A DNA stretch of 64,000 nucleotides from a virus, in the IMG/VR virus record IMGVR_UViG_3300008110_000009. The stretch is one strand, 5' to 3'. The translations under genes were made by a program, and so were the position numbers. The notes below the pieces were generated by a model. It saw nothing but the letters and a program-made list of their open reading frames with translations. It did no database searches and had not been told where the DNA came from. Positions 1 to 64,000 of this stretch are shown here, one piece after another; the stretch's first letter is position 1, and every line of letters starts with the position of its first letter.

Positions 1-647
1 GAGTATTCGCCGGATCTACCTTTCTTTCTGGTTAATGTTCTGGAGATAACATAATTTTCTCCATCAATTGTTATATGTCCTTTTACAACAACTTCATCTT
101 CGTCGGTAAATTTATTGAAAACCTCGCCGTTTGTTTTTGTTTTAGTTGTTGTATTAAAGAATAAAAACATTAATAGATCAACACTTGAAGTTGACTTACC
201 ACCAAAGTTTCTAGGATTTGATTCAATAACACTAATACCATTCAATTCGGTAAAATCAATACTGTTGTTTTTACCAAAAGAAAGAAAGTTTGAGAACTCA
301 ACTTTCTTAATAAACCATTTATTGTATCTTACTTTATTCTCATTGATTTTATCTATTTGAGAATTAACACGATTGTCTAATCTATCTAACAGCTCCCACT
401 TAACATTAACCTTATTTTCGGTTAGAAAATCTTTCATTAACGTTTTTTGGTACTGATGGTCTAATATACTATCAGTAACCTCTAGAGTCTTCAGCTTTGT
501 ATTTTGCTTCTGACTTAAGGTTTTTGTAACAACTTGTACATGTGTTGTGTTGTACTTATTTTGAAAGTACGTTTTAACACGTTTAATTCTTTCTGGGGTA
601 AAGTTCTCAGCAACGTCTTCCCACTCAACTTTAATAAAAGGATTCAT
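1..647 (-). CDS. SbcC/Rad50 (T4 gp46-like) ATPase, N-terminal part; runs off the left edge
   Basis: Not in the ORF track; translated by hand from ATG at 647: MNPFIKVEWEDVAENF...WFIKKVEFSNFLSFG...IESNPRNFGGKSTSSVDLLMFLFF. The NFLSFG motif and Walker A-like GGKST are typical of SbcC/Rad50; lies just downstream of an SbcD gene. Confidence 0.9.
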   Translation of the reverse strand, partial: MNPFIKVEWEDVAENFTPERIKRVKTYFQNKYNTTHVQVVTKTLSQKQNTKLKTLEVTDSILDHQYQKTLMKDFLTENKVNVKWELLDRLDNRVNSQIDKINENKVRYNKWFIKKVEFSNFLSFGKNNSIDFTELNGISVIESNPRNFGGKSTSSVDLLMFLFFNTTTKTKTNGEVFNKFTDEDEVVVKGHITIDGENYVISRTLTRKKGRSGEY

Positions 648-692
648 ATCTGTTAAAGATAATGTTTTTGTTTTGAAATTAAAAATTTTCTT

Positions 693-1007
693 TTACTTAA
701 TTCTACTTTCTTCAAAAAATTCTATGACACCATTAATTGCCCAAACGATTCCGCAGGTAAACATACCATCGAAGAAAACACCAAATAGCCAATTAACATC
801 TAGAAATTTTTCAGTTAACCCACCCAAAAGAATTGACATAAAGAAACCAACCCAAGTAGATGTACACATCATGCAGCTAATTAGATCACCAAAGAATTTA
901 GATTTCTTTTTAATCCAAGCTCGTTGGTTTTCAAAAATTGATCCGTAAACTAAAATAGTGGTCATACCGTAACCCATAAATGCCCACAAGATTAAAACTG
1001 ATACCAT
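693..1007 (-). CDS. Small membrane protein with CxxC (DUF1360-like)
   Basis: Three hydrophobic segments; LISCMMCTSTWVG resembles the DUF1360 CxxC..W motif. Confidence 0.6.
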   Translation of the reverse strand: MVSVLILWAFMGYGMTTILVYGSIFENQRAWIKKKSKFFGDLISCMMCTSTWVGFFMSILLGGLTEKFLDVNWLFGVFFDGMFTCGIVWAINGVIEFFEESRIK

Positions 1008-1017
1008 AATTTAAATT

Positions 1018-1518
1018 TTATTCGTCATATAGATTATTCAAGTCGCTACCCTTTAGATATTTCGCTTTATTCATTTTTTCTAAAGCGGTTGTTATCTTGG
1101 TTAGTTCGTCTTTTAATTTATCATTTTCCAGCTTTAAAGCTTTAACTTCATCATCATTAACAACCACCTTTTCAATAGGTACTTCTTTAATTACTTCTTT
1201 GATGATTACTTGTTTTTCGCCTTTAACTTGTACTGGAACTTCTTTAATTACCTCAACAATTTTCTCAACAGGAACCTCTTTAATTATTTCAACTGTTTTT
1301 ATAACTTCAACAATCTTTTCAACAGGAACTTCCTTAATCACTTCTTTGATTACCTCTACTTCTTTTCCTTTTGCTGTTGTTGGTGTTTCACCATATTTTT
1401 CTATGGTAAATCCTCTTTGAAATATTTTTTTAGCTGTTCCTTCGATGTCTGTAATATTGTTAAGCTCACAATACCTTACAAATTCATCATCCAGCGTTAA
1501 CGAGTTCTTCTTTTTCAT
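1018..1518 (-). CDS. Hypothetical protein with KEVPVEKIVEV repeats and C-terminal coiled coil
   Basis: 166-aa ORF; about 4 copies of (I)KEVP(V/I)EK-like units, then heptad-like LKLENDKLKDELTKITTAL. Confidence 0.75.
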   Translation of the reverse strand: MKKKNSLTLDDEFVRYCELNNITDIEGTAKKIFQRGFTIEKYGETPTTAKGKEVEVIKEVIKEVPVEKIVEVIKTVEIIKEVPVEKIVEVIKEVPVQVKGEKQVIIKEVIKEVPIEKVVVNDDEVKALKLENDKLKDELTKITTALEKMNKAKYLKGSDLNNLYDE

Positions 1519-2302
1519 CTTGAATATCGTTTATATCTGAAATGGTGAAATGCATATATGGTTGATTATTTGGCAAATCAAAGAAATCATACTTTTTTGT
1601 CACCATATCAAATATCCCATAACCATGATGTTTAACTGTTTCACCAAAGTTTTGTTGAATAAGAGAACCAATCATAACCGCTAATCCACCACCAGGTAAT
1701 TTAAATGTTTGTCTTTTATGAATATCACCACATAAAAGTAAATCTAATCCAACAAAGTTTAAACGATCATACCCATCTTCAAATTTAAAGCCAAGATCTG
1801 TTGACATACCTTGTATTGGTCCGTGAAACAAACCAATTTTATAACGACCGTCTGCTTTAAAATCTGGTCTTTCATTGTGTTGGTACAATGAATATACAAC
1901 CCAATCAACATCTTCATCTTCATACACACCTTTGTCTTTTAGATAAACAATATTTTTATTGTCTATTAATTCTACAACCGGTGTTATACTATCTAATCGT
2001 TGCATATTATTTTCTAAGAAATCGTGGTTTCCCGGAATAATAACAACCTTACCATAACTAGAAAGTTTATTTAAAAACCAACTGGTTAACATTAGTTGTT
2101 CGTTTGAAATATTGATTTTCTGATGTGCAATATCGCCAGCAATAACAATACGAATCTCATCCCATTTAACACCTTCAGATGTCCATTGTGCACTATGTTC
2201 TCTAATTTCTTCAATTAGCTTTTCAAATTGCTCTTTATACAAATCATGTAATTGAATTGTTCTGATGTGTAAATCTGCAATGTGTACAATTTTTTTAATC
2301 AT
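1487..2302 (-). CDS. SbcD/Mre11 (T4 gp47-like) metallophosphoesterase nuclease
   Basis: Motifs ADLH, AGDIAH, PGNHD, FHG, GDIH; near the SbcC gene. Confidence 0.92.
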   Translation of the reverse strand: MIKKIVHIADLHIRTIQLHDLYKEQFEKLIEEIREHSAQWTSEGVKWDEIRIVIAGDIAHQKINISNEQLMLTSWFLNKLSSYGKVVIIPGNHDFLENNMQRLDSITPVVELIDNKNIVYLKDKGVYEDEDVDWVVYSLYQHNERPDFKADGRYKIGLFHGPIQGMSTDLGFKFEDGYDRLNFVGLDLLLCGDIHKRQTFKLPGGGLAVMIGSLIQQNFGETVKHHGYGIFDMVTKKYDFFDLPNNQPYMHFTISDINDIQDEKEELVNAG

Positions 2303-2303
2303 T

Positions 2304-3065
2304 TTATTTTGAGTTTAACATGTCGATAATCTCTTTTCTCATGTCTGCACATTTGAAAACTTTGTAATTGTCATTACCTTCAAAAAACCAAACGAAATAT
2401 AGATCCCCTATCTTTAAGTTTGTGTTCTTTTCGATAATATATTTGTATAGACTTGTTTGAAGACTATATGTATTATATTCACATTCATCTAAATGTGAGA
2501 TTGGTCTTTTAAATCTATTTCCATAATCACTCTTCATGTTTATGGCTTTGTTTGTTTTCCAGTCCCAGATTTGAATCTGATTGCTTTTCTTGTTCCAGAA
2601 TAGTTGGTCTACCATTCCACATATACCTAATTCAGCATCGCCAATTACAAATTCGCTTTTTAAAGGTATTAAATTTGCTTTACTATCGTTATAGAATCTA
2701 TCAAATAGTTTTACACATTTGTCATATGCTGGTTTAACAATGTCTTCACCAAACCTGTTAACAGCTGGTGACGAATCGTATGGAAATATTTTATTATTCC
2801 AATGGTTTTCAGCATAATCATGCACTGCGCTTCCTTTGATGGTGCTATAATCTCTTTTGTGATCCCATTCGGCTAATACCTCTTCTTTAACAAGACCGTG
2901 TTTATTTGCATATCTTTCAGCTTGACCATCGCTGTCAAATTTGTTTTTAAACTTTCCAATAAAAGTGGTGGCAGATGTTAATAATTGATCTTCAATATAA
3001 TAGTGATGTGGTTCATCATGATATTTGATGTGATCAAACTTGTTTAATTCTAATAGTAAATCCAT
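2304..3065 (-). CDS. PD-(D/E)xK family exonuclease
   Basis: GSAVH, SE...GICGMVDQL...IWDWKT and LQTSLY motifs of RecB/Cas4-like phage nucleases. Confidence 0.85.
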   Translation of the reverse strand: MDLLLELNKFDHIKYHDEPHHYYIEDQLLTSATTFIGKFKNKFDSDGQAERYANKHGLVKEEVLAEWDHKRDYSTIKGSAVHDYAENHWNNKIFPYDSSPAVNRFGEDIVKPAYDKCVKLFDRFYNDSKANLIPLKSEFVIGDAELGICGMVDQLFWNKKSNQIQIWDWKTNKAINMKSDYGNRFKRPISHLDECEYNTYSLQTSLYKYIIEKNTNLKIGDLYFVWFFEGNDNYKVFKCADMRKEIIDMLNSK

Positions 3066-3066
3066 A

Positions 3067-4005
3067 TTAATCTAATTGTAGTTTTTCTAAATTTTCAAAA
3101 TCACCTTTTAAGTCAGCAATATCTTTGTCTATAGGCATTTTAACAACCCACACTTTACCAAACAATTTTCCTGTATTCAGTTTATGGTAAAGTCTTTGTG
3201 CATCTTCCCAGGCGTCACCATCTAATACAATCACAATCTCTTTTGCGTTTGCATAAAGCTTTGAGTAAAGAAACTCACCCATAACCTTACCTAGCATTGC
3301 TATTGAGTTATCAACAAATATACTGTCAAAAACCCCTTCAACAAGATAAATCGTTCTATTCCAATCTATTAGGTGTTCATTGAAAATAATAATTTCTTTT
3401 TGAACATCTGGGTTTTTATATTTCATTTTGGTCTTTGGTAAATAAGACCTGGCAATAAAATAATTGAGTTTTCTGTTTACATCATAAGATGGAATTATGA
3501 TTCTATTTGCAAATAAACCATCATGTGCAAACCCTATATTATGTTTATTAACCATATCATCTGTTATATTCCTACTTCTGATATAGTTGTATGCTTGCCT
3601 GTAATGATGTGTGAGTTTTAACCCCATACTTGCTCCTGAAAATGGAATAAACTCATTTGGGAGTTTAGCTATTTTAGTGATTTTCTGCGGTTGTTCAACG
3701 TCTTCTGGGCGCATTAACTCATAAAACTGTAGTTGCTTTTTTGTGCCATATTTTTTTATGAGTTTGTAAAGATTTCCGTGGGTTTCGTGAGTTTCACCAC
3801 AAGACCAACATTTGTAAACCCCCATTCTATAGTTGATTTCCAGGTTCCCTTTACCATCACCTTCATCCAATCCTTTAATTTCATAGGAACAAACAGGGCA
3901 ATCAAAAGATATTTGACCTTTATAGTCATTATGCATCTTGTAGTTACCAAGAATATCCTCTAAAAGTTCAACAATTTGGTCGAAATCGGTGTCTGTTGCG
4001 GTCAT
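3067..4005 (-). CDS. DNA primase (DnaG-type, Zn finger plus TOPRIM)
   Basis: CPVC...CWSC zinc finger, RIIIP, KYKNP, LVEGVFD and LDGDA motifs. Confidence 0.92.
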   Translation of the reverse strand: MTATDTDFDQIVELLEDILGNYKMHNDYKGQISFDCPVCSYEIKGLDEGDGKGNLEINYRMGVYKCWSCGETHETHGNLYKLIKKYGTKKQLQFYELMRPEDVEQPQKITKIAKLPNEFIPFSGASMGLKLTHHYRQAYNYIRSRNITDDMVNKHNIGFAHDGLFANRIIIPSYDVNRKLNYFIARSYLPKTKMKYKNPDVQKEIIIFNEHLIDWNRTIYLVEGVFDSIFVDNSIAMLGKVMGEFLYSKLYANAKEIVIVLDGDAWEDAQRLYHKLNTGKLFGKVWVVKMPIDKDIADLKGDFENLEKLQLD

Positions 4006-4010
4006 ATTTT

Positions 4011-4018
4011 AAATATAA
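4011..4018 (-). promoter_or_regulatory. TTATATTT putative early/middle promoter element (representative copy)
   Basis: Upstream of primase; related copies at 4112-4119, ~39471-39478 (helicase), 42960-42967 (SSB), 58133-58139, and on plus at 63967-63974. Resembles the Bacteroidota -7 element TAnnTTTG. Confidence 0.45.
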
Positions 4019-4032
4019 GTAAAAAAAACCGT

Positions 4033-4067
4033 AAAAAAAAATCCCCAGAGACACCACCCTCTGGGGA
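4033..4067 (-). terminator. Rho-independent terminator
   Basis: Minus strand TCCCCAGAG-8 nt loop-CTCTGGGGA followed by T9. Confidence 0.8.
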
Positions 4068-4137
4068 ACCAACCAAAATGTAAATAAATTTACATTCCCG
4101 CCTACATTATTAAATATAACACAAATAATAACATTTA

Positions 4138-4344
4138 TCAAACATTAGTTGCCATTTTTTCTTTAGTCTTCTTTTCTTTGATAATTCCAACAGGATAATA
4201 AGTAATTTGATCAATAGTAATTGAATTTATTTTATATCCTGTGTTTGGGTTTGTAACATTAATTCTTTTACTGATACTGGTATCATAAATAACATTTTCA
4301 AGTACTACTTTTCCGTCGACCATTCTTTTAATTGTTTTTTCCAT
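4138..4344 (-). CDS. Hypothetical protein (68 aa)
   Basis: ATG start 2 nt after the resolvase stop; fills the operon gap. Confidence 0.6.
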   Translation of the reverse strand: MEKTIKRMVDGKVVLENVIYDTSISKRINVTNPNTGYKINSITIDQITYYPVGIIKEKKTKEKMATNV

Positions 4345-4346
4345 TT

Positions 4347-4949
4347 TTAATCGTTTTCTTTTATCATGTTTATATATCCTATAACAGCTGTTGCAGCATC
4401 AGCCATATCATAGTTCTCTTTTTTTAAGTTACCTGTTTTACCATATAACCATTTTACTTCTGTACACACAGCGTTAACATGTTCCCAGATAACGTGTTTT
4501 TTATCTATATCTTTTGGATAACCGCCGAACAATACGTTCTTACCTTTACCATTGTCACCAACTAAATCTGGAAATGCAAACTTTCTAGCGTTGTATGTTG
4601 AAATAAATGTTGGTACAATCTCTAACACATCATAAACCGCTTTACAGATCATGGTATTATAACGAAGTAGTGTACCTACTGTGTAGATATTATTGGAATT
4701 TAATAACGGCTCTTCAATAATAACTTTTACAATACCTAGATTCTTATATGCTTCTAGATGCTTTTTAAAAGCGTCAGCCTTTTTTATTAATTCTTCTAAT
4801 TTATCTTCAGGTTGTGGTTTTATTTTTGGGGAAAAATGTGTTAATTCTAATAACTTTTTTCCAGTAAGGTCAAATAAAGCCCACCCAATTGTCTTGGTTG
4901 AAATATCTAAACCAAGAATCTTCGATTTGTTTTTGAATTTAAGGTCCAT
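4347..4949 (-). CDS. RuvC-like Holliday junction resolvase
   Basis: ILGLDISTKTIGWA, IIEEP and DMADA acidic motifs of the RuvC/RNase H fold. Confidence 0.85.
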   Translation of the reverse strand: MDLKFKNKSKILGLDISTKTIGWALFDLTGKKLLELTHFSPKIKPQPEDKLEELIKKADAFKKHLEAYKNLGIVKVIIEEPLLNSNNIYTVGTLLRYNTMICKAVYDVLEIVPTFISTYNARKFAFPDLVGDNGKGKNVLFGGYPKDIDKKHVIWEHVNAVCTEVKWLYGKTGNLKKENYDMADAATAVIGYINMIKEND

Positions 4950-4988
4950 AAAACAAATAATAAGAAAAAATAAATCTATAGTAAAGTC

Positions 4989-7097
4989 TTAGAAATCAAT
5001 TCTAACGGAAAATACCTGGTTACCTGTTCTTTCTAACGGTTTAGCTAATTTAGCTGTAACTAAAGGCTCTTTATTTTCATTTAATAATGCTACCTCTGTT
5101 ATTCTTTTTGGTTGCCCAGTAACATATGTTGGGTTCTGGCTTGTTAAGAATTGTGTTCCAGGTAGATTAACCATGAAATTTAAAACCTCTACGTCAGTTG
5201 CCCTTGTTAATTGAACTGCACCTGGGAAAGGTTGTGAATCTCCAAACTGTGGTAATGTTGGTTGATCGATATTTGGTAATGGGCCAAGATAATTTTCTAT
5301 ATCATATGTAGGTGCAGTAATGGCACTATCATACATATCTCCGGTGATAACAAATTGGTAACCACACATATTTGTTTTAGAAATAAGGTTACCGACAGTG
5401 TGTCCAGATATTTGTGTTGTTAAGTCAATAATTTTCCATCCGTCTGATGATGGTGGATTACCTGTTTGTACAACTTGAACTAATGCATAAAATTTATTTG
5501 CTGTAAACCCGGTAAAATATGATGAATTACTTAAAAATTTAAAATCACCGGTTTCAAATCTAAAACCAATATTTGAATTTGTTGTTCCTGTGATCTTTCC
5601 ATAATAGTTACAATGCATACCATTTCTATAGGTGTCACCAGTGTATTGGAACATATATGTAACCCAAGCGGTTTCTCCTGTAAGAACTACTGGATCTAAA
5701 TCATAGAATGTCGGTAAATCTAATGGCACTGTGTTGAATCTAGGTGCTGGTAATGTATATTTTCTATTTGTTTTATATTCTAATACGGCCACCAATTCTT
5801 GGTCATCAAATACAATAATTTTTTTATCAACAAATACTTTACCAACACGAATACCTTGTTCGTCTAATAAAAATCTAAACTTAAGATTGTTTGTGTTTGG
5901 TTTAGTATTTTTTGCTGATGAAACATAATAATCAGTTGTATCCATCACAAATTTTGCGCCGATTGTTGTTCCGGTATTTCTGTGATAAAAAATAAAAGGA
6001 ATATAAACTTCAAAATGATTAACATCAGAAACTAAATCATCTGGATCGTATGTGTAATATTCTTCATCTGTTTCGCTCCCAATATAATCATCATATTTAA
6101 AAAATCTTTCTGGATCATTAACAATGTCACCTAATTCTGAATAATGAATAACCGCAATACATCTTTGATCTTCTGGTTTTACATCTATTCTTTCTCCAAA
6201 TGAGTTAGTATATGATGTTGGATTAGAAATCGTCCCACCAGTTAAATTTGTAAATGTTTGGCCGGTAGAGGTATAACCTAAGTATTCTTTTAATGATGCG
6301 AACTGTGTTCCAGTATAACCACTTAATGCTTCATCTGATGCGTCTAATCCAGCTGGTTTTTGTGTCCATATTGTTTCTAGTGTCCATGGATCGTGTTGTG
6401 CTAGATTGTCAACTGGTAATGGTGAACAAACCGTAGAGCCTGTTGGTGCTTCTGGGTATTCTAAACTACATCTATTGCAAATAACTTGTGCATATCCGGT
6501 CTCCGCTGAAAGATTTGGCATCGGTCTGTCAAATGTTAATTCTGTAGGACTAACATTTGTGATTTTATAAACTAAGCTTTGTGATGTCCCACTTATAACA
6601 TAATTTTGACTAACAAATTGATTCTTAAATACTAATGTTACGAATTCACACTGTGAATAACCTGTAGCATTAGGAACTGATAAAATATTAGTTCCATCAA
6701 CTTCTGATAATGATATTTCTTTAACTAAGCATTCAACAGTGGTTCCAGTACAAACATCACTATCATATGGTCTATAGTTTGTAACGAATCCAGCTGGGCC
6801 CATTGCATTTTTTAATGTGGTTGTTATTGATTGTTCAACAGCGTTACCATAGTTGATTGTATCTGTACCTGTTAATAGATAGGGATACTTCACATGTTGA
6901 TCTCCATCCATAGGCGCCAATACCCTTTGTCTTGGTGTTGTGCCTGCCCCGGTAAATCCACTAAAAGTATAATCAAATTCAGAATCGCCAACCTGAAAAT
7001 ATTTTATAACAAAATTACCTTCAGCGATAGATTTTCTACCCTTTCTGGTTATTCTTGCTGATAAGAATTCTGAATTACTGCTATCTAAAAAGCTCAT
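4989..7097 (-). CDS. Virion/baseplate structural protein with tail-collar-fibre-like termini
   Basis: N-terminal ITRKGRKSIA...FQVGD and C-terminal ITEVALLNE..PLVTAKL resemble the P2 gpH-type fibre attachment domain (DUF3751); last gene of the structural block. Confidence 0.55.
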   Translation of the reverse strand: MSFLDSSNSEFLSARITRKGRKSIAEGNFVIKYFQVGDSEFDYTFSGFTGAGTTPRQRVLAPMDGDQHVKYPYLLTGTDTINYGNAVEQSITTTLKNAMGPAGFVTNYRPYDSDVCTGTTVECLVKEISLSEVDGTNILSVPNATGYSQCEFVTLVFKNQFVSQNYVISGTSQSLVYKITNVSPTELTFDRPMPNLSAETGYAQVICNRCSLEYPEAPTGSTVCSPLPVDNLAQHDPWTLETIWTQKPAGLDASDEALSGYTGTQFASLKEYLGYTSTGQTFTNLTGGTISNPTSYTNSFGERIDVKPEDQRCIAVIHYSELGDIVNDPERFFKYDDYIGSETDEEYYTYDPDDLVSDVNHFEVYIPFIFYHRNTGTTIGAKFVMDTTDYYVSSAKNTKPNTNNLKFRFLLDEQGIRVGKVFVDKKIIVFDDQELVAVLEYKTNRKYTLPAPRFNTVPLDLPTFYDLDPVVLTGETAWVTYMFQYTGDTYRNGMHCNYYGKITGTTNSNIGFRFETGDFKFLSNSSYFTGFTANKFYALVQVVQTGNPPSSDGWKIIDLTTQISGHTVGNLISKTNMCGYQFVITGDMYDSAITAPTYDIENYLGPLPNIDQPTLPQFGDSQPFPGAVQLTRATDVEVLNFMVNLPGTQFLTSQNPTYVTGQPKRITEVALLNENKEPLVTAKLAKPLERTGNQVFSVRIDF

Positions 7098-7120
7098 TTA
7101 TACTTATTTATTTTAATCAT

Positions 7121-8353
7121 TTATGCTTCACTAGGCCCACCAGGTCCACCTGAACAACTATCATTACCTACTGATATAATACCACCATTTGAATCTACTC
7201 TTATAAATTTATATGTACCTCCATCATATAATAAATCACCATTAGGATTTGTTGTTGTTGGGGTATTTTGCGCACTTTGGTTTTCTGATTCAGTTATATA
7301 TGCCATTCTTGTTACATTACCTAATGACCAAGAACCCGCAACAGGTGTTGTTAAACCATAATCACTATAGATTGTTGTAGTACCTGGTGTTAAAATTGCG
7401 TCAGTTGTATAGAATGGTGAGTTAATTAGATAACCTTGTCCACCTGAACCAAAATTATTACAATAAGTTGTTGATATATTAGTGTCCATGACTTCTTCTG
7501 CTCTGTAGTATACATAAACTGTTGTTGGTGTTACTGTTGGTGTTAACGTCGGAACACCAAGACATTGTATACTTACCTCCCAATAGTCATTTACGTCATT
7601 TGGCGCAGCTAACATTGGTGCTGTTAATACATCTATGTAATATGTTTGGGTGTTATCATATGTTATTGTTAATGTTATTGGGCCAGTTTGAGTTGGGTAC
7701 CAATAATCATTTGAATCATAACCAGATGAATTACCAAACCATCCTGTACTTTCAATAATTGTTAAATCTGTTCTAATTGAAATATTGTTTGGTCTATCGT
7801 TTGCTGTACACGTAAAATTAATTAGCGATCCGTTAGCCACCCCTGTAAAATCTAGTTGACGATCAGGGTAATTATAAATCGTTGGCCCAGTATATTCACC
7901 TGTTACAGTAGAACTACATCCTGGCAAGCTAGTAGGGGTTATTGTTGTTGTTGGTGTAATTGTTGGTGTAACGGTAGTAGTAGTTGTTGTTGGTGTAATT
8001 GTTGGATCAACGGTAGTTGGTGTGGTAGTTGGTGTGGTAGTTGTTGTTGGTGTTATTGTTGGGGTAACAGTGGTAGAAGTTGTTGTTGGTGTTGGTGTTA
8101 CACCTGGTATTCCAGTTATTGAAATACATTGTGTTGTACCAGAACAATCTCCGCCGTCCACTTTAACAAATAAACTAACCGTTCCATCAGGTATTGATGA
8201 AATTGTTTTTGGAAAACTAGATACCGCTTGTGATGTTACTAGACTTGTACAGCCACTTCCACAAGACGCACCTGTACATCCTGATATTGAAACGGTTTGT
8301 CCTGTGATTCCGTTTCCTACTGTTCCTAAATTTACTGAAGCGTTAAATGCCAT
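7121..8353 (-). CDS. Putative virion appendage protein: N-terminal domain, Thr/Pro linkers, two head domains
   Basis: 410 aa; TPTTTT mucin-like linkers separate Cys-containing domains. Confidence 0.65.
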   Translation of the reverse strand: MAFNASVNLGTVGNGITGQTVSISGCTGASCGSGCTSLVTSQAVSSFPKTISSIPDGTVSLFVKVDGGDCSGTTQCISITGIPGVTPTPTTTSTTVTPTITPTTTTTPTTTPTTVDPTITPTTTTTTVTPTITPTTTITPTSLPGCSSTVTGEYTGPTIYNYPDRQLDFTGVANGSLINFTCTANDRPNNISIRTDLTIIESTGWFGNSSGYDSNDYWYPTQTGPITLTITYDNTQTYYIDVLTAPMLAAPNDVNDYWEVSIQCLGVPTLTPTVTPTTVYVYYRAEEVMDTNISTTYCNNFGSGGQGYLINSPFYTTDAILTPGTTTIYSDYGLTTPVAGSWSLGNVTRMAYITESENQSAQNTPTTTNPNGDLLYDGGTYKFIRVDSNGGIISVGNDSCSGGPGGPSEA

Positions 8354-8357
8354 ATGT

Positions 8358-8365
8358 TATAAATA
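8358..8365 (-). promoter_or_regulatory. TATTTATA putative late promoter (representative copy)
   Basis: Same motif at 9273-9279, 9928-9935, 23936-23942, 32128-32135, 34476-34482, 44247-44254, 55234-55240, 57233-57240, 58800-58807, 61938-61944, 63936-63943, each 4-40 nt upstream of a start codon. Confidence 0.65.
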
Positions 8366-8382
8366 TTAATTCTTTTATTTTA

Positions 8383-9267
8383 TTATACTGGACACCCAAT
8401 AGGTATATTGTTATTAGCTCTTAATGTCACAGATACATGTAAAGGTGTTGGTGATGGTGTGTAATCCTCTTCTCCAAGCAGATTGTCAATCGGGCTACTT
8501 AAATGTAATTCTGATGTTCCAATAATATCACAAACTCTATATCTTATAATATTACCCGATCCACTAGCCCACATCCCTCTAATTGTATATGGTAATAAAC
8601 TTTCTAAAACATATATAGTTCCACTTCTTGATCCTCCAGCAGATGTGGTTTCATCTAATAATGTTGCACCATTTTTATCTAAGATAACTAATCGTCCACC
8701 AGAATCTGCACCTATAACCCAATCAATTCTTGCTGATGTAGTTGTTGTAGTTGTTGTTGGTGTTGTAGTTGTTGTTGGTGTTGTAGTTGTTGTTGGTGTT
8801 GGCGTTATTATAACATTATATTCAGACGATCCTCCAGTAAAAGTACAATCTGCAGGGGTTGTTGTTGGTGTTGGGCTTGGGGTAATGATTTGATCGCTAA
8901 TAGCAGAACCACCGCTAAATCTACAATCAATATAATTCGATGTACCTCCAGTAAATAAGCAACAATTTATACAATTATCATAAACCTCCTCATGATTTGT
9001 GAAAATATTTTCAATCACATAACCTCCGGTTACTGTATCTAAAATTTTAAACCAATATTGTGTACTATAGGACGCTCCACTAAAAATAATAGGGTTTGTG
9101 TTGTAATATGATCCATCAGAACTTGCTTGATAAGTTGTACCAGAATTTGGATAATATGTATACCCGGTTGTGACCACAGATTCATTACCTGCGGTGGGCC
9201 CAGTTTTATATAATAACTTAAATGGGTTTGGTGAAACAATACCTTTTAATTTTAGATTTAATCCCAT
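8383..9267 (-). CDS. Putative virion appendage protein with C-x-F-(T/S)-GG repeats and Thr/Pro linker
   Basis: Start moved from the track's TTG (9282) to ATG 9267 (MGLNLKLKG), just after a TATTTAT motif. Confidence 0.65.
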   Translation of the reverse strand: MGLNLKLKGIVSPNPFKLLYKTGPTAGNESVVTTGYTYYPNSGTTYQASSDGSYYNTNPIIFSGASYSTQYWFKILDTVTGGYVIENIFTNHEEVYDNCINCCLFTGGTSNYIDCRFSGGSAISDQIITPSPTPTTTPADCTFTGGSSEYNVIITPTPTTTTTPTTTTTPTTTTTTTSARIDWVIGADSGGRLVILDKNGATLLDETTSAGGSRSGTIYVLESLLPYTIRGMWASGSGNIIRYRVCDIIGTSELHLSSPIDNLLGEEDYTPSPTPLHVSVTLRANNNIPIGCPV

Positions 9268-9300
9268 ACTACATAAATACAACTCTTATAAAATATAAAT

Positions 9301-9328
9301 AAAAAACCCCTCGTTTTGAAGGGGTTTT
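9301..9328 (-). terminator. Rho-independent terminator (possibly bidirectional)
   Basis: AAAACCCCT...AGGGGTTTT inverted repeat with T-tract on minus. Confidence 0.8.
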
Positions 9329-9351
9329 AAAATATAATATTAAATTAGTTT

Positions 9352-9912
9352 TTAATTACCAATTAAACATGTTCCATTAGTTGTACAAGGTGTTCCGTCA
9401 TTTGACCATAACCACTCTGTTGTAATTTCTACACCACCTTGAACCCAAACAGGTGTACTATAAGCTCCACTAAATGAAACACATAAACCAGCTGTGATTG
9501 TACTATTACCGTTATCCATTGATTCAATGTTACTTAATAAAACTGTTTGGACGGTACCGTCATAATCTCTATATCTTACATATAAATCACCTGGTGGTGG
9601 ATTAGTTGTACTGTATGTTACAGTCCAACATTCTGCTGTTACACTTGATGTAGTTGTCGGCGTTGGTGTTGGTTGGGATGGGAAAGCTTCCCATTGCTGG
9701 GTATTTGTACAAATTCCGGTACTTGCGATTGTACCACCAGTTGTGAGATCACTAATACCAGTAATTGTATGTCCGGTTAATAATTGTTCCTTTGTTACCC
9801 CTGTTGCTAATTCTGTGGTAACATTACCGCTGGTTGTTCCTGAAATATTAAAAGGCCCAGCAACATATGTTGCGCCAGAATATTGATTTTGTAATGTGAA
9901 TGTAACTATCAT
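9352..9912 (-). CDS. Minimal appendage protein: N-terminal domain, PT linker, Cys-rich C-terminal domain
   Basis: 186 aa; both terminal domains resemble the termini of the 1659-aa neighbour. Confidence 0.7.
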   Translation of the reverse strand: MIVTFTLQNQYSGATYVAGPFNISGTTSGNVTTELATGVTKEQLLTGHTITGISDLTTGGTIASTGICTNTQQWEAFPSQPTPTPTTTSSVTAECWTVTYSTTNPPPGDLYVRYRDYDGTVQTVLLSNIESMDNGNSTITAGLCVSFSGAYSTPVWVQGGVEITTEWLWSNDGTPCTTNGTCLIGN

Positions 9913-9965
9913 TGTTTTTTCTTTTTGTATAAATATTTGTTTATTTGAAATTGTTTATAATTTTT

Positions 9966-12900
9966 TTATACGCTACCTATTAGACATACACCATCAGATT
10001 CACAAATTCCACCTTGGGTCCAACTATCAAAACAAGTAACTTCAACACCACCTTGTACACAAACTGGTGTAGAATATGATGATCCAGGTTTAACACAAAT
10101 ACCTACAGTATATGTACCATTACCATTATCCATGGTCGCTAAATTCTGAATTAATACTGTTTGTACCGTATCTGTAACGTCTCTATATCTTACATATAAA
10201 TCATTTGGTATTGTTACGTAAGTCATTGTATAACAATATCCTGGAGCATCCCCATCAGTTAAAACTGTTAAACCACTTGTTGTTATACAACCATTTGTAT
10301 CAGTAACTTCAAGACAATATCCACCAGATGTTAAACCTGTTATTGATCTTGTTGGGTTACTAGACGCAACACTATAATATTCTGCCACTATATCTCCACC
10401 GCAAGTTGTATATGGTGAGCTAGTGTCCTTATATAATCTATATGTCTTAGGCCACACACCACCACTAGAACTAATATCAAGGCTTCCAGCTGATGGGGAA
10501 TAAAATCCAGGATTAACTGCATTATTAATTGTTGCATATTGTTGTGATGGTTCTGATATGTATACACCATATGTCGCCTCACACTGATTATAGTCTTTAA
10601 GGTACACCGTATAACTTCCAGAAGTTAAATTATTAAATGTTGCTGTTGGAACACCATTAACCAAATTGAATAAGTAATAGTCTGAGAAATCACCAGTCAA
10701 TGAAACTGTTAATTGTCCACTATTACCACTAGTTGGGTTTGTTATTGTTATTGAACCATTAGAACCACCGTAACAAGATATATTAGAATGCGTTATTGTT
10801 GCGCTTGGTGCCGCCTTACTTAAATTAGTGTTTTGATTAGACGATTCACATCCGTTTCCGTCTTTAACTCTAACAGTATATGTTGCTGAGTATAAGCCAG
10901 TAAAGCTATTACTTGATTGCCATGTTGATCCTCCATTAATAGAATATTGATATGAGCCAGCACCACCACTTGCAATTACTGTTATTGAACCATTTGTACT
11001 ATCATAACAAGTTGGATATACCACATTTGTATAGAATGATACTGCACTTGGAACCGTAATTGAAGTTGTGTATGTTTGAACACAATTTGAACCGTCCTTA
11101 ACATAAATAGTATATGAACCATCACCCAAACTAGCGTACGCCTGTGGTAAATTTCCATATGTGCCACCAGCGTTTAATTTAGATTGATAAGTACCACCGT
11201 TACCACCTGTTCCAGAATTAACTGAAATACTACCTGTTCCTCCAACACAAGTTGGATTAAAAATTGATATTGTTGCGTTTGGTGCAGATTTAGATAAAGT
11301 TTGTGTTGTTGCAGCAACACAATTATTAGCGTCTTTAGCATATAATACATATGTTCCAGTACCTAAACTACTAAATGTTGCACTTGCCTGATAGTTTGTA
11401 CCATCTTTTGAATATGTTTTTGTTCCAGTACCACCAGACGCGGATAATGTTATAGAACCATCAGCACCATCCCAACACGTTGGATTTGTTGCTGAATTAA
11501 CACTTACTGTTAATGCAGATGGCTCAGTAATTACATAGGTATATGATGCTTTACAATTTGTTGCATCTTTTATATATAACGTATAGTTTCCTGGTGATAA
11601 ATCACTGAAAATCTTTTGTACTGTGTAGTAAGTAATATCATTAAGAGATACTGTATATGGTCCATTATTACCACCACTTGCGCCAACAACATTTAATGAG
11701 CCGGTACCGCCATTACAATAAGCATTTGTTTGATTTACAACTGGTGTTGGAGCGGATTTTGTTACACTTACAGTCGCACTAGAAGATTGACATCCATTAC
11801 CATCTTTTGATTTAACGGTATAAACACCAGAACTTAAATTGGTAAACACACCACTACTTTGCCACGTTGACCCATTATCTTTAGAATATTCATAACCGCC
11901 TCCAGATCCGCCTGAAGCACTTAGTGTGAACCCTGCATTAGTGCTATTCCAACAAGTTGGATATTGTAATCCAGATGAACTAACAGTAACTTGAGTTGGT
12001 TGTGTTATTGTTACAGCATATGTATTTTCACAACCAGCGCTATCTTTTACATAAATAGTATATGAACCAGCCGATAAAGAAGAATAGGTTCTAGAGGTAG
12101 TTAATACTTGATAAGTTCCGCCCGAATTTAATTTTGTTGAGTATGGACCACCTTGGCCTCCTGATAAATCAGAAACAACTATTGATCCATCGCTACCGCC
12201 ATTACATGTTACATTTGTTTGTGATACTGTTGCGGTTACTTGTGTTCTATCTAAACCTATTGTGTTTGTTCTTACACAACCGGCACTATCTTTTACATAA
12301 ATTGTATATGTCCCATTACCTAAATTGCTGAAGGTTGTACCGGTTTGATATGTGGAACCATCTTTAGAATAGGTATATCCAGAGCCTGTACCTCCAGAAG
12401 CTGATGTTACGGTAATCGAACCATCTGTACTTCCTATACAAGTTGGATTTGTTCTAGATAATGTTGAACTAACTATAGTTGGCTCAGTCACTGTTACTAC
12501 ACTACTATTACCAACTTCACCATATGAATCTTTAGCATATAAAATATATGAACCAGCGGTTAACCCACTGAAAACATTTGACGCTTGATAATTTGTACCA
12601 TCTTTTGAATATGTATAACTTGCAGTACCTCCAGTAACCCCAGAAACAGTAATAACACCGTTTGAGCCACCATTACATGTTACATTAGTTGTGGTTGATA
12701 CACCAACCGTTAAAGTTACGTTAGTAATTGAAATTACAATCGATTTATCATATGTTAATCCTCCAGCATCTGTTGCTCTAACTCTAATTGTATAACTTGA
12801 TTGTGTTTCAAAATCAAATACCGCGGCACTTCTTAATGTTGTTCCTGAAATTGAAAAACTTGAATTTCCTGGATATGATGATGTGTCAACTAAGGCATAG

Positions 12901-14945
12901 GTAAAGGTGTCGCCAGCATCTGGATCAGATGAACTAAATGTCCCTATTGTTGTACCAGTTGGTACATTTTCTGAAATTGAAACTGAACTTAGAGAAATAT
13001 TTGTTGGTGCTTCGTTAACATTGGTTACTGAGATTGCAAATACTTGATCAAATGTTAAACCACCGGCATCTGTTGATCTAATCTTTATTGAATATGAAGA
13101 TTTTGTTTCTAAATCAAATATTGCCGCAGATTTTAAAGATGCTCCAGTAATAGTAAAACTAGAGTTATCTGGATAATTTGCTAAATCAACTAAAGTGTAT
13201 GTAAATGTGTCACCAGCATCTGGATCTGTTGTTGATAGTGTTCCAATTGTTGTACCGGTTGCAGAATTTTCTGCTATTGTATTTGATGATAATGAAATAG
13301 CTGTTGGTGTTTCATTAGCATTTGTTATCGATATTGTTAATGTTTTATCAAATGTTAATCCACCTGAATCGGTTGATCGGACTCTTATTGTATAAGAACT
13401 TTTTGTTTCAAAATTAAATACTGCTGCAGATTTTAGTGTTATACCACTAATACTAAAACTAGAGTTATCTGGATAATTTGCTAAATCAACTAAACTGTAT
13501 GTAAATGTACCGCCGTCTGGGTCAGTTGTTGAAAATGTTCCAATGGTTGTTCCTGTTGCCACATTTTCCTCAATTGATAATGAACTTAAACCAATATTTG
13601 TTGGTGCTTCATTAACATTACTAACATAGATATATAATGTACCATCATAAGTTAACCCACCTTGATCTGTTACTCTAATTTTAATTAAATATTCATTTTT
13701 TACCTCATAATTAAAGACAGCAGCTGATCTGAGTGTTGATCCACTTATGATAAAGCTGTTGTTGTCAGGATAAGTTATAGTATCTCTAAGTGCATAAGTA
13801 AATGTATTTCCAGAATCATTGTCTAATCCACTTAAAATACCAACAGTTGTTCCTGTTGCTGAATTTTCTGGGATAGTATCATTAGAAATACTAAAACCAT
13901 ATGGTGCTTCATTAACATTTGTTACATAAGCTGTTAACACACCTTCAAATGTTAAAGAATTAGAATCTGTTGCTCGAACTTTAATTGGATATGAATTTTG
14001 GATTTCATAATCAAAAATTTCAGCAGACTTTAAAACCCCTCCACTAGTTAATGTGAATTTATTATTATTTGGATAAGATAATGAATCTATAAATTCGTAT
14101 GTAAATGTATCACCACTATCAGGATCAAGCGCTGTTATTGTACCAACAGTTGTTCCTGTGGGTGAATTTTCCGGAATACTTCCGTTTAAATTTAAACCAT
14201 ATGGCGCTTCATTAATATTTGTTACATTAATTGTAAACGCTTTATCATAAAATAATCCACCGGCATCGGTTGATTTTATGATTATACTGTATGATGATTT
14301 ATTCTCGTAATCAAAAATTGCGGATGTTCTTAAATCAGAACCATCTATGTTAAAAGATGCCGCATCCCCAGTTGATTGTATGGAATAAGTATGTGTGTCG
14401 CCTAAATCAACATCATTAGTACTTAAAGTTCCAACAATTGTGTTTATTGGGCTGTTTTCATTTACTGTATTATTGCTTAAATTAATATCTACTGGTGCAG
14501 AATTTGTTGGGGTCGGGGTTGATGTAGATGTTGGCGTTGGTGTCGCTATAACCGCAATAGTGTCTATTAAAAATTCACAATTAGGGGTATAGGTTGATGT
14601 TGGTGTAAGAGTAATAGTTGGAGTGTTGGTTGGTGTTTCGGTTGGTGTTGCTGTAAGTGTTGGTGTTGAAGTTGGTGTGGCAGTTGGTGTTGGTGTTGGT
14701 AAAATTAAATCGTCACCAATTAAACAATATGGATCTGTGTTATATAAGATTATTTTATATGCATTATCAGGTACAGAAACTAACACACCGTTTATATCTG
14801 TTAAATCTGAATATGTTATTCCTGTTGCGGGTAATGACGTTGAAACCACCGTAGCAATATTCAACGGATCAACAACATCATAATAAATGTTGTATGGCCC
14901 TGGTGCCGTTCCTGAAGATATTGTTACTGTGAATTGTTTTGCCAT
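9966..14945 (-). CDS. Large adhesin-like protein: 6 cadherin-like repeats plus ~10 SprB-like repeats
   Basis: NEAP...ENS.TGT.IG.L...D.D.GD..TY...FDYE..SSY.I...STD.GGL cadherin signature x6; TC.G..DGSI.V..SGG....Y.YS.DG..YQ....F..L..G.Y.IYVKD..GC SprB-type signature x~10. Confidence 0.85.
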   Translation of the reverse strand: MAKQFTVTISSGTAPGPYNIYYDVVDPLNIATVVSTSLPATGITYSDLTDINGVLVSVPDNAYKIILYNTDPYCLIGDDLILPTPTPTATPTSTPTLTATPTETPTNTPTITLTPTSTYTPNCEFLIDTIAVIATPTPTSTSTPTPTNSAPVDINLSNNTVNENSPINTIVGTLSTNDVDLGDTHTYSIQSTGDAASFNIDGSDLRTSAIFDYENKSSYSIIIKSTDAGGLFYDKAFTINVTNINEAPYGLNLNGSIPENSPTGTTVGTITALDPDSGDTFTYEFIDSLSYPNNNKFTLTSGGVLKSAEIFDYEIQNSYPIKVRATDSNSLTFEGVLTAYVTNVNEAPYGFSISNDTIPENSATGTTVGILSGLDNDSGNTFTYALRDTITYPDNNSFIISGSTLRSAAVFNYEVKNEYLIKIRVTDQGGLTYDGTLYIYVSNVNEAPTNIGLSSLSIEENVATGTTIGTFSTTDPDGGTFTYSLVDLANYPDNSSFSISGITLKSAAVFNFETKSSYTIRVRSTDSGGLTFDKTLTISITNANETPTAISLSSNTIAENSATGTTIGTLSTTDPDAGDTFTYTLVDLANYPDNSSFTITGASLKSAAIFDLETKSSYSIKIRSTDAGGLTFDQVFAISVTNVNEAPTNISLSSVSISENVPTGTTIGTFSSSDPDAGDTFTYALVDTSSYPGNSSFSISGTTLRSAAVFDFETQSSYTIRVRATDAGGLTYDKSIVISITNVTLTVGVSTTTNVTCNGGSNGVITVSGVTGGTASYTYSKDGTNYQASNVFSGLTAGSYILYAKDSYGEVGNSSVVTVTEPTIVSSTLSRTNPTCIGSTDGSITVTSASGGTGSGYTYSKDGSTYQTGTTFSNLGNGTYTIYVKDSAGCVRTNTIGLDRTQVTATVSQTNVTCNGGSDGSIVVSDLSGGQGGPYSTKLNSGGTYQVLTTSRTYSSLSAGSYTIYVKDSAGCENTYAVTITQPTQVTVSSSGLQYPTCWNSTNAGFTLSASGGSGGGYEYSKDNGSTWQSSGVFTNLSSGVYTVKSKDGNGCQSSSATVSVTKSAPTPVVNQTNAYCNGGTGSLNVVGASGGNNGPYTVSLNDITYYTVQKIFSDLSPGNYTLYIKDATNCKASYTYVITEPSALTVSVNSATNPTCWDGADGSITLSASGGTGTKTYSKDGTNYQASATFSSLGTGTYVLYAKDANNCVAATTQTLSKSAPNATISIFNPTCVGGTGSISVNSGTGGNGGTYQSKLNAGGTYGNLPQAYASLGDGSYTIYVKDGSNCVQTYTTSITVPSAVSFYTNVVYPTCYDSTNGSITVIASGGAGSYQYSINGGSTWQSSNSFTGLYSATYTVRVKDGNGCESSNQNTNLSKAAPSATITHSNISCYGGSNGSITITNPTSGNSGQLTVSLTGDFSDYYLFNLVNGVPTATFNNLTSGSYTVYLKDYNQCEATYGVYISEPSQQYATINNAVNPGFYSPSAGSLDISSSGGVWPKTYRLYKDTSSPYTTCGGDIVAEYYSVASSNPTRSITGLTSGGYCLEVTDTNGCITTSGLTVLTDGDAPGYCYTMTYVTIPNDLYVRYRDVTDTVQTVLIQNLATMDNGNGTYTVGICVKPGSSYSTPVCVQGGVEVTCFDSWTQGGICESDGVCLIGSV

Positions 14946-14964
14946 TATTTTATATAATTATTCA

Positions 14965-17331
14965 TTAACTTTGATTACACGGGTTTAAATTATATCCCAA
15001 TGTGTTTAGTGCTGTTATTATTTGATCCGCATAATATTGAGCGGTTGAACCCGCTGTGACATTTGAAATGTAGGTTATTTCACTCTTATCAGATAGACCG
15101 TTTGTTCCTGAGTATGCACCGGTTCCATCTTTAACCGCCACCAAGAATTGTCTAAATCCATCATATGAATTTGGACCCGTATTAACTCTAAACACAATAC
15201 CTCTATAATAACTGCTATTAGGAACATTGTCAAGCGTTGATCTTAAGCCGCTTATATCAGTATCATACGTTCCTGTTCTGACACTGGTATTAAATGAGCT
15301 ACCATCAGCAGCGTATGGAGAAGATTCGTCTTGGAATACTAAGTTTATAACTTTGGTTATACCAGCTGTTGTTCCTGTTGTGTTCAATACGTACATTGTT
15401 CTTTCAGTACCACCAGATTTACTTGAGAAGTTGCTTACCGTTACGTTTTGATCATATGTGTTATAATCATTATTGTAGAATTGAACGAGACAATCTCTTA
15501 AAATAGTATCTCTCATACTTTGTAATGGTGATAGTGTTGAGTTCATTGAGCCGCTATCGTCAAACCAAATATTAATTTCAGTGTTTTCATCAACAACTAA
15601 TGGGGTACCTAATGCAGCCTCAAACACACAATCAGGTGTGTATGTTGATGTTGGTGTTGCGGTTGGTGTTTCAGTTACAGTTGGTGTTGGTGTTTCAGTT
15701 GATGTAGATGTTGGTGTCTCAGTCAACGTTGGTGTTGGTGTCGATGTAGGTGTGGGTGTAGTAATTAAAGCCACTGTGTCAATTACAAACTCACAATTTG
15801 GTGTATAAGTAATTGTAGGTGTTTCTGTTACTGTAGGTGTTTCAGTAGATGTTACGGTTGGTGTTACTGTTGGTGTTGATGTTGGGGTAGGCGTACTAAT
15901 TACTGCCACTGTATCAATTATAAATTCACAGTTTGGTGTATATGTTTCAGTTGGTGTAATTGTAATTGTTGGGGTATCTGTTGCTGTTGGTGTCTCAGTT
16001 GCTGTTGGGGTTGGGGTTACTGTTGGTGTTGCAGTTGATGTTGGTGTTGGGGTATATATTGTACCACAATCTACGTACTCAATCTTTTTACATACAGGAT
16101 TTTCTGGATCAGTGGTGTCTAAAGTATAACCAGCTGGACAGCTATAGTTTGTGCAGAATCCCTCACCCGCCAAAGGTCCACCAGGTAAGTAATCACCTGT
16201 TGAGAACATTATATTTAATTCACTTGCATTGGTTACCCCAGTCAATGTTGCTAGTGTATCGTCATATACCTCAGCAGCAAACGATCCCACACTACTTCTA
16301 TTCCAGTTTTCAATTTCAACAATATTTGGACCTGCTTCTAGTGTTACTGGATATATGTGGTAGAATCTAAAATTATCTACTGGTGAGTTATCTGCTTGAT
16401 TTATTAATGTTACAGAATTTATTTTAACTGTAATATCATTATCACCAGCCACGCCGATATAATATGTTTTTGTTGTAGTTAAATTGAATGTTGCACAGAA
16501 ACTAACGTAATCAGGATAATTTGGATTTGGCCATGTCGTGTTACCATCAACCCAAACGTTAATTTGATTCATTCTACCAGCCCAGAATGATTCGTTAGGT
16601 GTTGTATCTGGGCTACCATATGCCGTTGTATAACCAGAATATGCTAAGTTACCACTTATCGAATTTCCAACAGTATTGTAGTCATTTTCATTGTATATCT
16701 TAACACCATACATTCCGTATGCTGAGTTACTACCACCATCACCAACTAACAAGTTTTCAATTGATGTTGGGGTTGATGTTAATACTCTATAACATGCACC
16801 CCCATCATTTGTGGCTGTAAATCCTTCAGGACAATCACATGTTGGTGTTATAGTAGGTGTTTCGGTTACTGTTGAAGTAGAGGTAGGTGTTGGTGTTGCA
16901 ACAATAGCATCAATATTAATAATAAACTCACAACTATCTGATGATGTTGTTGTTGGTGTTTCAGTAGATGTTACAGTTGGCGTTAAAGTTGGTGTTGGTG
17001 TTGCTATAACCGCGTTGATATCTATTACAAACTCGCAACTATCCGATGATGTTGTTGTTGGTGTTTCAGTTGGTGTAATTGTTATCGTCGGGGTTGAGGT
17101 TGGTGTTGGGGTTACTCCTGGAACTATTTCTAGGTTACAGACAAACCCTTCAAGTTCATTTTTAAAATTAAAATCGTATGTACCGTAGTAATAATCTGAG
17201 GTCCAAAAATAAGGTATAAGTACGTTGGTTCCGATGGTAACAGCTGTTCCTCCGCTATATGGATGAAAAACAACATCAGCATAATAACCGTTGTATAAAC
17301 CAGATGCACTATATAATCTTATTGTTGCCAT
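14965..17331 (-). CDS. Modular appendage/scaffold protein: PT linkers with Cys peptides, PA14-like domain, C-terminal vWA-like domain
   Basis: YYIGVAGDNDITVKIN...LEAGPNIVEI (PA14-like); IWFDDSGSM (MIDAS DxSxS) and LVFQDE. Confidence 0.65.
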   Translation of the reverse strand: MATIRLYSASGLYNGYYADVVFHPYSGGTAVTIGTNVLIPYFWTSDYYYGTYDFNFKNELEGFVCNLEIVPGVTPTPTSTPTITITPTETPTTTSSDSCEFVIDINAVIATPTPTLTPTVTSTETPTTTSSDSCEFIINIDAIVATPTPTSTSTVTETPTITPTCDCPEGFTATNDGGACYRVLTSTPTSIENLLVGDGGSNSAYGMYGVKIYNENDYNTVGNSISGNLAYSGYTTAYGSPDTTPNESFWAGRMNQINVWVDGNTTWPNPNYPDYVSFCATFNLTTTKTYYIGVAGDNDITVKINSVTLINQADNSPVDNFRFYHIYPVTLEAGPNIVEIENWNRSSVGSFAAEVYDDTLATLTGVTNASELNIMFSTGDYLPGGPLAGEGFCTNYSCPAGYTLDTTDPENPVCKKIEYVDCGTIYTPTPTSTATPTVTPTPTATETPTATDTPTITITPTETYTPNCEFIIDTVAVISTPTPTSTPTVTPTVTSTETPTVTETPTITYTPNCEFVIDTVALITTPTPTSTPTPTLTETPTSTSTETPTPTVTETPTATPTSTYTPDCVFEAALGTPLVVDENTEINIWFDDSGSMNSTLSPLQSMRDTILRDCLVQFYNNDYNTYDQNVTVSNFSSKSGGTERTMYVLNTTGTTAGITKVINLVFQDESSPYAADGSSFNTSVRTGTYDTDISGLRSTLDNVPNSSYYRGIVFRVNTGPNSYDGFRQFLVAVKDGTGAYSGTNGLSDKSEITYISNVTAGSTAQYYADQIITALNTLGYNLNPCNQS

Positions 17332-17334
17332 TTA

Positions 17335-17925
17335 TTATATTTGAGTTAATGTTGCTATTACTGATGGCACTGACGGACCAATAGTTGGGGTCAGTGATGT
17401 TATTTGTATATTACTATCTGTTGTTGCCCAAGCAATTTCAACATAATCACCGCTATTTAAGTTGGGGTATATTATGTTCCAAGCAGCAACAACATATTCA
17501 CCGTTATTGGCGAAAGTTATTACTGTATTAGAGCTTGTAATAGATGTACCATTTTTCTTAAACCATATATAGAAATTTTCCGTTGTTCCACCTTGTACTC
17601 TATATAATTGAGCAGAGAATTGTAAATTATACGATCCTGGGTTACTAACAATCATTTGTGATCCATTAGCCCATGTACACCCATTTGTTGCATCAAGACT
17701 ATTAAATGTCATTAAATGCTCAGTATTTGTAGTTCCTGTTTGAATCACGGAACTACTATATGAACCAAAAAATCTTGTTGTGCCACTTGTTATAACACCA
17801 GAAAATAAATCTTCATGTGTTATAGCAGCAGAATCATATGGACCATTTCCTTGAGCCATATAAAATAACGATCCGCTTGTTGGGGTTGTTAATCGTTGTA
17901 ATTCTGAAATTCTAGTTATACTCAT
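17335..17925 (-). CDS. Fibre-tip-like protein with C1q/TNF-like C-terminal domain
   Basis: N-terminal RISELQ module; GSYNLQFSAQLY...IWFKKNG...LNSGDYVEI resembles the C1q/BclA-CTD jelly roll. Confidence 0.65.
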   Translation of the reverse strand: MSITRISELQRLTTPTSGSLFYMAQGNGPYDSAAITHEDLFSGVITSGTTRFFGSYSSSVIQTGTTNTEHLMTFNSLDATNGCTWANGSQMIVSNPGSYNLQFSAQLYRVQGGTTENFYIWFKKNGTSITSSNTVITFANNGEYVVAAWNIIYPNLNSGDYVEIAWATTDSNIQITSLTPTIGPSVPSVIATLTQI

Positions 17926-17948
17926 TTTATTTAAATATTTTTTTTTAT

Positions 17949-20900
17949 TTATTCTTCTATTAATATGTCAGTATTATTTTCATCCACAATAAAACTTGCA
18001 CCACTTTCAAGAATTATCCCTTGAGAACTTTCAACAATTTCATAAGTCATATCACAAGATCCCTCTGTAAATGTAATTGTTGGTGTCGAAGTTATTGTTG
18101 GCGTTGTGGTAGAGGTTGGTGTAGGTGTTGATATAACTGAATTAATATCTATTACAAATTCACAACTATCTGATGATGTTGTTGTTGGTGTTTCAGTTAT
18201 AGTTGGTGTAGCTGTTTCTGTTGGTGTTGGTGTTGCAATAATTGCAATTGTATCAATTATAAAATCACAATTAGATGTAAAAGTTGATGTTGGCGTTATA
18301 GTAACACTTGGTGTCGGTGTTGCAATTGTTGCGACTGTATCAATAACAAATTCACAATTTGGTGTGTATGTCGATGTCGGCGTTATAGTGACGCTCGGTG
18401 TTGGGGTTGCAATTGTTGCAACTGTATCAATAACAAATTCACAATTTGGTGTTGATGTTGATGTCGGTGTTATAGTGATACTTGGTGTCGGAGTGGGAAT
18501 TACAGCAACTGTATCAATTACAAATTCACAATTTGGTGTTGATGTTGAAGTTGTTGTTGGTGTAGGTGTTAGCGTCACAACATTTGTATCAATTACAAAT
18601 TCACAATTTGGTGTTGTTGTTACTGTTGGTGTACTAGTTGGCGTCTCTGTTACAGTAGGCGTACCAGTGTTTGTTGATGTATTTGTAGGTGTACTAGTTG
18701 GTGTCTCAGTCAACGTTGGTGTTGGTGTCGATGTAGGTGTATTTGTAGCGGTTGGTGTGCTAGTTATGGTAGGTGTACTGGTAGATGTATTTGTTGGTGT
18801 AGGTGTAGATGTTGGACTTGGGGTTACTATTGGATATGTGCTACCACAAGGTACGGCCGGGGTTATAACACCACATTCAGTTGTATAATTTCTTACAGGA
18901 TCTTCAATTTCAGTTTTACAACATTGATTATCAATATAATATTGACTTAAGCTCATATTAAGTCTATTAAACTTAGTATATGAGTGTTGTATTAATACTT
19001 GTGTTCCATCATTACCATTAAACAATATTAGGTTTTGAGGTTGTGTTCCTGTTATATTAATGTTATAATAAAGATTATTTTCACAGTAATTTAAATTAAC
19101 TGAAATAACCTCTAATAATTCACCTTTTTCTGTAATTAAAAAATCACCAGTATCATAATAATCTGATGGATAATAACAACAAGGCTCCTCCGGTGTTTCT
19201 GGTTTTAATTGCAAAAACTCTGGAGATCTAGAATCAAAAAAGTAACCATCTCGTTTAGATACCCTATATGTTGCTTCATCAACCTCTTTATTTGTGTAAA
19301 CACGTAGTTTTGTTGTTGGTAAAACTTCAATAACAACCTGTTGACCGTTTGAGGTCATACCTATTATTTCACTTTTCTTTACAGATCCTAAACAATCAAT
19401 ATCGCTAATTGTATGCGTTGAATAATCATATGAAAAAGAATAATCATTGTTTTCACTAGCATATTCAAACATGCTTGATGAAAGTGTGGTGCATGATAAG
19501 TATGTTGCACCTAATATGACATTTCCATTAACTAAATCTTTAACATCTTTCTTAACAAGAGTTCCAGCAGCTAAATAACTAGTAATATTTGCTGGTGTTG
19601 TAGATGAATTAATTGTAGCACCACTAACAACAATAACTTTAGTATTGTGTTTTAAACCATAATTGTATGTGTTTCTATATTGTACTTTTGGTACTAATGT
19701 ATAGCCAGTGTTAACAACTAACGGTAAATCAGGCACTTCAGATGGGTATTCTACATATCTTAATGCTAGTCCTTCTATTTTTACTTTTTTATCACAGTTT
19801 GCTGCATCAGTAAAAATTAAATCAATAACCTCATCTTCTCTTACATTACTAAGTTTGAACTTACAATTTTCTCCAACAATTTGGAAGAAACTTGTATCTG
19901 TATAAGTTGGGTGGTATCCTGTACTGATGTTATTTCCTGGTGTACAATTTCTTTGAACATATACACCCCATCCACTATCGTTACCAGATTGAACAGTAAC
20001 ACCTGTTAAGCTAACAATAACATCTGTTGCAACTTTACAAGTTGGATAACCAGAATAAACATCACAAGACGCATCAAATGATAAATCTAAATGACATTTT
20101 GGCTCAGTATATTTGTAATCAACATCAAAATAAAAATCTAAATTATCTTTTACTAAACATTCTCCAGAAGAGTTTGTGTGTGCAATAAATTTAACTTTTT
20201 CAACACCATTATTATCTGTGAAAAATTCATAAGATATTAATTGTGTTTTTCCTGACAATATAGCATTTCCAGGAACATATGAAGGGGTATTGAATGCACT
20301 ATATTGTGTTTCTGTTTGATTAATTTGTTCAACAAGAGATGCTATGGCGTTTTTCCAAGCGGCTTTTATTGTTGTTAAATTTAAATTAATCCAATTTTTA
20401 TATTCACAAATAAGTGGTATTTTAGATGTTGAGGAAGTTAGTACACTACAACTTTCCACAGCAGTAAAACCAGTACCAAATAAGGTACTGCCGGTTAAAA
20501 CTACTTGTGTCGTTCCACTATAATCAGTACCGTCAATATCAATATGTAAAGTAAATGTTACACCACTAAATTCAATTAAACCTCTTAGATTATCTGGATC
20601 TCCAATTATTGTTTCAAGATCTTCTTCAATTACTGTTTCAAATTCTGGATATAAATTTTCTACAATCTCTAATGGTTTACATGGTTTTCTATATGAAAAC
20701 TTGGGTCTACCAAAAACATTGTTTTCAATTAAATTACCCCCCATCCATAATGTTGTTGATGGTATAATTTGTTCTAAAACATTTGACCAATATGGGCTCA
20801 TCTGATTAACAAAATCAGATGTTGATATTATATCATAAGTTGTATAACCAGATGCTACTAATTGATTTATATAATCCTGATAAACATCCTCTAAAGCAAT

Positions 20901-23003
20901 ATAATTCTTCTTATATCTTATTATATTTGAATTAGTTATTTGATTTGAGAAGGTATTTTCTAAATATTGTGCAAAAGTTACACCAGTTTGTGGTGGTAGA
21001 CTATTTGTGCCAAAAGTTACTTCAAGTTCTCTAGATTTTCTCCAAATATCATAGTTAACAGCATTTGCTGCAGATACGAATACGTTTATGTTTTTTCTAT
21101 TAAGAATTAAATTTGAAAGAGCTTCGTCTTCTAAGATTTGTCCTTGCTGATTATCAATTTCACTTTTTATTGTGAAACCATAATCTAAGCCAGGTAATGT
21201 TCTGTAATTATCAAAAAACTCTTCACCATAAGAATATGGTTTTGCTGTTGTTAATAGCGTTTTAGTTCTTCCGGTTAATACTGAATTTTCAGTATCAAGG
21301 ACATCGGAAGATCTATGATCTAAGCTAACATTTGCCCAGCCAGACCCCATTTGGAAGAAAACATTTTCTTGATTTGTTGTTGGAGCTTTAGGTAATAATG
21401 TTGTTTCGTCGATGGGGTAATCGGTTAGTTGATTATTTGTTGTTAACCCTGTTAAAGAAGAAACGGTATAAGTGTATGTATCACTATTAAATGTTACACT
21501 ATTACTAACATTAATATTATTTAATGTGTTATTTAGATCATCTAAAGTAGATGGAGGTAACGCACTGGTTACTTTATAAACATATTCGTTTATTTTCACC
21601 ATTGGATCTGGCGCACCGATAAACTTTAAGAAAAATTCAATACTACTTCTAGTGCCTTTTGATTTATATATAAATGCTAGATTAACTAATAACCTTCTAT
21701 AGAATTCAAGTTCGGCTTCTACTAAATTTTTACCAATAGCTTGTCCATTGTAAACAGTGGAAGAAGCTTTATATATTTGTTCTTCTAAACTTTTTTGATC
21801 AAATAAATTAATGGTATTAAGACCTAGTGTATTTGCTAAGTTTTTAAGAAAAACATCTGGGATATTATCAATTGCGTCATAAGAAACATTTCTCATGTTC
21901 GCGATATTGTCAATATAAGATTTTACTTTATCGAAGCTCTGACCATATAATTGAAATATCTTATCAATTTTTTGATCCTCTGTGTCAAATTCAAATAATT
22001 GCGGCGCAACAAGAAATCTTGTAACTAAATTGGATTTATAGTTATCAATTTCAGTTGCTAAGTCACTTAAACGTGTTAGATATTCCTCGAACTTAAGACC
22101 GGTAATTTGAATGTTGTACCCATCTTTTGATGTTGGCCAGTTAACTAATATGGAAATCAGTTCTGTTTTTGTTTCGTCTAAACTAGTTCTAGGAACCGTA
22201 AACCCAGCTTGATATATTGGGTATGTTTCTCGATTTAATAATGTTTGTTCTAAATCGTCTAAACCTAAATAAAATTCTTCAACAACACTGTCATTTGGTC
22301 TTAAAATAAAACTATCTGAATATGTTGCACCAGTAAATGGTTTACCATCAACAACAAGTGTTATTTGGTTAAACTGATCTGGCTGTACGTAACTTGTTAC
22401 AGCATAAGTTTTATCCTCTATTACAATACAATATTTTGTATATGAAGAAAATAAATTTCTTATTTTATTTTCAACTTCAATTAATTGACTTGCTGTTGGT
22501 TCTTTTAATACAATATCAAAAGGATTAAAAAATCTACCAACTTGAGTTTTAAATGTGGTTGTATTAGTTGTTGGATTATGTGTTATATTTTCAGCAGTGT
22601 AACTGTTAATAGACGCTAAAGCATCTTTGTCAATAAAAATACCGCCGGGAAAATTTTTAGCAATTCTAGCAATAGAGACTCTTATTCTTTCTCTTAATGA
22701 TCCAAAAAGAGACTTAGATGCATCTCTTTTATTTGTATTAAATCTTACTGGTCTTTTTTTACCATCAGATTGTACAACTGTTGTTGGAACATCTTCCTCA
22801 ACCTTAAGATTTTCTAATGTAATAAAATCTGAAAATGGCGCAGTTTGGAATTTTTTTGAGTCTTTCTCTGGGACAATCGTATCAAGAGCGAAGTTCGTAT
22901 TAGTCAATTGACTAGTACCGTCGGTAATTTGTCTACCAACGAGACTATCGTTAAACGTATCAAAACCACTAGCCGCCTGACTCGGAACTTTTCTTTTTGC
23001 CAT
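17949..23003 (-). CDS. Large baseplate wedge-type protein (P2 gpI / T4 gp7-like region) with C-terminal PT/Cys-peptide tail
   Basis: LKNLANTLG and [18 protein letters not shown] typical of gpI-like wedge proteins; last ~290 aa are PT linkers plus CEFVID repeats. Confidence 0.65.
18040..18830 (-). repeat. Tandem coding repeats (Pro/Thr linker plus C-E-F-V-I-D peptide)
   Basis: Six CEFVID/CDFIID copies and one degenerate CDMTYE, with matching DNA repeats around 18160, 18265, 18350, 18440, 18525, 18600. Confidence 0.9.
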
Positions 23004-23005
23004 TA

Positions 23006-23923
23006 TTATTCAGTAATATCGTCAAAGTTTAACGTTTGGTCTATATCAGTCCTTCCCTCACGAATCTCATATAATGTCTCATTAAATTCGTCCTTAACTT
23101 CGTATAGGTTAAACTGTTTATAAATGTTGTTTGAGCCATCATAGATCGTGTAGATACCTGAAGATACCGCCTTACTTTGATTACCATAAAGAGCAAGTGC
23201 AAGCGTAGATGCGTCATGTTCAACCATTTCTACCTCAATCGTAGTTGGATTAAAATAGCTGTTTGTTAGTATAATTTTTTGTAGTGGTTGGCCAATAAAT
23301 GGGACAGTATTTGGTTTATTAGTAGGTGCAGAAGATGGGGTGACAGTCAAAAACACTAAGTTTGTTGGTGAGTCTGAATATCTATATCTAACTGATTTTT
23401 GTGTGGTATTTGTTAAGTTTGTTGTTACTGGCTCACAATAAAATGAAGATGTTACAATTTTATAAAAATTTTGGACTTTTTTATTATCAGTAACACTTAT
23501 ATATTCTACTCTATATCCAACCAAACCCTGTGGGGCGAATTTAGATCTATCCTCTTGTTCAACGTTTCCAAGATCAATTACAATACCCCTAACTGAAGAT
23601 AATGATGCTAAAACACCACAATCTGTTATTTGTGTTCTTATTTGTTTTGGTCTTACGTGAAGTGTGTATATCCCTAACTCGGAGAATGTGGTACTTTCTA
23701 ATCTTAATGTATACATACCACCCAAAACCTCCACATTTGGAGCGTTTGTATCATCAGTTGTATTTGCATTGTGATATAATGGTGATAAGATAGCTGCCGA
23801 ATCCAACTTTGTTAGTGTTGAATCGGTAGTTGCACCTCTGTCCGCAGCATAGTGAAGTAGTATTTCTACATCTTCTGGTGATACATCCGCTGGTCTTATT
23901 GTTCCGTAACTTCCTACTGCCAT
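23006..23923 (-). CDS. Structural-region protein, probably baseplate-associated
   Basis: 305-aa ORF in the baseplate operon with an upstream TATTTAT motif. Confidence 0.5.
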   Translation of the reverse strand: MAVGSYGTIRPADVSPEDVEILLHYAADRGATTDSTLTKLDSAAILSPLYHNANTTDDTNAPNVEVLGGMYTLRLESTTFSELGIYTLHVRPKQIRTQITDCGVLASLSSVRGIVIDLGNVEQEDRSKFAPQGLVGYRVEYISVTDNKKVQNFYKIVTSSFYCEPVTTNLTNTTQKSVRYRYSDSPTNLVFLTVTPSSAPTNKPNTVPFIGQPLQKIILTNSYFNPTTIEVEMVEHDASTLALALYGNQSKAVSSGIYTIYDGSNNIYKQFNLYEVKDEFNETLYEIREGRTDIDQTLNFDDITE

Positions 23924-23947
23924 AGCATTTTAATAATAAATATAATT

Positions 23948-25210
23948 TTATTGTTTTTTCACAACGAAAAATCCATTTCCATATATGTCTAATTCGCCAA
24001 TATTGTCAATTTCCCCTAATCTTAAATTAAATTCAGATACCCCCATCTTACCTCTTTCAACAAATATGTCAGAATAAACCGATGGATCTGAAACAAACCC
24101 CAAAAAATGCTCATTTCTGGTTAACATTTTATTTACCACATACTCTGTAGCAAAATCTGTACTGTTACCTGTTGTAAATCCAGAAGTTCCATTTATAATG
24201 TGGTTTGGCACTTTTCCTGTAACATAGGTTACCCCGTCTGAGCAATCATAATAATCTAAGCCATCAACTGTATATTTTGAACAGCTTAAGGTTGTACCAG
24301 GTAGTGAAGTTGATGTTACACCCGTATAAGCCGTTTGGCCGTATAATTTTTTTTCTATAATTCTACTTTTACCAACAGCAACAAATGTTAAACTTGTTGA
24401 CGATAGTGTTTTTGTTGATCCTGAAGCCGCCACACCATAATCTGTGTATGGGAAGGTAAAAGTAAGGGTACCCAAACTAGTTGGATCACCGATAACTAAA
24501 GGTAGCTTTATTGTCCTTGATAATGTTTGTACTTTCCAAGGGCTATTCATTGTAATTGAAATTACTTTACTACCTGCAGTTGAATATGTTTTGGTTGCGT
24601 TACCTAAAATTGAAATAGAAGAGGCTGTAGAATCTCCCCAATTAATTTGGAAGGTTGCGTCAACGACTCTTTTTAAAGTATTTGTATTGGTTGTGTTATA
24701 AACAGTTACGGTGTTTCCAGAAGCTTTATATGTAAAATTACAAAGTTGTTCTACTTGATCGATATCACCATCAAAACCAACCATAACACCTAATTCATCT
24801 ACTTTTGAATCTAGAAGTATTGGTAATTCATAATCTGGATATGCAGCTGATTTATTTTTTCCAATGTTAACCCAAGATGTTCCATTCCATCTATAATAAT
24901 AACCTTTGTCTGTCCACGTTAACGCTTCTGGTTGCTCAACCCAAAACGATGTTTGTGTTGACGGTATTTTATTTAAATTTGAAACAACTAATGATTTATA
25001 TATTTTACCATTATAATAAATGGTATCTCCAGAGGTGTAAGTGATATCGCTATACCATTTAACATCCATGACTGTTGTTCCACTAGTTGGTACAGTTGTT
25101 GCTGACCATGGAACTAACTGTAGGTTATTATCATACCAATACTGCCCAGCGTTATATAAAACAACCGATAATATATTTTTTTGCAATATTTCGTACTTAT
25201 ATTTTCTCAT
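23948..25210 (-). CDS. Virion protein with CBM5/12-like and PKD-like domains
   Basis: WYSDITYTSGDTIYYNGKIYKS...P......W (CBM5/12-like); FQINWGDS...KTYSTAGSKVISIT (PKD-like). Confidence 0.6.
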   Translation of the reverse strand: MRKYKYEILQKNILSVVLYNAGQYWYDNNLQLVPWSATTVPTSGTTVMDVKWYSDITYTSGDTIYYNGKIYKSLVVSNLNKIPSTQTSFWVEQPEALTWTDKGYYYRWNGTSWVNIGKNKSAAYPDYELPILLDSKVDELGVMVGFDGDIDQVEQLCNFTYKASGNTVTVYNTTNTNTLKRVVDATFQINWGDSTASSISILGNATKTYSTAGSKVISITMNSPWKVQTLSRTIKLPLVIGDPTSLGTLTFTFPYTDYGVAASGSTKTLSSTSLTFVAVGKSRIIEKKLYGQTAYTGVTSTSLPGTTLSCSKYTVDGLDYYDCSDGVTYVTGKVPNHIINGTSGFTTGNSTDFATEYVVNKMLTRNEHFLGFVSDPSVYSDIFVERGKMGVSEFNLRLGEIDNIGELDIYGNGFFVVKKQ

Positions 25211-25212
25211 TT

Positions 25213-26046
25213 TTATAATTTAGCCGCAGTACCACTGCCAAAATCACAATCACTTGTAATTCCTCTAGTTATTTTATAGCTATGGTCCGATCTTTTGAAT
25301 CTTACTTGATAGTAAACATCATTAATTTCGTCCACAGTATTACTATAATTCATCTCATAAAACTTAACAGGATTTGCTGTTGTACCCACTCTTTCACCAT
25401 TTACTAAGCTAGAATTATTTGCTGTTAAATCTTTATTTAAAAATCTCGTAATTGTGCCGTCTTCAGCATTAAAAAATCTAGCAGTCATGTAAAAGGTTAG
25501 ACCGCTAAACACACTATCATCACCAAACCAAAACAAATACATATTTTCGGTGTTTCTGTAGTTGTTACCATTAAATACCGGTACAAAAATGTCTTCTCTT
25601 AAATTTAAGTCGAAAACTTTTTGTCCAAGAGGTATTGATAGGTTTTTAGCAAAAACAAGTTTTTGTGTTTCTCTTTCTCTTGTTGTATAAAATTCTAATC
25701 TAAAGAAACTATTAACGGTGTGTTTTAATAACTTAGCATTTTCTTTTGGGCTTATACCAATTAAATCGTAGTCAAAGCCATTATCATAATCTCTAGGATT
25801 TTGATTATTTAAAAAATAAAACTGATACCAAATGTCACATTGTTTAGTCGATACCCCAGATATTGTCACATCGTAAGGTTCATGAATATATCTAACAGTT
25901 TCATAGTTTTCAACCGGATTAATAATTGATCTAAGAACTTCTTCCTGATAATCTAGGAAATTTTCTTCCCAACCAGCATTTATTCTAAAATCTGTTTCCG
26001 GATTAAAAACCAAAGATTTACTATCTCTATTATACAATATATTCAT
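25213..26046 (-). CDS. Hypothetical structural-region protein
   Basis: 277-aa ORF tightly packed in the baseplate operon. Confidence 0.5.
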   Translation of the reverse strand: MNILYNRDSKSLVFNPETDFRINAGWEENFLDYQEEVLRSIINPVENYETVRYIHEPYDVTISGVSTKQCDIWYQFYFLNNQNPRDYDNGFDYDLIGISPKENAKLLKHTVNSFFRLEFYTTRERETQKLVFAKNLSIPLGQKVFDLNLREDIFVPVFNGNNYRNTENMYLFWFGDDSVFSGLTFYMTARFFNAEDGTITRFLNKDLTANNSSLVNGERVGTTANPVKFYEMNYSNTVDEINDVYYQVRFKRSDHSYKITRGITSDCDFGSGTAAKL

Positions 26047-26047
26047 T

Positions 26048-27814
26048 TTAACAATTTATGTTTGTATTTCCGAACCCTTTAAATCCATCTGATTTATTAT
26101 TAAATTCTTTTTCGTTTATAAAATAAAAATTAAAATCTGTTTTAACATAATGCTGTCCATTTACAAATGGAAAGTCGGTGCCATTACCTTCATCATCAAC
26201 AAACCCATGATCATATAAATCCCTCCACTTCCATAATCTTTCATCTGGAAAGTATCTGGCATTATCTGGAAGATCTAATATATTGTTAGTATTAAATGTT
26301 TCAATATATGATGAAAGCTGTCTTAGCTTTACTCTATAGTGTGGTTGATATAATAACCCCATTTTATTGTTTGCTGTAGCTCCGCTAAAGCCTGTAACAT
26401 TTTCATCTTGACTATGATCAAAAATTGTTGTTGGGTGAACAATTTTATGAAGCGCTTCAGATATGATTCTTTCTTTTAATTCATAAGGATTGTATTCGAC
26501 AAATGCACCAGTTAAAATTGTTCCAGTTGGTATTGTGCTACCAGATGTAAAAGTTATTCCACTAATAGTAACAGATGTACCACTAAGTGATGTTTCTTGT
26601 GTTGTTGTTCCACTAAAATGATCATCTATCCAACTATCGTGTAAATGAAATCTATAACCAACCTTTGGTGGATATTCAAAATAACCTGAGCCATTTTTAA
26701 ATAAAACTGTTACATAAACCTCTGTTGGTGTATAACCAAGATTATTTGTTAGGCCAGTTAAAATAAAACTATTTCTAAAATCATATAATAAAGACTCTGG
26801 TCGATTTCTTTCAACTAAAACATCATTATTACCAACACTATCTTCAAATAAAATCTTTTTTTCTTCCTCAAATATTGGTACCTCAAATCCGGCTTTATCT
26901 AAAATATAATCGGTATGTGGGGTTAATATTTTATGTTTATGTACGTAATATGTTGATGTTGTTCCTGATATATTTTTATCATTAATACATCTTTTAATTG
27001 TGATTAATGTTGGTAGGGTTATACCACTAAATTGTTGTCTATTTAAATTTATTACATACTTTGATGAATTGTATTTATCATCCCCTAGGCTTGAAACAGA
27101 ATATGTTTTTCCGCTTACAGCCGAAACAGAAGATATTATAACAAACTCATCTTCACCAATTCCATGTGGGACTGGTGTTATTAATTTATAATTTGTTGCT
27201 GTTGTTTCTACTCTACATGGTATTCCTTTTCCACTAGTAAATGTAATAATATTTGTACCTTCTACTTTGGTTGCCCCACTTAGTGTATACTTCATTGGGT
27301 AATTAGTATCACCACTGTATACGTAACTCATATAAAGATTCCAGTTATGGTATGGGGCATCCATATTGGATATATTCTGATGTTTATTTCTTGGTTTTGT
27401 TGGTAATGAAAATGTTGGTGTATAAGTGCCGTATGTTGATCCACTAACAGATGGAATGCTAATATCTTGTCTATATGTGTCTCTTCTTATAAATGCAAAT
27501 TCATCATATGGAATATATCCTGTATTATCTCCAATATCACCCGCACCGCTTAAATAAAGATATTCAGTTAAATTTTGATAATTACTATCACCCTCATACA
27601 TGTTTCTGAATATCATTCTTAGTTTACCATATATTTTATATTTGTTGCTTTGTGCCCTTTCGTAGCTAAAGTGTTCTTCAAGATCTAAAACAATTGAACG
27701 GTCACCTTCCCTTAACAATTCTTCACTTGTTTCTAAACCAATTCTTGTTGATAGATCAACAGCTGGGGCCTTATGATACCTTAACTCTGGTAATATGATT
27801 GTTTTCTTTTCCAT
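26048..27814 (-). CDS. Hypothetical virion/baseplate protein
   Basis: 588-aa ORF overlapping the upstream stop (TAATG); rich in [ST]GxT. Confidence 0.55.
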   Translation of the reverse strand: MEKKTIILPELRYHKAPAVDLSTRIGLETSEELLREGDRSIVLDLEEHFSYERAQSNKYKIYGKLRMIFRNMYEGDSNYQNLTEYLYLSGAGDIGDNTGYIPYDEFAFIRRDTYRQDISIPSVSGSTYGTYTPTFSLPTKPRNKHQNISNMDAPYHNWNLYMSYVYSGDTNYPMKYTLSGATKVEGTNIITFTSGKGIPCRVETTATNYKLITPVPHGIGEDEFVIISSVSAVSGKTYSVSSLGDDKYNSSKYVINLNRQQFSGITLPTLITIKRCINDKNISGTTSTYYVHKHKILTPHTDYILDKAGFEVPIFEEEKKILFEDSVGNNDVLVERNRPESLLYDFRNSFILTGLTNNLGYTPTEVYVTVLFKNGSGYFEYPPKVGYRFHLHDSWIDDHFSGTTTQETSLSGTSVTISGITFTSGSTIPTGTILTGAFVEYNPYELKERIISEALHKIVHPTTIFDHSQDENVTGFSGATANNKMGLLYQPHYRVKLRQLSSYIETFNTNNILDLPDNARYFPDERLWKWRDLYDHGFVDDEGNGTDFPFVNGQHYVKTDFNFYFINEKEFNNKSDGFKGFGNTNINC

Positions 27815-30800
27815 TATTCAGTTGATGGGAATGCACCTTTTGGTCCATAATATTTTATAAATTTATCATAAGCCGTGCTGCCAGGTCTTAATCCGAAATA
27901 GAATTGGAATGGTGTTGATAATACTTGTTTGTTTCCAGAATAGTTTAATGCTGTTTGATAAATAAATGTTTCATTATTGTCTTTTACATATGGTATTGGT
28001 GCAGACCATGCCCCATTAACTACAACATAGATATTTCCAGTTAATGGATTTTTCTGGGTTCCAGTTAAAACATGTAGCCAAAGGTCTCCTTCAACAAATT
28101 CTGTTGCACTTGTTGGTGTTGTTAATCTTATTGCCTCAAATCTTTCTAATGAATCAGGATAGTTACCAACAAGAGAAAACGTATCATGTGTTTTTGTCAT
28201 TGGTTTAATTAAATATTCCTCTTCACCATCAGCCATTAAATAATTTGTTGTTGTACTAGTTGTTCCTGATATTGAAACCATTCTTTGTAATTTTTGAACA
28301 CCGATAGCATTTCTGTCCCAAAATTGGTCATCGTTTAAACCAAATCCAGTTGCACCTTTATTCCATAAATAAAAAGGAACTTTTTGTGTAAAATCACCCA
28401 ATCTATTATTTAAACAATATCTAACAAAACTTCCATTTACATCTAATTTAAAATCAATTGGTGTTGGCCCCCATGACGATCCATTTTTAAAATATGTCAT
28501 AAACGTTGTATCTTCTGGATCTAAGAATTCACCATTAAACATAAAATAATGTGAACTATCTAAATCAAAAGCTTCAATGCCAGCTTCACAATTTATTGAT
28601 ATTAATTGTAAAACATCACCATCCATTACGTAACCATTAAAAGTGTAACCACTATTAGTGAAGAAATCATCAATATTTGTTCTTGCCGCTGAAACATCCA
28701 TTCTATAGTTAATAACATGTTCTATGACATTACCAGGGTCTTGATATGATGACGCAGTTAAGTCTCTTATTACTGAGCATGTTGGATCCACCGCCGGATC
28801 AAAACATATCTCATCAAAAAATTCATCTCTAACACCAACATCATAGAAAGTTGTTGGGTGTAAAAGCTCAACGTACGGTTTTTGTTCATTTGGTTTTTGG
28901 CCAATAAATAATTTTGTTGTTGGATTATAAGGTGTGCTTCTATAATAGAATTTCCCATCTAAAACATTAAAGAAAACTAATTCTCTAGGGTACTTACTAC
29001 CTCTTTGATTTAAATCTCTTATTGTTTTATCATCCCATTTTATTCTATAGTCAAATTTAAAGAAGTATAATAATCCGTGAAGCCAATTCTCTATGAATGA
29101 ATAATTTGTTACACCACCACAGAAGAACAATCCTATCCTTTTTCTTCTATACCATTCTTGTATCATCGATGCATTTTTAGAGCCACCTTCAACAACCGGT
29201 ATAACAGTAAACACACCGTCCCTTATTTCTGAATACCCAGATTTTGTTTTTCTATCATAATATGTATTTCCAAGTTTTGACCAAATCACTAGTCTAGGCA
29301 AACGACCTGCACCACTAGAACCAATGATATCAGCCATAATGGTATAACTTGAATTTGGTTTTGTTGCTGATTCAACATAACCAGATGGGTACGCTGGTGG
29401 ATATACTGGTGTATATCTATCACCATATGTTGATCCTGTTGACCAAAGATATGCTTGAGATATAGATTCATCATATGCCTTATCATATTTAAAGCAACCC
29501 TCTTCAATATTAAACACTGCCGCAGGGCTATCTGGATTTATCTTGGGTTTACTTCTATCATAAATTCTAAGTGTAACGTATGTACCTCTATCTGCGTAAT
29601 TACCTGAACCATTATTACCTCCACTATATCCTTCGTAGTTAAAACCAGAAAGCTCAGCCCAACTTCCGTGATTGAAAAATAAACCATTAACAGTTCTACT
29701 TGAATACTCTCCAACAACATTTACTAAATATGTAACATATGCTGTTCCATAGTTACCTTCACCAGTTGCCCAAGAATCTAAAATACCTTGATTTATAGTA
29801 TTTGTTGCAAATTTAATTCTATCCCCAGCCGCAGCATTTGTACTAAATGAAACAGTGAAATCACTTAATGAAACAGATTTTGTTAATGTATCACCACTTG
29901 CTGGCGAATATGGTAGTATATTATCTTTAACTGCCGATACTGCTTCCGCAACAAATCTAGAATTATTTGGGTCATTTGGTATCGGTGTGATAGTATATGT
30001 ATGTAAACTATTTAAAATTGTTCTTGTAGCAGAGTTAGTACTACCTGTGATTGCGAAGGTGTTTCCACTCATAAATGAATCGTTCGGATCATAGTCTCTT
30101 GCTCTACCACCAGGAAAAACTGCTGATGTGTTTTCATTTGTATCTGTGTTAAATGAATAAGGTATCACAAATACATTACCTCCCGTAGCACCAATCCCTA
30201 TAACCTTAAATGTAATTTCACCAACAGAACAATAAGTACTAGATAATGATGCACCTAATGTTGCATATTCATCATCAGTAGAACATTCTTCACAATCTGG
30301 ATACGTTGTTAATGATAATGTTTGAGTTCCATTAACTTGTAATCTATGTGCGATATCTTGAAATTGTTCCCCGATTTTAGCGAAAGGTCTCCAGTTAAAC
30401 GGCCACCCAAAATATATTGCATACAATGCCTTACCAATAGTCATAAAAAATCTACCTAGTAATTCAAAAACAAAATTTAATATGATGGCAAATATAAATT
30501 GTAAGAATAATAGAACTTGTGATAGTAATAGACCAAATTTAGTTCTATTTTTAAATGCAAAGTTTGTTGGTATGTAATTTGCTGTACCTGTACAATCATC
30601 TTCAGAGTTCGGTCTAATTTCTTTTATACCTAAAAATGCGTCTCTTCTGGTTAAACCAAATAAATTTTCTACAGCAGATACTTCATAATGTGATCCTTGA
30701 AAGGATGTTGGTGTGTATACTTTTCCGTAAATAAATTTATAAAAATAATCTTCAGGTATGTCATTATTGTTTGTGCCTAATATCAATTCTTTTTTATGTA

Positions 30801-32121
30801 ATTTTTCTGCCGATGTTAGTGGCTCAAGTGTTACACCAGTTGGTACTGGTACATTTATGTAATCTTCAAATACATCTGAAAAAACATATGATGAAATAAT
30901 AGCTTCACTATATTCGCTAGCACCGCCAGTACTATACTTATTAAATTCTCTAATATTTGGAACTAAATAAGTTGCAGATGATGTGCCTCTTGCTGAGCCT
31001 TCTCCTGATGACCCGCTTAATTCTAATTTAAGTCTTGCTATTGTTGATGTGGCAACCCCTTTGTTAGGGTCATTTGTTGTTTCTTGTTCACCAAACTCAT
31101 TTGTATAAACATAATCAAGATTCATTGGCATCGTTGCCATTGCTGTTCCATCTTCGTCAATAACCCCTGGATTAAAATATTCTAATTCTGGATATAATGT
31201 TACACCATCTGATCCTATAACTTTCCTACCAGTAAATCTAACCCCCTGTATTTTACCGTCACTTGTTTGTAAATTACATTTATATCCACTTTTTCTTCTA
31301 ATAACACCACTTCTTTTAACTGCGTCACCATCTGAATCTGTAACCGCTGAAACCAACATTAAGGATACTGGATCAACTTTAATTCCTAAGTTAGATAAGT
31401 CGAAATCTGCCCTGGTTATTCCTATTTGACACAAATCCATATTTCCCCAAAAAGGAGAAACATCAATAGTTTTATCGAAAGCAACTATTTGTGGTAACCC
31501 ATCTAAATCGGTATCGGATCTGAATTTGAAAAATCTATCAAATTTATTAGCGTCTTCACCTTGTCTTATAAAGTCATATGGTCTAAGTGAAAAACAACCC
31601 ATATCTGATAAATCAACATCAATATGTAATTGCTGTTCGCCTAAAGGTATGCCCCAAATCATATAGTCACCAGCATAGTTTGTTTTAGCTGTGAACTTGT
31701 AATATTTTTCAAAAACTTCTAATTGTTCTTCTCTACTAAGAATATCGTTTTGGTCTGGGAATGTACCTGTTGGTGTATGCCCAGCATGTTGTTGTCTAGC
31801 TGGTAATAGGTTATATCTATAACCATCATCATTTTTATCACTACTAAGTTTGAATGGGTAAAGTGTGGAAATTACTGGATCTTGCTCGTCTTGGTCTGAT
31901 ATTGGTACTAAAATGGAAACTCTTGCGTTTGGTATACCTAATCCATTATTTGCTGTTACCCTACCGCAAACAACACCATAGTCAGCACATAATGACGTAT
32001 AAGCGTCTTGTTGTGTGAATTTTAAGGATAAAATTTCTAAAAGATCATAATCCTGTTTTAATTCAACAGTTACTTTCTTATCCCCGTTTAAAGTGGTGTT
32101 AATTCTGTGCTTTTGTACCAT
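27814..32121 (-). CDS. Large baseplate-associated protein with N-terminal transthyretin/carboxypeptidase-regulatory-like domain and an internal hydrophobic segment
   Basis: GVVCGRVTANNGLGIPNARVSI...TAKTNYAGDYMIWGIPLG; immediately follows the gp6-like gene. Confidence 0.55.
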   Translation of the reverse strand: MVQKHRINTTLNGDKKVTVELKQDYDLLEILSLKFTQQDAYTSLCADYGVVCGRVTANNGLGIPNARVSILVPISDQDEQDPVISTLYPFKLSSDKNDDGYRYNLLPARQQHAGHTPTGTFPDQNDILSREEQLEVFEKYYKFTAKTNYAGDYMIWGIPLGEQQLHIDVDLSDMGCFSLRPYDFIRQGEDANKFDRFFKFRSDTDLDGLPQIVAFDKTIDVSPFWGNMDLCQIGITRADFDLSNLGIKVDPVSLMLVSAVTDSDGDAVKRSGVIRRKSGYKCNLQTSDGKIQGVRFTGRKVIGSDGVTLYPELEYFNPGVIDEDGTAMATMPMNLDYVYTNEFGEQETTNDPNKGVATSTIARLKLELSGSSGEGSARGTSSATYLVPNIREFNKYSTGGASEYSEAIISSYVFSDVFEDYINVPVPTGVTLEPLTSAEKLHKKELILGTNNNDIPEDYFYKFIYGKVYTPTSFQGSHYEVSAVENLFGLTRRDAFLGIKEIRPNSEDDCTGTANYIPTNFAFKNRTKFGLLLSQVLLFLQFIFAIILNFVFELLGRFFMTIGKALYAIYFGWPFNWRPFAKIGEQFQDIAHRLQVNGTQTLSLTTYPDCEECSTDDEYATLGASLSSTYCSVGEITFKVIGIGATGGNVFVIPYSFNTDTNENTSAVFPGGRARDYDPNDSFMSGNTFAITGSTNSATRTILNSLHTYTITPIPNDPNNSRFVAEAVSAVKDNILPYSPASGDTLTKSVSLSDFTVSFSTNAAAGDRIKFATNTINQGILDSWATGEGNYGTAYVTYLVNVVGEYSSRTVNGLFFNHGSWAELSGFNYEGYSGGNNGSGNYADRGTYVTLRIYDRSKPKINPDSPAAVFNIEEGCFKYDKAYDESISQAYLWSTGSTYGDRYTPVYPPAYPSGYVESATKPNSSYTIMADIIGSSGAGRLPRLVIWSKLGNTYYDRKTKSGYSEIRDGVFTVIPVVEGGSKNASMIQEWYRRKRIGLFFCGGVTNYSFIENWLHGLLYFFKFDYRIKWDDKTIRDLNQRGSKYPRELVFFNVLDGKFYYRSTPYNPTTKLFIGQKPNEQKPYVELLHPTTFYDVGVRDEFFDEICFDPAVDPTCSVIRDLTASSYQDPGNVIEHVINYRMDVSAARTNIDDFFTNSGYTFNGYVMDGDVLQLISINCEAGIEAFDLDSSHYFMFNGEFLDPEDTTFMTYFKNGSSWGPTPIDFKLDVNGSFVRYCLNNRLGDFTQKVPFYLWNKGATGFGLNDDQFWDRNAIGVQKLQRMVSISGTTSTTTNYLMADGEEEYLIKPMTKTHDTFSLVGNYPDSLERFEAIRLTTPTSATEFVEGDLWLHVLTGTQKNPLTGNIYVVVNGAWSAPIPYVKDNNETFIYQTALNYSGNKQVLSTPFQFYFGLRPGSTAYDKFIKYYGPKGAFPSTE

Positions 32122-32181
32122 ATTAACTATAAATAGAAACTCATCAATTTTCCTATAGAAAAAAGATAAGTAAAAAAGACG

Positions 32182-34014
32182 TTAATATGTAGTCGTGCCT
32201 AATGTTTTTACCCTGATTTTTATATCTTTTTGAGGAAATCTAATCTGGAATATTTGATTAGCTTTCATAAAAATCGTCATATCATTTTGTAAAATTTCTT
32301 TTGTAGCTGAATCTTTGTATGACTGTGAAACCTGTGACGAAGAATATTCGCCACCGATTTTATTGAAAACTCTGACATCAATAACGTTTACAACACCTGG
32401 AACATTGTTTACTTCTTTCATTAATTCACCAACAAATAGTGGGTCTCCCATTTTTCTTTTATCAATAGAAAAATACTCTGTTGTTGATGAGATTACATCT
32501 CTTATAACTTCTCCTTGGTTTTGGTTTTTATCCAATAAAAGGTCAATTTCTAACCCCATATCAATGACTTCACCGCTAACAATATCAATGTAGTCATTTA
32601 TCATTCTAAACTGAGAAAGATAGTTTAATATGTTTTGTTTTAGTGTATTAGAAACTACGCTCGTTAAATTACCACTCTCATCATATGACAATAGTTTAAC
32701 TCTCACTTTGTTGTCTTCTTCCATAACATTAACCTTTGCTGGAGCCCCATATGTTGATGGCATAGTTTCAATCATTGATTTATAGTCATTTAGTGTGACC
32801 GCTCTATTCTGTGCAGCAAAGTTATATGCAACCATGGCTCTAAGTTCTTCAACAGTTGGTTGATCAGCTCCGCCAACAGCTGGTGTTACGTTAGTTACAC
32901 TTAAAGATTGTGAAACTTGACTATTTGTGTCAGAATTGGGGCCTGTAATAATAAAGTCTGAATTTTCCACATTATTGATGACACCAACCCCAATATTGCT
33001 TTCTTTACCTCCACCTATTCTGTATTTTATGAATAGTGTTGTTTCTTGTTTTGGAATTGAACCTAGTGAAAGGTTATTTAGATATGATGATAAATTTACT
33101 TTTAATTTATCAGTAATATAATTATCTAGATTATCAAGTGGATCAATATTTCCCGAACCAAATGTTAAAAAGAAATATCCTTCTGGGGTGTATTCTGTAA
33201 TAAATTTATTTTGTACTGTAACATATTCACCAGCTTTAAAATTTGGTCTGTCAGAAACACCAGTTGTACTTGGAACAAACACTTTGTCTTGAACTAGGGA
33301 TTGAACTTCGTACCATTTATTTGGATCACTTATAAACTCACTATAAGCGGGATTACCCGCAAATGTGGTTCCTTCCTTATGAATTACAGCAGAAACACCA
33401 AGTACGTTTCTTTCTGGTAAAAATATCTTTAAAAACGGTTTTTGATCTTGCTGAGTGATAACTTTTCTGAAAATCTTAGTTACACCGTTAACAACAGGTT
33501 CTCTTTTTACGATCGTATAAGAAATTAATCTGTTGTTATTATCAAAGTTTGGTAGTTTTAATCTATTCGGTTCTCCTTTACTATTAAAAGGATTTGAAAA
33601 ATCAATATCTTCAATTGTTTCAAATATTTGACCACCTCCAGAAATTTGTGCGCCAGCTCTTAAAATTCCTTCGTATCTATCATCATCTTTATCACCTCTA
33701 ACTGGTACATTGATACTAAAATCACACAAAGCCACTGAAGGTCTTAAGCCGGGTATTCTGATACCATATGTTTTTGCAATATGAAATAAAGATTGTCTTT
33801 TTTGAGCAAAATCTAACATTGTTTCTTGCCAAACTCTATCGATATGAAAGTGTAAGTTATCAGAAACCGCCGCGTTCAAATCCAGTAAAACAGAATAAAT
33901 CGACGCGTCGTTTGTATTTTGAATAATATCCGGGTAATATTCTTTGGTTAAGTTTACTAGGTCTTGTCTCAAACCAGCAAAATCCCTGTTAGTATATGCT
34001 ATCTTTTTGCTCAT
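32182..34014 (-). CDS. Baseplate wedge protein (T4 gp6 / P2 gpJ-like)
   Basis: RDFAGLRQDL N-terminus, GGADQPTVEELR and AQNRAVTLNDY motifs; next to the gp25-like gene. Confidence 0.88.
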   Translation of the reverse strand: MSKKIAYTNRDFAGLRQDLVNLTKEYYPDIIQNTNDASIYSVLLDLNAAVSDNLHFHIDRVWQETMLDFAQKRQSLFHIAKTYGIRIPGLRPSVALCDFSINVPVRGDKDDDRYEGILRAGAQISGGGQIFETIEDIDFSNPFNSKGEPNRLKLPNFDNNNRLISYTIVKREPVVNGVTKIFRKVITQQDQKPFLKIFLPERNVLGVSAVIHKEGTTFAGNPAYSEFISDPNKWYEVQSLVQDKVFVPSTTGVSDRPNFKAGEYVTVQNKFITEYTPEGYFFLTFGSGNIDPLDNLDNYITDKLKVNLSSYLNNLSLGSIPKQETTLFIKYRIGGGKESNIGVGVINNVENSDFIITGPNSDTNSQVSQSLSVTNVTPAVGGADQPTVEELRAMVAYNFAAQNRAVTLNDYKSMIETMPSTYGAPAKVNVMEEDNKVRVKLLSYDESGNLTSVVSNTLKQNILNYLSQFRMINDYIDIVSGEVIDMGLEIDLLLDKNQNQGEVIRDVISSTTEYFSIDKRKMGDPLFVGELMKEVNNVPGVVNVIDVRVFNKIGGEYSSSQVSQSYKDSATKEILQNDMTIFMKANQIFQIRFPQKDIKIRVKTLGTTTY

Positions 34015-34015
34015 A

Positions 34016-34471
34016 TTATATGTTAATAATTACAAAGTCGGAACTAGAAAAAGTTCCATTATTTGTTGTATAATCAATTCTTATTTTGGCAGTATATGGT
34101 TTAGTAGAACCGTCACCAACTCTAAATAATCTAGTATCCTCATCTTCACTAATACTTGAAGCGCCGTCTTCTGGATCTATATCAGGATTTGTAATTTTTA
34201 TTGCGTTTATCTCTAGATTTGGTATATAAATTTTAACAGTTTCTCTAATTTCATCTTCTATACTGCTGTAGGTTATACTATCATTTAAATCAAATATGAA
34301 TTCATATAACCTTGTACCGAAGTCAGGTAAAAAATATCTACTTCCTTTTCTAGTTAATAATAAATGAATAAGGTTTGCTCTAACCTCCTCATCTACATTC
34401 AATGTCATTCTAGTATAGTCACCTAACGTGCTATTTCTAAAAGGAAAATCTATACCATACTTTGTAGCCAT
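34016..34471 (-). CDS. Baseplate wedge / sheath initiator (T4 gp25-like)
   Basis: GIDFPF...NLIHLLLTRKGSRYFLPDFGTRLYEFIFD. Start moved to ATG 34471 because the track's longer start crosses a terminator. Confidence 0.9.
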   Translation of the reverse strand: MATKYGIDFPFRNSTLGDYTRMTLNVDEEVRANLIHLLLTRKGSRYFLPDFGTRLYEFIFDLNDSITYSSIEDEIRETVKIYIPNLEINAIKITNPDIDPEDGASSISEDEDTRLFRVGDGSTKPYTAKIRIDYTTNNGTFSSSDFVIINI

Positions 34472-34508
34472 ATCAATAAATATAAACAATACTAAAATGG
34501 ATATAAAT

Positions 34509-34534
34509 AAAAAACCCAACCGAAGTTGGGTTTT
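34509..34534 (-). terminator. Rho-independent terminator of the replication/nrd operon
   Basis: AAAACCCAAC-TTCG-GTTGGGTTTTTT with a cUUCGg tetraloop. Confidence 0.9.
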
Positions 34535-34539
34535 AGTAT

Positions 34540-34628
34540 TGTGACTTGATATTCGCACCCTGTATTGTCAAGTCCTGGATGCTCAAGGTACGCCTTGACG
34601 ACAGCTAAACTTTGAGGGCGCCACCCAT
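34540..34628 (-). ncRNA. Candidate structured RNA (hairpin plus H-type pseudoknot) in the nrdA 3' region
   Basis: About 52% GC; TCAAGG/CCTTGA hairpin, GCATCC/GGGTGC stem, GACTTGA/TCAAGTC crossing stem. Family not recognised. Confidence 0.45.
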
Positions 34629-34632
34629 TATC

Positions 34633-37068
34633 TTACGATCCACATCCTTCACATTCAAATGGTGAATCATCTGGCCTACTAGCCATCATTACAACTTCAG
34701 GCGTTTCTTCACTTATAATAGTATTTTGAGGTGTAGCGTATGCTGTTTGTTGCTTTGGTTGTACTTCAGCAACTGGCTTTACTGTTGAGGTATCTAAACC
34801 TAATCCTTTAATTGGGTCAACAGCAGATCTTGTTCTCAAATAATACATTCCGGTTTTAAGACCTAGCTTCCAACCAAACAAATGAGCCGCGAGTACTTTT
34901 GCTTTTGTTGCGTTATCGATAAATAAATTCATTGACTGTGATTGATCGATAAAAATACTTCTATTGGCCGCCATTTGTAAAATTCTCTTTTGAGACATTT
35001 CCCAAACAGTTTTATAAACTTCTTTGATTGGTGTAGGAATTTCTGGAATATTTTGAATAGATCCATTCTCAAGAATTAGTTTCTTTTTCAAATCTTCATT
35101 CCATAATCCAATATTCATTAAATCTTTAACCAAGTGTTTATTGACAACAATAAATTCTCCACCTAATGTTCTTCTTGAATAAAGATTCGTTGTAAATGGT
35201 TCAAATGCTTCGTTGTTACCTAAAATTTGTGCGGTTGATGCCGTTGGCATTGGTGCAACAAGTAATGAGTTTCTAACACCATACTTTACAACTTCTTTTC
35301 TCAAAGATTTCCAATCCCATCTTCCTGACATATCTTTATCTGTCTTACCCCACATTTCATATTGAAAAATTCCCTTTTCTATCGGTGAACCAGAAATTGA
35401 TTCATATGCCCCAACTTCTTTTGCAATATCTTTTGATGATGTTACTGCAGCAAAATAAATTGTTTCAAAAATTTCTGTTTGTAGTTTATCCGCCTCTTCA
35501 CTTTCAAAAGGTAATGACAATATACAAAATACATCTGCTAATCCTTGTACACCTAAACCAACTGGTCTATGTTTAAAGTTAGATCTTTTTGTTTCTTCTG
35601 TTGGGTAAAAATTCAAATCAATAACATTATTTAAATTCTTAACAACTTGGTAAGTGTATTCAAATAATAGCTGATGATTAAATTCACCATCTAAAATATA
35701 TTTTGGTAATGCTATTGATGCTAAGTTACAAACAGCTTGTTCAGTTGGTGAACTATATTCAATAATTTCAGTACACAAATTTGAAGATTTAATTGTACCT
35801 AAATTCTTTTGATTTGACTTATAGTTAGCAGCATCTTTGTATAACATATAAGGTGTTCCAGTTTCAATCTGTGCGGTTAATATCGCATCCATTAGTTTTC
35901 TAGCTTTGATTGTTTTTCTGGCTAAACCCTGTTGTTCATATGATTCATACAAACGAGTAAAAGCTTTATCTTCTGGTGTATCATACATGTCAGATAGCCC
36001 TGGTGCCTCATCTGGTGAAAATAAAGACCAATCACCGTCAGATTCAACACGTTGCATAAATAAGTCTGGTGTCCACATTGCTAAAAATAAATCTCTAGCT
36101 CTCATCTCTTCTTTTCCATGATTCTTTCTTAGATCAATAAACTCTAATACATCTGAATGCCATGGCTCAAGATAAATTGCAAATGAACCTTTTCTTTTAC
36201 CTCCTTGATTAATCCAACGAGCAACTTCATTGTAAGTTTTCATCATTGGTAGTAAACCATCTGACATTCCGCCGGTGCCTTTAATGTATGCCCCTTTAGC
36301 ACGAACATCATGAACATGTAAGCCAATACCACCAGCCCATTTAGAAATTTTTGCAACATCTTTGATTGTGTCAAATAATCCATCAATATCGTCACCTTTA
36401 TTTCCAATTAAGAAACAAGATGACATTTGTGGTCTGCGTGTTCCAGCATTGAATAATGTTGGTGTCGCGTGCGTATAAAAGTGTTGTGACAAATCATCAT
36501 AAATTCTTAAAGCCATCTGAACATCACCATTACAAATACCAACAGCAACCCTCATGTACATATACTGTGGTCTTTCAACGGTTCTTTCACCAATTTTTAA
36601 AAGATATGATCTTTCTAAGGTTTTGAAGCCAAAATAATCAAAATCAAAATCTCTCGTAATATTGATTGCACCATCAATAATTTCTTTATTATCCATCACG
36701 AACTCATATACATCATCTGAAATCAGTGTTGATTCCTTTCCAGTCTTTGGTTCAATAAAAGAATGTAATTCTTTAATGGCCTGAGAAAACTTCTTTGGTG
36801 TTGTCTTGTGTAAATTTGTTACAGCCAATCTCCCCGCTAATTTTGCATAATCAGGATGCGTTGTTGTCATAGATGCCGCAGTTTCTGCCGCTAGTACATC
36901 CAACTCTTTAGTTGTAATCCCATCATAAATTCCTTGCGTAACTTTTAGTGTAATAAATGTAGGATCAACATAATCCATATTAAGGTCATCACAAAGAGCA
37001 CTAATTCTTTTAGTGATCTTATCATATCTCATCTCTTCTAACGTTCCGTCTCTTTTTAGTACTTTCAT
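34633..37068 (-). CDS. nrdA: Ribonucleotide reductase class Ia alpha subunit with ATP cone
   Basis: VLKRDG ATP cone, ATPTLFNAG, SSCFL, SNLCTEI, PMPTAST, GMYYLR, C-terminal CEGCGS; no intein or intron seen. Confidence 0.98.
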   Translation of the reverse strand: MKVLKRDGTLEEMRYDKITKRISALCDDLNMDYVDPTFITLKVTQGIYDGITTKELDVLAAETAASMTTTHPDYAKLAGRLAVTNLHKTTPKKFSQAIKELHSFIEPKTGKESTLISDDVYEFVMDNKEIIDGAINITRDFDFDYFGFKTLERSYLLKIGERTVERPQYMYMRVAVGICNGDVQMALRIYDDLSQHFYTHATPTLFNAGTRRPQMSSCFLIGNKGDDIDGLFDTIKDVAKISKWAGGIGLHVHDVRAKGAYIKGTGGMSDGLLPMMKTYNEVARWINQGGKRKGSFAIYLEPWHSDVLEFIDLRKNHGKEEMRARDLFLAMWTPDLFMQRVESDGDWSLFSPDEAPGLSDMYDTPEDKAFTRLYESYEQQGLARKTIKARKLMDAILTAQIETGTPYMLYKDAANYKSNQKNLGTIKSSNLCTEIIEYSSPTEQAVCNLASIALPKYILDGEFNHQLLFEYTYQVVKNLNNVIDLNFYPTEETKRSNFKHRPVGLGVQGLADVFCILSLPFESEEADKLQTEIFETIYFAAVTSSKDIAKEVGAYESISGSPIEKGIFQYEMWGKTDKDMSGRWDWKSLRKEVVKYGVRNSLLVAPMPTASTAQILGNNEAFEPFTTNLYSRRTLGGEFIVVNKHLVKDLMNIGLWNEDLKKKLILENGSIQNIPEIPTPIKEVYKTVWEMSQKRILQMAANRSIFIDQSQSMNLFIDNATKAKVLAAHLFGWKLGLKTGMYYLRTRSAVDPIKGLGLDTSTVKPVAEVQPKQQTAYATPQNTIISEETPEVVMMASRPDDSPFECEGCGS

Positions 37069-37083
37069 CTCAAATTATATTTT

Positions 37084-38061
37084 TTAAAATTCTAAATCAC
37101 CAAATGCTGATTCTAGATCCTCCGCTTCCGCAGTTTTATTAACACCTGCTTTTTGATACTCAGCAACTCTCTTTTCAAAGAAATTTGTTTTCCCTTGTAG
37201 AGCAATATTTTGCATAAAATCAAATGGGTTTTCTGAATTGTAAACTTTAGGAACCCCCAAAGCAACCAATAATCTATCTGTAACAAATTCAAGATATTGA
37301 GCCATTAAATCTGAGTTCATACCAATAAGTCTAACTGGTAAGGCTTCAAGAATAAACTCTTTCTCAATTTCTAATGCGCCACAAATAATATCTTTAATTT
37401 GCTTTTGTGATAACTTGTTTTCAATATGGTGATTAAATAAGTGACATGCAAAATCGCAATGCATACCTTCATCACGAGAAATCAATTCATTAGAAAAGGT
37501 TAAACCCGGCATTAAACCTCTTTTCTTCAACCAGAAAATTGCGCAGAAAGATCCAGAGAAAAAGATACCCTCAACTGCTGCAAAAGCGATAAGTCTTTCG
37601 ACAAATGTTCCTTTTTCAATATATCTTAGTGCCCATTCAGCTTTTCTTTTAATAGCTGGAACAGTTTCGATGGCATTAAATAATTTATTTTGTTCTTCCT
37701 TATCTTTGATGTATGTGTCAATTAACAATGAATAAGTTTCACTATGAATATTTTCCATCATAATCTGAAAACCATAAAACATTTTAGCTTCAGTGTATTG
37801 AACAGCATTAACAAAATTCATTGCTATGTTCTCATTAACAATACCATCAGATGCCGCAAAAAATGCTAATACATGTTTAACAAAGTGTTGTTCGTCTGCG
37901 TTTAATTTATTTTCCCAATCATAAATGTCTTGTCCTAAATCAATCTCTTCAGCAGTCCAAAAACATGCTTCTTGCTGTTTATAAAGCTTCCATAAATCAT
38001 GGTGCTCGATTGGGAAAAGGACAAAGCGTCCGGGATTGTCAACTAGAATCTTCTCGGTCAT
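37084..38061 (-). CDS. nrdB: Ribonucleotide reductase class Ia beta subunit
   Basis: [54 protein letters not shown]. Confidence 0.98.
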
Positions 38062-38075
38062 AGTGTTTGTTTTTT

Positions 38076-39467
38076 TTACTTGTTTAATAATTCTTTTTGT
38101 GCTAAATATTCGTTGTAGATTTTGTTCTTGCGCTGCTTTGCTTCTTCTTCCTTATCGGTTTTGAAACCAAGCAAAGTATTTTGATGGTCAACATCAATTT
38201 CAAGAAACTCATTATTGAATTTGCAGTTATTGAATACAACACCATCTTTACCGATTCTGGATTTCAATAATGTTAATGTTGCAAGATTCATTTCTTTTTG
38301 TTCAATTGTTTTACCAATAGACAATACAACGTGTCCAATTTGGGCTTTTTTAATAGATCCACCCATTTGATCTGTGGTTACTACTTCACTCTTAATAGAT
38401 TCTCTATTACCTTGGGTAGCAGTCCATATTGCGATATCAAATTCAGATGTCATAGCTTCTAATTGTCTCATAATTGCACCATCTCCCTTCCACTCTTCAT
38501 TATAATTTGTCTTCTCAGGGGTGATACAATCAACATAGTCCAAAGTTAGTAAATCTACTCTAAAACCATCAGCTTGCATCTTTCTTAATTTTGATTTAAT
38601 TTCAGAAATTGTAACAGAATCACTAGGTAACTTCAGTAATCTAAGCTCGCCAGTTGATATACTTTTTCTTTCTGTTACAATTTTCTCAACCTCTTCAGCA
38701 TGTAATGGTTGTTCTTTTGGAGAAATACCGGTCCAAATGGTAAAATGTTTTCGTTTAATGTTATTAACGTTATCTTCAAAGAAAACTTGAACAACATTGT
38801 AACCCTGATTAAAGGCCTCGTTAGAGAATTTAGTCAATAAAGTTGTTTTACCTGTTCCGGTTGGGGCTAAGACTACCCCAAGTTCGCCTCTTCCCAAACC
38901 ACCATCCAATAGGTTGTCAATACCCACAACGCCTGTTGGTATTGGTCTTCTATTATCAGCTTGTAAAGCTAAGCTAATACTATCAAAGATGTCTACTACA
39001 TCATTATCACTAACACCAACTTGTAGAGCGTCTTGAATTAGTTTCTCAATTTTGTGGTACTCTTCAAATTCACCCTTAGCTGTTATCTCCTCTATTTTCT
39101 TGATGGTTTTCTTAAGAACTTGCTGCTTACAGAAGTTCATAGCTTTGTCCTTAATTAAAGGAATTCCACCCTGATCAATAACGTGGTCTTGTATATTCTT
39201 AATGGTATCAATAAAAGCAGTCCTGGCTGTGTCTGAAACGCTTTCTGATAATATTTTTTGTTCTAATGCGGTATATGAAGGTAGTGTTTCGTATTTTTCA
39301 TAACACTCCTTAATATTTTGCATAATGAACTTAAACCCATTATTGTCAAAATAGTTTTGATCTATGACCTCAACAATAGTTTCACCGAATTTTCGGTCTT
39401 CTATAATAGTTTTTAATAGTGATATTTGATACGTTTGCCCTAAATGGCCAAAATTTTTCTCGGTCAT
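38076..39467 (-). CDS. Replicative DnaB-family helicase (T4 gp41-like)
   Basis: Walker [26 protein letters not shown]. Confidence 0.93.
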
Positions 39468-39496
39468 AAAATATATAAGTTATAAAATAAAATAAA

Positions 39497-39940
39497 TTAA
39501 AGTTCGTACTGAAGATATGTCGTCTCTGGATCGCTTACTGACAAAACTTCAGTTAAATCTGCCAAAATTCTTCTTAATTTTGGTCGAATGTCTACCGCGT
39601 ATCTAACCTTTGGGTGGTAATAGTGCGCAGCAAATATTCTTGAAATAAATACATCGTCACCTTGCTTAATTTGCAGTAAAAAATACTGTTCTTCCATCTC
39701 TTTAGGATCTTCCACAACTTCATTATTCATAAAAAATCCTTGATTTTCGATTAAGTATTCGGAACTTTTTATTTTCAAATCTTCCGAAATTTCTTCACAA
39801 ATATTTTTTACTTCATAATGCAGATTCATAGACTTCCTGGTATAAGGATTATAGTCTTTAACGTTAAAAAATCGCTGGCAGATGATATTGCCGTCTAGTG
39901 TAAGTAAAAATTCAAACTTGTTTTGTTCTTGAATGTTCAT
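39497..39940 (-). CDS. Hypothetical protein (147 aa)
   Basis: Well-formed ORF between exonuclease and helicase. Confidence 0.7.
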   Translation of the reverse strand: MNIQEQNKFEFLLTLDGNIICQRFFNVKDYNPYTRKSMNLHYEVKNICEEISEDLKIKSSEYLIENQGFFMNNEVVEDPKEMEEQYFLLQIKQGDDVFISRIFAAHYYHPKVRYAVDIRPKLRRILADLTEVLSVSDPETTYLQYEL

Positions 39941-39952
39941 AAGTCTTAGTTT

Positions 39953-40972
39953 TTATTTAATTTTAAATTTAATTGTATGTTTATTTTTTTCTTTAGTAGT
40001 TAGTCTTAGAAAAGGATTTAGGAATTTTATCCATGCATCATCACTCTTTGGTAAAACAGTGAAAATACCGTCCTCCATCATCATTTTCATAGTATTTTTA
40101 TAAGAACGCCCTTCGGTATCAAGATTTTCTTTTATTAAAGAATTAACACCATTTTTGGCTTCTTCGGTTAAAATTGGCTCATCCAAGCAAACCATTTTAT
40201 TATTTATATCAAAAAATTCATCACCGAAAACACCGAGCTTAGTAACACCAGTTAAAAAGTTCTGTACCAATTTATTTTCCTTGTCTTCCGAAAATAAAAG
40301 ATTACCTCTCTCTCTTGCTTCACTTAAAGTAATTTGCTTTTCTTTTATATCGGGGAAAAGTGAGATTAATCTTTTAATACCCATATTTTTAATACCGAAG
40401 ATGTTATCAGAAGGATCACCACATAAAATTTTAACCAGTTTGACATTTTCAATCAAGATAGTTTCATGATCATAATCAATTATGTCATTCTTCTTATATA
40501 CTTTTCTGTGTGATGGGTTATAGAGCGTTACATTCTCATTTACGAGCTGTGCTAAGTCCCTATCAGATGAGTAGATTATCTTTTTCTCTTTAGGAGAATT
40601 TTGTGTGTAGTAGGCGATGCAATCATCAGATTCACAATACTCGAATTCACCTTGCCTAACATAAAGTTCTTCCAAGTATTGTTTAATCCTAGATCTTTGC
40701 CTTTGGTATGAGAAAACTTCCTCTTCAGTCCTTGTTCTGGACTTTCTGTTCTCTTTGTAATGATGATATATTTTCTTTCTAGATATATGACCATCTTTAC
40801 CATCCCAGAATACGCAGATTTTATCAAGTTGATAATTTTCAAACGATCTTCTGAGTGTGTCGATAAAGTGAAATAATCCACCTATATGCTGACCTTTATA
40901 AAAATGGTTTTTTAAACCGTAGAAACCAATGGTTAATAGATTATCTCCATCAACCAACAATGTATTAGACAT
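39953..40972 (-). CDS. 5'-3' exonuclease / flap endonuclease (PolA N-terminal, T4 RNase H-like)
   Basis: LLVDGDN, WDG, YKENR, ESDDCIA, SSDRDL, GDPSDNIFGIKNMG. Confidence 0.93.
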   Translation of the reverse strand: MSNTLLVDGDNLLTIGFYGLKNHFYKGQHIGGLFHFIDTLRRSFENYQLDKICVFWDGKDGHISRKKIYHHYKENRKSRTRTEEEVFSYQRQRSRIKQYLEELYVRQGEFEYCESDDCIAYYTQNSPKEKKIIYSSDRDLAQLVNENVTLYNPSHRKVYKKNDIIDYDHETILIENVKLVKILCGDPSDNIFGIKNMGIKRLISLFPDIKEKQITLSEARERGNLLFSEDKENKLVQNFLTGVTKLGVFGDEFFDINNKMVCLDEPILTEEAKNGVNSLIKENLDTEGRSYKNTMKMMMEDGIFTVLPKSDDAWIKFLNPFLRLTTKEKNKHTIKFKIK

Positions 40973-40999
40973 TTAGTCTAGTCTTTAATAGTTAAACAA

Positions 41000-42031
41000 T
41001 CAATCTTCGTTCTCTTCTTCTGGTATCGGCTCAAACTTTAGTTCTTCAAGATTATCGACTTTTTCATCGAATAATGAGCTAATATAGTCTAAGTTATCCT
41101 TTACATAATCCTCTCTAGATTTTTTCTCTTCTGCAGCTTCTTTTGCTCTCATAAATCCATGAGGTGTAACCATAATTTTACCATCACCAAACTGAATACC
41201 GTTTACGTGGTTTTTCATAACTGTAATTTTACTTCTTGTTGCAACAGTTACAGTTCGCTTATTCTTAGTGATTGAAATTTTTGTTGTACCAGCATTTTTC
41301 TCGTTACCAAATCTGAATACTAATGTTGAATTCAACCAAATAGATTCACCACCCTTAGCTTTGATTTTAGGTTGACCAAATGGATTATCAGGAAGTTCAA
41401 CCCAAGGTTGGTTAACGATAATCAAAGTGTTTGTATGAGCCTTATCTGCTCTTCTAGAGCCAGATATTCTTTGGTTGATACCCATACCAATCTTATCAGA
41501 TAAAACAGACGCATTATGTTGCTTTCCGCCTTTACCTTCCCATGTCATCTTACATGGTACAGAACCAACAGAATCCCATAGGAATAACAAGTCATATGGT
41601 AATTCACCTTTTTCTTGTAAATCAAGCATCTCATTAATAAAATCTGTGATTTGCTCAATATATTCAAAATCGTTTCTAAAAATGAAATCACCAGAATATG
41701 TTACTTCTCCAGTTCCTTGATCAACATCTTTTGTTACAGGAATACCCATAATTGAAGCATGATCAAAATCAAACTTTTGTTCAGTGATTATAAAAATTGG
41801 TAACATACCTTTTTTAATACCATCTGCAGCTGCTCCAAGTAGTGCTGTGGTTTTACCTGTATCTGAGTGACCTAAAAACATATTAATATGACCTAATGCT
41901 GGCCCAGGTAAACCAGTTGCATCCAAAAATGCATCACCAAGGTCCAAAAAACGATCTGGTTTATATGTTGTTTTGCTTGAATATTTCGAAGCAAGTTGTG
42001 AAATCGAGAAGTTTTGTTTTTTTATAGCCAT
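41000..42031 (-). CDS. RecA/UvsX-like recombinase
   Basis: Walker A GHSDTGKT, Walker B LWDSVG, IVNQ, GGES, KNHV. Confidence 0.9.
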   Translation of the reverse strand: MAIKKQNFSISQLASKYSSKTTYKPDRFLDLGDAFLDATGLPGPALGHINMFLGHSDTGKTTALLGAAADGIKKGMLPIFIITEQKFDFDHASIMGIPVTKDVDQGTGEVTYSGDFIFRNDFEYIEQITDFINEMLDLQEKGELPYDLLFLWDSVGSVPCKMTWEGKGGKQHNASVLSDKIGMGINQRISGSRRADKAHTNTLIIVNQPWVELPDNPFGQPKIKAKGGESIWLNSTLVFRFGNEKNAGTTKISITKNKRTVTVATRSKITVMKNHVNGIQFGDGKIMVTPHGFMRAKEAAEEKKSREDYVKDNLDYISSLFDEKVDNLEELKFEPIPEEENED

Positions 42032-42082
42032 AATAATAATTTTTTAAAAATGGGCCATTGACGTTATCTCCGGCCCGTTGGG

Positions 42083-42931
42083 TTAGAATGGCAGATTTTC
42101 ATCTGCATCTTCATCTTCTTGTGGATCTTCAATTGGTGTAGAAACTGTTTGTTTTTTACCAACAATAACATCTTCTCCACTAGCACCTGAAACCCATTTT
42201 TTACCTTCTGAGTCCCAAGTAGGTGTTTCACCTTTTGCTACCATTTCCAAATATTCTTCTGGTTTTTTAGAATAAACATCAGACCAACTTAATTCATCGT
42301 TAACCCAACCTTTTGCCACTGTTTCATCTGAGTGAAGTGGTGATGGGTCTTCCGGAATGATAGAGTTAATTGTTGTGTATTCTTTACCATTACCAGATTT
42401 TGTTAATGTTAAGAATAACGTTAAGTCTCTACCTGTTTGTAGATCTGTAATATCTCCCTTCTTTTGGAATAATGGGAAAATCTTATCTAGAATACCGTCT
42501 TGTTTTGAATTGTGTTTAAATCTCCAAAACTTTGGTCCGTCTTGCTCATTATCGCGATCGATAACTTTTACAATATAGAACTTCTTAGAACGATATTGAC
42601 GAGCGTATTCTTTATCTGATTCTACACCTGTATTCATTAAACTTTGATACACCTCATTTAATGGAGAGCGCTTACCATCTTGCTTTGGATCGTATAATTT
42701 AACCCACTTTCCATCCACTTGGATTTCATGGAAATAAGCCTCTTTAAATGGTGATGTTCCATCTGCTGTAGGTAGAATTCTGATTCTGCGTTCTTCCCCT
42801 TTAGAGCCTTTAGGTAATACTGTTGTAAAATACCTTTTAAGTCTCTCTTCGCTAGATACTCTGTTGTTGTTTCCGCTTGCGGATTGCTTGCTTTTTTCGT
42901 ACTGTGCTAGTACTGCATCTACTGTACTCAT
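42083..42931 (-). CDS. Single-stranded DNA-binding protein (T4 gp32-like)
   Basis: IRILP, GRDL, acidic tail ending DENLPF; next to the recombinase. Confidence 0.85.
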   Translation of the reverse strand: MSTVDAVLAQYEKSKQSASGNNNRVSSEERLKRYFTTVLPKGSKGEERRIRILPTADGTSPFKEAYFHEIQVDGKWVKLYDPKQDGKRSPLNEVYQSLMNTGVESDKEYARQYRSKKFYIVKVIDRDNEQDGPKFWRFKHNSKQDGILDKIFPLFQKKGDITDLQTGRDLTLFLTLTKSGNGKEYTTINSIIPEDPSPLHSDETVAKGWVNDELSWSDVYSKKPEEYLEMVAKGETPTWDSEGKKWVSGASGEDVIVGKKQTVSTPIEDPQEDEDADENLPF

Positions 42932-42969
42932 ATTATTTGTTTTTAAATTGACAATAGTAAAATATAAAC

Positions 42970-42997
42970 AAAAAAACCCAGATTACAAAATCTGGGC
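42970..42997 (-). terminator. Rho-independent terminator
   Basis: GCCCAGATT-TTGT-AATCTGGGT followed by T-tract on minus. Confidence 0.85.
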
Positions 42998-43026
42998 TAA
43001 AAATATTTTAAAAAATATATAAAAAA

Positions 43027-43407
43027 TTATTCTAGGGTAAGTAAATATGCTAATTTGTTCAACGAACCCAACATTTCGTCTCTAAGGTTTAAAAGATCGG
43101 TATCTCTTTCTTGTGATAATTCACCACTAAAACCTATAAGTCTATTTTTTGCGGTTTGTAAAAATTCCACAATATTAAGTTCGGATAGGTTATTCATTTG
43201 GATGGTATTTGTAGAATTATCTAAAGCAAATCTACCATGTTTACCCATACAAATTTCAACATATTCGTCAATAAGACCGTCTAAAGTCTCATAAATTTCA
43301 CCAAAAGCTTTATGTCTAGCATAACCTTTAGTTTGCCAGTGTAATATTTTAAACTGATTCTGTAGTCCTAAAAAGAAATTTACATTAGAACTTAGGTTGT
43401 TGTTCAT
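43027..43407 (-). CDS. Ferritin/Dps-like four-helix protein (DUF5856-like)
   Basis: LHWQTKGYARHKAFGEIYETLDGLIDEYVE...NLRDEMLGSLNKLAYLLTL. Confidence 0.75.
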   Translation of the reverse strand: MNNNLSSNVNFFLGLQNQFKILHWQTKGYARHKAFGEIYETLDGLIDEYVEICMGKHGRFALDNSTNTIQMNNLSELNIVEFLQTAKNRLIGFSGELSQERDTDLLNLRDEMLGSLNKLAYLLTLE

Positions 43408-44026
43408 CTTGGTAAGGGTTAAAGCTTCCAGCTAGCTCTTCTTTTGAATAGTTCTCAATTTCGTTTTTTGTTAAAACATATTCGTTTTTACCGCTAGCTC
43501 TCATTTCGTCTTGTTTATGAGCAAAAAACTCTTGTGGTTTTTCGTTAAATGGATATGAATCCAGTGAACGCATCTCTAGCTTCTCTTGTGGGGTTTGTGG
43601 TTTCATTTCTTCAACTCTAGCACCCAGTTGATCAATTTTAGATATTATAGCGTCCATATTACTTAACTTAGACTCTAAATCGTCTAGTTTACTGAATACT
43701 GTATCCATTTTCTGGATAACACTATCATTTTCCATTTTTGAGGTTTCCAGTTCGTTTTTAATGTTTTTGGTCATATTAACCAAGTCGGTAACATCCACCT
43801 CTTCTGTTTCACCCATAGCTGGGCTATCAGGTAATCCTGGTGCTGCTGGAATTCCCGCATCTGGTGCTGGCATTTCTGGCGCAGCTGATGCGTCTGGCGC
43901 AGCTGGGGCGCCTGCTGGAGGTAAAGCGGCAGGCTCAGCCTGTTCTTTTATAATATAATGCTTAGTTGCATTTCTATTGATTTCTCTAAATCTATTAACC
44001 TCTTGTAAAAGCTTTTGTTCTAACAT
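43385..44026 (-). CDS. Hypothetical protein with Pro/Ala-rich linker and coiled coil
   Basis: 213-aa ORF; PAAP repeats, then heptad-like LDDLESKLSNMDAIISKIDQL. Confidence 0.7.
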   Translation of the reverse strand: MLEQKLLQEVNRFREINRNATKHYIIKEQAEPAALPPAGAPAAPDASAAPEMPAPDAGIPAAPGLPDSPAMGETEEVDVTDLVNMTKNIKNELETSKMENDSVIQKMDTVFSKLDDLESKLSNMDAIISKIDQLGARVEEMKPQTPQEKLEMRSLDSYPFNEKPQEFFAHKQDEMRASGKNEYVLTKNEIENYSKEELAGSFNPYQDEQQPKF

Positions 44027-44030
44027 AGTT

Positions 44031-44228
44031 TTAGTCTTGTAATAATTGTCTACCGTCTTCGGTAATGTATTTTTTATTTATTCTTTCAACAATACCATCT
44101 TTAGATCTGATGACATAACATTCACCAGTCTGCAAATCGCATTCTTCTCTTTCCATTTGGTCATTAGAAACAGCTTTTGTAACCTTTGGGTTTAAAAACT
44201 GATTGACCGCGTTATTTAACTTTTCCAT
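44031..44228 (-). CDS. Hypothetical protein (65 aa)
   Basis: ATG preceded by TATTTATA; abuts the next gene. Confidence 0.65.
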   Translation of the reverse strand: MEKLNNAVNQFLNPKVTKAVSNDQMEREECDLQTGECYVIRSKDGIVERINKKYITEDGRQLLQD

Positions 44229-44280
44229 AGTGTTAAAATGTATACATATAAATACTACAATCTTTATGTTTTTTCTGGTT

Positions 44281-47200
44281 TTATTTCCTTACGTACCTTA
44301 AATATAAAACATCCCCCTCAACTAACCTTAGTTTTCTCATTAAACTAGGACTAATAGCAAAGCCATATTGTGCATAAGTGGGATCATCTATACTAGGCCC
44401 ACTATGAACTGGGCCATCAAATTTACCGTCATTAGGATTGACGTTGGTCTCAAGTGTGTATGTTGCGTTTGATTTAGGTACATAAAAAATAGTATCCCAA
44501 CCAAAAAGGGTTTCTTTATTTGTGTTTGTTACATTCGCTCTTATAGAATAATATTCATATAACGGTCCAATGTCTGATAATTTAACAAGTTTATTAGGAT
44601 ATGCTTTCCATCCACTAACCATGGATAATTCTGCTGGTGACCCATTTTTAATTGGTATGTATTTTCCTGAGCCTAGAACACATACTCTAGATCTAAGCCA
44701 ATTCTCGTTGTTGTAGTTAATTGATTGAATATATTGTTCTGGTTTACCATTTATCTGTTGACCATTATATGGAAGTAGATCGCCAAATAAAAATCCGGAT
44801 GTTTTATTAATATTATTTAAATCTTCTCCTCTTGCTGGAGCTCCAGGATCAATTGTAAAAGTTTTATTATCTGTCGTTGTAATTGATTTAGCTGTTGTTT
44901 GAGCTTGATCCGATTGTTGTTTTTTCTTAACTGCAGCTGAAAGTATTCTACTAAATAGCGGCCTATAACTAGACATAAATGTACTTTCTAATGATGGTAA
45001 CGAACTATTAGAAATTCTAACACCAGTAAATGTTGTTTCAAATGTTCCTTGCTTAATTGCGTGATTAACGTCAAAAACAAGATATGTTCCAGCAAACATA
45101 GGAACATTAGCCAAATAAAAATACATGGTTGGCTGTATCATTGCATTACCCATACAAGTAACACTACATTGATACGAAGCTGTTTTATAAATGTCAAATA
45201 AACCTATATCAACAGCATGGCTACCGCCGCCACCTTGTGATCTTGCTAATCTTTCTTGTGCTAAAGCACTTTCTGTTGTATTCTTATATGTGCTTTGATC
45301 AAGAGAAATGTTTTTAAATATATTTTGTGCTTGATCACCAAAGTTTATTTCAAATGAAACTACTCTGTTTGATTTCGATAAATCAGCATCCATGAATATT
45401 TTTGGTTCAATCAATAACGGATTGTTGTTTGGATTTTTGATATCAAAACCATCGTTTTTAAATTTATACTCTTTACTAACTTTAGACATATCTAGATATT
45501 GAGATGTCTTGTTAATGTACTGAAGTATAATTTTAGGTGACGATTCTTGATAATCTACATCTAGGTGTGTGCCAAATAATGTACGCGCAATACTTTTAGA
45601 AGGTAGTATTTTTTTCTTATTAGTAGAATTAGTGCCATAGAAATTTACATAAGCCGGTAGCGGTCTCAAATCAAAGTTTGTTCCTTGAATCAATAATGAA
45701 ACTGCGCTATATAAATCTATTTTAATATTTTTTTCATCCGCTAATGAAATTAAACGTTCAAGACTTATGTATGCCTCATCTCCAATGTCTCTATTAGATC
45801 TATCTAAAAATAAAAATTCATCCATTAGACTTCTTTGGCCAATTGCGTTTCCAGAAATCCATTTATCATTAAAAGATTTAAAATATTGATATAAATCTAA
45901 TAATGTTGATTTTGCCTCATTAAATCCATGATAAATGGTGACCTTTCCTTCTAATGTTTCTTCTTTTAAAACTGAAAATTTTCTAGTAAGGTTATTTAAA
46001 AAGTCATTTAATCTATTTACCTGAGGACGGAATATATTAGCCTCTATATAAGTTTTAAAGTTAGTATAATTTGGTGAAAATCCAGGAGTATTAACAATTT
46101 GATCTTTGACCCATCCGGCATAAATTCTTGCTAATTCTCTATGTGCATATATATTTTCAGAGTTAACCTGAATATCGCTTATTTGAAAAAAGTGATGATA
46201 AAGGTTACTACTAATTCCGCTATATGTTGCACCAGTAATATTTTGACCAATGTATAATTCAATTAGTTTTTGATTTTGTGCTGTTAATTGAGAAACATTA
46301 TATTCATTTACACCATAAGTTTTTGATCTTCCGATATATCCACGAATAACATAATCATCAATTTGTCTAGGGTTACCAATTGTTAAAATATCTAAAGCTT
46401 TATTGTTTAAAAGTTGATTAGTTAAATCTTCTAGCTTTTTTGTTTGATTTTCCTTTATTTTTGTTTGGTATCCACTAGAATTAAAATCAATACCGTCTTT
46501 AGATATACTAGTAATTTCTTTCAAAAGACTTTGAAAAGAACTATAATCAATTCCCTCTTTTACTGTATCTAGATCGAGATCTAATGACGCAAAATTAATA
46601 AACATTTTTTCAAACTCATCTAATATGTCTGGGCTAAAAACGGCAATTAAATCCATCACGCGTTTTTTATTACCATTTAAAGTATATTCTCCAGAAATAT
46701 TTTCAAATCTTTCTCCATATGTTGGAAAGTACACTGTACTATATGATGGGTTGTTATTTAAATTATTTGAATCATAAATAAGTCTGAATGAATCTTGTGT
46801 TAGTGTATTGAAATTATTAATCAAGTCGGTTATTTGACCCCCGTTAAATGAAGGTAAAACAGTATAACGAGTATCCTTAGGTGAAAATATTGAATTATCA
46901 ACCAAACACGTAAAAGTATATCCGGATGTTGATGTTGGTTTGGATATAACAAACTTGGTCATTCCTGATGCTACTGCAGCAGAATATTGGTTTGCGGCAT
47001 TAGCAGCATTTGCACTTGTTTTTGTAAATCCAGATGGGTTATAAAAACTATACCCATTAACAATTTGTGAATAGATACCATGGTAGAATGGATACAACCC
47101 CACATAACTATTACTATTATATGTTGCGCCGGTTATTGTACTAGTCATTCCAGTTTGATCTGGTGTTGTATTTCCAGTTAAACTAAATGAAGCATTAGTT

Positions 47201-50103
47201 GCGTTATCAAAAAATGTAGCTCCGCTAATAGGAATTGTAATTCCGCTTATAATATCAATACCGTCAGTAAGATATTTTTTATATCTGTGATATTGTGCCC
47301 CCCATTTTAAAATTAAATGATGTGGTATATAATGTGTCGCACCAACTTCTTTAAATAACGAAAACATAAATGTCTTTTTACCATCAAAGTCTAAAACGTC
47401 GTCTAAATCTTTATATGGTAAAGAATTTAATAAAATATATGCCGATCCAACATATCTACCCTCAACCCCGCCTTTCATAAAATCATCATATAGTTGCTTG
47501 TGAAAATATGGCGTGTTTAATAGATTTCTTGTAAAATTATCATACTTTATTTGACTCGAAAACATATTTTTATGGTAACTTGAATTAACCCAAGCTTTCG
47601 GATTAATTGGTGAGCTAATAAAATTAGAATTTTCATTAACCTTAAAAATACCTTTATAACCAATAGATGAGCCGGAACCGAAAGTGTTACTCAATAAATT
47701 AGTTGAAACATATGAACTGTATAGATCAGAATTAAAAGGAAACTCTTTTGTTCTATATTCTGGAATAACAAATGAATCTAAAGCAGATTGTAATTTCTCA
47801 AATTCATTACTTTTGGTACCATTATTTTGAACAGAATTAGTATAATGTTCAATTTTAAAATCATCATCAAGTAACCCTCTAATATATTCTACTGTTGTTA
47901 GACCATCTTGAAAATATGGGTATCTCTCTTTTTCTGCGTATTTTTGAAGTGAATCTGTTAAATCTGTTATACTTTTAATTCTTGTACTAAGTAATGCTCT
48001 TATATCAACATCACTTTGTGTTGCTCCACTAATATTTTTAAATTCATTTTCAACAATTTCGTCTAAACCTTTTCCATAATCAAAACTCTCTAACGATGTA
48101 ATTAACTGTGCTCTCTCATAAATCTCGTAAAGAATATTTGATAAAGATTTGTTTATATATGGTGCGGGGTCTGCAATTTTTAATAATGAACTTACATTAA
48201 AAGTTTCTCTTGTTTCTTTATCATCATCAAAAACAAACGTAATTTCTCCGGGACTAACTTCTTTACCAGTTCCAGTATCCACTCTTTTAACAGCTACGCT
48301 ATTATATGTTTCAACAAACTCAACCTCTGGCCAAATATTATAGTTATTACCTTTTGTTAATCCTATTATTTCTGGATCTGCGGGATAAAAGAATGTTGGT
48401 TTATCATCTCTACCATTCTTTTTAACTTCTGGCCAAGGATAAATTATTTCTCTTTGATCATCTGCGGTTTTAGCGGCATACGCTATTTCTTTTTTTCTTA
48501 AATCAGATTTTTGAATTGACTTGTTGTGTACGTCTTTCATTAGTCTAATGTACGTATCTGCATTTGCTAAAATAACAGCAAAAATATTTCTAATTGTAGG
48601 TTTAAAACCAAAACCAACCTCTTTGTTTTGTATCACCACATTCATTTTATTTTCAACTTCATTTTCTACCGCGTCTCTTTGCTTTATGAATGTGGCTTGT
48701 ATTGATTTTATATAATTTATTAATTTTTCATTTGATACAACTATTTGGCTATCTTTTATTTCATAAAAGTTTTTAATATTTTTTACTGTATCTAACGATA
48801 CTGTCTGTGTTTCTATACCGTTTTTTAGTTTGGCCTTTGGTTTAGCACCAAATGCTTTATTTTTTTCAAGATCATCTACATAATACTTTATAATAGATGC
48901 TAATGAGTTACTTGTTGTTGCTCCTGTAACTATTTCAAAATTAAGCGGGCCACTTGTAACTTTACTGCTATCGTTTGTTGGCTTATTTAATCTATAATAA
49001 TTTACAGTTGTATCAGTGGTTGATCCGGGAAATCTAACGGTCTCAGAATATGGTGGATTATCTGCTGAAAGGTATCTACTACCCCAAGAGATAATAGCCT
49101 TTTCAAATTTATCGAGAGTCTTATCATATTGTGCCACATCACTTAAAACATCTGGTTCAATTGTTTCAGAAAAAAGTGCTTTTTCTATAATTGTATCCAA
49201 AGCGGTTGCAGTCATTAATAAATCTCTAAGAGTTTTAACTGGAAAATTTTTATCTATATAACCCTTTGCTTTATATTCGTTATAAACAGATTTTAATATT
49301 GCGTATCCTTTTGTTGTTTTAGAAATAGTTTTTTCAATAAACCCTGTTTTTTCATTCACCTTAAGTGGTTCTGGTTTTTCAACCATATACATGAATGGCG
49401 CATTAATAATGTTTTGTAAAAGTATATCGTTTAAAAATGCGTAGCTTGAGCCAACAAATTTTGTTGCAATTTCAAAATTACCGGTACTGCCATTGAATTT
49501 AGATTTAAAATCAACTAACTGAAGTCTGTATCTTATCGCTTTACCATAAAATCCTTTAATTGTTAAATAAAATATTGGCCATGGTTGATGAAAAAAAGCT
49601 TTATATGGTGAATTGTCCGGGGCGTCAAATAAAGTTTTACCTCTAACATCAATAAAATTTATACCAACTTGAGGGATGTTGTTTGCCCCTTTAACTGTAA
49701 CATTTATTGAATCAATACCGAATGTTTGTGCAGTTGGGTCGTAATGTACACCTTCTCCGGTTGTTCTACTAGACGCTATATTATTATTTGAAACAAATGT
49801 TTCTGTCCAATTTGTATCAAAATTGTTTTCAAACTCATTTTTTGGGTCTGAGTTTCTAAGTAAATTAAATTTTCCTTGTGCAACAGATGTTAATGTATTT
49901 GTTTGAGATTCAGAATATAAAACACTTCTTGGTACCAGATCGGCCTCAAGGTTAACATACATTACTAAATTTTCGTGATCAACAAATCTTGGTTGCAAAT
50001 CGCCAGATGAGGAAACAACGGTATTAGGATCAATGTGTACTATGTTTTGTTGATCTACTAATACTAATATGTTTTCATTCTGATTTAATTGATTATTCGC
50101 CAT
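44281..50103 (-). CDS. Very large baseplate hub-type protein (gp27/VgrG-like position)
   Basis: 1940 aa; follows the LysM gene; CMGNAMIQP..YF.L..VPMF.G.Y....V.H......F.T...GVR resembles the end of gp27/gpD-type hubs. Confidence 0.55.
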   Translation of the reverse strand: MANNQLNQNENILVLVDQQNIVHIDPNTVVSSSGDLQPRFVDHENLVMYVNLEADLVPRSVLYSESQTNTLTSVAQGKFNLLRNSDPKNEFENNFDTNWTETFVSNNNIASSRTTGEGVHYDPTAQTFGIDSINVTVKGANNIPQVGINFIDVRGKTLFDAPDNSPYKAFFHQPWPIFYLTIKGFYGKAIRYRLQLVDFKSKFNGSTGNFEIATKFVGSSYAFLNDILLQNIINAPFMYMVEKPEPLKVNEKTGFIEKTISKTTKGYAILKSVYNEYKAKGYIDKNFPVKTLRDLLMTATALDTIIEKALFSETIEPDVLSDVAQYDKTLDKFEKAIISWGSRYLSADNPPYSETVRFPGSTTDTTVNYYRLNKPTNDSSKVTSGPLNFEIVTGATTSNSLASIIKYYVDDLEKNKAFGAKPKAKLKNGIETQTVSLDTVKNIKNFYEIKDSQIVVSNEKLINYIKSIQATFIKQRDAVENEVENKMNVVIQNKEVGFGFKPTIRNIFAVILANADTYIRLMKDVHNKSIQKSDLRKKEIAYAAKTADDQREIIYPWPEVKKNGRDDKPTFFYPADPEIIGLTKGNNYNIWPEVEFVETYNSVAVKRVDTGTGKEVSPGEITFVFDDDKETRETFNVSSLLKIADPAPYINKSLSNILYEIYERAQLITSLESFDYGKGLDEIVENEFKNISGATQSDVDIRALLSTRIKSITDLTDSLQKYAEKERYPYFQDGLTTVEYIRGLLDDDFKIEHYTNSVQNNGTKSNEFEKLQSALDSFVIPEYRTKEFPFNSDLYSSYVSTNLLSNTFGSGSSIGYKGIFKVNENSNFISSPINPKAWVNSSYHKNMFSSQIKYDNFTRNLLNTPYFHKQLYDDFMKGGVEGRYVGSAYILLNSLPYKDLDDVLDFDGKKTFMFSLFKEVGATHYIPHHLILKWGAQYHRYKKYLTDGIDIISGITIPISGATFFDNATNASFSLTGNTTPDQTGMTSTITGATYNSNSYVGLYPFYHGIYSQIVNGYSFYNPSGFTKTSANAANAANQYSAAVASGMTKFVISKPTSTSGYTFTCLVDNSIFSPKDTRYTVLPSFNGGQITDLINNFNTLTQDSFRLIYDSNNLNNNPSYSTVYFPTYGERFENISGEYTLNGNKKRVMDLIAVFSPDILDEFEKMFINFASLDLDLDTVKEGIDYSSFQSLLKEITSISKDGIDFNSSGYQTKIKENQTKKLEDLTNQLLNNKALDILTIGNPRQIDDYVIRGYIGRSKTYGVNEYNVSQLTAQNQKLIELYIGQNITGATYSGISSNLYHHFFQISDIQVNSENIYAHRELARIYAGWVKDQIVNTPGFSPNYTNFKTYIEANIFRPQVNRLNDFLNNLTRKFSVLKEETLEGKVTIYHGFNEAKSTLLDLYQYFKSFNDKWISGNAIGQRSLMDEFLFLDRSNRDIGDEAYISLERLISLADEKNIKIDLYSAVSLLIQGTNFDLRPLPAYVNFYGTNSTNKKKILPSKSIARTLFGTHLDVDYQESSPKIILQYINKTSQYLDMSKVSKEYKFKNDGFDIKNPNNNPLLIEPKIFMDADLSKSNRVVSFEINFGDQAQNIFKNISLDQSTYKNTTESALAQERLARSQGGGGSHAVDIGLFDIYKTASYQCSVTCMGNAMIQPTMYFYLANVPMFAGTYLVFDVNHAIKQGTFETTFTGVRISNSSLPSLESTFMSSYRPLFSRILSAAVKKKQQSDQAQTTAKSITTTDNKTFTIDPGAPARGEDLNNINKTSGFLFGDLLPYNGQQINGKPEQYIQSINYNNENWLRSRVCVLGSGKYIPIKNGSPAELSMVSGWKAYPNKLVKLSDIGPLYEYYSIRANVTNTNKETLFGWDTIFYVPKSNATYTLETNVNPNDGKFDGPVHSGPSIDDPTYAQYGFAISPSLMRKLRLVEGDVLYLRYVRK

Positions 50104-50413
50104 AATATAGTCTATACAATTCTACGCCCTTTTTATAATCTTGTAAAGAATTAATCAAAGGAAAAGGAATCCTAATAATTGCGTTATCTGGTATCTCAAA
50201 CTCTACGGAACCTAATTTGGGATTAGCCATTAAAATTAACCAACTAAACAATGGGGTTCCATAATATTCTTGTGATATTTTATCTAAACGGTCTTTACCC
50301 TTTTTATAGTTAAAAAACTTATCAGTAGACTTTTGGGGTATTTCAATACCTGGAACAATTTTATGTTCCCCGTCTTCTAAAAAGTAATCATATCTATTGA
50401 AATACTGATTCAT
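50093..50413 (-). CDS. LysM-like baseplate protein (T4 gp53 / P2 gpX-like)
   Basis: DRLDKISQEYYGTPLFSWLILMANP...IRIP. Confidence 0.8.
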   Translation of the reverse strand: MNQYFNRYDYFLEDGEHKIVPGIEIPQKSTDKFFNYKKGKDRLDKISQEYYGTPLFSWLILMANPKLGSVEFEIPDNAIIRIPFPLINSLQDYKKGVELYRLYYGE

Positions 50414-53400
50414 TATTTACTAGGTTTTAAAAAATTTAATTTGGTTGCTCCTGCAGCACCTTTTATTGCGTGTACTTTTTCAAGTATTTCAATTTCTTGG
50501 CCACTTAATGTTCCAGTATAGCTGAAATCAAATGGTTTTATTTCTTTTTTAAGCTTAGCCTCTTTGTATTTAAATTTCTTAATATCCGAATCAGATTTAT
50601 TGTTCTTAATAAATTTCTCAACTCTCTTTTCTATTCTGTTTAATGCATTTTGATCAAAATACTTTGTGTCTTTTGAATCGTCATATAGTTTTCTAATAAC
50701 AGAAACTTTGTCTTTTATTATAAATGCTAATATCTTTTTATAAGCAGTATCATCAAAAGATGGTAAGTTAAAATTAATTGTATTATCTAAATCAGTTGTG
50801 AAGATTGAGTGCTTGTCTTTTATAAGGTTTATCGCTTCATCATATTGTGTATAAAACTTAGTATAATCAAAATTTGCTAATGTTGCAACAGTGGTTTCTT
50901 TTTTATCAAATCTGCCGTCTTTACCATTGGTTTTCATTATAAAATTAACCCTATCAATTAAATCAATAAGTTTGTTTCTATTTTCTTCTAAATCTTTAGT
51001 TGCTTTTTCGTCTCTTATTTTATTTAAAAACTCGGTTATTGTTGTTTTGATATATGCATCAATTATTTCTCTAGATCTATCATACTTTGATGTTCCGGAA
51101 TCAAATCCTAAATCTAAAACAACATTATGATCTGATGAACTAACTTTAGCAAGTAATTCTTTTTCTACTCTTCCATAAAGATTGGCAAAATCAACAAATT
51201 GTTTGTATTCGCCCAATAAATTAACCTGTATTGTTGATGACAATGTATTTTGAACATCAATTTGATTAATTGTTCTATATGTTTGTGATATAAACATAGG
51301 TAAAAATTCTTTACCATATGATTCTGTTAGTTTTGTATATGTGTTTTTGAAAGCACTAAAATAATCATTGGTTGATTTAAATAAATTTTGAATGACTTCT
51401 TTATAGGTCATTTTAGTTCCATTTTGTGATCCAATCCAAGTACCGTCTTTTTTAGTTTTATCTTCAGTTGGTAAACCAGCAACACCTGGTGTTTTAACGC
51501 CTCCGGTTAATTTTTCTAAGAAATCAACATTGAATCTCTGTAGTTTGTCTTGGTCAACAGTAGAATCGGCTCTATAATCATAAACCTCAGTATTTGCATA
51601 AAAGTTTGAACTTAAAGCATTTTGTAACTTGGCTACTGGCTCTTTAATACCTTGACCACCAATAAAGTTAACTTGTAATGTCACATCAGCAACCATTGGT
51701 TGTACACCAATACCTTCTGGGTTTAAATCCCATGTGCTATTTTCATATGTAATGTTCATAGCCGTTATCACAATCTTTGAATGGTAAAAATCACCAATTC
51801 TTAAAACACAAACAGGTGGCGGGCCAAATGTTGTATTTCTAGCATCGACAACGGTTCCATTTATGTCTGTTCCTAATTGTTTAACTGGTATCGTGTCACC
51901 AGGTCTAATACATTGATGTAAGAATGTTAATCTAGCGTTTAGTCCTTCTGGTGTCATTGAATGGAAAGCTGGATGAAAATATCTCAACTTTTCTTTTAGA
52001 CTACCAAATACAACAGGATCTGTTTCTTCTAATTTCTTAAAATAGAAACATTCAGAAAGAGCCTTCATTATAAGTTTCTTTACAACATCTAATGGTGGTT
52101 TTCTTTTTTTAGTTGTTGTAATTTCTGAAATATCTGTTTTGCCTGGGGTTATTGTTGTTTCTCCGGGGATAAATCTAGTTTTCTTTTCTGGTTCTGTTTT
52201 ATTAACTTGTTCATAAGTTATTTTAACACTCGCAGATCTACAATAAAAAGTAATTGGAGCGTATTTTTTTAAACCAGTTTTATTTTTAATTTCTTTACCA
52301 GTGCAATCATATGTTTCTGGTCCACTTGCTGTTGCTTTTTCACCCTTGTTAACAAAGTCAACAACCATTGATCCTTCAATATCCTCACCATATCCTAACT
52401 TTTTAAGATCAATTGTTACCGTTTGATTGGTCTGTGCTGGATTAGCATTTAATTCATCAATTGTTTTATCCCATTTATATTCAGGTATTGTATTTGAATC
52501 TTTTGAAATCGACTTTAATACATATTTTATCAAACTATCAGATCTTCTATGTGAAAGTTTAATATTGTATGAATCATCCGCAACAAATGATGTTGATGAC
52601 TCAATAGTTAGTTTTATTTGTTTTATATTTTTCTTTTCTAATTCTGATTTAAGTGTTGCTGTTGCCCCACTTATTATACCAAAATTTGTTTGTAGTTGTG
52701 TAAAAGCTGTATCAATTAAACCCTTTTTCTCATTTATTAATGTTTGAATTGAAATCGTACCTCCACTTGTTGGATCTTCTGTTCCAAATATTACAAATCT
52801 ATCTGCTTTGTTATCTTTTGTATCAACGGTTAAAATAGTATTAAGACCACTAGCTAATTGATTTTTAAAATTTTCTTTATCTTTAATATAATCACTATAT
52901 ACTGAATCATATGATTGACTTTTAGCATCAATGTATATGTTGCTTTTAGGGCCTGGAATATCATTTGGAAAATAAATTATATTATCAGCTAATACTTGGC
53001 CAAGGGTATTTCTACCATCCGCAGCTGGACTTTCAATAGGTTCTTCTCTTCCTGGTTTTACAGTCACTTCACCAGCAACGCTATTAAATTCAAGTGATGT
53101 TGTTGTGTCTTCTCTTCTAAAATTTTCATCTTTTCTATAATACTCAAGATAAGACATAATCAATTGAAGATCGGATGGATCTAATGTAATATATTTTCTA
53201 ACTAAAGTATAAAAATCAACATCATAACATCCAGCAAAGAATGAATTTAAAAAGTTCTCAGCTTCTTCATCAGAAATTTCTTTAATTAATAAATTAAGAA
53301 TACTCGGGTGGTCAACAACAACTTTAAAAGATATTGTACCTGTTCTTTCTGTATTCTGATATGTGTATATCGGTTCTGGTCTACCTAGAAAATTATTTTT

Positions 53401-55218
53401 ATCCCAGTTAGCTGTATTAGTTTCGTTTACCTTTAAATCATATGGAGGAAACCACATAACACGGCCACCAGTAGCACCTCTTTCACATATAGGTAAATCA
53501 TTAACAGTATATCCAAATTTGTTTGAAGTTTTCCATGCTAAATTCTCAATAGAAAACATATATTTTTTAGCTTTACCCTCTATACCGTCTATGTTAGTAG
53601 ACCCAACAAAAGATCTATTACCATTTGACATGGGGGCTATATTTAAATTCCATGGTGTACTCATAACACTGTCTTCGATTTTTCTAATCGTTCCAGTTTT
53701 TTTCATGGTATCTGTATAGTTCATATAAGCCCTATCCTTTGTCCAAACTCTACAATATTCTGTACCATCTTGTACCCCCGTTGCTTTATCAACATATGCA
53801 ATTGCTGAACCTCTTGATATAAATTTTGTACCCTCTTTAAAAACTCTTGAAGTTTGATCAATAACATTTGCAACATGTGATCTTGATTCACCACCATTCT
53901 TTGGTAATGAATTTAATAATTGTTGTGTTTTACCAAGTATTGAATCGTCTCTAAATTCCTGCTTTGTTGATAAGCTATCCTCAAGGATACCTCTCTCTGA
54001 AGAATATTCCGTATTGTTGGCACCTAATCTATTTTTTGAATTAATACTAAACCATGTTAATTTTCCCGGAATTGAACCTCTTTCTGAAATATTTTTCTCA
54101 TTAGAAAATAACTCTGCAGCTTTTGAATCAAATTTATATGAAAGATAGTATGGGCTTAATACTTTATTTTGATTAAAATCTTCTAAAACATTTTTAATAT
54201 CATCTCCTCTATCATCTCCGATATATGCTTTACCTTCTGGAGCTTCTCTACCTAATACTTTATTTATACCAGTAGCAACACTATCAACAAAATTGAATAG
54301 TTTACTTGTATTTTGTGATCTAGCTCTGGTTGTATAATTTGGTGCATAAGTTGAAAAAGATAAATTATCAAATAAAACATCTTTTTGACCATCACTCAAA
54401 TATTCAATCATTAAGTCTGATGGTTTTCTACTTGCCGCCGGTCTTCTTTGTATTCCTAATAATGAACCTAATACACCTGTAGCATCTTGAAATATTTTTC
54501 CTAATTCAGTTTTAGGTACTGGTCTGTTTACAACAGGGTTTGCTGGATTTGTTAAATAATCACCAGGTATTTCTGACCATGGAAATTCTATACCAGAAAC
54601 TGTTTGTAAAAAATCTATTGCTTTGCCAGGTATAGTTTTTGCAACAGTAATCTTATAATTTTTTTCAATTAATCTTTCTCTACCTCTTATAATATTAATT
54701 GCAGATGAAAGATTACCATTAACGGCGTCTAATATTCTTGCTCTACCTTCTGTAGCTGTTTTTAAATTTTGCCTAATTCTAGATTGAACTGGACCGTCTG
54801 GTGATTCGGTTAAATGATAGTTGGCAAATTTTGCTAATGTCGATTCAAATTCGTAATTACCAGAATTTAAAGCCCCAATAAGACTTCTACCTAATATACC
54901 GTCAGCTATTGGAAAATATGGATACAACCCTATATTACCTGCTGGGTCAATTAAAATTCTTGTATTTTCTAAAACCTCATATTGACTATTTTCAGGTCCA
55001 AATCTATTACTACCATCTGTTGAAACTAATTGAGCAGCTCTAGATGTATCATCGTTTAATGTTACATCCCCTAAATCCCTATTGGCAATATTTCTGGTAG
55101 TTTGAATAGAGTAGTTAGATGTGTTAAAAGTTTGTGGACCATTTGGCTTTTGTAGGGTCTTAGCTAATAACTCATCTCTAAGTTTTTTTGTAGAATTAAA
55201 ATCTAAATAACTTGGCAT
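50413..55218 (-). CDS. Large tail-tube initiator/baseplate protein (gp48/gp54-like regions) with OmpA-like insertion
   Basis: FLGRPEPIYTYQNTERTGTISF and PPVCVLRIGDFY...ITYENSTWDLN motifs; between tape measure and LysM genes. Confidence 0.6.
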   Translation of the reverse strand: MPSYLDFNSTKKLRDELLAKTLQKPNGPQTFNTSNYSIQTTRNIANRDLGDVTLNDDTSRAAQLVSTDGSNRFGPENSQYEVLENTRILIDPAGNIGLYPYFPIADGILGRSLIGALNSGNYEFESTLAKFANYHLTESPDGPVQSRIRQNLKTATEGRARILDAVNGNLSSAINIIRGRERLIEKNYKITVAKTIPGKAIDFLQTVSGIEFPWSEIPGDYLTNPANPVVNRPVPKTELGKIFQDATGVLGSLLGIQRRPAASRKPSDLMIEYLSDGQKDVLFDNLSFSTYAPNYTTRARSQNTSKLFNFVDSVATGINKVLGREAPEGKAYIGDDRGDDIKNVLEDFNQNKVLSPYYLSYKFDSKAAELFSNEKNISERGSIPGKLTWFSINSKNRLGANNTEYSSERGILEDSLSTKQEFRDDSILGKTQQLLNSLPKNGGESRSHVANVIDQTSRVFKEGTKFISRGSAIAYVDKATGVQDGTEYCRVWTKDRAYMNYTDTMKKTGTIRKIEDSVMSTPWNLNIAPMSNGNRSFVGSTNIDGIEGKAKKYMFSIENLAWKTSNKFGYTVNDLPICERGATGGRVMWFPPYDLKVNETNTANWDKNNFLGRPEPIYTYQNTERTGTISFKVVVDHPSILNLLIKEISDEEAENFLNSFFAGCYDVDFYTLVRKYITLDPSDLQLIMSYLEYYRKDENFRREDTTTSLEFNSVAGEVTVKPGREEPIESPAADGRNTLGQVLADNIIYFPNDIPGPKSNIYIDAKSQSYDSVYSDYIKDKENFKNQLASGLNTILTVDTKDNKADRFVIFGTEDPTSGGTISIQTLINEKKGLIDTAFTQLQTNFGIISGATATLKSELEKKNIKQIKLTIESSTSFVADDSYNIKLSHRRSDSLIKYVLKSISKDSNTIPEYKWDKTIDELNANPAQTNQTVTIDLKKLGYGEDIEGSMVVDFVNKGEKATASGPETYDCTGKEIKNKTGLKKYAPITFYCRSASVKITYEQVNKTEPEKKTRFIPGETTITPGKTDISEITTTKKRKPPLDVVKKLIMKALSECFYFKKLEETDPVVFGSLKEKLRYFHPAFHSMTPEGLNARLTFLHQCIRPGDTIPVKQLGTDINGTVVDARNTTFGPPPVCVLRIGDFYHSKIVITAMNITYENSTWDLNPEGIGVQPMVADVTLQVNFIGGQGIKEPVAKLQNALSSNFYANTEVYDYRADSTVDQDKLQRFNVDFLEKLTGGVKTPGVAGLPTEDKTKKDGTWIGSQNGTKMTYKEVIQNLFKSTNDYFSAFKNTYTKLTESYGKEFLPMFISQTYRTINQIDVQNTLSSTIQVNLLGEYKQFVDFANLYGRVEKELLAKVSSSDHNVVLDLGFDSGTSKYDRSREIIDAYIKTTITEFLNKIRDEKATKDLEENRNKLIDLIDRVNFIMKTNGKDGRFDKKETTVATLANFDYTKFYTQYDEAINLIKDKHSIFTTDLDNTINFNLPSFDDTAYKKILAFIIKDKVSVIRKLYDDSKDTKYFDQNALNRIEKRVEKFIKNNKSDSDIKKFKYKEAKLKKEIKPFDFSYTGTLSGQEIEILEKVHAIKGAAGATKLNFLKPSK

Positions 55219-55257
55219 CTATTCTTTTATCTAATAAATAGATAATTTATTATTTTA

Positions 55258-57213
55258 CTATGCGTATGTTTTGGTGCTTTTAACAATATTAGAAACAAAT
55301 TCAGCCCTCATTTGTGGATTTTTAGATAGTTCATCAACCACAATACCCGCTAATTGTGTGCTATTACTGTTTATATCCACTTTAATATCTACAGAGCCTG
55401 TAAAACCTTTTAATCCCTCATAAGCATCTTTACCCTTCTCTATACCTCTTTCAATTAATTCTTTTGCTTTTTCTAGGACCTCAGTTGCTTTTTCTTGAAT
55501 ATTCAAATCTTTAGTTATGTCACTTAGTTTTGTTTCTAAATACTTAATTGTCTCTTGTACCTCTTTTGGCATTCCCCCTTTTACTTTATCGATTATTTTG
55601 TCTAAAGCTTCGCCAGCGGCTCCTGTAGCCTCGCCATATACTTGTTTCATTGTTTGTGCACTGTTATTTTGAGTAGGGTTAATTTTTTCAGTAAAATCAA
55701 CTGCCTTCTTCATTAAATTAGCGGCAGCATCTCCAGCTGGTCCACTTCTAACATCTTCCATTAATCTTAGATAAATGGCTGTCGCTACATTTAGTATTTT
55801 GGTTGTTTCGTTAAATTGATTTCTAGCAATATCTATTGGTTTTTCGTCTGCTGCTTTTTTCTGTAAATCCTGTAATTCTGCTAATTGTTTATCTGTTAAA
55901 TCACTTAAACTAACAAAACCATCTTTAACATTGGTTAACCCCATTTGTTGAACCATATTTTTAGGTATATCAAAACCAACTTTTCCATCTTTTATTGTTG
56001 CAATATTTGAAACAAATTCTCTTTGATCATCTGTTAATGATGGGAACATATTCAACTCGCTCATTGCTTCAAATTTAGCAGCACCTTTAACCGCCATATT
56101 TGTCAATTCACCCATTGAAATACCTAAAGCATCAGACATTGCTTTTGCTCTTCTTAAATTGGCGCCACTTACTTCAAATCTTCCTTGTTCTGCATTGTAT
56201 GTTGCTAAACTTCTTGCTGCCCCAATAATGCTTGTTTGTAACGATTCAACATTATTTGTTGCGTCGTACATTAATTTAATTGGGTCTGCTAAATCACCGA
56301 CAGCACCACCAACAACTTGCAAATTAGCAGCTAAATTTATTGCACTTTCTGGATCATATAATTTATCAGCAACAGTAAAAATACTTTCCATATTTATTTT
56401 TAAAGCTTGAGCCTCTTGAACCATTTTACCTAAACCAGCTATTCCGTTTTGGAATCCAAATGCATTTAATTTACCAAGTTGACTTATTAAAGTTTCTGAT
56501 GTGGCTTTTGCACTAAGGCCTAGTTTTATTGATCTTAAACCAATTTGTTCAATAGATTTTGCCGCCCCATCAAGACCAATTCCAACATTTCTAAAATTTT
56601 CAGCATTCTCTAATAATGTTTTTGAATTTTTTGTAAACGCTAATGATGCAACCATCCCATTTGATATGGTTTTATCACTGTAGGCCGCCATCCTTTCAGA
56701 ATTAACCATTAAAGACTCAACGGCGCTTACTGTTTCATTTGTTGTAACACCAAATCGTTGAGCTTCAATCATAGCAAATCTGGTTGAATCCATCATTTCG
56801 GTAGCTATTCTACCAACATACCCACCAGATCCCCTTGTCTTTTCTAATAATTCAACATTTAATTTAGCAATATCACCTAGCAAGGCTTCACTTGTTGCAA
56901 GTCCAGCATCGAACATCCCAGATAATAACTCTAAAGGATTAAATGTTGCCATTCCCTTTACGGTATCAATTATTTTTTTACCTGTTTCTGTATTAATCCT
57001 AGCTAAAGTCTGTGCTTGTTGATCTATAAAAGCAGCACCTAGTGCACTTGCAATAGTATTACCACCGCTTGTGGTTTTTGATGTTGATTTAGAGGCTTTA
57101 GCTGCTGTATCAGCAATTGCACTAGCGTGTTTTTCTGATGCTTTTTTTGCATCATCATCATCAATACCTAAACTTCTTAAAAAGTCGTAAAAATCTTTTT
57201 TTATGTCTGCCAT
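55258..57213 (-). CDS. Tape measure protein
   Basis: 651 aa, Ala/Leu/Lys-rich and helical; canonical position after tube and chaperone genes. Confidence 0.75.
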   Translation of the reverse strand: MADIKKDFYDFLRSLGIDDDDAKKASEKHASAIADTAAKASKSTSKTTSGGNTIASALGAAFIDQQAQTLARINTETGKKIIDTVKGMATFNPLELLSGMFDAGLATSEALLGDIAKLNVELLEKTRGSGGYVGRIATEMMDSTRFAMIEAQRFGVTTNETVSAVESLMVNSERMAAYSDKTISNGMVASLAFTKNSKTLLENAENFRNVGIGLDGAAKSIEQIGLRSIKLGLSAKATSETLISQLGKLNAFGFQNGIAGLGKMVQEAQALKINMESIFTVADKLYDPESAINLAANLQVVGGAVGDLADPIKLMYDATNNVESLQTSIIGAARSLATYNAEQGRFEVSGANLRRAKAMSDALGISMGELTNMAVKGAAKFEAMSELNMFPSLTDDQREFVSNIATIKDGKVGFDIPKNMVQQMGLTNVKDGFVSLSDLTDKQLAELQDLQKKAADEKPIDIARNQFNETTKILNVATAIYLRLMEDVRSGPAGDAAANLMKKAVDFTEKINPTQNNSAQTMKQVYGEATGAAGEALDKIIDKVKGGMPKEVQETIKYLETKLSDITKDLNIQEKATEVLEKAKELIERGIEKGKDAYEGLKGFTGSVDIKVDINSNSTQLAGIVVDELSKNPQMRAEFVSNIVKSTKTYA

Positions 57214-57243
57214 ATTACTAGTGCTATAATATTATAAATAGTT

Positions 57244-57390
57244 TTATTCAGTTTTTTGTAATATAGCATTAATCATACTTGTTCTTTCGTGAATTGGTAG
57301 AATTAAGATATCTTGATAACTAAATCCTCTTGATACAAGAAATAGTATTGTTTCTATTTGACTTTTTTTATATTCCGTAGAAGGGACGAA
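57244..57390 (-). CDS. Start-less +1-frame extension of the tail assembly chaperone (GT-like product)
   Basis: Open frame FVPSTEYKKSQIETILFLVSRGFSYQDILILPIHERTSMINAILQKTE* overlapping the chaperone 3' end, with no ATG until its last 10 codons; fills the gap before the tape measure gene. Confidence 0.65.
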   Translation of the reverse strand, partial: FVPSTEYKKSQIETILFLVSRGFSYQDILILPIHERTSMINAILQKTE

Positions 57391-58108
57391 AAAATTCCAC
57401 CCCAAAGTCAACCAAAACTGGGACCTTTTCTCCTGACGGGGCGATTACATCTACTATTAAGTCTAAACCTGGTTTATTTTCTGATACAAATTTTTTAAAT
57501 TCTAACGAATCTTTAATTGGTAGATTTTGAATAAATTGATAAATAGCCATTTGATCTCTTTGACCTTCTACCGATTTTATCATCATTTCCAATCTTTTTG
57601 TATTAACAGGAGCAACGTTTGTGCCACTTGATTCTTTAATTAATTGTAATTCTTTTTCTTGTGTATTTGATAAAAACTTAAAAGTTACATTCTTTTTGGA
57701 TACTGGAAGACTAAAAGTATATTCACCGTTAGCATCTGGTGTCAATTTAAAGTCTTTTACCTTTAAAACAGATAAATCTATTACAGTTTCAAATTGCTTT
57801 TTTGTTGCTGGGTCTGTAATTGTTACTGTATACTCAGTTCCAAATGCGGTATTTCTTAAAAATATTAATATTGCTTGTCTATCTTCTTCTACAATCTCAT
57901 CAAAAGAAACATCTTTATCTAAAATTTTTCTTTTTAATAATTCATCCACAACTGTTTCGGATTGAATCAGGTTTGGTGACATTAAAATATTTTCATCTGA
58001 TGCAGTTAAGTATGCAACTCTTAATGATTTTCTTCCGTTGGAATAATGTACACCTTGAGAAGGTAATTGAACAACATCATACGCAACCATTGGGTTAATA
58101 TTTTCCAT
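57368..58108 (-). CDS. Tail assembly chaperone / T4 gp26-like protein
   Basis: VQLPSQG..Y...YLTASDENIL; ends FGVEFFRPFYGI; lies between tube and tape measure genes. Confidence 0.75.
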   Translation of the reverse strand: MENINPMVAYDVVQLPSQGVHYSNGRKSLRVAYLTASDENILMSPNLIQSETVVDELLKRKILDKDVSFDEIVEEDRQAILIFLRNTAFGTEYTVTITDPATKKQFETVIDLSVLKVKDFKLTPDANGEYTFSLPVSKKNVTFKFLSNTQEKELQLIKESSGTNVAPVNTKRLEMMIKSVEGQRDQMAIYQFIQNLPIKDSLEFKKFVSENKPGLDLIVDVIAPSGEKVPVLVDFGVEFFRPFYGI

Positions 58109-58169
58109 AATAGTATTGAATTCTTTTCTTTTAATATAACTATAAAATAATTAAAAATCAACAGTGTAA

Positions 58170-58185
58170 GGTTTCACGTGGAACA
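58170..58185. promoter_or_regulatory. parS-like site
   Basis: GGTTTCACGTGGAACA (reverse TGTTCCACGTGAAACC) matches the B. subtilis-type parS TGTTCCACGTGAAACA at 15/16; intergenic. Confidence 0.75.
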
Positions 58186-58216
58186 CTTGTTACAAGTAAT
58201 TGATAATCAGTTAAAT

Positions 58217-58252
58217 AAAAATCCCACATCCGTTTTTCACGAATATGGGATT
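58217..58252 (-). terminator. Rho-independent terminator after the tail tube gene
   Basis: ATCCCATATTCGT-GAAAA-ACGGATGTGGGAT (two G-U pairs, which fix the orientation as minus) followed by a T-tract. Confidence 0.85.
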
Positions 58253-58273
58253 ATAAATAAAACTATTTGAATA

Positions 58274-58762
58274 TTAGTAAACTTGGATACATCTATCCAT
58301 TCTTAGTTCAGCATCGATTGAAGCTAAAGCATCTTCTGAATAGCTAAGATCACCAAAATTTAAACTTGTTAAGAAACAGCCTTCTAAAATCCACTTCTCA
58401 ACAACAACCCCTGTTGGATCTAACATTTCAAGTTCTACGTTCTTTTTATATCCTGCAGCATAGCCCATTCTACCGGTTACGGATTCAGCATGAAGACGGA
58501 ACCATTCCATCAATGCTTGGGATGCAGATGGACCAATTGGATCTTTAAAAGTAACCTTAATTGGGTCCCAGGTAAATCTACCTGCTACATATGTTGAAGT
58601 ATTTAAAAACGGAATTTCAGTTGAATTAATTTTAGCACTAGGACGGGATGTAGATGTTACATACCACTCGTTGATACCCAAAGATGATGGAAATCTTAGG
58701 ATAAACCTATTTTTACGTTTCGGCTCATATGGAACCGGCATTTTCATTAATAAATCTGCCAT
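58274..58762 (-). CDS. Tail tube protein (T4 gp19-like)
   Basis: EPKRKNRF...RPS...YVAGRFTWDPI.VTF.DPI...W...YKK...LDPTGVVVEKWIL; follows the sheath gene. Confidence 0.9.
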   Translation of the reverse strand: MADLLMKMPVPYEPKRKNRFILRFPSSLGINEWYVTSTSRPSAKINSTEIPFLNTSTYVAGRFTWDPIKVTFKDPIGPSASQALMEWFRLHAESVTGRMGYAAGYKKNVELEMLDPTGVVVEKWILEGCFLTSLNFGDLSYSEDALASIDAELRMDRCIQVY

Positions 58763-58877
58763 TGTGTTTGTGTTATATTGTTTTGTTTATTTCTTTCCTT
58801 ATAAATATATCAATATTAGAAATAAATTTATTTTTCAAAATACTTGACTTTTTGGAAAAAAATCGTTAGCTTTTTGC

Positions 58878-59007
58878 TACTACGTTACTAAAATACTAAT
58901 GTTCTAATATTACTATTTTACTTTATTCTAATATTTCTATGTTCTATTATTTCTAATGTACTGATTTTCAATGTACTAATATTCTTTAATTACTACTTTA
59001 TACTAAT
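58878..59007. repeat. Degenerate ~8-bp tandem array, T(A/T)CTAAT(A/G)-like
   Basis: tactaaaa tactaatg ttctaata ttactatt ttacttta ttctaata tttctatg ttctatta ...; ~15 imperfect units in a non-coding gap. Confidence 0.7.
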
Positions 59008-59036
59008 AAAAAAGGGATGGTTAAAAACCACCCCTT
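59008..59036 (-). terminator. Rho-independent terminator after the sheath gene
   Basis: AAGGGGTGGTT-TTT-AACCATCCCTT followed by a T-tract on minus. Confidence 0.8.
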
Positions 59037-59056
59037 GTTCAGTCAGATTCTGACTA

Positions 59057-61900
59057 TTAGATATTCTCAAAAGAAGCTCCTGTTGGTGTAATAATAAACT
59101 CAACATCAATAAATTCTAACGCTCTTGTAGGTTTGATGTAAATCTTACCTCTCAATGTGTTAGCATCAATATCTTCTGGATCGTTTGATACGCTTACACG
59201 GAAATCATAAAGACCTCTTTCTTTCTTAATTGATTCAAGAATTGGGTTAACCAATCTTAAGAACTCTTGTCTAACTTGATCATCGTTTTGTTCAAACAAT
59301 AATCTTACAGCTACTGCAGATATTAACTTTCTTGCTCTTAATAATAATCTTCTTACGTTGATTCTATCAAGTGCTGATTCTCTAACTTGTAACGTTTTGT
59401 TACCCCAGATAATAGTACCTGTATCAGAGAATGTTGCAATTGGGTTAATTCTAGCTTTGTAAAGTTCATCTCTTTCATCAAGAGTTAACTTCTTAGTTGC
59501 TTTGATTGAGTTAACAAGACCTCTTGAATAACCAGCGACCGCAAACCATGGGTAAGATACATTATCAGTTAATGCAATATTCTTCAATACTTCACCTGTT
59601 GGCGGAATATAAAGTTGTGTAGCGTTATCTGTATCTCTTACTTGAATCCAAGGCCAGTAAGTTGCTGAGTAGTTAGAATCGAATCCTAAATCATCTAAAG
59701 CACCAATTACTTCGTCAGCACCTGTTGTACCACTAAAGTTAGGAGCGTTGATGATATAAAGCGAGTCTGCTCTATCATTCTCAATAATATCAACCGCCTG
59801 ATTTACAAGTGAGCTATGGTCATTCCAGTTAATACCTGGTGTAGCAAAAATATTAATATCAACAGCTTCAGGATTTTTGAATGTTTCAATACCTTGTAAA
59901 AATGCATAGTAATCTGAGTTACCAACTAAACTATTGAATACACCGCCATTAGTTGTGTGCCCACTTATGTAAGTTGTCTTTCCGAAAATGAAACCATCTC
60001 CGTTTGATCTAACATTTCTATAGATATCCCAACCATCAAATCCACCAAATACTGGTAATGTAAATTTACGGAAATTAACACCATCTAATTTACCTTTATC
60101 AGTACCTTCTAAATCGTATGAAGTTGTTTTAAATAATTTTTCACCAGTAGTTCCTGTAATATTTGCTGCGTTAACAGACAAGTGGAAACCAAAAGACGAA
60201 TCAGTTGCATCGGTACCTTTAAATTTGAACATATCTCTATCGAAAATGAAGTGTTCATCTGTAGATAAACCTAATGTAACCTTCTTAACCTTATCACCAT
60301 TTGTTGTTACAGGGGTTCCGTCTATATTGTAGTATAGAACATCACCAGCATCGTAGTATTTTGTTTTAAAACGAATACCACCAACATTAGCTTTTGTTGT
60401 TACGCCCTTGAAACCAGCTGGGATTGCATCTGTTGGAGCATCATCTGCCATAACCAACATAATGTACTTAGATCTTAATTCATATTCACCATCAGAAGTA
60501 CCGATCTTTCTACCAACATAACCTGGAAGATCTGGATTCATAGTACATCTACTATATTTTTCTAATACAACTTGATTTGCATCAGTATCGTTGAAATCAC
60601 GAACAAGAACATCAAATTCACCTGTGTCTAAATCAATATTTTGAACAGTTACTTTAACTTCGTAATTAGATGCATCACCATCAGATATTGTTAAGAAACT
60701 GAATAGGTCAAATACCTTACCGCCCCTAACTTCAGAAACGATGGTTGAAGATCCAGCCATATCCCACTGGGTCATGAAGTTATCACCTTCAGTTGCGTTT
60801 ACAACTGTTGTACTTAAACCTCTAATTAAACCTTGTTCAAAAAGATTTGAAACTAAGTTTGGATATGCTTCGTGTACATATAATGGATATTCAATTTTAT
60901 CTTTATCAAATACATCAGCACCAATTACCTTTGTAAGGTATTTTGTGGAAGTTTGATCTAAAGAACAATTAAATGTTCTAACATCACTATCGATATCAGT
61001 TACTTGAATTGTAAAGTCAGCTAAAGGATTGGTTGATAATCCAGAGCCACTAACACTAACAGTTGTGCCGGTTACTCTATGTGTTAATACGTTTTGAATA
61101 TAGTTACCTCTAGATCTTAATAAGCAAACTTGCATATCATGATAATCAGTATTCAAAGACGCGTTATACTTAAATCTTGTAACGGTAAATTCTGAAGTAC
61201 CAGTTGAGTAAACAAAAAGGTATGAATATACACCATCAATTGTTGAATCAGTAGAACCTGTTTTAGTATAGTAAACGTTGTACCAATCTTTATTATTGTT
61301 TGAGCCGATTGGTGAAACCAACTCTGTTCCTGTAAGTCCGCTAGTAGCAGATTCTGGAACTTCCCCAATTGTAAACCACTCGTTGTGTGCATAAACACCA
61401 CCAGAATTGGTTGCTGCTACCAAGTAGTTAGTTATTGAAGAACCTTCTGTTGAAGTTTTTCCTGATAATTCAGCATAGATTGTGCTGCCTGTTACACCTG
61501 TTGTTGTTGGTATTAATGAAATACCTGCTGTTGATCCGCTTAGTGAACCAAGAGTTACACCGCCTAGAGCTTTGATACCCCAAGTTCTGCCTGGTTTATA
61601 TCCAGTAAGTCCTAATACACGGGTTACAAATAATTGGTTTGACTCTTGTAAATAAGATTTCGCAACATATGGAAGTTCATATTTTGGATTTCCAGCACCA
61701 TCTTTTGCGGGGCTAGTACCACCAAAATAAGTTCTAAATTCATCAAAATTTGAAATTAGAATTGGTTCAAATGCTGGACCTTTCAAAGTCTCACCAACCA
61801 GACCCAATGTTGTAACACCTACACTTTGAGCTACGAATGTTAAATCTTTCTCTGATGTATACACACCTGGAGAAACGAATACTCTGTTTGAATTTGCCAT
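59057..61900 (-). CDS. Contractile tail sheath protein (T4 gp18-like)
   Basis: VSPGVYTSEKD N-terminus; YWPW, PWFAVAGYSRG, RINPI, WGNKTLQ, RINVRRL, FEQND, IKPTRALEFI. Confidence 0.97.
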   Translation of the reverse strand: MANSNRVFVSPGVYTSEKDLTFVAQSVGVTTLGLVGETLKGPAFEPILISNFDEFRTYFGGTSPAKDGAGNPKYELPYVAKSYLQESNQLFVTRVLGLTGYKPGRTWGIKALGGVTLGSLSGSTAGISLIPTTTGVTGSTIYAELSGKTSTEGSSITNYLVAATNSGGVYAHNEWFTIGEVPESATSGLTGTELVSPIGSNNNKDWYNVYYTKTGSTDSTIDGVYSYLFVYSTGTSEFTVTRFKYNASLNTDYHDMQVCLLRSRGNYIQNVLTHRVTGTTVSVSGSGLSTNPLADFTIQVTDIDSDVRTFNCSLDQTSTKYLTKVIGADVFDKDKIEYPLYVHEAYPNLVSNLFEQGLIRGLSTTVVNATEGDNFMTQWDMAGSSTIVSEVRGGKVFDLFSFLTISDGDASNYEVKVTVQNIDLDTGEFDVLVRDFNDTDANQVVLEKYSRCTMNPDLPGYVGRKIGTSDGEYELRSKYIMLVMADDAPTDAIPAGFKGVTTKANVGGIRFKTKYYDAGDVLYYNIDGTPVTTNGDKVKKVTLGLSTDEHFIFDRDMFKFKGTDATDSSFGFHLSVNAANITGTTGEKLFKTTSYDLEGTDKGKLDGVNFRKFTLPVFGGFDGWDIYRNVRSNGDGFIFGKTTYISGHTTNGGVFNSLVGNSDYYAFLQGIETFKNPEAVDINIFATPGINWNDHSSLVNQAVDIIENDRADSLYIINAPNFSGTTGADEVIGALDDLGFDSNYSATYWPWIQVRDTDNATQLYIPPTGEVLKNIALTDNVSYPWFAVAGYSRGLVNSIKATKKLTLDERDELYKARINPIATFSDTGTIIWGNKTLQVRESALDRINVRRLLLRARKLISAVAVRLLFEQNDDQVRQEFLRLVNPILESIKKERGLYDFRVSVSNDPEDIDANTLRGKIYIKPTRALEFIDVEFIITPTGASFENI

Positions 61901-61981
61901 TGATAAATGTTTGGTTAATTAATTTTATTCTTATCAAATAAATATCTTTGTTTTCAGCAAAGATTTCTGGATTTTTTCGTA

Positions 61982-62021
61982 TTTATATCCTAATTTATCT
62001 TTTTATATCGTTATTTATCTT
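61982..62021 (+). repeat. Tandem 20-bp direct repeat, putative operator
   Basis: TTTATATCCTAATTTATCTT / TTTATATCGTTATTTATCTT (2 mismatches) just upstream of ATG 62027. Confidence 0.6.
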
Positions 62022-62026
62022 TAACC

Positions 62027-62185
62027 ATGGAAAAGAAAAGTAAAAACGTAAAAATCAGTGAAAAGCATCATGAAATGCTAAAAACCTATTGTGATAAGAA
62101 AGGTTTAAAAATTTATAAAGTTTTGGAAAAAATGATTGAAGAAATTGTTAAACCAAAGAAAACCGACATTTACGGAGAGGATTAA
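62027..62185 (+). CDS. Small ribbon-helix-helix-like DNA-binding protein (52 aa)
   Basis: Below the ORF-track cutoff; MEKKSKNVKISEKHHEMLKTYCDKKGLKIYKVLEKMIEEIVKPKKTDIYGED* fits the RHH strand-helix-G-helix pattern. Confidence 0.7.
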   Translation: MEKKSKNVKISEKHHEMLKTYCDKKGLKIYKVLEKMIEEIVKPKKTDIYGED

Positions 62186-63417
62186 TAGACATAGGTAACA
62201 CCAATTTTAGATCCAAGAGTTGGTGAAAAGTTCAATTTAACCTGAGTAGAAGAGTTAACGTCAAACCCTTGACCCTCTTCTTCAACTAGTCCATTTATAT
62301 CTAAACTAACAATACTATCTATTGCATTATTCAATGTAAAAATCAAAGAACCCCCATTATAGTTAAAGTATTCTGTAGTTACCTGTAATGTTTTACCATA
62401 GCTATCAACAAATACACTATTTCTACCTTTAAAATATGTTATAGTAATAGTACTTCCTTCCGGAGGAGGTGACGCAAACGTTATTTTAGATGTTCCCGCT
62501 ATATGAAAGAAATCGATATCTCTTTCTTGTAAGAGACCATTAATTGAAACATTAAACAACATACTAATACTTTCACCAACACTAAATGCGGTCTGCATAC
62601 CATCTGCAACAAATGTTCCAACAGTAATATCAATTCTTTTATTAATATATTTTTTTTGGAAATTCGTATTTTTAGCAAACTCGGTCATTAAGAAGAATCT
62701 ACTAACAGCCGGCTTAACCTCAAATTCGTCTTGGTCTATTAAGAATCCTAACATTGTGAATTGATAATTTTGAAGATAAAATCTACGCCCATCTATTTGT
62801 TCAATTGGTGAATTGTCTTCAACCTTATCCATTATAATTGGGATGTAATGACCTTTTACCATGGTATAAGCCTGTCTAGAAGCAAACTTTTGAAGTATAA
62901 TTTTATTAAATCTATTCAATTCCCTAAGTTTTGTACAAACTATAGTAACCTCAAAAGTAATATCTACCGGAACCGGTTGTGGTATTTTATATATGTCCGC
63001 ACCCATTTGATTCCCGTTCCATGTTGCCACAGAAGCATAATGAAATTGTAATCTTTCTGGAATTGTCCTGATAATAGAGGGGTTTGTCCCTGGCTGAACG
63101 TCCGGTCTTCTAATTACACCAATAAATGGAACCTTAAGATTTCCGTCATCATCCGAAAACTCCCAAGTATTCATAATTTGAGCCCATCTTTGTATTGTTA
63201 ATATTTTTGGAATTACAGGAATTTTTTTACCATCAGATATTACAATAAAATTTTTTGATACGAAATCTAACATTCCCGCATCCAGGTCATCATGTAAAAC
63301 AGAATCTGGAAGATAAGAATCAGATTTTGTTATTTTATCTAATAATTCTTCCCTTCTTTCTGTTAAGATTTTACCTTTGTAAATCTGTATATCTGTTTTT
63401 CTTTTAGGTATTCCCAT
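62182..63417 (-). CDS. Tail terminator / sheath stabiliser (T4 gp15-like) with two C-terminal accessory domains
   Basis: IPQPVPVDITFEV core; position between neck and sheath genes. Confidence 0.6.
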   Translation of the reverse strand: MGIPKRKTDIQIYKGKILTERREELLDKITKSDSYLPDSVLHDDLDAGMLDFVSKNFIVISDGKKIPVIPKILTIQRWAQIMNTWEFSDDDGNLKVPFIGVIRRPDVQPGTNPSIIRTIPERLQFHYASVATWNGNQMGADIYKIPQPVPVDITFEVTIVCTKLRELNRFNKIILQKFASRQAYTMVKGHYIPIIMDKVEDNSPIEQIDGRRFYLQNYQFTMLGFLIDQDEFEVKPAVSRFFLMTEFAKNTNFQKKYINKRIDITVGTFVADGMQTAFSVGESISMLFNVSINGLLQERDIDFFHIAGTSKITFASPPPEGSTITITYFKGRNSVFVDSYGKTLQVTTEYFNYNGGSLIFTLNNAIDSIVSLDINGLVEEEGQGFDVNSSTQVKLNFSPTLGSKIGVTYVY

Positions 63418-63418
63418 T

Positions 63419-63931
63419 TTATACTCCTCTAAATTCTTGATCCTGTGCTATTGCACAAGTAATTGTTCTGTAATATGGTTTATAACCAAATAAATGATGT
63501 GAGTTATCTGAGGTAACCTTCCCATCATTAGTTACAGTATAATATCTTATTTTATTTTCTGACTCTGGATAACCTATATAATCCCCGTATTTTATATCTA
63601 CACCAAGTTCTTCTAAATGTTTAATATAAACAGATAATATTAAATTACCAGGCTCTAGGTATCTCAACATACCACCTTTATAACTTGAGTTTTTCGGGGC
63701 CTCCACTTTAACAAGTGCATTAAACTCAATTGGTGGAAAATATTTTATTTCGTCCTGCCCAACTTCTCCGTAAACATCATCCTTATCTGTCTTCTGTCTA
63801 TCAACCCTATAAAGGACAAGTTTTTGATTTAAATCACCATGTAAGTATTCCTGACCTATTTGGACTTGTAAATTAAAGTCTTCTTCAGAAAAGAATTTAC
63901 TTAATCTGGTTATGGGTAGTTTATTGCTCAT
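63419..63931 (-). CDS. Neck / head-closure protein (T4 gp14-like)
   Basis: DDVYGE..., LEELGVDIKYGDYI; upstream of the tail terminator. Confidence 0.55.
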   Translation of the reverse strand: MSNKLPITRLSKFFSEEDFNLQVQIGQEYLHGDLNQKLVLYRVDRQKTDKDDVYGEVGQDEIKYFPPIEFNALVKVEAPKNSSYKGGMLRYLEPGNLILSVYIKHLEELGVDIKYGDYIGYPESENKIRYYTVTNDGKVTSDNSHHLFGYKPYYRTITCAIAQDQEFRGV

Positions 63932-64000
63932 ACCCTATAAATAGTTTATAAAGTATTTAGAATTACTTATATTATATACTGTATGGAAACTAAAATACCA

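Follow-up and report, generated by a model that had tools for sequence, protein, structure and literature searches.

Three adjacent virion-appendage genes in this uncultured phage genome repeat one short Cys-led peptide, which raises the question of whether the peptides are sites at which separate proteins dock or elements of the stalk in which they lie. The original prediction had taken them for donor strands that complete the N-terminal domains (N-domains) of other proteins in trans and are locked there by disulfides, so that a branched tree would lead from a 1684-aa baseplate protein (B) through a 788-aa secondary scaffold (S) to the adhesive heads. We followed the question through a 64,000-nucleotide window of the viral record IMGVR_UViG_3300008110_000009 and through related loci, on the basis of sequence comparison and moderate-confidence models; the phage group is entirely uncultured.

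Composition of the appendage module

The region is best explained as the distal appendage module of a jumbo myophage, comprising B and five fibre or adhesin proteins, in each of which PT linkers connect an N-terminal anchor domain to exchangeable heads. The genes lie side by side on the minus strand, and those for the 1684-, 788- and 1659-aa proteins carry the motif. Gene B (17949..23003, minus strand, from its ORF and translation) encodes a large protein with a conserved body (residues 1 to ~1440), a PT-linker tail bearing six motifs and a C-terminal cap (residues 1648-1684; 17952..18062, minus strand) made of a degenerate Cys-led strand and a ~25-residue acidic tail. The body recurs in 56 related loci at 38-98% identity, and Pfam, PHROG and PDB sequence searches with B returned zero matches, as did a PDB sequence search with S; we infer its baseplate role from gene order, downstream of a Baseplate_J/gp6-like gene (32182-34014).

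Between B and S sits P0007, a small fibre-like gene of 196 aa (17335..17925, minus strand). Gene S (14965..17331, minus strand, from translation and pattern scan) encodes, all on the minus strand, an a-type N-domain (17116-17331), two motifs (17005-17037 and 16900-16932), a PA14-like domain (about 16042-16839), two further motifs (15898-15930 and 15763-15795) followed by a degenerate Cys-led strand, and a C-terminal vWA-like head (14968-15609). The PA14 assignment of the middle domain was reduced to a weak resemblance, with a match of 18.5 bits (E 0.0018) below the gathering cut-off of 24, and the vWA head gave no Pfam match at E up to 1 and no PDB sequence match, its only hallmark being a D-D-S-G-S motif of D-x-S-x-S-like form.

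The 1659-aa adhesin, A (9966..14945, minus strand), was delimited by Pfam, pattern scan, an AlphaFold2 model of residues 1-145 and alignment of b-type sequences. On the same strand it carries a b-type N-domain (14691-14945), a single motif (14547-14579), cadherin repeats (about 12846-14498), SprB repeats (about 10446-12845) and a Cys-rich tip (about 9969-10235). Pfam confirmed both heads that had been read from the sequence, cadherin at E 6e-54 (180.8 bits, 6 stretches) and SprB at E 4e-36 (122.6 bits, 6 stretches). The 186-aa protein (9352..9912, minus strand) joins a c-type N-domain (9688-9912) by a PT linker to a tip domain that shares 55% identity over 92 aa with the C-end of A. The 410-aa protein (7121..8353, minus strand), a homologue of which was found in locus L019, has a Cys-rich d-type N-domain (8099-8353), long PT linkers and two more domains. 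A fifth gene of the same architecture, missing from the original list, encodes a protein of ~294 aa (8383..9267, minus strand; probable ATG start at 9267 inside a 299-aa TTG ORF) with an e-type N-domain, three longer Cys-led elements of the C-x-F-[ST]-G-G type, PT linkers and a head.

The Cys residues reported at positions 65, 74, 68 and 70 in the N-domains of the 788-, 1659-, 186- and 410-aa proteins were all in place, and the 410-aa protein has further ones at 26, 31, 35 and 76. All 40 b-type sequences have C74 and all 8 c-type sequences have C68, which supports the proposal of a modular virion appendage cluster whose separate heads carry N-terminal anchor domains ending in a conserved Cys. 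The host is probably a freshwater Bacteroidota, a guess drawn only from the SprB repeats, the 32% GC and distant Flavobacterium phage relatives.

Selection on the Cys-led motif

A six-frame scan of the window for the motif pattern gave 11 in-frame matches, all on the minus strand, reproducing exactly the predicted count of six in B, four in S and one in A. The pattern was absent outside these three genes from both the window and the whole 88.8-kb record, the chance expectation estimated from amino-acid composition being ~0.01 matches. All copies have Pro/Thr linkers on both sides, as had been described, and two degenerate copies are likewise present, one opening the B cap and the other preceding the last domain of S. 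The six copies in B found by pattern scan (18132..18605, minus strand; 18573-18605, 18498-18530, 18411-18443, 18324-18356, 18237-18269 and 18132-18164) follow one another at spacings of 25, 29, 29, 29 and 35 residues.

Pairwise comparison of the motif copies over 11 codons yielded pS 0.63 and pN 0.17, and comparison between proteins yielded pS 0.69 and pN 0.16; the copies of L006 likewise point to selection at the peptide level. The motif is shown to be one amphipathic beta-strand maintained by such selection. Recent gene conversion or DNA duplication was rejected as the cause of the uniformity, synonymous sites being close to saturation among the copies. Two other candidates were dropped by eye: a Bacteroidota O-glycosylation sequon (D-[ST]-hydrophobic) within the motif, since many variants lack it, and Asn-Cys as an intein-like cleavage site, since the Asn is not conserved and no intein domain adjoins the arrays in the window.

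Lineage-specific distribution of the motif

The motif family comprises at least 262 distinct instances, found only in this group of uncultured jumbo myophages. In the consensus of 262 distinct instances, positions +2, +4, +8 and +9 are hydrophobic in 63-84% and position +6 in 54%, while D, E, N or G occupies -1, +1, +3 and +5 in 60-76%; Cys, Phe and Val/Ile share one, hydrophobic, face of the strand. Motif identity between proteins is 0.67 within a genome versus 0.28-0.41 for G000 against other motif-type lineages, and it is 0.37 between G000 and L006 despite 85% identical B bodies. Across the family, the alignments show a motif that is uniform within a genome, lineage-specific in sequence and missing from several lineages. 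No motif was found anywhere in a 245-kb relative, although its B has 854 linker residues, or in the 852 linker residues (373+479) of L117.

Matches to the DNA pattern for N-C-E-F-[VI]-I-D-T in viral contigs were confined to this phage clade, and the 10 single matches in 185,579 prokaryote genomes, none of them PT-flanked, are thus chance matches. The PT-rich bacterial proteins returned by protein search contained no motif, and no motif-bearing bacterial protein was found. Megablast and tblastn searches of INPHARED phages with B found nothing, an ESM Atlas feature search with B gave no usable match, and the literature on donor-strand or beta-solenoid elements in phage fibres and on this phage group yielded nothing relevant.

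The arrays vary between close relatives: genomes 97% identical in B differ in carrying 6 or 5 copies and an S of 788 or 523 aa. The smallest repeat period is 21-23 residues, so that the linker is there roughly as long as the strand, and spacing increases in order along nine arrays (Kendall tau 0.58-0.93). One could suppose that the motif has no role in assembly, its copies being multivalent sticky or metal-binding patches that touch the host surface or neighbouring fibres, or hydrophobic islands tolerated in fast-evolving linker DNA. The optional presence of the motif across the family, the variation in copy number and linker length even at 97% B identity, and the location of arrays in proteins of host-range type, whose heads are cadherin, SprB and PA14-like, would fit such a role. 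However, purifying selection on every copy and the uniformity within a genome argue against neutrality, the ordered rise in spacing suggests structural design, and the searches returned no bacterial protein with the motif. We regard a non-assembly role as very improbable, the least probable of the readings considered here.

Motif and N-terminal domains across genomes

Apart from the pairing of b with c, which are homologous (hhalign 92.7%), phmmer found no cross-matches among the N-domain families a, b/c, d and e. Families c and e are present in the motif-less 245-kb relative, family b occurs in the motif-free loci G003, L112 and L116, family a is found in L117 where arrays are absent, and the e-type domain was detected in every lineage examined, motif-less ones included. 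The N-domain Cys is conserved in these motif-less genomes and loci too. As these distributions show, the motif occurs independently of every N-domain family, and the proposal that the repeated peptides are docking sites for the N-domains fails on co-occurrence, a test that the original prediction had itself set.

Several observations do agree with trans docking: b- and c-type N-domains end in a single conserved Cys and the motif Cys is invariant, uniformity of the motif within a genome is what a common receptor would impose, AlphaFold2 adds the motif strand to a b-type sandwich in cis (see below), and heads that in relatives form part of B have genes of their own here. On the other hand, one peptide would need to be accepted by four or more unrelated N-domain families (a, b/c, d and e), and the b-type domain by itself already gives a confident model of ~7 strands. 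Motif arrays also precede covalently fused heads in L008, L019 and G004, where docking would be unneeded, and in G004 the motifs are confined to B. Together with the position of S as a distal continuation of B rather than a branch, these points leave trans docking quite unlikely. The comparisons argue instead that the motif is an optional stalk element and not a socket-and-plug docking site.

The split between B and S

The middle domain of S shares 70-71% identity with a domain that is fused into B in L022, L043, L052 and L056, and the S head matches the C-end of L008 B at 80% identity over 210 aa. Since relatives carry both S domains fused, at 70-80% identity, S is by homology the detached distal part of the B polypeptide; the "secondary scaffold" of the proposed tree is therefore not a motif branch. 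The head of the ~294-aa protein similarly shares 47% identity with the fused C-end of L013 B, and such alignments show that heads switch between fused-to-B and separate-gene states.

The B cap (~35 aa) is conserved in L006, L010, L027, L117 and L118; all other loci lack it. Cap loci always have a gene with an a-type N-domain, the two occurring together in 6/6 split genomes and in 0 of >50 other loci. A P0007 homologue lies in the same position at the split loci and is detectable in four of the five; that of L118, judged by eye only, has 312 aa and a similar N- and C-terminus but falls below phmmer detection at 1e-4. The break in B is thus shown, at the level of gene content, to be marked by a trio: a cap at the C-terminus of B, a small fibre-like gene and the a-type N-domain of S.

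Part of the donor-strand idea is retained: it is plausible for the B cap, strictly accompanied by the S N-domain, and for the single motif of the adhesin, and is not supported for the repeated motif. Co-occurrence of donor and acceptor across genomes holds only for the B cap and the a-type domain. In a restricted form of strand addition, the only partner of Cys-led strands would be the terminal strand of a- or b-type N-domains, which is itself Cys-led and motif-like: the B cap would pair with the a-domain of S, and the adhesin motif with its own or a sister-chain b-domain. Array copies would offer extra landing sites for b-type adhesins, and c-, d- and e-type proteins would attach elsewhere. 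Beyond the strict association of cap and a-domain exactly at the split, this reading agrees with the final strand of the a-domain, which is itself a motif copy; in L031 a divergent a-like N-domain without a cap partner ends in a strand directly followed by the first array copy. A single motif lies constantly 35-45 residues after the b-domain in many lineages, and most genomes with b-type adhesins also have arrays. Against it, many b-type proteins lack a motif of their own, b-type domains occur in the three motif-free loci named above, and L117 has cap and a-domain with arrays absent, so that arrays are unneeded for that junction. Even with the cis model described below, we consider restricted strand addition unlikely, although it is a better candidate than trans docking.

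Predicted structures of the motif arrays

Modelled alone from a single sequence with AlphaFold2, the B tail gave pTM 0.63 and a core pLDDT of 70-77. Every motif and the first strand of the cap formed rungs of one stacked beta structure resembling a beta-solenoid, with a strand of 8-11 residues per motif copy plus short linker strands. AlphaFold2 is known to invent solenoids for repeats, and confidence in this single-sequence model was only moderate. Foldseek comparison of the tail model with the PDB returned only weak beta-helix and beta-solenoid neighbours including FapC, none of them significant (E above 0.3).

The model of adhesin residues 1-145 comprised a b-type domain folded as a ~7-strand sandwich without the motif (pLDDT 81-89) and the single motif added to this same N-domain as a further strand (pLDDT about 69), so that a limited strand addition is conceivable. 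Foldseek of this N-terminus against the PDB found nothing significant (SefD, E 0.54), and a wide structural search with the N-domain model found a generic FN3/C2-like sandwich at Z <=5.1, SpyCatcher lying at noise level (Z 4.1). A complex prediction of the b-type N-domain (residues 1-90) with a 35-residue, single-motif stretch of B scored 0.03 against a mark of 0.32 in a run without controls, and so weighs neither for nor against binding.

The reading we favour, tentatively and with a probability of about 0.4, is that the motifs self-associate and thereby structure the stalk, which may be disulfide-stapled, and that the cap-plus-anchor trio joins the split halves. The motifs would bind each other in an in-register stack within a chain, between sister chains or both, burying the Cys/Phe/Val face and turning a floppy PT linker into a structured, possibly stapled stalk with rungs set farther apart towards the tip. 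The cap and the a-domain, perhaps with the small protein, would hold S end-to-end on B, and the remaining heads would be anchored through their N-domains to conserved baseplate sites rather than to motifs. Several features speak against stacking. The linkers of the arrays, at 23 to >70 residues, are unusual for a regular solenoid, and acidic residues at alternate positions (in L006, D at +3, +5 and +7) would repel one another in register unless bridged by cations. The adhesin motif modelled within the N-domain sandwich, and the motif-like terminal strands of a- and b-type domains, weigh against a reading by stacking only. The L031 a-like N-domain, lacking a cap partner, likewise counts against the proposed junction.

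A more speculative possibility is that array copies, the B cap and the Cys-led terminal strands of N-domains constitute one interchangeable family of plugs, whose strand contacts would be disulfide-locked by oxidation after lysis, leaving separately encoded heads either plugged covalently onto the baseplate stalk or stacked with it. We hold this to be as doubtful as trans docking. A search for the phage sulfhydryl oxidase PF04777 found no match, and control genomes were equally without one, so that this negative carries no weight. Thioredoxins occur in relatives and have no bearing on the disulfide question either way.

Relation to known assembly systems

Branched receptor-binding complexes are known from CBA120 (TSP1-4), G7C (gp63.1/gp66) and Klebsiella phage K64-1, and are built of trimeric tailspikes with T4 gp10-like adaptor domains. 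The present module resembles them in its side-by-side receptor-binding proteins with a short N-terminal anchor and an exchangeable distal head, in the proposed attachment to a baseplate-bound adaptor protein and in the shuffling of heads between relatives. It differs in its long PT linkers, five different small beta-sandwich anchors, the cap/anchor trio at a point of gene fission and Cys-led strand arrays without counterpart; Pfam, PHROG, PDB and structural searches found no sequence or fold match to proteins of these complexes.

Cellulosomal scaffoldins likewise have PT-rich linkers between repeated modules on a long scaffold and separate subunits with different heads. However, cohesins (about 140 aa) and Ca-binding dockerins (about 70 aa) are folded domains, whereas the repeat here has 12 residues and is dispensable in relatives, N-domain families a, b, c and e occurring in repeat-free genomes or loci; no Pfam match to cohesin or dockerin was obtained in seven proteins and their sub-domains. 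As in donor-strand complementation of chaperone-usher and type V pili, or in SpyTag/SpyCatcher, a short amphipathic strand could be added to an Ig-like sandwich and might conceivably be locked there covalently; unlike pilins, which are incomplete without a donor strand, the N-domains are conserved even without any motif in the genome. Like beta-solenoids, the functional amyloids CsgA and FapC, and the T4 fibritin foldon, the arrays would consist of short, self-associating strand-plus-turn units in register, with an Asn or Asp before the strand and ladders of identical residues, the stacked beta tail being that predicted by AlphaFold2. They differ from all of these in lacking sequence similarity, in their long PT-rich linkers of graded length and in the leading Cys.

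Significance for phage appendages

Phage host range is decided by modular receptor-binding appendages, and this phage group displays unusually plastic ones, in which heads move between fused and separate genes. The conserved cap/anchor trio marks the split of a polypeptide and so points to a specific candidate for a docking pair that is small and portable. Selection maintains the Cys-led strand arrays, which are lineage-specific, have orderly rising spacing and lack a described counterpart. Were the plug family real, the virion would contain a natural, programmable system of assembly by strand capture, in which lineage-specific plugs prevent mis-assembly during co-infection. If the arrays self-assemble or are locked by oxidation, they would stiffen or crosslink flexible linkers in a new way and might serve as a tool for protein engineering.

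Results

The record is 88.8 kb long in IMG/VR (completeness estimate 29%), and the window is AT-rich, with a GC content of about 32% and all of its genes on the minus strand. Seven genes in a row encode proteins of 1684 aa (B, 17949-23003), 196 aa, 788 aa (S, 14965-17331), 1659 aa (A, 9966-14945), 186 aa, ~294 aa and 410 aa. Other products of the window are ribonucleotide reductase, a DnaB-like helicase, an exonuclease and a wedge protein of gp6/Baseplate_J type. Among cultured phages, Flavobacterium myophages and a Microcystis phage come closest, matching the wedge protein at only 26% identity. Upstream on the same strand are two ORFs of very large size, 1940 and 1601 aa (44281-55218). The ORF of the ~294-aa protein (299 aa) opens with TTG (9268-9282); because every relative starts at the Met of M-G-L-N, the ATG at 9267 is the probable true start.

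The original prediction had described a ~12-residue motif, C-[ED]-F-[VIL]-I-[DN]-[TI]-x-[AVS]-x-[IVT]. A six-frame scan returned 11 matches, confined to B (six), S (four) and A (one), each between Pro/Thr linkers, and the rest of the 88.8-kb record had zero matches to this pattern. Synonymous sites mostly differ among the copies (pS 0.63 against pN 0.17; pS 0.69 and pN 0.16 for copies compared between proteins); conservation lies in the peptide and not in the DNA. The Cys positions reported for the N-terminal domains (N-domains) proved correct and the cadherin and SprB domains were confirmed; the PA14 match is sub-threshold, and for vWA only a motif is seen. The motif observation is real and non-trivial. 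After a PT linker, the next structured element almost always begins with Cys. The ~294-aa gene carries three tandem longer Cys-led elements, C-x-F-[ST]-G-G-[ST]-...-[VI]-I-I-T-P (8810-8965), which resemble the motif strand interrupted by a Gly-rich insertion; loci L014 and L042 have single elements of similar form in their e-type proteins, e being the N-domain family of the ~294-aa protein.

IMG/VR contains 56 loci related to the B body (identity 38-98%), a large protein database contains further relatives, and lineage-specific versions of the motif sit in the PT linkers of these relatives. The consensus of 262 distinct instances, [ND]-C-[DEN]-F-x-[VI]-[DN]-x-x-[VI]-[VI]-x-[AP]-T-P, is hydrophobic at +2, +4, +6, +8 and +9 and polar or acidic at -1, +1, +3 and +5, a single amphipathic strand with the Cys on its hydrophobic face. 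One variant is common to all copies in the different proteins of a genome (identity 0.67), whereas the present lineage (G000) shares only 0.28-0.41 with other motif-type lineages, L006 included, although the B bodies of G000 and L006 are 85% identical; the synonymous divergence of the L006 copies is likewise old. The motif was not found outside this phage group. Six copies occur in a 727-aa homologue (P0067, another lineage) of the 420-aa gene at 23948-25210, and in the more distant relatives L038, L049 and L115 arrays are found in large structural proteins of other kinds. The motif moves among virion proteins.

In nine arrays, drawn from various proteins and lineages, spacing grows from the N- to the C-terminus (Kendall tau 0.58-0.93). 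Successive spacings are 25, 29, 29, 29 and 35 residues in the array of B (18132-18605, minus strand) and 23, 23, 23, 29, 35, 39, 45 and 45 in L014; L019, L042, L111, G004 and G005 are also among the rising arrays. The shortest repeat period is 21-23 residues, and most increments are a multiple of 2 or of 6 residues.

The motif had been proposed as a donor strand docking the N-domains into a branched tree. By phmmer these domains form five families with zero cross-hits (a on S, b on A, c on the 186-aa, d on the 410-aa and e on the ~294-aa protein); by profile comparison b and c are homologous (92.7%, E 4e-7), with their terminal Cys, invariant in both, aligned. A 245-kb relative (74% complete) keeps c- and e-type proteins and has 854 linker residues in B, with zero motifs anywhere in its sequence. 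G003 and L112 have b-type proteins, the motif being absent from the sequence examined, and in L117 an a-type protein goes with 852 linker residues that lack the motif. Conversely, L038 and L049 have arrays and lack a-e domains in the locus, and G004 has an array in B only, followed by a fused head. Motif and N-domains therefore occur independently across genomes, the very outcome named beforehand as refuting docking. For the arrays the donor-strand role is unsupported, and the full branched-tree model is improbable.

AlphaFold2 modelling of A residues 1-145 (40-sequence alignment) gave a folded region at residues 1-85 (pLDDT 81-89), a disordered linker and the motif as a strand (pLDDT about 69). 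In that model the strand belongs to the sandwich, since structural alignments with C2-type sandwiches reach through residues 134-137. The single-sequence model of the B tail (residues 1455-1684; pTM 0.63, core pLDDT 70-77) places a long strand at each motif and at the first strand of the ~35-residue C-terminal cap, with two short strands per linker, a predicted stacked, solenoid-like body of moderate confidence whose structural neighbours are beta-helix proteins only, all non-significant. The two moderate-confidence models point in different directions. The best viral neighbours of the b-type model (14511-14945) are several uncharacterised 'Virus NIOZ-UU157' proteins (BFVD, E 1.9e-3, TM 0.76 by target), so this anchor domain may be spread more widely in marine phages.

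In L008, B is one 2077-aa chain comprising the body, 12 motifs of the same type as in L006 and a head that matches the C-terminal end of S (80% identity over 210 aa). Four other relatives carry, fused within B, a counterpart of the PA14-like middle domain of S (70-71% identity). Since both are fused in B of relatives, S is the distal portion of B that has become detached. In L013 the head of the ~294-aa protein is likewise fused to B (47% identity). In all six split genomes (the present phage, L006, L010, L027, L117 and L118), B ends with the conserved cap and S begins with an a-type domain, a small fibre-like gene lying in between (recognised by eye only in L118). In the other loci phmmer detected no element of this trio, save one divergent a-like domain in L031, and L117 has the trio without any array. 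By Rosetta-stone logic, their position at the B/S break suggests the cap and a-domain, perhaps with the small protein, as the junction; both contain a conserved Cys-led strand.

L010 and L027, 97% identical in B, have five motif copies in B against six in the window and an S of 523 aa against 788 aa, a very rapid turnover of module content. The 186-aa protein and A end in the same ~90-residue Cys-rich domain (9352-9640 and 9969-10235; 55% identity), which may be a receptor-contacting tip. In L117 a related domain opens a 641-aa protein. In L033 a 167-aa ORF with a Hint/intein-like beginning (C-L-V-x-G-T-type start; 15888-16391) directly follows B.

Discussion

We favour, at a probability of roughly 40%, a joint reading in which the arrays would self-associate, possibly disulfide-stapled, as optional stalk elements, the trio would join S to B, and N-domains would hold the remaining heads on conserved baseplate sites. 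A restricted strand-addition model is unlikely. The system is of a known kind, the modular receptor-binding appendages of phages; new in it are a repeat not described before and a candidate pair for docking.
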